From: Rhabdaerophilum calidifontis
Lineage (GTDB): Bacteria > Pseudomonadota > Alphaproteobacteria > Rhizobiales > Beijerinckiaceae
DNA length: 32,000 nt
Direction of reading: 5' to 3'
NCBI RefSeq assembly: GCF_008641065.1
Contig: NZ_VTRS01000012.1
Location: 22,206 to 54,205, forward strand
Shown: piece after piece, positions 1-32,000 of the stretch
How positions within the stretch are numbered: position 1 is the first letter of the stretch
Layout: each line of letters opens with the position of its first letter
Notes under the pieces: generated by a model
The model's input: only the letters and a program-made list of their open reading frames with translations
The model's database searches: none
Told to the model about the DNA's origin: nothing
Position numbers and translations under genes: made by a program

Positions 1-850
1 CTCTGGCCTCATGTCGCCCGCATCATCGGCGAAATCGAGCCGCCCTTCGTCTTTCTTGAGAATGTCGCCCATCATCTCCGCCTCGGCTTCCCCGAAGTCG
101 CCGCAGGACTGGTCGGCATGGGCTACCGCCTTGCGGCAGGCCTCTTCACGGCGGCGGAAGTCGGCGCGCCCCACAGGCGCGAGCGGCTGTTCATCCTCGC
201 CATCCGCGAAGGAGACGAACTGGCCAACCCCGCGCGCCTGCTCCGGGACGCGGTCGAGTGGCGGGAACCGGACGGAATTGCTGCGGCTCTGGCCGACGCC
301 GAGGGCAAGCGCCAACGAAAACCGACAGATGAAGCCGACGCCCTCGCAGGAAGCGGGTCAGCACGGGATGAACCTCGCGACGACGGCGGAACTCTGGCCG
401 ACGCCGCAGACCGACAGTTTCCGCAGCCGGGGTGGCGAGCGCAAGGACGAGAAGGGTCTGGACCGCATGGCGCGGGACTGGCCGACGCCGATGGCGAACG
501 ATGGCTGCAAGCCGAGCGCGGGAAAACGCCGGACGGCCGACCTGACCCATGCGGCGGGTTTGTGGATGACGCCGACGGCGCGCGATCACAAGGACGGGGC
601 GACCAGTCTGGCGAACACGCCGGTGAACGGTCTGCTTGGCCGCCAGGTCCTGACGACACCGATGGCTGGACGCGATACCTCCGACATGCGCCGGACCTTG
701 AACCCGCTGTTCGTCGAGGCGCTGATGGGCTGGCCCACCGGGTGGACCGGCTTCGACTTTGCGGCAACGGCGTGGTGCCACTGGTTGCGGCGCATGCGCT
801 CAGAACTCTCGCGGCTGAATTGCTGGCCGACGGATAAGGCGGTGGCATGA
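1..850 (+). pseudogene. DNA (cytosine-5)-methyltransferase, 5' partial at the window edge, with an apparent frame disruption (+1 frame to +2 frame)
   Basis: Frame +1 carries motif VI FVFLENV (46-66) and motif VIII GAPHRRERLFILA (163-201). Frame +2 carries WPTP repeats (221-232, 290-301, 395-406, 479-490), WMTPTARDHKDG (563-598) and LNPLFVEALMGWPTGWT (698-748), and ends in an ATGA overlap with the next gene. Both frames are open, so the switch point (about 205-290) cannot be fixed by stop codons. Confidence 0.6.
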
Positions 851-1113
851 AGCAGTCGCGCGCCATGTCGCTGGTCGAAGCCATCACCAATGTTGTGGTC
901 GGTTATGGCGTCGCGGTGCTCACCCAGTTGCTCGTCTTTCCTCTGTTCGGGCTACACACGACACTTGCGGAGAACCTAATGATCGGGGCGATCTTCACCG
1001 TGGTGAGCATCGGCCGGTCATTCGCCCTGCGACGGGTGTTCGAGGCGATCAGGGTCGCCAATCACTGCGACGACCGTGGCGCACGTGAAGCACCTGCACC
1101 ACCCCGTCGATGA
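847..1113 (+). CDS. small phage membrane protein (two predicted TM helices), conserved hypothetical
   Basis: 88-aa ORF whose ATG overlaps the upstream stop (ATGA). Hydrophobic segments VVVGYGVAVLTQLLVFPLF and LMIGAIFTVVSIG are followed by RSFALRRVFEAI. The last 65 nt overlap the convergent toxin gene. Confidence 0.6.
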   Translation: MKQSRAMSLVEAITNVVVGYGVAVLTQLLVFPLFGLHTTLAENLMIGAIFTVVSIGRSFALRRVFEAIRVANHCDDRGAREAPAPPRR

Positions 1114-1360
1114 CGGCATAGTAGATGCGCCAGCGGGTTGCCCGGCCATAGAGGGCGCGACGGATCGGCAGGTCAAAGGCCTGCGACTCGGGCGCGATCG
1201 GATGGGCCTCGGGCATGGCGCCGAGGCCAAGGATCGTGCCCCGGATGCCCGCCAGCCATTCGTCCGCAGCGCGCGGGTTGCGTTCACGCAGCCAGACCCA
1301 TGCTTCAGTCAGGTCATTTGCCGCGTTCGGCGTGATGATCACGGGCAATGGCGCGGTCAT
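1049..1360 (-). CDS. type II toxin, ParE/RelE family
   Basis: Internal ATG at 1360 gives 103 aa (MTAPLPVIITPNAANDLTEAWVWLRERNPRAADEWL...WRIYYAVIDGVVQVLHVRHGRR). Size and pattern are typical of ParE/RelE. It starts 10 nt after the antitoxin stop. Confidence 0.8.
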   Translation of the reverse strand: MTAPLPVIITPNAANDLTEAWVWLRERNPRAADEWLAGIRGTILGLGAMPEAHPIAPESQAFDLPIRRALYGRATRWRIYYAVIDGVVQVLHVRHGRRSDWRP

Positions 1361-1370
1361 TTCGGGCGCG

Positions 1371-1646
1371 TCACTTCGATCGGGCAAGCTCATCGAAGAA
1401 GCGTCCGGCTTCGACGCCTTCACCGGCGCGGGCCTGCGTGAGACCCTTGCGGATTCCGGCAACGGTCTCCGCATAGTCGAGCTGGTCCTGCATGTCCTGC
1501 CATGCGGCGGCGTCCATCACGACGACGGATGGCTTGCCGTTCACGGTCAGGATCTGCGGCCGCCCGGTTTCCTTGATGCGCGCGATCATGCGCGCCGACT
1601 CCCGCTTGAACTCGGTCAGCGGGCTGATGTCCTCGGTGATGTTCAT
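1371..1646 (-). CDS. type II antitoxin, Phd/YefM family
   Basis: ATG at 1646 is preceded by AGGAGG. The 91-aa product reads MNITEDISPLTEFKRESARMIARIKETGRPQILTVNGKPSVVVMDAAAWQDMQDQLDY, the typical Phd/YefM N-terminal fold signature. It lies immediately upstream of the toxin. Confidence 0.8.
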   Translation of the reverse strand: MNITEDISPLTEFKRESARMIARIKETGRPQILTVNGKPSVVVMDAAAWQDMQDQLDYAETVAGIRKGLTQARAGEGVEAGRFFDELARSK

Positions 1647-1658
1647 GGAAGGCCTCCT

Positions 1659-1709
1659 GACGCGCATCGAATTCGGTGCGAATATAGCGCCTTTATCGAT
1701 GCGCGTCGA
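1659..1709 (-). promoter_or_regulatory. putative phd-parE promoter flanked by a 12-bp perfect inverted repeat (candidate operator)
   Basis: The minus strand reads TCGACG-17 nt-TATATT (-35 at 1709..1704, -10 at 1686..1681). Arm GACGCGCATCGA (1659-1670) and its exact reverse complement TCGATGCGCGTC (1696-1707) overlap the -35 and sit just upstream of the RBS. Confidence 0.45.
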
Positions 1710-1721
1710 GCGTTTCGGCTG

Positions 1722-2282
1722 TCAGGCGATCCGGTAAACCCGCCCGCGGCCCTCGACCTTCTCGGAGGTCACATCGAGCCCGAGCTTCTTCTTGAGCGCA
1801 CCGGCGATGGCCCCGCGCACCGTGTGGGCCTGCCAGCCGGTGGCTGCGGTGATCTCCTCGATGGTTGCGCCGTCCGGCGCGCGCAGCATGGCGATCAGCG
1901 CCGCCTGCTTGGTCCCTGCGCGCGGCGTGCGCGTCGATTGTGCGGCCTCGGCGTCGCCATCCTGAGCGGGATCCTGCGGCGGCGCTTCTGTCCCGCTCGG
2001 GCGCGCAGTGTCGGCATCATCCGGCTCGATGCCGATGGCGGCAAGGCCAGCGTCGGTGGCGACCAGCGTCGTGCCGTGGCCGTCGCCGGTTTCGCGCCAG
2101 ATCGGTTCGCCCCGTCGTGCGTTGACTTCGACCTCCTGCAGCAGGCCCCTCGCGATCATCGTGCTGACGACCTTTGTGGCAGCGCCACCCCGTAGGCTGT
2201 CCGGCAGCGGCAAGGCGATGCGTTCGGGTCGCTGAGCAGCAGCGCTTAGAATGATGGCTTGGGTGTCGGAAAGCTGGGTCAT
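1722..2282 (-). CDS. DUF3489-like protein with two winged-helix-like modules joined by an acidic/Pro-rich linker
   Basis: ATG at 2282 is preceded by GGAGG. The protein runs MTQLSDTQAIILSAAAQRPERIALP...TKQAALIAMLRAPDGATIEEITAATGWQAHTVRGAIAGALKKKLGL...GRVYRIA, which I recall as the DUF3489 pattern. Confidence 0.7.
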   Translation of the reverse strand: MTQLSDTQAIILSAAAQRPERIALPLPDSLRGGAATKVVSTMIARGLLQEVEVNARRGEPIWRETGDGHGTTLVATDAGLAAIGIEPDDADTARPSGTEAPPQDPAQDGDAEAAQSTRTPRAGTKQAALIAMLRAPDGATIEEITAATGWQAHTVRGAIAGALKKKLGLDVTSEKVEGRGRVYRIA

Positions 2283-2336
2283 CTTGAACCTCCGGTTCGA
2301 GAGCGGCGCGACCATCGCGGCGCTTCTACGAGGCCA

Positions 2337-2356
2337 AGCCCCGCAATCGCGGGGCT
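2337..2356 (-). terminator. GC-rich hairpin between the 73-aa gene and the DUF3489-like gene
   Basis: AGCCCCGC-AATC-GCGGGGCT forms a perfect 8-bp stem with a 4-nt loop. There is no U-tract, so terminator function is uncertain. Confidence 0.3.
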
Positions 2357-2375
2357 GGCGCGGAGACCACCCGGA

Positions 2376-2597
2376 TCATTCGGCGTGTTCGCCTTCTCGG
2401 AAGGCGCTGTCGGTGATGCGCTTCAGGAATTCGGCGTAGTGGGCGAGCGTGCCGACGTGGCCCCAATGCACGTCGTCGGGATGAACGTCGAAGTGCTCTT
2501 CGCTGAGGGCGGCAAGGCGCGCCAGCATGGCGTCGATTTCGACCTTGCGGGCGATGAAGGCGTCGAGGGCCTGGGCGTTCTTGGCTTGGCGGGTCAT
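2376..2597 (-). CDS. conserved 73-aa hypothetical protein
   Basis: ATG at 2597 is preceded by AAGGAGA. The product MTRQAKNAQALDAFIARKVEIDAMLARLAALSEEHFDVHPDDVHWGHVGTLAHYAEFLKRITDSAFREGEHAE is helical and non-repetitive, with high third-position GC. Confidence 0.65.
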   Translation of the reverse strand: MTRQAKNAQALDAFIARKVEIDAMLARLAALSEEHFDVHPDDVHWGHVGTLAHYAEFLKRITDSAFREGEHAE

Positions 2598-2692
2598 CGG
2601 AATTCTCCTTGGGTTCTGACCCCATACAGGCTCTGTCCGGCGCGCTTATCAAGGCAATAAGTGCATCAAAACATTATGTTTTCGGAGCGGAT
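2598..2692. promoter_or_regulatory. divergent intergenic region, the most AT-rich stretch I noticed in the window; likely promoters and possibly the cos/packaging site
   Basis: It lies between the leftward 73-aa gene and rightward terS. It contains caaggcaataagtgcatcaaaacattatgttttcgg and a small palindrome CTTAT-N7-ATAAG (2645-2661). No convincing -35/-10 pair could be assigned. Confidence 0.3.
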
Positions 2693-3256
2693 ATGCAGGG
2701 CATGAGCGAGCGCCAGTACGCGTCCCATGTCGGCATGTCGCGGGGCGCGATCCAGAAGGCGAAGACCTCTGGACGGCTCGTCCTGCATGCCGACGGTTCG
2801 ATCGATGCGCGGGCCAGCGATGCGCGCCGCGCGTCGATGACCGATCCCTCGAAGCAGCGCCGGGATGGCGTCGAGGCCAAGCTGAAGCCCGTCCCCGATG
2901 CGGCCTTGTCCGCCGTCGGCGACACCCTTCGCGAGAGCGGAATTGCGCCGTCTCCGGCCGGCGGCGGAACGACGTTCCTGCAGGCCAAGACGGCCAACGA
3001 GGTGCTGAAGGCTCAGGAACGGCGTCTGCGTCTGCAGCGCATGAAGGGCGAGGTCATCGATCGTGCGCGGGCGACGGCGCTTGTTTTCCGACTGGCGCGC
3101 GAGGAGCGCGATGCGTGGGCGAACTGGCCCGCACGGATCGCGGCACTGATGGCGGCGGAGCTCGGCCTCGAAGCGCACGCGATGCAGAAGGTTCTGGAGA
3201 CCCATGTCCGAGCGCACCTCGCCGATCTCGCCGAGGTCGCCACAGATTTTCGCTGA
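2693..3256 (+). CDS. terS: terminase small subunit
   Basis: ATG at 2693 follows GGAG. The N-terminal HTH MSERQYASHVGMSRGAIQKAKTSGRL is typical of Nu1-like small terminases. It sits directly upstream of terL and overlaps it. Confidence 0.75.
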   Translation: MQGMSERQYASHVGMSRGAIQKAKTSGRLVLHADGSIDARASDARRASMTDPSKQRRDGVEAKLKPVPDAALSAVGDTLRESGIAPSPAGGGTTFLQAKTANEVLKAQERRLRLQRMKGEVIDRARATALVFRLAREERDAWANWPARIAALMAAELGLEAHAMQKVLETHVRAHLADLAEVATDFR

Positions 3257-5234
3257 CGCAGAACGTCGGTCCGAGGAGCTGTTCGCCTTCGAAGGCGTCG
3301 ATGCGCTCGTCCGGGCCTGGCGCGAAGGGCTCACTCCCGATCCGGCGCTGACCGTCGCGGAATGGGCGGATCGGCACCGGTTTCTGAGCCCGCGCGCTTC
3401 GGCCGAGCCGGGGCGCTATCGCACGGACCGCACGCCTTACATGCGCGCCATCATGGATGCTCTGTCGCCGGGCAACGCAGCGCGGCGCATCGTCTTCATG
3501 AAGGCGGCGCAGGTCGGCGCGACCGAGGCCGGGAACAACTGGATCGGCTATGTCATCCACCATGCGCCGGGACCCATGCTCGCAGTCCAGCCGACGGTGG
3601 AACTGGCCAAGCGCTTCTCGCGCCAGCGCATCGATCCGCTGATCGCGGAAAGCCCGGTTCTGCGCGAGCGCGTCAAGTCGCAGCGCTCGCGCGACGCCGG
3701 CAACACGGTTCTGTCGAAGGAGTTCCCGGCGGGGCTTCTGGTCATCACCGGCGCCAATAGCGCGGTCGGCCTGCGCTCCATGCCGGCGCGCTACCTGTTT
3801 CTCGACGAGGTCGATGCCTATCCTCCGTCCGCCGACGAGGAAGGCGATCCTGTCGCCTTGGCCGAGGCCCGGACGCGCACGTTCTCCTGGCGCTCGAAGG
3901 TCTTTCTCACCTCGACGCCGACGATCCACGGCGTGTCGCGGATCGAGCGCGAGTTCGAGGCGAGCGACCAGCGGCGCTATTTCGTGGCGTGCCCGCATTG
4001 CGATCACCGCCAGTGGCTCCGCTTCGAGCGTCTGCGCTGGGAGAAGGGGCAACCGCACACGGCGCACTATGTCTGCGAGTCTTGCGACGGCCAGATCGAG
4101 GAGCATCACAAGACCTCTCTGATGATGTCCGGCGAATGGCGCCCGACGCGCGATGGCGTGCACACGGGAACGGTCGGCTACCACCTCTCCGGGCTTTATT
4201 CGCCGGTGGGCTGGCTCTCATGGGCCGACATCGCCCGGATGTGGGACGCCGCGCAGACGAGCGACGAGGCGAAGCGCAGCTTCAAGAACGGCGTCCTCGG
4301 CGAGACATGGATCGAGACCGGCGAAGCGCCGGACTGGCAGCGGCTCTACGAACGGCGCGAGCCCTGGCGCATCGGCACGGTGCCGAGCGGCGGCCTGTTC
4401 CTCACGGCGGGAGCAGACATCCAGAAGGATCGTATCGAAGTCTCGATCTGGGCCTGGGGGCGCGGGCTCGCAAGCTGGCTCGTCGACCATATCGTCATTC
4501 CCGGCGGCCCGGACAGCGCCGAGGCTTGGGCGGCTCTGACGGATCTCCTCGGCCAGACATGGCCGCACGCCCATGGCGTTCGCCTGAGCCTGTCGAAACT
4601 CGCGATCGACACAGGCTTCGAAGCGCCAGCCGTCTATGCATGGGCGCGGCAACAGGGATTTGCGCAGGTCATTCCCATCAAGGGCGTCGAAGGCTTCAAT
4701 CGCGCGGCGCCGGTGACCGGCCCGTCCTTTGTCGATGCGACCGAAGGCGGCCGGAAGATCCGCCGCGGCGCGCGGCTCTGGACGATCGCGGTTTCGACCT
4801 TCAAGACCGAGACCTATCGTTTTCTGCGGTTGTCGAAGCCCACCGACGAGGACGCGGCGGACGGAGCGCAAGGCCCGGCCGGACTTGTGCACTTGCCCCA
4901 CGGCGTCGACGCCGAATGGGTGAAGCAGCTCGTCGCCGAGCATCTCGTGAGCGTCACCACCAAGCGCGGCTTCCAGAAGCTCGAATGGCAGAAGGTTCGC
5001 GAACGCAACGAGGCTCTGGACTGCCGGGTCTACGCCCGCGCCGCCGTCTGGATCGCCGGAGCCGATCGCTGGTCCGAGGACAAGTGGCGCGATCTCGAAG
5101 ATCAGGTCGGCCCCCAGCCTGCGGACACCGACGACACGCACTCGAACATCGAAGCCGGGCGTCTCGCCCGTCCAAACCCGCCATCGACCAAGCGGCAGAG
5201 CGACTGGCTCGGCCCGCGCGGGAAGTGGTTCTGA
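3204..5234 (+). CDS. terL: terminase large subunit, lambda GpA family
   Basis: 676 aa. The GpA-type N-terminus reads LTVAEWADRHRFLSPRASAEPGRYRTDRTPYMRAIMDALSP. Walker A-like KAAQVGATE and Walker B LFLDEVD are present. GGAG lies 4 nt before the ATG. The start overlaps terS by 53 nt and is not certain. Confidence 0.9.
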   Translation: MSERTSPISPRSPQIFADAERRSEELFAFEGVDALVRAWREGLTPDPALTVAEWADRHRFLSPRASAEPGRYRTDRTPYMRAIMDALSPGNAARRIVFMKAAQVGATEAGNNWIGYVIHHAPGPMLAVQPTVELAKRFSRQRIDPLIAESPVLRERVKSQRSRDAGNTVLSKEFPAGLLVITGANSAVGLRSMPARYLFLDEVDAYPPSADEEGDPVALAEARTRTFSWRSKVFLTSTPTIHGVSRIEREFEASDQRRYFVACPHCDHRQWLRFERLRWEKGQPHTAHYVCESCDGQIEEHHKTSLMMSGEWRPTRDGVHTGTVGYHLSGLYSPVGWLSWADIARMWDAAQTSDEAKRSFKNGVLGETWIETGEAPDWQRLYERREPWRIGTVPSGGLFLTAGADIQKDRIEVSIWAWGRGLASWLVDHIVIPGGPDSAEAWAALTDLLGQTWPHAHGVRLSLSKLAIDTGFEAPAVYAWARQQGFAQVIPIKGVEGFNRAAPVTGPSFVDATEGGRKIRRGARLWTIAVSTFKTETYRFLRLSKPTDEDAADGAQGPAGLVHLPHGVDAEWVKQLVAEHLVSVTTKRGFQKLEWQKVRERNEALDCRVYARAAVWIAGADRWSEDKWRDLEDQVGPQPADTDDTHSNIEAGRLARPNPPSTKRQSDWLGPRGKWF

Positions 5235-5243
5235 GGATATGTC

Positions 5244-5453
5244 ATGGCCTGGACGACCGACGAACTCGATGCGCTGAAGCGCGCCTATGCCAGCGGCACG
5301 CTCCGGGTCAGCTATGACGGCAAGACGGTCGAATACGGATCGGCGGACGACCTCTTGAAGCGGATCCGCACCATCGAGACCGAGATCACGGCATCCTCCG
5401 GCGCATCACGCCCAATCGCGGGCTATGCCGGGTTCGGACGGGGCGACCGGTGA
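5244..5453 (+). CDS. head-tail joining protein, lambda gpW family
   Basis: 69 aa. ELDALKRAYASGTLRVSYDGKTVEYGSADDLLKRIRTIETEI follows the gpW pattern. It lies between terL and the portal gene, as in lambda. Confidence 0.8.
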   Translation: MAWTTDELDALKRAYASGTLRVSYDGKTVEYGSADDLLKRIRTIETEITASSGASRPIAGYAGFGRGDR

Positions 5454-6970
5454 GCCAGGTCACCTTCCTCGACCGTATGGTGGCGTGGGCCGCGCCCGAG
5501 GCCGGTGTGAGGCGCGCGCTCGCGCGGCGCAGCTTCGAAGCGCTGAGCGCCAAGACCCATGGCAATTCCCGTGGCTATGACGGCGCTGCCAAGGGACGGC
5601 GCACCGACGGATGGAAGGCGGCAGGAACATCGGCTGATGCGGAGATCGCCGCCGCCAGCGGATTGCTGCGGGACCGCATGCGCGATCTCACCCGCAACAA
5701 TCCGCACGCGGCGAAAGCTGTGTCCGTGCTGGTCAACAACATCGTTGGCAGCGGAATTATTCCGCGCGCTGCGACGGGTGACGCCAGGCTCGACGAGACA
5801 GTGGATCGGCTCTGGACGGAGTGGACCGCCGCCTGCGACGCCGACGGGCAACTCGACATCTTCGGGCTGCAGACTTTGGCTGTAAGGGAAATGATCGAAG
5901 CGGGCGAGGTGCTGATCCGCCGCCGCCCGCGACGTCTCAGCGATGGTCTCTCCGTTCCGCTGCAGGTCCAGATCATCGAAGCCGATCTGCTGGACAACAC
6001 CCGCAACGGCGATCTCGCCGATGGCGGGCGGCTGCTGCAGGGCATCGAGTTCGACCCATTGGGGCGACGCCGCGCCTATTGGCTCCATGCCCAGCATCCG
6101 GGCGACGCCGTCGTCACCATGCGCCGGCGTCTCGAAAGTCTCGCCATCCCGGCGAGCGAGGTCCTGCATCTCTACGAGAAGCAGCGCACGCAGGTTCGCG
6201 GCGTCCCATGGGGCACGCCGGTGATGCGCAGCTTACGCGATCTCGATGACTGGACGCAGGCCGAGCTGGTCCGCAAGAAGACGGAAGCCTGCGTCGTCGG
6301 CATCGTGCTTGGCGCCGACGAAGCCGATTTGGGGCTAGCCCCGTCGGTGGTCGATGCCGACGGCAATCGTGTCGAGCAGTTCGAGCCTGGGCTGATCGCC
6401 TATGCGCGGGGCGGAAAAGACATCCGCTTCAATCAACCCGCCACGACGGCGGGTGTGGGCGAGTGGCTGCGCGCGCAGCTTCACATCGTGGCGGCGGGTT
6501 TCCGCATGCCCTACGAGCTGCTGACCGGCGACCTCAGTCAGGTCAACTATTCATCGATCCGGGCGGGGCTCGTGGAGTTTCGCCGCCTGATCGACGCCGT
6601 CCAATGGCAGATCGTCATCCCTGTTCTCTGCCAGCCCATGTGGGTCTGGTTCTGCCAGGCTGCGTGGGCAGCCGGGAAACTGCCCCGGCCGGACATTGCG
6701 GTCGAATGGTCTCCGCCGCGCTTCGAAGCCGTCGATCCACTGAAGGACGCGATGGCCGATCTTCTGGCCTTGCGCTCAGGCACCATGTCGCTGGCGCAGG
6801 CCATTGCGCGTCAAGGTCACAACCCCGACGCCGTGCTCGCCGAGATCGCTGCCATGAACGCCAAGATCGACGCCCTCGGGCTCATTCTCGACAGCGATCC
6901 GCGGCGCGTGACGAAAACCGGCGTGATGCAGGCCGATCCTGCTGGCCAATTCAACAGTCCCGACACCTGA
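5450..6970 (+). CDS. portal protein, lambda family
   Basis: 506 aa with a GTG start overlapping the gpW stop (GTGA). Position and sequence (RGYDGAAKGRRTDGW, LTRNNPHAAKAV, GIEFD..GRR.AYW) are typical of lambda gpB-type portals. Confidence 0.9.
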   Translation: MSQVTFLDRMVAWAAPEAGVRRALARRSFEALSAKTHGNSRGYDGAAKGRRTDGWKAAGTSADAEIAAASGLLRDRMRDLTRNNPHAAKAVSVLVNNIVGSGIIPRAATGDARLDETVDRLWTEWTAACDADGQLDIFGLQTLAVREMIEAGEVLIRRRPRRLSDGLSVPLQVQIIEADLLDNTRNGDLADGGRLLQGIEFDPLGRRRAYWLHAQHPGDAVVTMRRRLESLAIPASEVLHLYEKQRTQVRGVPWGTPVMRSLRDLDDWTQAELVRKKTEACVVGIVLGADEADLGLAPSVVDADGNRVEQFEPGLIAYARGGKDIRFNQPATTAGVGEWLRAQLHIVAAGFRMPYELLTGDLSQVNYSSIRAGLVEFRRLIDAVQWQIVIPVLCQPMWVWFCQAAWAAGKLPRPDIAVEWSPPRFEAVDPLKDAMADLLALRSGTMSLAQAIARQGHNPDAVLAEIAAMNAKIDALGLILDSDPRRVTKTGVMQADPAGQFNSPDT

Positions 6971-6980
6971 GCTTTTCGCC

Positions 6981-8960
6981 ATGACCCGAAACATCGACCT
7001 GCCACCGCTGACGCGGGCGGCGGACCTGTTGCCTGCGTCGATCGATGCGGCCGAGCGCACCATCGAGGTTGTCTGGTCCACGGGCGCGCGTGTGCGCCGT
7101 ACTCCGTTCTTCGGCGATCCGTTCGACGAGGAACTGGCGATGGATCCGCGCGCCGTCCGTCTCGATCGCCTGAACGCGGGCGCGCCGCTCCTGAAGGTGC
7201 ATGATGCTTCCGTGCTCGACAGCGTCATCGGCTCGGTCGTGCCCGGCAGCGCCCGCATCGAGAACGGGCGCGGCATCGCCCGCGTCCGCTTTTCCGACCG
7301 GACCGAAGTCGAACCGCTCTGGAAGGACGTCGAGGCTGGGCACATCCGTGCGGTCTCGATCGGCTACCAGGTCCATCGCTTCGAGGTGACCAGGCAGGCG
7401 GGCGCACCCGAGCTGTGGCGCGCGGTCGACTGGACGCCCTTCGAGATTTCCGCCGTGCCGATCGGCGCTGATCCGGCAGCGGGTTTCCGCGCCGAGACAT
7501 CCTCCGAAAGTTCTTTGCCCCTTCACCCCTGCGTCGTCCACCGCGCCGACGCTCCATCCAAGGAGAAAGCAGCCATGGACGACGCTGTGACCGACAACAC
7601 TGAGACGCAGACGCGCCAGGCCGCGCCTGAACCGCAGGATCGCGTGCCGACCACACCCGTGATCGATGCGGAGACGATCGCCGCCCGCGCGCGCGATTCC
7701 GAACGCGAGCGGGTCGGAACTATCTACGATCTTGCCGGCCGCCTCCACCTCGAGCGCAGCTTCGCCGACGATCTCGTCAAGCGCGGCGTGACGCTTGATG
7801 CGGCGCGCAGCGAGATCCTCGACAAGGTCGCGACCGACGCCGAGAAGACGCGGGTTTCGCCTCAGGTCAGCATCCCGCTCGGCGGCCGCGATGAGCGCGT
7901 CACGCGTCGTGACGCCGTGTCGAACGCTCTTTTGCACCGCTACTCGCCGACGCTCTTCCCCTTGAGCGAACCGGCGCGGGAATATCGCGGCATGACGCTG
8001 GTGGAGCACGCCCGCGAGTTCCTCTCAAGCTCGGGCGTCAATGTCCGGGGCATGTCGCGTGATGAGATCGCCACCCGCGCCCTTCACTCCACCTCGGACT
8101 TCCCCGAAGTTCTCGCCGCCGTGACGGGCAAGACGCTGCGGCAGGCCTATGATGCCTATCCGCGCACTTACGTTCCCTTCTGCCGGCAGGTTCTCGCGAC
8201 CGACTTCAAGGCGATGCACCGTGTCCAGCTCGGCGAAGCGCCGCAGCTCGTGAAGGTCAACGAGGGCGGCGAGTTCAAGCGCGGCACTCTTGCCGAAGGG
8301 CGCGAGAGCTACCGTGTCGAGACCTACGGACGCGTCGTTGCGGTTACCCGGCAGGTCCTCATCAACGACGATCTCGACGCCTTCACCCGCATTCCGGCGA
8401 TGTATGGCACGGCAATCGCCACGCTGGAGAGCGACGTGGTCTGGGGCATCATCCTGGCCAACGCCGCAATGAGCGACTCCATCGCGTTGTTCCACCAGAA
8501 CCACGGCAATCTGGCGAACCCGGCCACCGCGCTCAGCGTCACCGCGATCGGCGCGGCGCGCGCGGCCATGGCCCGACAGACCGGCCTCGACAAGAAGACA
8601 ATCCTCAATGTCCGGCCCGCCTACCTCATCGTGCCGGCATCGCTCGAACTCGCGGCCGAGCAGCTGGTGGCGCAGAACTTGGTGCCGGCCCAGACCGGCA
8701 ACGTGGTCCCGTCCTCGATCCGCACCCTGACGCCGATCTCCGAGCCTCGTCTCGACGCCGCGAGCCTTACCGCCTGGTATCTCGCCGCGAACCCCGCCCA
8801 GATCGACACCATCGAGTACGCCTATCTCGAAGGCCAGCAAGGCGCCTACATCGAGACGCGCAACGGCTTCGATGTCGACGGCGTCGAGATCAAGTGCCGC
8901 CTCGACTTCGGCGCGAAGGCGATCGACTGGCGCGGCCTCTACCGCAATCCCGGCGCGTGA
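6981..8960 (+). CDS. prohead protease-major capsid protein fusion
   Basis: A single 659-aa ORF. The N-terminal roughly 190 aa resemble a caudoviral prohead serine protease (VHDASVLDSVIGSV...VEAGHIRAVSIGY). The middle is an acidic/charged linker. The C-terminal roughly 330 aa resemble an HK97-fold capsid protein (SDFPEVLAAVTGKTLRQAYD...RVVAVTRQVLINDDL). Confidence 0.8.
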   Translation: MTRNIDLPPLTRAADLLPASIDAAERTIEVVWSTGARVRRTPFFGDPFDEELAMDPRAVRLDRLNAGAPLLKVHDASVLDSVIGSVVPGSARIENGRGIARVRFSDRTEVEPLWKDVEAGHIRAVSIGYQVHRFEVTRQAGAPELWRAVDWTPFEISAVPIGADPAAGFRAETSSESSLPLHPCVVHRADAPSKEKAAMDDAVTDNTETQTRQAAPEPQDRVPTTPVIDAETIAARARDSERERVGTIYDLAGRLHLERSFADDLVKRGVTLDAARSEILDKVATDAEKTRVSPQVSIPLGGRDERVTRRDAVSNALLHRYSPTLFPLSEPAREYRGMTLVEHAREFLSSSGVNVRGMSRDEIATRALHSTSDFPEVLAAVTGKTLRQAYDAYPRTYVPFCRQVLATDFKAMHRVQLGEAPQLVKVNEGGEFKRGTLAEGRESYRVETYGRVVAVTRQVLINDDLDAFTRIPAMYGTAIATLESDVVWGIILANAAMSDSIALFHQNHGNLANPATALSVTAIGAARAAMARQTGLDKKTILNVRPAYLIVPASLELAAEQLVAQNLVPAQTGNVVPSSIRTLTPISEPRLDAASLTAWYLAANPAQIDTIEYAYLEGQQGAYIETRNGFDVDGVEIKCRLDFGAKAIDWRGLYRNPGA

Positions 8961-9008
8961 TCGCCGCCGGAACTCTTCCCCATCATCTGACACACTCGGA
9001 GAACTCCA

Positions 9009-9344
9009 ATGCGCGGCTACGTCCAGCCCGGCAATACCATCACGCTTCCCGCCCCCTATGCCGTCGCCTCCGGCGATGGACTGCTGGTGGGCGCGATCTT
9101 CGGCATCGCGACCGGATCGGCGGCCATCAACGCCGAGGTCGAGACCCTCACCGAGGGCGTGGTCGAACTGCGCAAGGCCCCGTCCCAGGCATGGGCCGTC
9201 GGCGCGCGCATCTACTGGGACAACGCCGCACGTCTCGCGACGACTGTGGTCGCATCGAACACCCTGATCGGCGCTGCGACCGAACCGGTGGCAGGCGGCG
9301 CCAGCGATACGATCGGCCGCGTTCGGCTGAACGGCAGCTTCTGA
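9009..9344 (+). CDS. DUF2190-like protein (capsid decoration/cement type)
   Basis: 111 aa reading MRGYVQPGNTITLPAPYAVASGDGLLVG...IYWDNAA...IGAATE, with an RBS GGAGAA. It sits right after the capsid gene. Confidence 0.75.
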   Translation: MRGYVQPGNTITLPAPYAVASGDGLLVGAIFGIATGSAAINAEVETLTEGVVELRKAPSQAWAVGARIYWDNAARLATTVVASNTLIGAATEPVAGGASDTIGRVRLNGSF

Positions 9345-9345
9345 C

Positions 9346-9660
9346 GTGAACGCGTTCGCGGCAGCGCTCGACACCCTGTTCGCCGATCCGAACCTTGGCG
9401 AGCACGCTCTGTGGCAGGCGGGCGGCATCGGCCCCGGTGTCCCCGTCCGCGTCATCCGCCGCCGCCCGGACGCCGTGGTCGAGTTCGGGGCGTCCCGCGC
9501 CTTGATGGCGACCGTTCTGCTCGACCTGCGCAGGACCGAAGCTGCGGCAATCGATGAGGGCGATCTCGTCGTGATCGGGACGGAGACCTTTAAGATCATC
9601 GGGACGCCCTCATCCGATCCCATGGGGCTCGTCCTCACCTGCGAGGCGGTCAAGGTCTGA
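9346..9660 (+). CDS. head-tail joining / head completion protein
   Basis: 104 aa, GTG start 1 nt after the upstream stop. The pattern AFA..LDTLFADPNLGE.A.....G....VRVI.RRPD...EFG is typical of head-tail joining proteins in this gene position. Confidence 0.6.
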   Translation: MNAFAAALDTLFADPNLGEHALWQAGGIGPGVPVRVIRRRPDAVVEFGASRALMATVLLDLRRTEAAAIDEGDLVVIGTETFKIIGTPSSDPMGLVLTCEAVKV

Positions 9661-9664
9661 TCCC

Positions 9665-10297
9665 ATGCGCTTCAACCTTGAACGTCCCGACATGCGCAAG
9701 GCGCTGGCGGGCACGCAGCAGGATATCGAACGCGCCGTCACCTCCGGGATGCGAGATGCTTCAGTCGAGCTGAAGGCGCGCTTGCGCGAAGATGTCGTCT
9801 CATCCGGCCTTGGCGAACGCCTCTCGCGGACATGGAGGGGCAAGGTATTCCCCGAGGTCGGCGAGAGCGTCGAAGCCGCAGCCTTCGTCTGGTCGAAGGC
9901 CCCGAAGCTCATCGACGCTTTCGATCGCGGCGTCACCATTCGCTCGGCGCGAGGCTTCTGGCTGGCGATTCCGACACCCGCCGCCGGGACGCGCGGGCGA
10001 GGACCGAACGGGCGTGCGTCACGCATCACGCCCGGCGGCTGGGAACGGCGCACCGGCATGCGGCTGCGCTTCGTCTACCGCAAGCGCGGCCCTTCGCTTC
10101 TGGTCGCCGATGCGGCCCGCATCAACACGCGCGGATTGGCGGCAGCGAACAGGCGCAAGACCGGTCATTCAACCGTGATCGTGTTCCTGCTTGTGCCCCA
10201 GGTCACGCTCCGCAAGCGGCTCAACATCGATGCGATCGCGAAGCGGCAAGCCGCGCGCGTTCCGACCCTAATCGCGCGGCACTGGCCGCGATCCTGA
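9665..10297 (+). CDS. neck/tail-completion region protein (possibly DUF6441-like)
   Basis: 210-aa ORF, tightly packed with high third-position GC. The function is assigned from synteny between the connector and tail genes only. Confidence 0.5.
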   Translation: MRFNLERPDMRKALAGTQQDIERAVTSGMRDASVELKARLREDVVSSGLGERLSRTWRGKVFPEVGESVEAAAFVWSKAPKLIDAFDRGVTIRSARGFWLAIPTPAAGTRGRGPNGRASRITPGGWERRTGMRLRFVYRKRGPSLLVADAARINTRGLAAANRRKTGHSTVIVFLLVPQVTLRKRLNIDAIAKRQAARVPTLIARHWPRS

Positions 10298-10304
10298 AGG
10301 CTCT

Positions 10305-10745
10305 TTGTTCATGCCCTCGAAACGCGAAACCGTCCTCGGCGCGGTCAAGGCGCTCGTCGCCGATGCCCTGCCGGGCGCGGAGGTGAAGCGCAATCTCGCC
10401 AAGCCGGAGCGCATTCCGCCGGGGGGACTGGTCGTGATCCGCGATGGCGATCCGGGCGAGCCCGACGTCACGCTCTCGCCGGTATCTTACCTCTACACCC
10501 ATCGCATTCCCGTCGAGATCGCCGCCTTCGAGAGCGCGACGCTCACGCGTGAGCAGGTGCTCGACGGCATGCTTGCCGCCATCGGCGCGGCGATCATCGC
10601 CAACCGCAGGCTCGGCGGGCTTGTCGACTGGATCGAGGCGGAGGCCCCGTCCTCCGAGGATATCGAGACCACGGGCAGTCAGGTCGGCCGCTTCGCCGAT
10701 GTCGTGATCGTCGCCACCTACGCCACCGCCGATCCGCTCAACTAA
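10305..10745 (+). CDS. putative tail terminator/completion protein
   Basis: 146 aa (TTG at 10305 or ATG at 10311), immediately upstream of the tail tube gene. The function is positional only. Confidence 0.5.
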   Translation: MFMPSKRETVLGAVKALVADALPGAEVKRNLAKPERIPPGGLVVIRDGDPGEPDVTLSPVSYLYTHRIPVEIAAFESATLTREQVLDGMLAAIGAAIIANRRLGGLVDWIEAEAPSSEDIETTGSQVGRFADVVIVATYATADPLN

Positions 10746-10747
10746 GT

Positions 10748-10809
10748 GACGGCCCTTCGACGGCGCTCGGGCATTTGGAACCGATCGACGGTCCTTCGAC
10801 GGCGCTCGG
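10748..10809. repeat. two 23-bp direct repeats (1 mismatch) in the intergenic region before the tube gene
   Basis: GACGGCCCTTCGACGGCGCTCGG (10748-10770) and GACGGTCCTTCGACGGCGCTCGG (10787-10809), with starts 39 bp apart. Confidence 0.7.
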
Positions 10810-10880
10810 ACCTTCGGCACTGAACAGCGCCGGTCGGGCCCCGCTCAGGCCCCTACACCAAACCAGATGGAGAACAACCC

Positions 10881-12128
10881 ATGCCTCGCGCACGCGGCGT
10901 GAACGCGGCTCTCGCCGCCGTGTTCGAAAGCACCTATGGCACACCGCCCGGCACCGGCTTTCGCCGCATGCCATTCGCCTCGGTCAACATCGGCGAGGAA
11001 CAGGGCCTGATCGCCAGCGAGCTTCTCGGCTTCGGCCGCGAGCCGCTGGCGCCGGTCTATGACGTGATCACCAACACGGGCGATCTCGTCGTTCCCGTGG
11101 ATACCCGCAACATCGGCGTCTGGCTGCGCGGCCTGATGGGCGCGCCGACGACGGTTGCCGCGAACGCAGCCACCGGAACGATCACGCTGACCGCGAACCT
11201 TCTGGTCAACGACACGGTGACGGTCGATGGCACGGTCTATACCGCCGTCGCCTCCGGCGCGACGGGCCAGCAGTTCAACCTCGGCGGCACGGCGGCGCTC
11301 ACCGCCACTGCGCTCGCCGCGATCATCAATCCGAGCGCGAACGTCGCGGCCGCGGCGGTTGGCACGGTCGTCAACCTGACCGCCAAGGCGCTGGGACCGG
11401 GCGGCAATGCGCGGACGCTGGCGACGAACGCGCCAACGCGCGCTAGCCTGTCCGGGGCGACGCTGTCGGGCGGCGCCAACAGCCATACCTGGTTCTCGGG
11501 CGCGCAGGCTCTCCCCTCGATGTCGATCGAGGTCCAGCTTCCCGACGTGCCCTTCTTCGGCATGAACTACGGCGCGCGCATCAACAGCTTCCAGGTTCAG
11601 GCGCAGCGATCCGGGCTTCTGACCGCCTCGCTCAACATCATGGCGCAGGGCGAGACCATCGCCTCCACGGCGCAGTCCGGCACGCTGTCGGAGTTCGTGC
11701 TGGAGCGCTTCGGCCAGTTCCAGGGCGAGGTCCGGCGCAACAACGTAGCGCTCGGCAACGTCATCTCGGCGGAACTCACCTATTCGAACAACCTCGAAGC
11801 AGTCGAGGTGATCCGCAGCGACGGGCGCATCGCCGATGCCGATCCGGGCATCATCGCGCTGACCGGCAACATCACCACCCGCTTCGAGGACCGCGTCCTT
11901 CTCGATCAGGCCACCAACCGCCTGCCGTGCGAGCTTCAGTTCCGTTGGGCGGCCGGCGCAGCCGCATCGCTGGTCTGGACCGCGCACCGGGTCTTCCTGC
12001 CGCGCGGCGACCGTCAGATCCAGGGGCCGGGCGGCGTGCAGGCCCCGTTCGCATTCCAGGCCGCGATCGATCCGGTGCTGAACCGCGCCGCGACCTGCGT
12101 GCTCACCAATGACATCGCGTCCTACTGA
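10881..12128 (+). CDS. major tail tube protein carrying an internal Ala/Thr/Gly-rich insertion domain
   Basis: 415 aa with a strong RBS GGAGAA. It sits upstream of the chaperone and tape measure genes. Residues about 93-200 (nt about 11157-11480) are a compositionally distinct block. Confidence 0.7.
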   Translation: MPRARGVNAALAAVFESTYGTPPGTGFRRMPFASVNIGEEQGLIASELLGFGREPLAPVYDVITNTGDLVVPVDTRNIGVWLRGLMGAPTTVAANAATGTITLTANLLVNDTVTVDGTVYTAVASGATGQQFNLGGTAALTATALAAIINPSANVAAAAVGTVVNLTAKALGPGGNARTLATNAPTRASLSGATLSGGANSHTWFSGAQALPSMSIEVQLPDVPFFGMNYGARINSFQVQAQRSGLLTASLNIMAQGETIASTAQSGTLSEFVLERFGQFQGEVRRNNVALGNVISAELTYSNNLEAVEVIRSDGRIADADPGIIALTGNITTRFEDRVLLDQATNRLPCELQFRWAAGAAASLVWTAHRVFLPRGDRQIQGPGGVQAPFAFQAAIDPVLNRAATCVLTNDIASY

Positions 12129-12150
12129 CCCGTTCCGACAGGAGGCTCCC

Positions 12151-12528
12151 TTGCTCAAGCTCTCGACACCATCCCGCGAGCCCTTCTGGCTCGACATCCT
12201 GCCGGGCGTGCGCATCCAGTTCCGGCCGATCTCCGTCGCCGACATGCTCGTCGCCCGCGCCGCCGCCGCCGAGTCTCTCGGCACGAAGGTCGAGGGCGCC
12301 ATGGCCCTCGACCGGAGCACCACGGTCGCGGCCGGCGCGGCCTTCACGCGCTCTCTCGCGCTGAGCGGCATCGTGGCGTGGGAGGGCATCGGCGATGCCG
12401 GCGGCAAGCCGATCGATCCGAACCCGGTCGCTATCAATCAGCTGCTCGAGGTCTGGCCGGCCTTCGACGCCATCGATCGGCTCTATGTCGGCCCGGCCTT
12501 GACGAGGCTTGACGAAAAAAACGTCTGA
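12151..12528 (+). CDS. tail assembly chaperone (gpG analogue)
   Basis: TTG at 12151 lies 5 nt after GGAGG (12141-12145). An alternative ATG at 12109 overlaps the tube gene. The ORF ends 6 nt after an A7 run and lies directly upstream of the tape measure gene. Confidence 0.7.
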   Translation: MLKLSTPSREPFWLDILPGVRIQFRPISVADMLVARAAAAESLGTKVEGAMALDRSTTVAAGAAFTRSLALSGIVAWEGIGDAGGKPIDPNPVAINQLLEVWPAFDAIDRLYVGPALTRLDEKNV

Positions 12529-12845
12529 TCGCCCTCGCGCGCTGGCACTTCGAGGGCGGCGAGGGCTACTGCGCTGCCTGTCCGTCGCGATGTGGGGCTT
12601 GCGCCTATGTCGAGCACGCGCCCGTGACGGCCGAGGGGCTTCTTGCTTGGGAGGTCATCCGCCGCTGCGCGGGACAGGTGCGCGCCGTGATGGGCGGTGT
12701 CTACGCCATCGACTTCGGCGCGGTGCTCGCTTTGGCTGAGGCCATGGATGCAGCCTCGCCGCTGCTGGCCGACATCCTCCCCGAGATCGAGCCGATCGTC
12801 GTGGCCGCCTACGGCCGCGACGCTGGCCGTCCCAATCGCGATTGA
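12151..12845 (+). CDS. tail assembly chaperone -1 frameshift product (gpGT analogue) with a DUF1799-like extension
   Basis: The -1 frame opens at 12513, right after a TGA at 12510-12512. It stays open to the TGA at 12843-12845, 12 nt before the tape measure start. The extension reads RLIALARWHFEGGEGYCAACPSRCGACAYVEH...LLAWEVIRRCAGQVRAVMGGVYAIDFGAVLALAEAM. Confidence 0.65.
12516..12522 (+). other. programmed -1 ribosomal frameshift slippery heptamer A_AAA_AAC
   Basis: The zero-frame codons are GAA AAA AAC GTC TGA. The heptamer fits X_XXY_YYZ and lies at the 3' end of the chaperone ORF. Confidence 0.65.
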
Positions 12846-12857
12846 GCAAACCTACCC

Positions 12858-15800
12858 ATGTCCACCACCAATGTCTCGATCCGCCTCGGCGTCGAAGGCA
12901 AGGCGGAGGTCAAGCGCGCCTTCGAGGAGGTCGGCCAGGCGGGCACGCAGGCCTTCGGGCAGGTCGATCGGGCGCTTGAGAAGACGGGAGCCGCGACCGA
13001 TCGCGAAACTGCCCGGTTCAAGCGTCTGGCGGAAGCCGCCCGCATGGCGGCTCAGGCCGAGGCCGCGCAGGGACGGTTCAATCAGGTTCTGGGCGTCGAC
13101 CGACAGGCGGCGGGTTCGGCGCGCGCGTCGGCGGAAGTCTTCGAACAGGCCGCGAGGGAAGCCGAACGTTACGAGACCCGCGCCCGGGCGCTGCGCGCGA
13201 CGCTTGATCCGCTCGCCGCCGCGCAGGACCGGCTCAATGCCGAACTCGCCGAGCATGCGGCGCTCGCCAGCCGTGGCGCGATCACGACCGCCGAGCAGGC
13301 GGCCGCGAATGCGCTGGCGAAGTCGCGCTTCGATCAGACCGCGCAGGCGATCAAGGGCGTTGGCGCCAACTCGAAGCTCACGACCCAGCAGGTCATGACG
13401 CTTCAGTACACGGTGAACGACGTGATCGCGTCGATGTCCACCGGCATGTCGCCGATGACCATCCTGATGCAGCAGGGCGGACAGGTGACGCAGGCCTTCG
13501 GCGGCTTGCGCGGCACGATCATGACGCTCGGCTCCGCCATCGGCGTCGTCGGCGGAGTCATTGCCGGCGTTGCCGTCTCGGTTGGCGTGCTCACGGCGGC
13601 GTGGTTCGCCAATGACGCCTCGACACGAGCTGTCGCCACGGCGCTCGCCGGTGTCGGCCGCGCGTCCGGCGCGACCGCCGCACAGCTTGAGCAGGTCGCG
13701 CAATCCTCCGCCGAGGCCGGCAAGGTCTCGGTGTCGTCGGCGCGTGACATGCAGGTCGCGTTCCTGCGCACAGGCAAGATCGGCGCGGAAGAAATGGGCC
13801 GCGCCATCGCGGTCTCGCGCAATCTTGGCGTCACGCTCGGCGTCGAGACCACGCAGGGCGCGGAGGAACTCGCCCGCGCGCTGGCCGATCCGTTGCGCGG
13901 TGCGGATGAACTCAACGACCGCATCCGCTTCCTGGATGACCGCACCCGCGCCTATGTCCGCACGCTGGTCGATCAGAACAACCGGGCGGAAGCGCAGCGC
14001 GTCATCCTGAACGCGCTTGCGCCCTCGCTGGCCGACGCCGAACAGGCGGTCAATGCGCTCGGGCGGGCCTGGCAGTTCGTCGGGCGCTCGGCCTCGAATG
14101 CCTTCGACGCGCTGGGCAAGGCCGTCGACCGGGCGGTGGATGGCCGCACACCCACGGAGGAACTGGACCTGCTGCGCTGGCAGCAGGAGCGGCTCAGGGC
14201 GAATGTGCGCGGCAATGTCGTGCCGCTCATGCTGCCTCAGGTCGAGCGGCGGATCGCTGAACTCGAACGGCAGCTCAACGACCAACAGGAGCGTGCGAGG
14301 CGGATCGCCGCGGAGGCCCGCGCTAACGAGCAATCGGTGCGCGCTGGCGAGATCGCCCGCGACACCAACCCCGGCGCGCGCGAGATCGAGCGGCTGCGGA
14401 CGCAGGAAGGCGTGCTCCGCGCCGCGCTCGCCGATCCGCTGGTCCGCTCGAAACTGGCCGATGTGGCGGAGGTCGAAGCGGCCTACCGGCGTGTCATCAC
14501 GGAACTCGCCCGCTACCGACCCTCGGTCGATGCGGCGACGCAGGCCGTGGTGGAGCAGACCTCCGCCACGGACATCTCGATCCGCGCGACGCTCTCTCTG
14601 GCCGAGGCCTATCTCGAAAGCGCCGAGGCCGCCGCGCGCGCGGAAGCACGCCGGCAAGGGCTCGTCGATCAGGCCCGCGAGGGCGTCAACGCCGAAACCC
14701 GCGCGCGGCAGGCTCTGCGGGAACGGATCGCCGAACAGGCGGTCGAGGCCGCCCGGCAGGTATCGGAACTGGGCCGCCAGATCGACGGCCAGCGTCGGCT
14801 GAACGAAGCGATCGCGTCCGGTGCGCTCTCTTCCCAGCGCGCCCAGCAGATCATGCAGGTCGAGCAGGCGCTGCGCCCGCTGATCACGGCGCAGACGCTG
14901 GCCGAAGGCGAGGCCAAGGAGAAGCTCGGTCGCATCATCGACCGCACGCGCGAAGCCTACGAGCAGCTTCACCGCGAGCAGAACCGCACGGACCTTCTTC
15001 AAGGCATCGAACGACGCCGCGACGAGATCGCGCTGCGTGAGCGGGAACTGTCGCTGGTCCGGCGTGGCCCGGCCGCGCGTCGCGAGGGCGTCGATCAGCT
15101 GCGTTTCGAGCAGGAGCTGAAGCGGCTCGGGATCGACCCGAACGATCCCGAGGCCAGTTACTCCCGCGAGCAGATCAGGCGGCTCAACCAGTTGGGGCGC
15201 CAGACGACGGGTCGCGAGGCGGCGTTTGATTACGAGCAGCAGAACACCGGTCTCGCCCGCGAGGTCGAGCTCCTGAAGCAGGGCGTCTCGGCCCGCTCGG
15301 AAGCCATCGCCATGATCCGCGCCGAGCAGCAGCTTCGGCGGCAAGGGATCGATCCGGCGGGAGCCGAGGGACAGGCCGCGCTTGCCGCCGCCCGCCGCCA
15401 GTTCGCGCTTGAGCGCCAGGCGGAGGCGCAAGTCGCCTTGCAGGATCAGCGCGCCGAGATCGCCCTGATCGAGACCCAGATCGGCCTGATCGGCGCCTCC
15501 GCCCAGCAGCGTGAGACGGTGCTGGCGACCATGCGCGCCGAACAGGATCTGCGCCGGCGCGGCATCGACCTCGCGAGCGAGGAAGGCCGCGCCATTGTCG
15601 CCAATGCCGTCCGGTTGCAGCAACTGACGACGGAACTGCAGCGGCAGGAAGCGACGCAGCGGGCCTTGCAGGGCGCGATCGGCAACGCGCTCGACCGGTT
15701 CGGAACGCTGCTGGCGCAAGGCAAGACCGACTGGAAATCGTGGGCGGATGCCGGCCAGGCGGCGATCAACGACATCATGAACGAGCTCATCAAGCTCGCG

Positions 15801-16214
15801 GTGATGAATCCGCTCAAGAACTTCCTGTTCGGCGGCAATGCACCGACGTTGGCGACCGGCGGCGGCATCTTCGGAGAACTCGGGAAGATATTCGCCGGTC
15901 TGTTCCATGAGGGCGGGCTGGTCGGCGCGGGAGGGCCGGGCCGCAATTTGCCGGCCCTCCTGTTCGCGGGCGCGCCGCGCCTTCATGGCGGCGGCTACAT
16001 CCGGCCCGGCGAGGTGCCGGCCATCCTGCAAACCGGCGAGCGGGTATTGAACCGCAAGGAAACCGCAGCCTACGACCAGCGGGGCGAGCAGGCCGCGCCG
16101 ATGATGGTAACGTTCAACATCACGACCCCGGACGCGGGCTCGTTCCGCCGGGCGCAGGGCCAGATCACCGCCGAGATGGCCTCGGCGCTTGAAAGGGCGA
16201 GGCGAAACCTTTGA
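12858..16214 (+). CDS. tail tape measure protein
   Basis: 1118 aa, Ala/Arg/Glu/Gln-rich coiled-coil character with hydrophobic Gly-rich segments (about residues 185-260). It follows G/GT. By the lambda gpH rule of thumb (about 0.15 nm per residue) this predicts a tail of roughly 170 nm. Confidence 0.9.
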   Translation: MSTTNVSIRLGVEGKAEVKRAFEEVGQAGTQAFGQVDRALEKTGAATDRETARFKRLAEAARMAAQAEAAQGRFNQVLGVDRQAAGSARASAEVFEQAAREAERYETRARALRATLDPLAAAQDRLNAELAEHAALASRGAITTAEQAAANALAKSRFDQTAQAIKGVGANSKLTTQQVMTLQYTVNDVIASMSTGMSPMTILMQQGGQVTQAFGGLRGTIMTLGSAIGVVGGVIAGVAVSVGVLTAAWFANDASTRAVATALAGVGRASGATAAQLEQVAQSSAEAGKVSVSSARDMQVAFLRTGKIGAEEMGRAIAVSRNLGVTLGVETTQGAEELARALADPLRGADELNDRIRFLDDRTRAYVRTLVDQNNRAEAQRVILNALAPSLADAEQAVNALGRAWQFVGRSASNAFDALGKAVDRAVDGRTPTEELDLLRWQQERLRANVRGNVVPLMLPQVERRIAELERQLNDQQERARRIAAEARANEQSVRAGEIARDTNPGAREIERLRTQEGVLRAALADPLVRSKLADVAEVEAAYRRVITELARYRPSVDAATQAVVEQTSATDISIRATLSLAEAYLESAEAAARAEARRQGLVDQAREGVNAETRARQALRERIAEQAVEAARQVSELGRQIDGQRRLNEAIASGALSSQRAQQIMQVEQALRPLITAQTLAEGEAKEKLGRIIDRTREAYEQLHREQNRTDLLQGIERRRDEIALRERELSLVRRGPAARREGVDQLRFEQELKRLGIDPNDPEASYSREQIRRLNQLGRQTTGREAAFDYEQQNTGLAREVELLKQGVSARSEAIAMIRAEQQLRRQGIDPAGAEGQAALAAARRQFALERQAEAQVALQDQRAEIALIETQIGLIGASAQQRETVLATMRAEQDLRRRGIDLASEEGRAIVANAVRLQQLTTELQRQEATQRALQGAIGNALDRFGTLLAQGKTDWKSWADAGQAAINDIMNELIKLAVMNPLKNFLFGGNAPTLATGGGIFGELGKIFAGLFHEGGLVGAGGPGRNLPALLFAGAPRLHGGGYIRPGEVPAILQTGERVLNRKETAAYDQRGEQAAPMMVTFNITTPDAGSFRRAQGQITAEMASALERARRNL

Positions 16215-16792
16215 GCTTCCATGACGTGTCCTTCCCTGACGCCATCGCGCGCGGCGCGACCGGCGGCCCAGAATACTCGACCGACGTGGTGATGGTCGCG
16301 TCCGGCTTCGAGCAGCGCAACCAGAACTGGTCGGCCTCGCGCGCCCGCTACGACATCTCGACCGGCATCCGCACCCGCGAGCAGATGGCCGAGGTGATCG
16401 CCTTCTTCCGCGCCCGCAAGGGCCGCGCCTTCGGTTTCCGCTTCCGGGATTGGGGCGACTTCGAAGCCACCGACCAGCAATGCCAGGCGGTCAGTGCGAC
16501 GGTGTTCCAGCTGGTGAAGCGCTATCCGTCTGGCCCCGTCGTCGAAATCCGCACCATCACCCGCCCGGTGGTCGGTTCGGTCGTGGTGCGCGTCAACGGT
16601 AACGTCGTCACGCCGACCATCGATCACGCGACGGGTCGGCTCACCTTCGGCGCGGCCCCGGCGGCGACGCCGGTCGCGACCTTCCGTTTCGACGTGCCCG
16701 TGCGCTTCGACACCGACCACCTTCAGGTGATCAGCCGCGCCTATAACCTGCAGAACGTCCAGTCGATCCCGCTGGTCGAGATCAGGGCTTGA
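16211..16792 (+). CDS. distal tail protein, DUF2460/TIGR02217 family (RcGTA g12-like)
   Basis: 193 aa. The TTG start overlaps the tape measure stop (TTGA). The sequence reads FHDVSFPDAIARGATGGPEYSTDVV..ASGFEQRN.NW...R..YD....IR. Confidence 0.8.
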   Translation: MSFHDVSFPDAIARGATGGPEYSTDVVMVASGFEQRNQNWSASRARYDISTGIRTREQMAEVIAFFRARKGRAFGFRFRDWGDFEATDQQCQAVSATVFQLVKRYPSGPVVEIRTITRPVVGSVVVRVNGNVVTPTIDHATGRLTFGAAPAATPVATFRFDVPVRFDTDHLQVISRAYNLQNVQSIPLVEIRA

Positions 16793-16795
16793 CCC

Positions 16796-17635
16796 ATGAA
16801 ACCCACCACCCCCGCGCTTGCCGCGCATCTCGCCGGCGAGGTGACCACGCTTGCGACCTGCTGGCGGCTCGAACGGGCCGATGGCTGGGTTCGCGGTTTC
16901 ACCGACCATGACCGCGAGCTGGTCGTCGATGGGCTGACCTATGTCGCGTCGACCGGCTTCCTGCCGTCCGCGATCAAGACCGCCTCCGACCTCTCCGTCG
17001 ACAATCTCGATGTCGACGGCTTCCTCGACGATGCGGCGCTGCGAGCCGAGGACCTAATCGCCGGGCTGTTCGATGGCGCGCGGATCGAGGTCTTCATCGT
17101 CAACTGGGCAGACCTTGGCCAGGGACGGCTCCTGCTGCGCAAGGGCTTTCTCGGCGAGATCAAGCGCGCCGATCAGCGCTTCTCCGCCGAGATCAGGGGC
17201 CTGTCGAACCGGCTGCAGCAGACCGCCGGCAAGCTCTATTCGCGCCTGTGCCGCGTCGACCTCGGATCGAGCGAATGCGGCGTGGCGCTCGGCCCGCGCA
17301 CGGATACCTATGCGGTCACGCAGGTGATCGCCGCCGACACGGTGCGGATCGTCACGGCGCGCGCGACGGGCTTTTTCACCTTCGGCAAGGCGACCTTCAC
17401 GACCGGCGCCAATGCGGGCGCGGTCAACGAGGTGCTGCTACATGACGGCCAGACCATCCGGCTGTTCGTGCCGATGCCGCGGCCCATCGTGGTCGGCGAC
17501 CAGATCGTGCTCGTCGCCGGTTGCGACAAGACACCGGAGACCTGCAACGCCAAGTTCGCCAACATCCTGAACTTCCAGGGCGAGCCGCACATTCCGGGGA
17601 ACGACAAGGTGTTCTCCTATCCGGTGCGCTCATGA
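16796..17635 (+). CDS. DUF2163 domain protein (RcGTA g13-like hub protein)
   Basis: 279 aa containing LAAHLAGEVTTLATCWRLERADG...GFTDHDR.L..DG.TY and C-terminal GCDKT.ETC..KF.N..NFQGEPHIPG. Confidence 0.8.
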   Translation: MKPTTPALAAHLAGEVTTLATCWRLERADGWVRGFTDHDRELVVDGLTYVASTGFLPSAIKTASDLSVDNLDVDGFLDDAALRAEDLIAGLFDGARIEVFIVNWADLGQGRLLLRKGFLGEIKRADQRFSAEIRGLSNRLQQTAGKLYSRLCRVDLGSSECGVALGPRTDTYAVTQVIAADTVRIVTARATGFFTFGKATFTTGANAGAVNEVLLHDGQTIRLFVPMPRPIVVGDQIVLVAGCDKTPETCNAKFANILNFQGEPHIPGNDKVFSYPVRS

Positions 17636-18066
17636 CCGCCTTCACGCGTGCCGCCCTGATCGCCGAGGCGCGGACGTGGCTCGGCACGCCCTGGCATCAC
17701 CAGGCGGCGGTGAAGGGCGCGGGCTGCGACTGCATCGGCTTCGTGCGCGGCGCGGCCGAGCCGTTCATTGGCGTGATCACCCAGCCGATGAACTACGCCG
17801 CGACCTGGCCGCTTTACCGAGCGGAAGAGCGCCTGCGCGACGAGATGGCGGCGCATGCCACCGAGATCGACATCGCCGATGCCTTGCCCGGCGACATCCT
17901 GCTGTTTGGCGTCGGCAAAGGTCCGGCGCACCATTGCGGGTTCCTGAGTGAGGATAACCGCCTGCTGCATTGCTACCGGGAGGCCGGAGCCGTTGTCGAA
18001 CAGGATCTGACCGGGTTCTGGATCGAGAAGACGCGCGCCGCCTTTCGCCTGCCGGGCATCGCCTGA
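17632..18066 (+). CDS. NlpC/P60 family cell-wall peptidase (RcGTA g14-like)
   Basis: 144 aa with an ATGA overlap upstream. The sequence reads ARTWLGTPWHHQAAVKGAGCDCIGFVRG (catalytic Cys context) ...GDILLF....GPAHHCGF. Confidence 0.8.
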   Translation: MTAFTRAALIAEARTWLGTPWHHQAAVKGAGCDCIGFVRGAAEPFIGVITQPMNYAATWPLYRAEERLRDEMAAHATEIDIADALPGDILLFGVGKGPAHHCGFLSEDNRLLHCYREAGAVVEQDLTGFWIEKTRAAFRLPGIA

Positions 18067-18698
18067 TGGCGCGCATCGTCCTGACCGTCGCGGGCAATGT
18101 CATCGGCAACCTGCTGCTGCCCGGCCTTGGCGCTGCCATTGGCGGGGCGATCGGCACCTATGTGGGCGGCGTGGTTGACAGCCAGCTGTTCGGCAACGGC
18201 GCGCGCAACAATGTCGTCACCGGCCCGCGCCTGCAGGATCTGCGCGTGCAGTCATCCGGCTATGGCTCGGTGATCCCGCGCGTCTATGGCAAGGCGCGGC
18301 TATCCGGCAACGTGATCTGGATGCGCGGCTTCGACGAGGAGACGCGGACCCAGACGCAGACGGTCGGCGGCGGCGGCAAGGGCGGCGGTGGCGGGGGCCG
18401 GCAGACCACCACGACGGTCACCTACGTCTACTTCTGCGACGTGGCGGTGGCGCTCTGCGAAGGGCCAATCACCGGCATCGGAAAGATGTTCGCCGACGGT
18501 AACGCCATCGGCTCCGAGCACTATGCAGCGCGTCGCGTTTACCTCGGCGACGCCACCCAATCGGCCGATCCGCTGATCGCGGCGACCGAAGGCCTCGCGC
18601 CCGCCTATCGCGGCCTCGCCTATGTGGTGCTGGAGCGCTTCGCGATCACGCCCTTCGGCAACCGCCTGCCCAACTTCTCGTTCGAACTCACGGCCTGA
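18066..18698 (+). CDS. stand-alone paralogue of the N-terminal module of the g15-like host-specificity/baseplate protein
   Basis: 210 aa with a TGATG overlap upstream. It is colinear with residues 1 to about 213 of the next protein. Shared blocks: VLTVAG, YG..IPRV.G..R...N.IW.RG, GGGGKGGGGG, CEGP.T, ADPL.AA.EG, TPFGNR.PNF. Confidence 0.75.
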   Translation: MARIVLTVAGNVIGNLLLPGLGAAIGGAIGTYVGGVVDSQLFGNGARNNVVTGPRLQDLRVQSSGYGSVIPRVYGKARLSGNVIWMRGFDEETRTQTQTVGGGGKGGGGGGRQTTTTVTYVYFCDVAVALCEGPITGIGKMFADGNAIGSEHYAARRVYLGDATQSADPLIAATEGLAPAYRGLAYVVLERFAITPFGNRLPNFSFELTA

Positions 18699-18709
18699 AG
18701 GTCCGATCC

Positions 18710-21700
18710 ATGGCGCAACTCGTCCTGACCGTCGCCGGCGCATGGGCGGGCAACGCCATTGGCGGCGGGCTCGGCCAGGCGGCGGGCGCGATGCTGGGGT
18801 CCTATCTCGGCGCGGCGATCGAGCAGGATTTGTTCGGCCCAGGCCCCGCGGCCGTCAACAGGAGCGAGGGCGCGCGCGTCACCGACCTGCAGGTCTCGGG
18901 CTCCGCTTACGGCCAGCCGATCCCAAGGGTGTGGGGACGCGGGCGGATCGCGGCCAACATCATCTGGGTGCGCGGCATCAGGGAGACCGCGATCACCGAA
19001 ACCGAGACCACGGGTGGCGGCGGCAAGGGTGGCGGCGGCGGTCGTCGCCAGACCACGGTTCACACGCGCTACGAATACTCGGCCGACATCCTGCTCGGCG
19101 TCTGCGAAGGCCCGGTCACGGCGGTCTACCGGATCTGGGTCAACAACACGATGCTGGACCCCGAGCATGTCGGCGCGATCCGGGTCGGGTATGGCGAGGA
19201 CAGCCAGCAGGCCGATCCGCTGGTGGCGGCGGTCGAAGGCGCAGGCCGGACGCCCGCCCATCGCGGCCTCGTCACGGTCATGCTGGAGGACTTCAAGCTC
19301 ACGCCATTCGGCAACCGCTTTCCGAACTTCGAGGTCGAGATCTACCGGGGCTCGGACGATCCCGGCAATGCGCGCCACCTCGTCGAGGGCGTCTGCCTGA
19401 TCCCGGCCTCGGGCGAGTTCGTCACCGACACCGAGATCGTGCGCAAGGTCGGTCACGGCTCCGCGACGTCGCAGGCGGCGATCAACGCCAACACCGGCAC
19501 GAAGCGCTCGGACTTCCTCGTCTCGGTCGACAATCTGAAGCGCGAACTGCCGAACGTCGAATGGATCAACTTCGTCTACGCCTGGTTCGGCACGTCGATC
19601 GACGTTGCGACATGCGATCTCGTGCCCAAATGCGAGTACGCGCAAGGCCAATCCGGCGCATTCGGGGCTGAGACCGCGCCGCATATCTGGTCGGTCGCAG
19701 GTGGCGGGCGCTCCGTGTGGCCGGTTGTCACCTCCTACACGCTGCCAAACGGGCAGACCGCTCTCTCCTATGGCGGCACGATCAGCGACGGTTCGGTCAT
19801 CCGGGCGGTTCAGGAACTGAAAGCGCGCGGCTACAAGGTCCTCTTCTATCCCTTCATCATGATGGACATCCCGCCGCCCGATCCGGCGCCGTTCCCCTGG
19901 CGCGGCAGGATCACCGGCGCTGCGGCGGATGTGGCCGGGTTCTTCATCCGTCCTGCGGGCTATCTCCGCTTCATCCGCCACTGCATGACGCTCTGCGAGC
20001 AGGCGGGTGGCGTCGATGCCTTCGCCATCGGTTCGGAAATGGTCGGCCTCAACCGCATCCGGGATGGAAGCGGAGCCTATCCCGCCGTGCCGTTCTGGCA
20101 ACAGATCGCGGCGGACACCAAGACCAGGCTCGGTGCGAACTGCACCGTGACCTACGCCGCCGACTGGTCGGAATACCGCTACCATGATCGCGGCGGCGCG
20201 AACGTGGACTTCCCGCTCGACGCGCTCTGGGCCGACAGCAACATCGATGCGGTCGGCATCGACGCCTACTTCCCCATCACTGACGCCGACCGTTCGCTCA
20301 CCGACCCGGCGGCGATCGGCGCGGGCTGGGGCTCGGGCGAACTGATCAGCTATTTCTATGCGAGCGAGGCCGACCGGGACTTGGCCGGGCGCGGCGCCAA
20401 CCGTGTCCAGTCGCCGATCAGCGAGCCGTTCTGGGCGCTCAAGGACCTGCGCTGGTGGTGGGACAACGCCCACACGCCGCGCGTGGCAGGCGTGCCGACG
20501 GGAGGGCCAACCGCCTGGACGCCGAAGATGAAGCCGATCTGGCTCACCGAATACGGCTTCCCGTCGGTGCACTGCTCGCCGAACCGCCCGAACGTCTTCG
20601 TCGATCCGAAGTCGGCGGAGAGCTTCTACCCCTGGTACTCGAACCGATCAGTGGACCGCGTGGTCCAGCGCGTCGCGATCAAGGGCACCGAGGATTGGTG
20701 GCGGGACCCTGCCAACAATCCGCTCGACGGCCAGGGGCGGCGGATGATCGGGCCGCGCTTCCTCTGGTGCTGGGACGCGCGGCCTTACCCGTTTTTCCCG
20801 TCGCTGAAACGGGTCTGGCAGGACGGCGACAATTACCGCCTCGGCCATTGGGTTCAGGGAAAGATCGGCAACATGCAGCTCTCCGAGATCGTGCGCGATC
20901 TGTGCCTTCGCGCCGGGCTTTCCAATGCCGACATCGATGTGACGAGCCTCACCGATGAGGTCTCGGGTTATGTCGTCTCGGAGCGCAAGTCGCTGCGCGA
21001 GATGATCTCGGTCCTGCAGACCGCGTTCTTCTTCGATGCGGTCGAGAGCGGCGGGGTGCTGCGCTTCGTCAAGCGCGGCGGCGGAACCATCGTCGGCATC
21101 GACGCCAATGATCTTGGCGCGGCGGAAGGCGATGGGGACCGGGCGCGCATCCGCATCGAGCGCGCGCAGGATGTCGAACTGCCGATCTCGATCGACGTGG
21201 TGCATCTCGATGAGGCCCGCGATTACCAGAGTTCGACCGTCACGGGCCGCAGGCAGCTCGGCACGTCGCGCAGCGTGACCACCTTCTCGCTGCCGCTGAT
21301 CCTCTCGGTCGAGGAAGCTCAGACCATCGCTCAGCGTGCGCTCCGGGAAATCTGGCAGGGCCGCGTCACGCTCGAAGCCAAGCTGCCGACGCGCGCGATC
21401 CGCATCGATCCGACCGACGTGATCGAGGTGCCGGTCGATGGCGCAATCCGCCGCTTCCGGGTGACGTCCGTGACCTATGGCAAGCCGGGGCTCGTGCTGG
21501 TGCGCGGCGTCGCCACCGACGGCGACCTGCCGCAGTTCGTCACCGTGCCGACCGGATCGGGTGACCTCCAGCCGAACGTGCCGGACACCGCCGCGCCGAC
21601 GCGGGTCGAACTGATGGACCTGCCGTTGCTGACGGAAGCCGAGGCAGGCGAAGCGACCTCGTTCTATATGGCCGCATGCTCGCTCGGCGGCGCGCCGTTC

Positions 21701-22525
21701 CGGGGCGTCTCGCTGTTCCGGCCGACAGCGGACGGGCTCGACTACACCGTCTCCGGCGTCGCCGACGTCGCCTCGGTGATCGGCGACACGCTGACCGCGC
21801 TGGCGCCGGGACCGGCGCATGTCTGGGACAACGGCAATTCGGTCGAGGTTCAACTCGCCTTCGGCTCGCTCGAAAGCCTGCCCGATACCCGCATCCTCGA
21901 TGGCGCGAACGGCGCGCTGATCAATGGCGAGATCATCCAGTTCGCCAACGCGGTGCTGATCGGGCCGGGACGGTATCGGCTCTCGCGCCTGCTGCGCGGG
22001 CGGCTCGGGACCGAGCACCGGATCGCGACGCACGCCATCGGCTCGCGCTTCGTGCTGCTCGATCCGGGCCGGCTTGAACGCCCGACCTTCTCGGCCTCCA
22101 GCATCGGCCTCGCCATCGCCTGGCGCTTCGCGCCGGCGCCACAGGGGCCGACCGGGGACCAGTCCGGGCAAATCACCTTCGCGAATGGCGGCGAGGCCCT
22201 GAAGCCATGGTCGCCGGCGCATGTGCGGGGCACGCGCAATGGCGCGGGCGATTTGTCGATCAGCTGGATCCGCCGCACCCGCCATGGCGGCTGGTGGCGC
22301 GATCTGACGGATGTTCCCCTCAATGAAGAGACCGAGCGCTACGAGGTCGATGTGATGAACGGCGCGACGGTGGTCCGGACCATCACCGCTTCCGCGCCTA
22401 CCGCGATCTACACCGCCGCCCAGCAGGTCGCCGATTTCGGGTCGGCGCAGGCGAGCGTCACCGTCCGCGTCGTCCAGCTCTCGACCGCGATCGGGCGCGG
22501 CACGTCGACAATCGCGACACTCTAA
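18710..22525 (+). CDS. host specificity / baseplate multidomain protein (RcGTA g15-like)
   Basis: 1271 aa. N-terminal module as above, followed by a TIM-barrel-like region (KARGYKVLFYPFIMMD...AFAIGSEMVGL...GIDAYFP...IWLTEYGFPS) and a long C-terminal tail-tip region. Confidence 0.85.
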   Translation: MAQLVLTVAGAWAGNAIGGGLGQAAGAMLGSYLGAAIEQDLFGPGPAAVNRSEGARVTDLQVSGSAYGQPIPRVWGRGRIAANIIWVRGIRETAITETETTGGGGKGGGGGRRQTTVHTRYEYSADILLGVCEGPVTAVYRIWVNNTMLDPEHVGAIRVGYGEDSQQADPLVAAVEGAGRTPAHRGLVTVMLEDFKLTPFGNRFPNFEVEIYRGSDDPGNARHLVEGVCLIPASGEFVTDTEIVRKVGHGSATSQAAINANTGTKRSDFLVSVDNLKRELPNVEWINFVYAWFGTSIDVATCDLVPKCEYAQGQSGAFGAETAPHIWSVAGGGRSVWPVVTSYTLPNGQTALSYGGTISDGSVIRAVQELKARGYKVLFYPFIMMDIPPPDPAPFPWRGRITGAAADVAGFFIRPAGYLRFIRHCMTLCEQAGGVDAFAIGSEMVGLNRIRDGSGAYPAVPFWQQIAADTKTRLGANCTVTYAADWSEYRYHDRGGANVDFPLDALWADSNIDAVGIDAYFPITDADRSLTDPAAIGAGWGSGELISYFYASEADRDLAGRGANRVQSPISEPFWALKDLRWWWDNAHTPRVAGVPTGGPTAWTPKMKPIWLTEYGFPSVHCSPNRPNVFVDPKSAESFYPWYSNRSVDRVVQRVAIKGTEDWWRDPANNPLDGQGRRMIGPRFLWCWDARPYPFFPSLKRVWQDGDNYRLGHWVQGKIGNMQLSEIVRDLCLRAGLSNADIDVTSLTDEVSGYVVSERKSLREMISVLQTAFFFDAVESGGVLRFVKRGGGTIVGIDANDLGAAEGDGDRARIRIERAQDVELPISIDVVHLDEARDYQSSTVTGRRQLGTSRSVTTFSLPLILSVEEAQTIAQRALREIWQGRVTLEAKLPTRAIRIDPTDVIEVPVDGAIRRFRVTSVTYGKPGLVLVRGVATDGDLPQFVTVPTGSGDLQPNVPDTAAPTRVELMDLPLLTEAEAGEATSFYMAACSLGGAPFRGVSLFRPTADGLDYTVSGVADVASVIGDTLTALAPGPAHVWDNGNSVEVQLAFGSLESLPDTRILDGANGALINGEIIQFANAVLIGPGRYRLSRLLRGRLGTEHRIATHAIGSRFVLLDPGRLERPTFSASSIGLAIAWRFAPAPQGPTGDQSGQITFANGGEALKPWSPAHVRGTRNGAGDLSISWIRRTRHGGWWRDLTDVPLNEETERYEVDVMNGATVVRTITASAPTAIYTAAQQVADFGSAQASVTVRVVQLSTAIGRGTSTIATL

Positions 22526-22537
22526 GGGATTACATCC

Positions 22538-23749
22538 ATGCACATCTTCACCGGCAACGGCGTCTCCGACGCCGTCGCGAGCGATTCCGCCGTGGCGCAT
22601 GTCGCGCTGCGCGGGGCGTTCGGCGGCGGACTCGTGACCGCCGAAACGATCGCTCCGGATCTTCCGGACGGCGAGACCTCGAACTGGATTCCGATCCCCT
22701 CGGTCGCCGCGTCCGCTCCGACCTTGATCGCAATCCCCATCCCGGCGGGATGGCGCTGGCGGCTGCGGCTCTCCGGCGCGACGGCGCCGAACCTCGCCGT
22801 TGCGCGCATCGCCTTTCCCGCGACGGACGCCGGCTGGAACGCTCCGCTCGCCGGGCTCTTGCGGTCGGCTGGCGCCGCCGGCGGGCCGATCAGCATCGCC
22901 AACTTCCCAGCCGCGCAGGCGGTCACCGGCCCACTCACCGACGCGCAGCTCCGGGCAGCGCTCGTGCCGGTGCTTGCGCGGCCCGCGGACGGGCTTCTCG
23001 TCACCGGCTCTGCGACATCGGCAGCGACTCTGTTCACCCAGGATTGCGCGCCTCCGGACGCTCCCGCCTTCAATTCTGTCGCGGTGCAGATCACCAATCC
23101 GGGCACCGGATGCACTGTTGCTTACGAGGTCTCGAACGACGGCTTGACCTGGTCGGCGGTCACCGGCTCTACGCCCCTCTGGACGGCCGCTTCTGCCGGC
23201 AACAATCCCTCGACTTCCACAACCGCGGCCATGCTCGTCTTCCCGGTGTTCGCGCGCTTCTTCCGAGCGCGCGTCTCTACCTACGGCTCGGGCACCGTCG
23301 CGGCCGTCGCTGTCTTTCGACAGGACGCCCGGCCGATCACTACGATGAACGTCGGCCTCATCGCGACGACGGCGGCGATCGGCGACGTCGGCCTGCAGTT
23401 GCGTGCGACCGCCACCGGCGCAGCGACGATCCATCACGTGATCGCTGCGGCCACGACCAACGCTGCAGTCGTGAAGGCCGCTGCCGGCCGGCTCGTCGGC
23501 TGGTGCCTCGGCAATGCGGCGGCCGCTTGGCGCTACGTGAAGTTGCACAACATCGCCAGCGCGCCGACCGCCGGGACCGGCGTCGTCCTCACCATCGCGA
23601 TCCCGCCCAACGGCCTCGCCCAGCACGACATACCGGCCGGAATCGGATTCTCGACCGGCATCGGCCGCACGATCGTCTCGGGCTTCGCGGACGCTGACGC
23701 CACGGCGGTCACGGCCGGTGACGTCGTGGGCGACATGTTCTTCGCTTGA
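22538..23749 (+). CDS. hypothetical virion (fibre/receptor-binding region) protein
   Basis: 403-aa ORF with very high third-position GC and an RBS AAGGGA. It lies directly after the host-specificity gene. I recognise no family. Confidence 0.6.
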   Translation: MHIFTGNGVSDAVASDSAVAHVALRGAFGGGLVTAETIAPDLPDGETSNWIPIPSVAASAPTLIAIPIPAGWRWRLRLSGATAPNLAVARIAFPATDAGWNAPLAGLLRSAGAAGGPISIANFPAAQAVTGPLTDAQLRAALVPVLARPADGLLVTGSATSAATLFTQDCAPPDAPAFNSVAVQITNPGTGCTVAYEVSNDGLTWSAVTGSTPLWTAASAGNNPSTSTTAAMLVFPVFARFFRARVSTYGSGTVAAVAVFRQDARPITTMNVGLIATTAAIGDVGLQLRATATGAATIHHVIAAATTNAAVVKAAAGRLVGWCLGNAAAAWRYVKLHNIASAPTAGTGVVLTIAIPPNGLAQHDIPAGIGFSTGIGRTIVSGFADADATAVTAGDVVGDMFFA

Positions 23750-23777
23750 ACCGTCCCAATCTCCCGGAGCATCCGCC

Positions 23778-24476
23778 ATGACGACGCCGAACCTCGGCCT
23801 GCCCTTCATCGTCCAGGGGCAGGCGCAGAAGGAGGTCACGCACAACGAGGCGCTGATCCGGCTTGACGCGCTCGTGCACGGCAGCGTGCGCAGCAGGTCG
23901 CTCGCCACGCCGCCCGGGTCACCCGCGAATGGCGAGCGCTGGATCGTGCCTTCCGGCGCGACCGGCGCATGGGCAGGACAAGCGGGCCGGATCGCGCACT
24001 GGAACGTCAATGCCTGGGCGTTCTACGTGCCCGTCACCGGCTGGCGCTATCATGTCGAGGACGAGCGGCTCACGGTCGTCTGGGCGGATGGCGATTGGCG
24101 CGATCGCATCGTCGGCACGCCCAATGGCGGCGCGATCCGGCTCGTGGCGCTTGAACAGGAACTGACGCTCACCGGCGCGTTCGTCGACACGACCACCGCC
24201 GTGATCGCCGACCGCATGATCGTATTGGCCGTCGCCTCGCGAACCACGCAGGCGATCACTGGCGCGACCTCCTACGGCGTCGGCGTCGCTGGCAACGCCA
24301 GCCAGTTCGGCGGCTCACTCGGCATCGCGGTTGGTTCGAACAATATCGGCGTGATCGGTCCGACCGCCTTCTACGCCAATACGCCGATCCGGGTGACGGC
24401 GGCTGGCGGCAACTTCACCGCGGGCCGCGTGCGCGTCGTCCTCTACGCGCTCGCCTTCACCGCCCCGACCGCGTGA
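23778..24476 (+). CDS. DUF2793 domain protein (fibre-associated)
   Basis: ATG at 23778 follows GGAG. The sequence MTTPNLGLPFIVQGQAQKEVTHNEALIRLDALV...PPGSPANGERWIV...GAWAGQAGRIA matches the DUF2793 N-terminal signature as I recall it. Confidence 0.7.
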   Translation: MTTPNLGLPFIVQGQAQKEVTHNEALIRLDALVHGSVRSRSLATPPGSPANGERWIVPSGATGAWAGQAGRIAHWNVNAWAFYVPVTGWRYHVEDERLTVVWADGDWRDRIVGTPNGGAIRLVALEQELTLTGAFVDTTTAVIADRMIVLAVASRTTQAITGATSYGVGVAGNASQFGGSLGIAVGSNNIGVIGPTAFYANTPIRVTAAGGNFTAGRVRVVLYALAFTAPTA

Positions 24477-24501
24477 TCTGAAGTCCAACATCCAGGAGAC
24501 T

Positions 24502-26715
24502 ATGATGAAGAAGGATCTGCTCTGGCCGAGCGCGCCAGGCGGCGGCGCTGACGTGCCCGGCGGCATCGCGGGCCATGTGCGCGGCGCTGCCCTTCAGGAC
24601 CAGGATGGCCGCGTCGCGCCGATGGTCAGCATTCTCGGCGCGCCGACCAAGTTCCGCGACGCCTTCGAGGCGTTCGACACGACCAGGCGCTGGAACGCCG
24701 TCCAGATCGCGCCCGGCGACATCGTGCAGGTCGACGGCAATGTCGCGGGCGCGAGCTATCTCGTGATCTCGAAGGATCCGCTCAGCGAGGCGACCGAAAC
24801 CATCATCGAGACGCTCGACAGCTTCACCATGCCCGTGCGCGTCGCCGCCGGCATCTCGCTGTCGCAGCGGATCAACGGGCAGGAGTTCTCGCTGGAGCTC
24901 GTCTCGACCGATGACTGGCCGGGCGTCGTGCCGCTCATTCCGGCAGGCCCGGTCGCCATTGCCTCGATCTCCCAGGCGACCACGACGCTCAGTGTCACGA
25001 CCGCCGCGCCGCATGGCCTCAGGATCGGCGAGCGGGTCTCGGTCTTCGGCGTCCCCGACAGCCGGCTCAACTATCCCTGTCTCACCATCGCGACAACGCC
25101 GACGCCCACGAGCTTCACCGCCACGGCCGGGCCGCAAGGCGCCATCCCCTCGGTGACGGCCGGGCCATTCAGCAGCGGCTCGATCATCAAGGCCGATCCC
25201 TTGGGCTATGCTCGCAATGGATCGAGCCTCGTTTTCGAGGGCACGACCGCGACGAACGAGAGCTACTATGTCCGCTCGGAGGGCGGCGACGCGCTGCCGT
25301 CGGGCACGATCGCAGGCAACCATGCCGCGGCCTTCTCGGTATCGACCGTCGCCACTCAGCTGGTCGCGGCGGCGGGGGCCTATGCGTTTGCACCTGCCGC
25401 CCTGTTCGAGATCCTGCCTCAACTCGAAAAGGTCACCTTCAGCGGCTCGCCCATCGACAGCGCCGGCGCGATCTCGGCCATGTTCAAGCGCACGCAGGTC
25501 GTTCCCAATCCGGCTCGCGACTACAAGCTTCGGCTGCGTGCGAAAAACCACCGGTCTCTGTCGCGCCCCGTCGGCAGGATCGTCTCGGCGGCCAAGGCGG
25601 GGTCGGCGACGGTGACCATCACGTTCGACCAGCCGCACGGATTGACGGTCGCCGATCTTGTCGTGGTCTTCGGCATCCGCGATCAGGTGAACTTCGCCAA
25701 TCTGGCGACCCCAACCGCCGTCGCGAGCGTGCCCAGCGCCACGACGATCACGATTCCCATCGGCGCGTCGGCGACCGCGACGTCATTTGGCGGCGTGGTC
25801 ATCCGGGTGAATGGCGGCGTCTTCGGCGCTCCCATCGGCCAGGTCGCGCAATCCGTTGCCCGCGCCGCCAATGTGCTGACGGTCACCGGCTCAGCCGCCT
25901 GGTCGGGACTGCAGATCGGCCAGTACGTCAATCTGCATGGCGTTCGTGACGCCGTGTCCGGAGCCGATCTCGGGCTCGACGGACCCTGGCGCGTGCGCGA
26001 CCTCGCAACGACCGCGCTCGTTCTCGAACCCATCGGAACAGCCCCGACTGGCGCGGATATCGTCACGACGAACTGCGGCGGCGCGGTACTCCCGCGCACC
26101 GACTTCCGGGTTCACTTCATCCGCATGATGGAGTTCACGCGCCTCATCACCGAATCCATCGGCGGCTTCGGGCGGGCCGACCAGATGGATGCCGCCCCGG
26201 TCCTGGTCACCAACGCCGTATCGGCGGTCACCGTCACCGGCGGCGTGGCGCAGGACGCTGTCGCGGGCAATCCGGTCGGGATCGGTGCGCGCGCCGCCAA
26301 CGTCAACCAGGCCGCGATGTCGGCGACCGGCGATCTCGTGCACCTCATGGCGACGATGATCGGCGCGCTCGTCAACAAGCCGTTCTCGATCCCTGAAGCC
26401 GATTGGAGCTATGCGCCTGCCGGCGTGATCGCCAGCACGGCGGACGTGTTGATCGCCGCCGCGGCCGGTGCTGGCATCCGCCGCTATGTCACCGCGATCC
26501 AGGTGATCAACACCAACGCGGTCGCAACCGAGTTCGTGATCAAGGACGGCGCCACGGTGATCTGGCGGATCTGGCTCCCCGCCAGCATGACGACGCCCTG
26601 GGACATCGACTTCCCCACGCCGCTGCGTTCCAGCGCCAATGCCGCGCTCAACGCCGCCGCCATCACCAGCGGCGCCAGCATCTATCTCGACGCGCAAGGC
26701 TACACCGCGCCCTGA
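24502..26715 (+). CDS. large hypothetical virion protein with three internal HGL-type repeat modules
   Basis: 737 aa with an RBS AGGAG. Repeats lie at about 24955-25125, 25570-25785 and 25843-26037 (T.T....PHGL..G..V.VFGV.D...N......). Confidence 0.65.
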   Translation: MMKKDLLWPSAPGGGADVPGGIAGHVRGAALQDQDGRVAPMVSILGAPTKFRDAFEAFDTTRRWNAVQIAPGDIVQVDGNVAGASYLVISKDPLSEATETIIETLDSFTMPVRVAAGISLSQRINGQEFSLELVSTDDWPGVVPLIPAGPVAIASISQATTTLSVTTAAPHGLRIGERVSVFGVPDSRLNYPCLTIATTPTPTSFTATAGPQGAIPSVTAGPFSSGSIIKADPLGYARNGSSLVFEGTTATNESYYVRSEGGDALPSGTIAGNHAAAFSVSTVATQLVAAAGAYAFAPAALFEILPQLEKVTFSGSPIDSAGAISAMFKRTQVVPNPARDYKLRLRAKNHRSLSRPVGRIVSAAKAGSATVTITFDQPHGLTVADLVVVFGIRDQVNFANLATPTAVASVPSATTITIPIGASATATSFGGVVIRVNGGVFGAPIGQVAQSVARAANVLTVTGSAAWSGLQIGQYVNLHGVRDAVSGADLGLDGPWRVRDLATTALVLEPIGTAPTGADIVTTNCGGAVLPRTDFRVHFIRMMEFTRLITESIGGFGRADQMDAAPVLVTNAVSAVTVTGGVAQDAVAGNPVGIGARAANVNQAAMSATGDLVHLMATMIGALVNKPFSIPEADWSYAPAGVIASTADVLIAAAAGAGIRRYVTAIQVINTNAVATEFVIKDGATVIWRIWLPASMTTPWDIDFPTPLRSSANAALNAAAITSGASIYLDAQGYTAP

Positions 26716-26735
26716 CGCTGGCTTTCGCCACAGGC

Positions 26736-26815
26736 GCGCACAGGGCGCGATAGTCCCACGCCCGCATGTCTGGCGCAGCCGCATTCGCATTGGCGACACA
26801 GCGCGCCCTGTGCGC
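26736..26815. repeat. 14-bp perfect inverted repeat with a 52-nt spacer in the intergenic region before the lysis genes
   Basis: GCGCACAGGGCGCG (26736-26749) and CGCGCCCTGTGCGC (26802-26815). Confidence 0.7.
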
Positions 26816-26850
26816 CACCACGGGCCAACCCCAAACCAGAGGAAGAAACC

Positions 26851-27192
26851 ATGCCCGCAACAGCTGCGGCGGCGGTCACCGTCGCCCCGGAAACCCTGAC
26901 GATCACCTGGATGGTGGCAGGCGGGATCATCGCCCAGCTCCTGATCCTGATCGTCTTCCTCGTCCGGGTGGCCTGGTGGCTGTCACACCGCTTCACGCTG
27001 ATCGACGCGACGCTGGCCGGTAACGCCAAGGAGATCAGCGCGATCAAGGCCGACGTTTCCAACGACATCGCCGGGCGAAAGGTCGTCGCCGAGGCCCGCA
27101 CCGACATCGCCCAGATCAAGGCGACGTTGAGCGAGTTTCGGGAACGAATCGACCGGATCGAAGCCAATGAGGATGGGCGCAAGCACGCCTGA
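26851..27192 (+). CDS. membrane protein with one N-terminal TM helix and a coiled-coil C-terminus (holin-like or i-spanin-like)
   Basis: 113 aa with an RBS GAGGAAGA. The TM segment is ITWMVAGGIIAQLLILIVFLVRVAWWL, followed by heptad-like AKEISAIKADVSNDIAGRKVVAEARTDIAQIKATLSEFRERIDRIE. It lies adjacent to the hydrolase gene. Confidence 0.55.
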   Translation: MPATAAAAVTVAPETLTITWMVAGGIIAQLLILIVFLVRVAWWLSHRFTLIDATLAGNAKEISAIKADVSNDIAGRKVVAEARTDIAQIKATLSEFRERIDRIEANEDGRKHA

Positions 27193-27227
27193 TCCGCCGC
27201 TCTCAACCCCAATCGCAACCCGACGCA

Positions 27228-27257
27228 AAGTCCGCCCTCCGGCGGGCTTCGTCGTTT
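27228..27257 (+). terminator. terminator-like hairpin
   Basis: AAGUCCGCC-CUCC-GGCGGGCUU gives a 9-bp stem including one G-U pair. It is followed by CGTCGTTT and then AGGAGG plus the ATG of the hydrolase gene. Confidence 0.4.
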
Positions 27258-27269
27258 CAGGAGGTCGCC

Positions 27270-27740
27270 ATGCTGCCTGCCCAATACCGATGGCTCGAAG
27301 CCGAGCCCGGCCCGCGCATGATCGCCGAGGCACTGAAGCAATACGGCACGCTCGAAGCGCCGGGCGATGCCGACAATCTGAAGATCATCGGCTGGCAAGA
27401 CGAACTCGAAGCCGCCGGTCTCGGCCGCGTATATGCCGGGGTCTACCGCCACGACGCGATCCCGTGGTGCGGGCTGTTCATGGCCATCGTCACCCATCGC
27501 GCCAACATCGAACGCCGCCCCGAGCGCAATCCACCGCGCCTCTATCTCTCTGCGCTCGAATGGGTGTCCTTCGGCGTCTCGGTTCCGAAGGGCGCGGCGG
27601 CGCTTGGCGACGTGCTCGTCTTCAAGCGCAAGGGCGGCGGGCATGTCGGCCTCTATGTCGGCCACGACGCCTCGGCCTTCCACGTTCTCGGCGGCAATCA
27701 ACAGAACCGCGTCTCGATCACCCGGCTGTCGCGCAACCGG
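27270..27740 (+). pseudogene. TIGR02594-type peptidoglycan hydrolase (endolysin candidate), 3' end replaced by IS sequence
   Basis: AGGAGG RBS. The sequence reads PWCGLFM...GDVLVFKRKGGGHVGLYVGHDASAFHVLGGNQQNRVSITRLSRNR, then continues in frame into transposase sequence. The junction at about 27736-27775 is approximate. Confidence 0.65.
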
Positions 27741-28460
27741 ATCGAGGAGATCGCGCAGGTCACGCTGGCTGATCATCACGATTACCAGTTGCTGCGGCGG
27801 ATTCCGGGAATCGGGCCGATCAACGCTCTGACAATCCTCGCCGAGGCCGGAGACCTGAGACGGTTCGGCCACCACCGCCAGTTCCTGAAGTTCTGCGGCC
27901 TCGACCTCGCTACCTGCCAATCCGGCACATTCCGCGGTCGGACTAAGCTGTCGAAGTACGGCAATGCCCGCCTGCGCCGAACGTTCTGGATGGCGGCGCA
28001 GGTCGCCGCGCGCCAATGTGACAACAGCTTCCGCGACAAGCTCGGCCGCTATGTTGCCGGCCACGCGGACGATGCCGATCGCCGTCGCAAGGCGATGACC
28101 GCGCTCACCGCCAAGATGGCGCGGGTGGCGCATGCCGTCGTCAAGACGGGGACAGAATACCGGCCGTTCCTGGAGCGACCGGGTGCCAGGTGGAAGGACC
28201 CCTCTCTGCAAGGGCCGTGAGGGCGCCAAAGGCGACCCTGTAGATAATGTTCGGGCCTTCCACCTGGGTGCGTATCTCGTCTTGAGGACGGTGAGGACCA
28301 CGGCCGTGTCAATGCCGCTGGATCCTGTGTTTGCTATGGCTGGGAGCGATCCCGTTGGCGGTGGAAACCATCTGGATCAGCTTACTGCCGACGTCGGCGA
28401 TCTGCCGGCGCTATGAGACCTGTTGGCCAAAGCCCAAAGCTGCTTCCCGACATCGGGCGT
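27741..28460 (+). mobile_element. IS110-family element remnant (3' part only)
   Basis: The C-terminal transposase domain DYQLLRRIPGIGPINALTILAEAGDLRRFGHHRQFLKFCGLDLATCQSGTFRGRTKLSKYGNARLRR...AMTALTAKMARVAHAVV ends at 28220. The N-terminal catalytic half is absent. The downstream non-coding stretch is assigned to this remnant only tentatively. Confidence 0.6.
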
Positions 28461-29028
28461 TATCTGAGCGAACATGTTCCGGCACACCGCGCAGGATAAA
28501 CAGGTCCGAGAGCACGTCGATGACATCGATCGCCTTCAACCTTCGATCGATGCGGATCGCCAGGCATTCATGCGTGAACTCGTCGATGATGTTGAGCATG
28601 CGATATTTTCTCCCATCATGAGTGCGGTCCTCGACAAAGTCGTAGGACCACACGTGATTGGGCCGCTCGGCACGCAGGCGGATGCAGGGTCCGTCCGCAA
28701 GCCAAAGACGGCCGCGCTTGGATTGTCGGGCTGGAACTTTCAGCCCCTCACGTCGCCAGATGCGCTCAACCCGCTTGCCATTGACGACCCAGCCTGCCGT
28801 CGAGCGTAGCAGCGCGGCGATCTTGCGATAACCGTAGCGGCCATAGCGGCGGACCAGTTCGACGATGTCGGCGATGAGTTGCTCCTCATCGTCGCGTCCG
28901 CGCGGGATCTGGCGCTGGGTCGAGCGATGCTGCCCGAGCACACGGCAGACCCGCCGCTCCGACACCTTCAGGGCGAGCCGGATATGCTCGATGCAGGCAC
29001 GGCGACGCGCGGGGCTTACCAGTTTCCC
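28411..29028 (-). pseudogene. IS3-family transposase OrfB (integrase core), C-terminally truncated
   Basis: The -1 frame from G_GGA_AAC (29028..29022) reads KLVSPARRRACIEHIRLALKVSERRVCRVLGQHRSTQR...NHVWSYDFV...HVRSDN, then turns into unrelated sequence and stops. The third catalytic acidic residue region is missing. Confidence 0.7.
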
Positions 29029-29343
29029 GAAGCCGCCTCCTTCAGGATCAGCTTGTCGAGCGTCAGGTCCGCGACGGCGCGACGGAGCCGGGCGTTCTCG
29101 GCCTCAAGCTCCTTCATCTGCTTCACCTGATCTGACTTCAGTCCGCCGAACTCACGACGCCAGCGGTAGTAACTGACCTCCGTCACGCCGATCGAGCGGA
29201 TCGCATCGGCAACGGATTGGCCCTGCGAGACCAGCACATCGACCTGGCGCAGCTTCGCGACGATCTCTTCAGGCTTGTGGCGCTTCTTCGGCATGGCGGT
29301 CCTCCTGTCTGCCAAAAGACATACTTCAGGGTGGACCAATTCA
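28460..29343 (-). mobile_element. IS3-family element, 3'-truncated
   Basis: orfA and orfB lie in -1 register. The terminal sequence TGAATTGGTCCACCCTGAAG (minus strand from 29343) fits the TG... terminus typical of IS3 ends. orfB similarity stops after the SDN motif at about 28460, and no right end is visible. Confidence 0.7.
29016..29294 (-). CDS. IS3-family transposase OrfA (HTH)
   Basis: The 92-aa product is MPKKRHKPEEIVAKLRQVDVLVSQGQSVADAIRSIGVTEVSYYRWRREFGGLKSDQVKQMKELEAENARLRRAVADLTLDKLILKEAASGNW. The ATG follows AGGAGG. Confidence 0.8.
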   Translation of the reverse strand: MPKKRHKPEEIVAKLRQVDVLVSQGQSVADAIRSIGVTEVSYYRWRREFGGLKSDQVKQMKELEAENARLRRAVADLTLDKLILKEAASGNW

Positions 29344-29345
29344 AC

Positions 29346-29357
29346 GGGGGGGGGGGG
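29346..29357. repeat. G12 (C12 on the coding strand) homopolymer at the IS3/rhomboid junction
   Basis: I counted 12 consecutive G directly in the sequence. The tract lies 2 nt outside the putative IS3 terminus. Confidence 0.9.
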
Positions 29358-29771
29358 ATCAATGGCGCCGGAAGCCCCGAGGGCGGGCACGACCGAGTCG
29401 GGGTTGGCCAGGGCATGGGCGAGCCCCGCGGCCACGCCGCAGAAGAGATAGAACAGCGCGAACCGCGCCGGCCCGAGCCGGTCCTCCACGGCCGGGCCGA
29501 CGATCCAGAGCGTCCACATGTTGAGGATGACGTGAAGCCAGCCCCCATGAAGGAAGATGTTGGTCAGAAACGGCGCCCAGTCGGACGGCGCGATCAGGCG
29601 GAGCTGACCGAAGAAGCGCGACGGAACCAGCGCGAAGTCGAACAGGAACCGGTCGAGCACGCGCGGCGGCAGGCCTACCTGATAGAGGAACGCGAGGACG
29701 CTGATCCCGACGACCGTCCAGACGACGATCGGCGGGTATCTGCGCGCGACGGGGGCAGCCCAGGGGAACAT
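29358..29771 (-). pseudogene. rhomboid family intramembrane serine protease, truncated just after the catalytic GASGAI motif
   Basis: The sequence reads FLHGGWLHVILNMWTLWIVGPAVEDRLGPARFALFYLFCGVAAGLAHAL....VPALGASGAI, then the poly-C tract and the IS3 end. The His-containing C-terminal helices are absent. Confidence 0.75.
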
Positions 29772-29805
29772 GCCACGCCCTCCGCGCTCCTGCGCCCGCC
29801 CGTCG

Positions 29806-30315
29806 TCACGGTTTTTTCCCTGCGACTGTCACACCCGTCCAGGCCGGGGGATCCGAAGCCGGGAAGGATTCGAGCGAGGCTTCGAGGACCGGATCGAACG
29901 TCTCGCGGTCGCTGGCGGACAGGTCGGTCGCGCCTTCCTGCGCGACAGCGCGCGAGACGCGGAGATCGGCGCTGCCGCGATCGGTGCGGAACGGGATGCG
30001 GAAGGCGCCCGGGGCATCGGCGCCCCTGTACAGCCGATGGTGCGCTTCTCCCGTCCATCGGTTCGCCATCCGTGACGGCGCGGCTTCCTCGCGCACGACG
30101 TATCGCCAGTCCTGCCGCTCAGCGAAGTCCACAGCGCTGTCACGATCGGGGAACTTCAGCCGGATCGGGCGATAGGGATCGTCGCTTGCAGTCCATCCCA
30201 TCAGCGGCTCGATCTGCGGCGGACGCGACGGCTCGAATTCGAGAACCCAGTAGTTGGGCCGAGGCGCCGATGTCATCGCGGAACGGGCCGGACGGTAGAT
30301 GATCGCCGTCGGCAT
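29806..30315 (-). CDS. ETC complex I subunit region (NDUFS4-like) protein with a C-terminal extension ending in an FPASDPP motif
   Basis: Internal ATG at 30315. MPTAIIYRPARSAMTSAPRPNYWVLEFEPSRPPQIEPLMGWTASDDPYRPIRLKFPDRDSAVDFAERQDW matches the bacterial NDUFS4-like family. The extension contains DPVLEASLESFPASDPPAWT. Confidence 0.7.
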   Translation of the reverse strand: MPTAIIYRPARSAMTSAPRPNYWVLEFEPSRPPQIEPLMGWTASDDPYRPIRLKFPDRDSAVDFAERQDWRYVVREEAAPSRMANRWTGEAHHRLYRGADAPGAFRIPFRTDRGSADLRVSRAVAQEGATDLSASDRETFDPVLEASLESFPASDPPAWTGVTVAGKKP

Positions 30316-30573
30316 GTCCCAGGTTGGCAGATCGGTTCCGGGAATTTTCGGCGGAAACGGTGGGCGGTTATGGCCGCGCATTTTCACGATCCTTATGTGG
30401 TCTGTGCTTGTCTCTACGCTGCGTATGATCCCTGTCCCGCAAGAAGATCGGCGTCGGTCCGCTGCCGAAGGGATTGAAGCCGGCCCCCAGGCAACGCTCG
30501 AAGATCGTTTCGTCCCATCGGGTGAAATCGTCCTCCTCGCCGGCAAGTCGCCCGTCATCCACCACAGGGCACC

Positions 30574-31221
30574 TCACGCCTTTGCCGATGGGGGAGCGTC
30601 ATCGAAGGCCGCACCGTCCGAACGATCCGCCTTGCGAAGCCGTAGCCCGAGGAGGATCATCATCACCCCGAAGACCGCGGCGTAGAAGCCGATCAGCCAG
30701 CCGAGCGCGAGGAAGCTTTCGACCGGGCGCGTCAGCAGCATCCAGGTCACGACGACACCGAGAACGACCGAGAGAAGGCCGCTCAGGATCAGCCAGATTT
30801 CGCCGTTGATTTCCTTTCGCAGGCGGATCGCTGCCGCGATCTCGAGGGCACCCGAGAACACGGACCAGAATGCGATGCTGGCCCAGAGGAATGTCGCAAG
30901 CACAAGCGTCGCGACAAAAGGCGAGACAACCACGACGACGCCCGTGGCGATGCCCAGAATGCCGCTGAACATCAGCCAGCCCCAGCGTTTGCCCTTGCGG
31001 ATGTTACGTATCGCGGCGACGAGGCCGAACACGCCGTCGGCAAAGGCGAACGCGCCGAAGACCAGCGTGAGCGCCAGAAGCGCTTCCGCAGGCATGACGA
31101 AGGCTAGCACTGCGATGATCAATGCGAGCACGCCGCGTAACACGAATGCCCACCAATTCCGGGACAGGCTGCACAGCATGTCCTGCATCTTATCAGTCGG
31201 GTTTTCAGAGGCTATGGTCAT
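30574..31221 (-). CDS. HdeD/DUF308 family membrane protein
   Basis: 215 aa with an AGGAG RBS. The NWW..VLRG.L.L..G motif is followed by about six hydrophobic helices. Confidence 0.75.
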   Translation of the reverse strand: MTIASENPTDKMQDMLCSLSRNWWAFVLRGVLALIIAVLAFVMPAEALLALTLVFGAFAFADGVFGLVAAIRNIRKGKRWGWLMFSGILGIATGVVVVVSPFVATLVLATFLWASIAFWSVFSGALEIAAAIRLRKEINGEIWLILSGLLSVVLGVVVTWMLLTRPVESFLALGWLIGFYAAVFGVMMILLGLRLRKADRSDGAAFDDAPPSAKA

Positions 31222-31247
31222 TGGTCGATCTCCTATTCAGTTCCATG

Positions 31248-31985
31248 TCAGGTGTCGGAGCCGGCCTCCTCGCCGGTTAGGGCGGCGGCCACGCGGCGGC
31301 GATCCTCGATCGGCTGAGGCAGACGCCGCGTGTGAGCGATTTCCCGTTCGATGGGCGCGCGGCCTGATGGATCTCTGACCAACCCGGCTTCGGCAAGCCT
31401 CGCGCGTAGTGTCGCGCCCGCATTTTCTGCGATCTCGGCGACCACTGTCTCGGTCAGGCCGAAAAGGTCTGCCGTCTCCGCGATCGTAGCGTTGTCGAGG
31501 TGGAGCCGATAGAGAACGCGGCGTTCGACCGACGGAAGATCGGCGATTGCCCGGTGCAGCACCATGGCGATCTTATGCCGATCCGCTTGGCTCTCGGGGT
31601 CTGTGCCGCCGTCGTCGGCGAGGAGGTCCTCCAGCATCAGCACTTCGTCGGGCTGGTAGAACTCGAACATCGCCTGATCCGCCTCGGTCGGATCCTCCGC
31701 CGGGGCCTCGGGTTCCGCCTCGATGGAGGCGGCATCCTCAGGCACGGCGCGGCGGGCGGCGCGGGATTCTTCCTCGATGGTCTCAAAAGCCAGCCGTTTC
31801 AGCCAGTCGCCGACGGAAAACTCCGAAGGCCGATCCTCGAAGCGGGCCAGCCCCTTGAGGATCGTCGCATCGAAGAGAGCTGGCTCGGGAAATCTGGACA
31901 GCGGGGATAAGTGGAAATTCTGCCTGAGATCGGCATGATGCCGTGAACAGGAGAGACCATGACGAGACGACCGCGCCGGAACCAT
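31248..31985 (-). CDS. sigma-70 region-4 (HTH) containing protein, ECF-sigma-like; 5' end uncertain
   Basis: The region-4-like block is LPSVERRVLYRLHLDNATIAETADLFGLTETVVAEIAENAGATLRARL. The region-2-like remnant is FSVGDWLKRLAFETIEE. The first roughly 30 codons use atypical AT-ending codons, so the annotated ATG is doubtful. Confidence 0.5.
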   Translation of the reverse strand: MVPARSSRHGLSCSRHHADLRQNFHLSPLSRFPEPALFDATILKGLARFEDRPSEFSVGDWLKRLAFETIEEESRAARRAVPEDAASIEAEPEAPAEDPTEADQAMFEFYQPDEVLMLEDLLADDGGTDPESQADRHKIAMVLHRAIADLPSVERRVLYRLHLDNATIAETADLFGLTETVVAEIAENAGATLRARLAEAGLVRDPSGRAPIEREIAHTRRLPQPIEDRRRVAAALTGEEAGSDT

Positions 31986-32000
31986 AGCCCGGCTTTCAAG

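Follow-up and report, generated by a model that had tools for sequence, protein, structure and literature searches.

The window analysed here, the whole stretch of 32,000 nucleotides from Rhabdaerophilum calidifontis, contains a prophage tail operon in which a short gene, S, lies directly upstream of a complete megatron baseplate gene, L. We somewhat favour the reading that the S product is a functional, anciently duplicated free copy of the megatron N-terminal module, most probably serving as a non-covalent subunit of the tail tip in its own right. The genes and domains are collected in Table 1.

Table 1. S, L and the neighbouring tail genes (window coordinates)
Feature	Position	Strand	Basis and remarks
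g12-like distal tail protein (DUF2460)	16211..16792	+	Pfam PF09343, E=6.6e-65; context gene
g13-like baseplate hub protein	16796..17635	+	Pfam PF09931, E=3.2e-61, and PF09356, E=9.7e-29; context gene
g14-like NlpC/P60 tail peptidase	17632..18066	+	PF00877, E=7e-07; phrog_329 minor tail protein, E=6.6e-18; start inferred
S, free 210-aa paralogue of the megatron N-terminal module	18066..18698	+	WP_150288513.1; RefSeq name "hypothetical protein"
S residues 1-46, hydrophobic glycine-zipper segment, iris/penetration equivalent	18066..18203	+	aligned with RcGTA residues 1-46
S residues 47-210, beta-rich adhesin-like / hdII-insertion (tube-closing) domain	18204..18695	+	AF2, Foldseek; limits per PMC7296036, PMC10276861
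11-nt S-L spacer (AGGTCCGATCC)	18699..18709	+	sequence; SD-like GAAGG straddles the S stop codon
L, full-length megatron baseplate protein, 1271 aa	18710..22525	+	WP_150288514.1; NF048004, 1198 bits; GTA_TIM, Phage-tail_3, Rcc01698_C
L residues 1-213, fused module copy	18710..19348	+	alignment with S

Gene context and domain identity of S

The reading frame of S begins with ATG at 18066 and ends with TGA at 18696-18698 (210 aa). Its start codon overlaps the TGA of the NlpC/P60 gene by one base (GCCTGATGG), in agreement with the TGATG-type translational coupling to the peptidase gene proposed in the preliminary description, and 11 nt separate its stop from the start of L. An in-frame TTG at 17970, giving a 242-aa ORF, is unlikely to be the start, because the N-terminus MARIVLTV is conserved throughout the family and aligns with MAQLVLTV of L. 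No promoter-like site was found within 16000-23000, and in the same interval there was no terminator-like site upstream of 21009, a position inside L. The peptidase-gene overlap and the lack of these promoter-like and terminator-like sites were counted for late structural expression and, judged from the sequence, S is expressed from the late tail operon with translational coupling to the peptidase gene. Fusion of S to L by read-through or frameshifting was ruled out, since the spacer is -1, 3, 6, 11 or 12 nt long among relatives and the relative frame is not constant.

S had been described as colinear with about the first 213 residues of L and identical at roughly half of the positions. BLASTP gave 103 identities in 211 positions (49%) with 3 gaps (E=2e-45), in a colinear alignment of S residues 1-208 with L residues 1-211, and found nothing further significant in the other 1060 residues of L. 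All six shared blocks quoted earlier (MA..VLTVAG, YG..IPRV.G..R...N.IW.RG, GGGGKGGGGG, CEGP.T, ADPL.AA.EG and TPFGNR.PNF) were present. Homology was thus recovered by formal pairwise alignment of the proteins and also of the DNA, in which the S gene and the L module form tandem direct repeats spaced by 644-653 nt, the longest blocks being 99 nt at 77% and 48 nt at 79% identity. S ends in ...NFSFELTA followed by the stop codon, while L runs on at the corresponding point as ...NFEVEIYRGSDD, so that S stops at the module end as described.

The assignment of S as a diverged stand-alone version of the g15 N-terminal module, encoded immediately before the complete protein, was borne out by profile, PDB and R4C matches. 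S matched positions 1-201 of 1299 of the NCBIfam model NF048004 (GTA_megatron) with 240.7 bits, below the equivalog cut-off of 800, which L passes with 1198.1 bits. The S-family profile matched residues 1-201 of RcGTA g15 (PDB 6TBA/6TEH; E=1.6e-47) and residues 1-207 of the R4C megatron (E=9.7e-39). The HMM alignment of S reaches the end of the adhesin-like domain, and S ends where the adhesion-like/peripheral boundary of R4C lies (residues 211/212; PMC10276861). The AF2 model of S showed pLDDT values mostly of 80-93 across residues 71-100 and 121-210 and low values over residues 1-46, as expected because this segment becomes ordered only in the assembly. The best PDB matches of the model by Foldseek were 6TBA_8A (E=1.7e-9) and 8GTC_M (E=3.2e-6), followed by T5 pb3. 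S therefore resembles the RcGTA g15 and R4C megatrons in homology over its whole length, in predicted fold, in its hydrophobic glycine-rich N-terminus and in its g12-g13-g14 neighbourhood. Unlike them, it has no peripheral (GTA_TIM), central (Phage-tail_3) or fibre-binding (Rcc01698_C) domain by Pfam, all three of which are present in L, and it is a separate polypeptide beside a complete megatron, whereas the module of RcGTA and R4C is single and fused. The statement that the g12-g15 arrangement has one such protein holds for both of these systems (PMC7296036, PMC10276861). S is the iris/penetration and adhesin-like (hdII-insertion) domains of the RcGTA/R4C megatron, and it stops at the boundary defined by cryo-EM.

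Within the N-terminal segment, G10, G14, G22, G26, G30 and G34 are invariant across the S and L families with a period of 4. This GxxxG periodicity is kept despite scores of the Pfam glycine-zipper models on S below the gathering thresholds (PF13488, 21.5 vs 25 bits; PF13441, 18.6 vs 28.9 bits). The mean Kyte-Doolittle value of the segment was 1.21 for S and 1.05 for L, and hydrophobicity was dropped as a discriminator of the two copies for the smallness of this difference. Where S and L differ in their conserved residues (13 positions), the outgroups sided clearly with neither (52 vs 61 matches). Therefore, no division of labour between S and L can be read from these features.

Conservation and origin of the two copies

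An intact S (208-217 aa) lies directly upstream of a full-length L in 53 of the 53 non-redundant prophage/viral loci of Hyphomicrobiales in which both gene starts were recovered, and no L of this clade without S was found. Cultured hosts of prophages belonging to the clade include Rhabdaerophilum calidifontis, Rhodoplanes serenus, Blastochloris viridis and Pseudochelatococcus lubricantis. Among the loci compared, S is always inside the tail operon and at the same place. Its C-terminus is constant within 2-4 residues in sequences down to 55% identity, and the 90%-identity cluster of the window S protein has 91 member sequences. Between close pairs, dN/dS was 0.05-0.12 for S and 0.02-0.15 for the N-module of L, and S was better conserved than the N-module of L in 90% of the locus pairs. 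By these sequence comparisons, S is under purifying selection.

The preliminary description had also considered a mosaic recombination scar. This reading is rejected, and any non-functional in-frame remnant, whether scar or pseudogene, is scarcely credible in view of the 53 intact copies, the low dN/dS and the conserved C-terminus; no decay of S was found in these related prophages. The observations on its side are a frameshifted S in locus L022 and, in L012, an S cut at residue 186 with no L. Both loci come from contigs of metagenome-assembled genomes (MAGs); in one of them the frame is disturbed locally at a second place, and the other is a remnant or chimera. Most homologues of 200-366 aa, which might have been taken for more free modules, were full-length genes cut by contig ends or frameshifted (e.g., L008), and P0185, a candidate full-length protein with an S-like module, proved to be a fragment of the L clade.

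In L005/L013 and in L046, the S-L junction carries inserted toxin-antitoxin cassettes that leave both genes undamaged, and by this sparing S is a gene in its own right. That the S-L junction takes such cassettes would also suit a membrane protein outside the virion, acting in superinfection exclusion or as a decoy against the tips of related incoming phages, and the 40-residue hydrophobic glycine-zipper N-terminus could anchor in a membrane. This role is highly improbable, as S has no promoter-like site upstream, shares 1 nt with the tail gene before it and keeps its fixed position in the tail operon, and as every virion megatron has the same hydrophobic segment.

Distance (NJ) trees were constructed from the S and L modules with 159 other megatron N-modules as outgroups, which were drawn from viral contigs and a representative library and chosen for similarity to S. 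S and L were each monophyletic and together formed one clan against the 159 outgroups, with bootstrap values of 83-88% for all columns and 78-80% for the core domain, and the S and L subtrees were congruent. Of these outgroup modules, picked for S similarity, 97% were nearer to S than to L. Taken from the sequences, the fused module of L is the faster-evolving copy and S keeps the ancestral sequence state better. The trees point to one old tandem duplication followed by co-inheritance of S and L. The earlier suggestion of an old paralogue is upheld by the clan and its congruent subtrees; the companion suggestion of a graft from another phage becomes less likely with this clan, for which distance trees alone leave some room.

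Other split or duplicated megatrons were found. In the unrelated metagenomic phage L132, the sole copy of the module is a free protein of 223 aa (P0268), which ends at the same FEVxx boundary, and the downstream protein of 1651 aa matches only megatron positions 844-1299 and has no N-module. As with S, this free module follows g14; it overlaps the next gene. It differs from S in representing fission, not duplication, and lies outside the S clan. Since the only module copy of L132 is free and upstream of a module-less protein, the module can work in trans. Caulobacter phage CcrColossus resembles the S locus in that its megatron gene is duplicated in tandem immediately behind the NlpC/P60 gene (gp122/gp123), with N-modules 59% identical to each other. 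In contrast to S, the two CcrColossus proteins are of full length (1198 and 1196 aa), and their N-termini are shorter, the GPRL.DL motif starting at residue 25 as compared with residue 53 in S. Caulobacter phage Ccr34 gp103 (266 aa), the top BFVD fold match, was discarded as a duplicate, being apparently part of one megatron gene annotated in two pieces.

With regard to origin only, S might instead be the resident free module of a once-split megatron, which stayed behind when recombination exchanged the module-less gene downstream for a complete megatron of another phage. Split architectures using the same boundary exist, and baseplate genes of these phages are reported to be horizontally exchanged (PMC12014285). 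Among the outgroups, P0247 comes closest, with 51% identity to S, near the mean S-L identity of 49%, and in close relatives the identities of S and L are discordant, as between the window and L010 (S 95.7%, L 98.6%) or L023 (S 98.1%, L 94.4%). We regard this origin as distinctly unlikely, because the S+L clan appeared in every NJ analysis against S-similar outgroups with the bootstrap values given above, and because neither L132 nor L131 (P0270) has its free module within the S clan.

Possible roles of S at the tail tip

In RcGTA and R4C the module closes the tail channel, and its insertion into the host outer membrane has been proposed (PMC7296036, PMC10276861); the element that closes the GTA tube is the hdII insertion (PMC10038345). 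Phage lambda gpI is a free virion protein of ~220 aa, encoded between K and J, which forms a trimeric plug in the tail-tip lumen; contact with the outer membrane has been proposed for a hydrophobic segment of gpI (PMC10721106). S is likewise a small gene between an NlpC/P60 gene and the gene for a large tip protein and encodes a hydrophobic segment; the systems differ in that lambda J has no plug copy of its own. No Lambda_tail_I Pfam match to S (E<=0.01) was obtained, and lambda chains were absent among the 50 Foldseek PDB matches listed for S. Because there is no detectable similarity in sequence or fold, the parallel to gpI is one of position and function only. In T5 pb3, the hdII-insertion/plug is the tube-closing element of the hub, which, once triggered, refolds and becomes anchored in the outer membrane, and the GTA hub and megatron jointly align with pb3 (PMC10038345). 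The Foldseek matches of S to pb3 (7ZHJ_b and 7ZQP_b) were weak (prob 0.97-0.98, E 0.07-0.09, TM 0.36-0.39), and the T5 plug, unlike S, is an internal domain of a single polypeptide.

An extra baseplate subunit was among the roles suggested in the preliminary description, and as a putative role it is the best supported of these on the sequence evidence. The period-4 glycines and high hydrophobicity, kept in both S and L, were counted for it. S would join the tail tip non-covalently as its own, presumably trimeric, subunit, and the tip would then have two plug/penetration sets, the free S and the tethered N-terminus of L. Triggering could release the free S together with the peptidase and the tape measure protein, after which the glycine-zipper N-terminus of S could contribute to an outer-membrane pore or anchor. 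In gene position and role, S would parallel gpI, which lambda encodes between K and J as a free plug/insertion protein. We infer the presence of S in the virion, its stoichiometry, its location and its membrane step.

In the solved baseplates of RcGTA and R4C, which are three-fold, each megatron contributes a single module, and the authors of the RcGTA structure noted that the closed baseplate has no room even for movement of the iris helices (PMC7296036). By analogy, such baseplates would offer no obvious site for three more modules, which speaks against the extra subunit, and a mimic of the megatron N-terminus could equally act in assembly only. It is conceivable, if unlikely, that the free and fused modules co-assemble into a two-tier or six-membered closing/penetration device. 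Three S and three L N-termini would then jointly provide the glycine-zipper helices of an outer-membrane pore of sufficient width to let the peptidase, the tape measure protein and DNA through. The ejectable half, with the ancestral plug role, would be S, and the tethered, faster-evolving copy in L would have the derived one.

S could also be an assembly factor missing from the finished virion, a module mimic that is later displaced, either as a transient occupant or template of the hub/megatron interface or as a holder of the peptidase and the end of the tape measure protein. Its place in the tail assembly operon adjoining g14 and the lack of an evident free site in the three-fold solved baseplates (PMC7296036) are consistent with such a factor, and lambda gpK, the neighbour of gpI, is undetected in virions (PMC10721106). 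Purifying selection and obligate pairing with L fit equally well. We nevertheless hold an assembly factor to be a doubtful explanation, since the free module of L132, as the only copy, must be a structural plug there, since S keeps the complete hydrophobic glycine-zipper N-terminus, which a cytoplasmic chaperone would not need, and since the ancestral sequence state is better retained in S than in the module of L.

Implications for tail-tip architecture

The way in which GTA-like siphophages and GTAs cross the outer membrane is at present a proposal only, according to which the N-terminus of the megatron moves out of the iris to form a pore (PMC7296036, PMC10276861). This phage clade and the independently split L132 type naturally encode the module as a small protein of soluble size (S, 210 aa), tractable for membrane-insertion, oligomerisation and structural work. 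A family that RefSeq calls "hypothetical protein" is now given a structural identity, and the adhesin-like/peripheral junction emerges as a place where genes naturally split and fuse. The finding widens the picture of hub domains being distributed in different ways over the tail-tip polypeptides of different phages. S and L have diverged asymmetrically, with faster evolution of the fused than of the free copy, and offer a small, clean example of paralogues specialising within a virion machine. Were the two-tier or six-membered reading true, this would be the first tail tip of siphophage type whose gate consists of two paralogous versions of a single module. In this group of phages, the plug is probably built into the injection tip twice, once free and once fused.

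Gene context and identity of the free N-module

The + strand of the window carries a tail-tip gene set of the GTA/phiJL001 type. Because lambda-type terminase, portal and capsid genes lie upstream, the locus belongs to a prophage, in contrast to clusters of the RcGTA type. Exact protein matches give Rhabdaerophilum calidifontis as its source. The gene for the free 210-aa protein (S) overlaps the stop of the peptidase gene (TGATG), and 11 nt separate it from the gene for the full-length megatron baseplate protein (L). The preliminary description of S as a translationally coupled, colinear copy of the L N-terminus was borne out in each element: the overlap is present, and S aligned with residues 1–211 of L at 49% identity (E=2e-45), while the rest of L had no further match to S. 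As DNA, S and the N-module of L are diverged tandem repeats with a spacing of 644–653 nt.

Features of the window and of the compared loci
Record	Feature	Position	Strand	Remarks
Window	ORF, 659 aa	6981-8960		Peptidase_S78 prohead protease match (weak, residues 81-170); Phage_capsid_4 (residues 367-656)
Window	tape measure	12858-16214	+	
Window	g12-like distal tail protein	16211-16792	+	DUF2460
Window	g13-like hub	16796-17635	+	
Window	g14-like NlpC/P60 peptidase	ends 18066	+	
Window	S, 210 aa	18066-18698	+	WP_150288513.1, "hypothetical protein" in RefSeq
Window	L, 1271 aa	18710-22525	+	GTA_TIM, Phage-tail_3, Rcc01698_C domains; WP_150288514.1, "baseplate multidomain protein megatron"
Window	ORF, 403 aa	22538-23749	+	no match in Pfam or NCBIfam
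Window	ORF, 737 aa	24502-26715	+	no match in Pfam or NCBIfam
L003, Blastochloris viridis CP012946	S, L, DUF2793, 735-aa protein, GH108, holin-like gene kept	1-16645		transposase and recombinase genes replace g12-g14 and everything upstream
L005, Rhizobiales bacterium YIM 77505	RES-Xre exactly between S and L	8653-9745	opposite	same place as in L013
L046, IMG/VR contig	HigB/HigA-like pair exactly between S and L	6637-7387	opposite	S and L intact
L129, Caulobacter phage CcrColossus	gp122 and gp123, tandem full-length megatron paralogues	8331-15519		after NlpC/P60 gene
L130, phiCbK-like Caulobacter phage Ccr34	megatron gene annotated as gp103 (266 aa) and gp104 (869 aa)	4920-8395		
L132, ENA ERZ10759765 NODE_4773 (also L133)	split megatron	4880-10503		223-aa N-module, model positions 1-200

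Two large ORFs (403 and 737 aa) lie downstream of L. A ~735-aa counterpart follows DUF2793 in two of the compared loci (L001 and L003), so that a fibre or spike component conserved in the phage group is probable. The 659-aa ORF appears to be a fusion of a protease gene with a capsid gene.

S, a gene of the late operon, is conserved and encodes the tube-closing/penetration module. The S-family profile matched the RcGTA megatron g15 (PDB 6TBA/6TEH) over residues 1–201 (E=1.6e-47) and the megatron of phage R4C (8GTC) over residues 1–207 (E=9.7e-39). Against the NCBIfam megatron model, S scored 240.7 bits at positions 1–201 of 1299, and it is left unnamed in RefSeq because this falls short of the cut-off of 800. 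In the cryo-EM studies, the region comprises an iris/penetration domain (residues 1–46 in RcGTA, PMC7296036; 1–45 in R4C, PMC10276861) and an adhesin-like domain (47–229, PMC7296036; 46–211, PMC10276861). The iris, which closes the tail channel, consists of three N-terminal helices, whose insertion into the outer membrane after triggering has been proposed (PMC7296036, PMC10276861). In a T5 study, the element that closes the GTA tube was equated with the baseplate-hub hdII insertion (PMC10038345). S terminates 2–4 residues past the FE[VLI] motif at the end of the adhesin-like domain, corresponding to the R4C 211/212 boundary. The AF2 model of S (mean pLDDT 70.5) combines a confident beta-rich core with 46 low-confidence N-terminal residues; its best PDB matches were the RcGTA and R4C megatron chains, followed by T5 pb3, and megatron and J-type tip proteins matched among predicted viral structures. 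In both S and L, the first 42 residues are strongly hydrophobic and the period-4 glycines G10, G14, G22, G26, G30 and G34 are invariant.

Conservation of S beside L

The S family found by protein search spans 208–218 aa, with identity from 99% down to ~54%. Both gene starts were recovered for 53 non-redundant loci, which came from context look-ups and from genome and IMG/VR contig scans. S was intact (208–217 aa) and directly upstream of full-length L in all 53, with a spacer of mostly 3 or 11 nt. For close pairs with unsaturated dS, dN/dS was 0.05–0.12 for S and 0.02–0.15 for the L N-module, and S was the more conserved in 90% of pairs (57 loci). The intact reading frames and the dN/dS of S led us to reject the earlier suggestion of a recombination scar, or any relic. 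Two MAG contigs are exceptions: S is frameshifted in one (L022), and truncated and without L in the other (L012). In the L-side search of IMG/VR, S was present on every contig with an L N-module at least 55% identical; the next matches, at 40% identity or less, were single-copy megatrons. The hosts are Hyphomicrobiales (Phreatobacter, Bosea, Methylocystis, Rhodoplanes, Blastochloris, Bauldia, Pseudolabrys, Variibacter and other Xanthobacteraceae).

Both genes are intact around the RES-Xre cassette of L005/L013 and the HigBA-like cassette of L046, and therefore S is independent of physical linkage to the L start. The S-L junction seems to be an insertion site for accessory genes. The start codon of L is GTG or TTG in 37 of the 53 loci and that of S is ATG in 41 (both ATG in the window), a difference that may set the S:L expression ratio. 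A further S protein (ALK08995) is encoded at another place in the B. viridis genome. In P0064, a GTA-like N-module of 200 aa from a 1.3-kb ENA contig, the last 30 residues match the C-terminal end of the window S exactly; the protein is a true recombinant or else stems from a chimeric assembly.

Origin of the pair and free modules elsewhere

Neighbour-joining (NJ) trees with 18 single-copy modules recovered the S clade in 193, the L clade in 198 and an S+L clan in 176 of 200 replicates. With 159 outgroups, the best matches of the S-profile search among 1.84 billion representative proteins, the values were 99, 100 and 83 of 100. Support for S+L was 78–88% with p-distance, with gamma-corrected distance, or after removal of the N-terminus and glycine tract. 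The subtree of S is congruent with that of L (Pearson r=0.97 for pairwise identities), with some local reassortment among close relatives. The clan and this congruence favour one old tandem duplication followed by co-inheritance, on distance trees that are not decisive. Since 97% of the outgroups are nearer to S than to L (mean identity 44.1% versus 40.6%), the fused copy is the derived one. Some probability remains for a split-type ancestor with later gene replacement, because the best outgroup is 51% identical to S, about as similar as L is.

The S boundary is also where two of the representative matches stop, namely P0268 (223 aa) and P0270 (205 aa). P0268 lies in L132 (two samples), where g12-g13-g14 and the free module precede a 1651-aa protein, whose start overlaps the module gene (ATGA). 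In the 1651-aa protein, the megatron match is confined to the central and fibre-binding part (model positions 844–1299); ~1190 residues of unassigned sequence precede it, and there is no similarity to the N-module. Being the sole copy, the free protein there must be the tip closer; this is independent evidence that the N-module can work as a free protein. P0268 falls outside the S clan in the NJ tree, and therefore the same junction was used at least twice.

In CcrColossus, the N-modules of gp122 and gp123 are 59% and the C-terminal ~630 residues 53% identical, with unrelated middle regions. Duplication at this position is thus tolerated in an isolated phage, although both paralogues are full-length there, whereas the window has one free and one full-length copy. 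Other jumbo Caulobacter and Brevundimonas phages likewise have two matching places per record. The Ccr34 gp103/gp104 pair was rejected as a duplication, since a frameshift or split seems to account for the two ORFs.

Proposed role and meaning

We infer that S would join the tail tip as a trimer of its own, so that the tip would hold a free plug set and a tethered one (the L N-module). On triggering, S would exit along with peptidase and tape measure protein, and its N-terminal helices would become part of an outer-membrane pore or anchor. The same role is reported for lambda gpI: this virion protein, whose gene lies between K and J, is a free plug and has a hydrophobic segment (PMC10721106). 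Neither sequence similarity (Pfam) nor fold similarity (among the Foldseek PDB matches listed) was found between S and gpI, and therefore the resemblance lies in position and function rather than in homology. The chief difficulty for an extra S trimer is steric: the solved three-fold baseplates have no vacant site (PMC7296036), so a role of S in assembly only stays a serious rival. A role in exclusion or as a decoy is a minor alternative.

In full-text literature searches, no account of a free megatron N-module paralogue came up. The domains and the machine are known; the unreported part is the duplicated free-plus-fused arrangement, fixed in one phage clade, and the independent fission of the L132 type is a further new element. 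The finding overturns nothing. S is a natural, small, stand-alone form of the proposed membrane-penetration module that is open to direct tests, and the S/L pair is a tidy example of asymmetric paralogue evolution within a virion.
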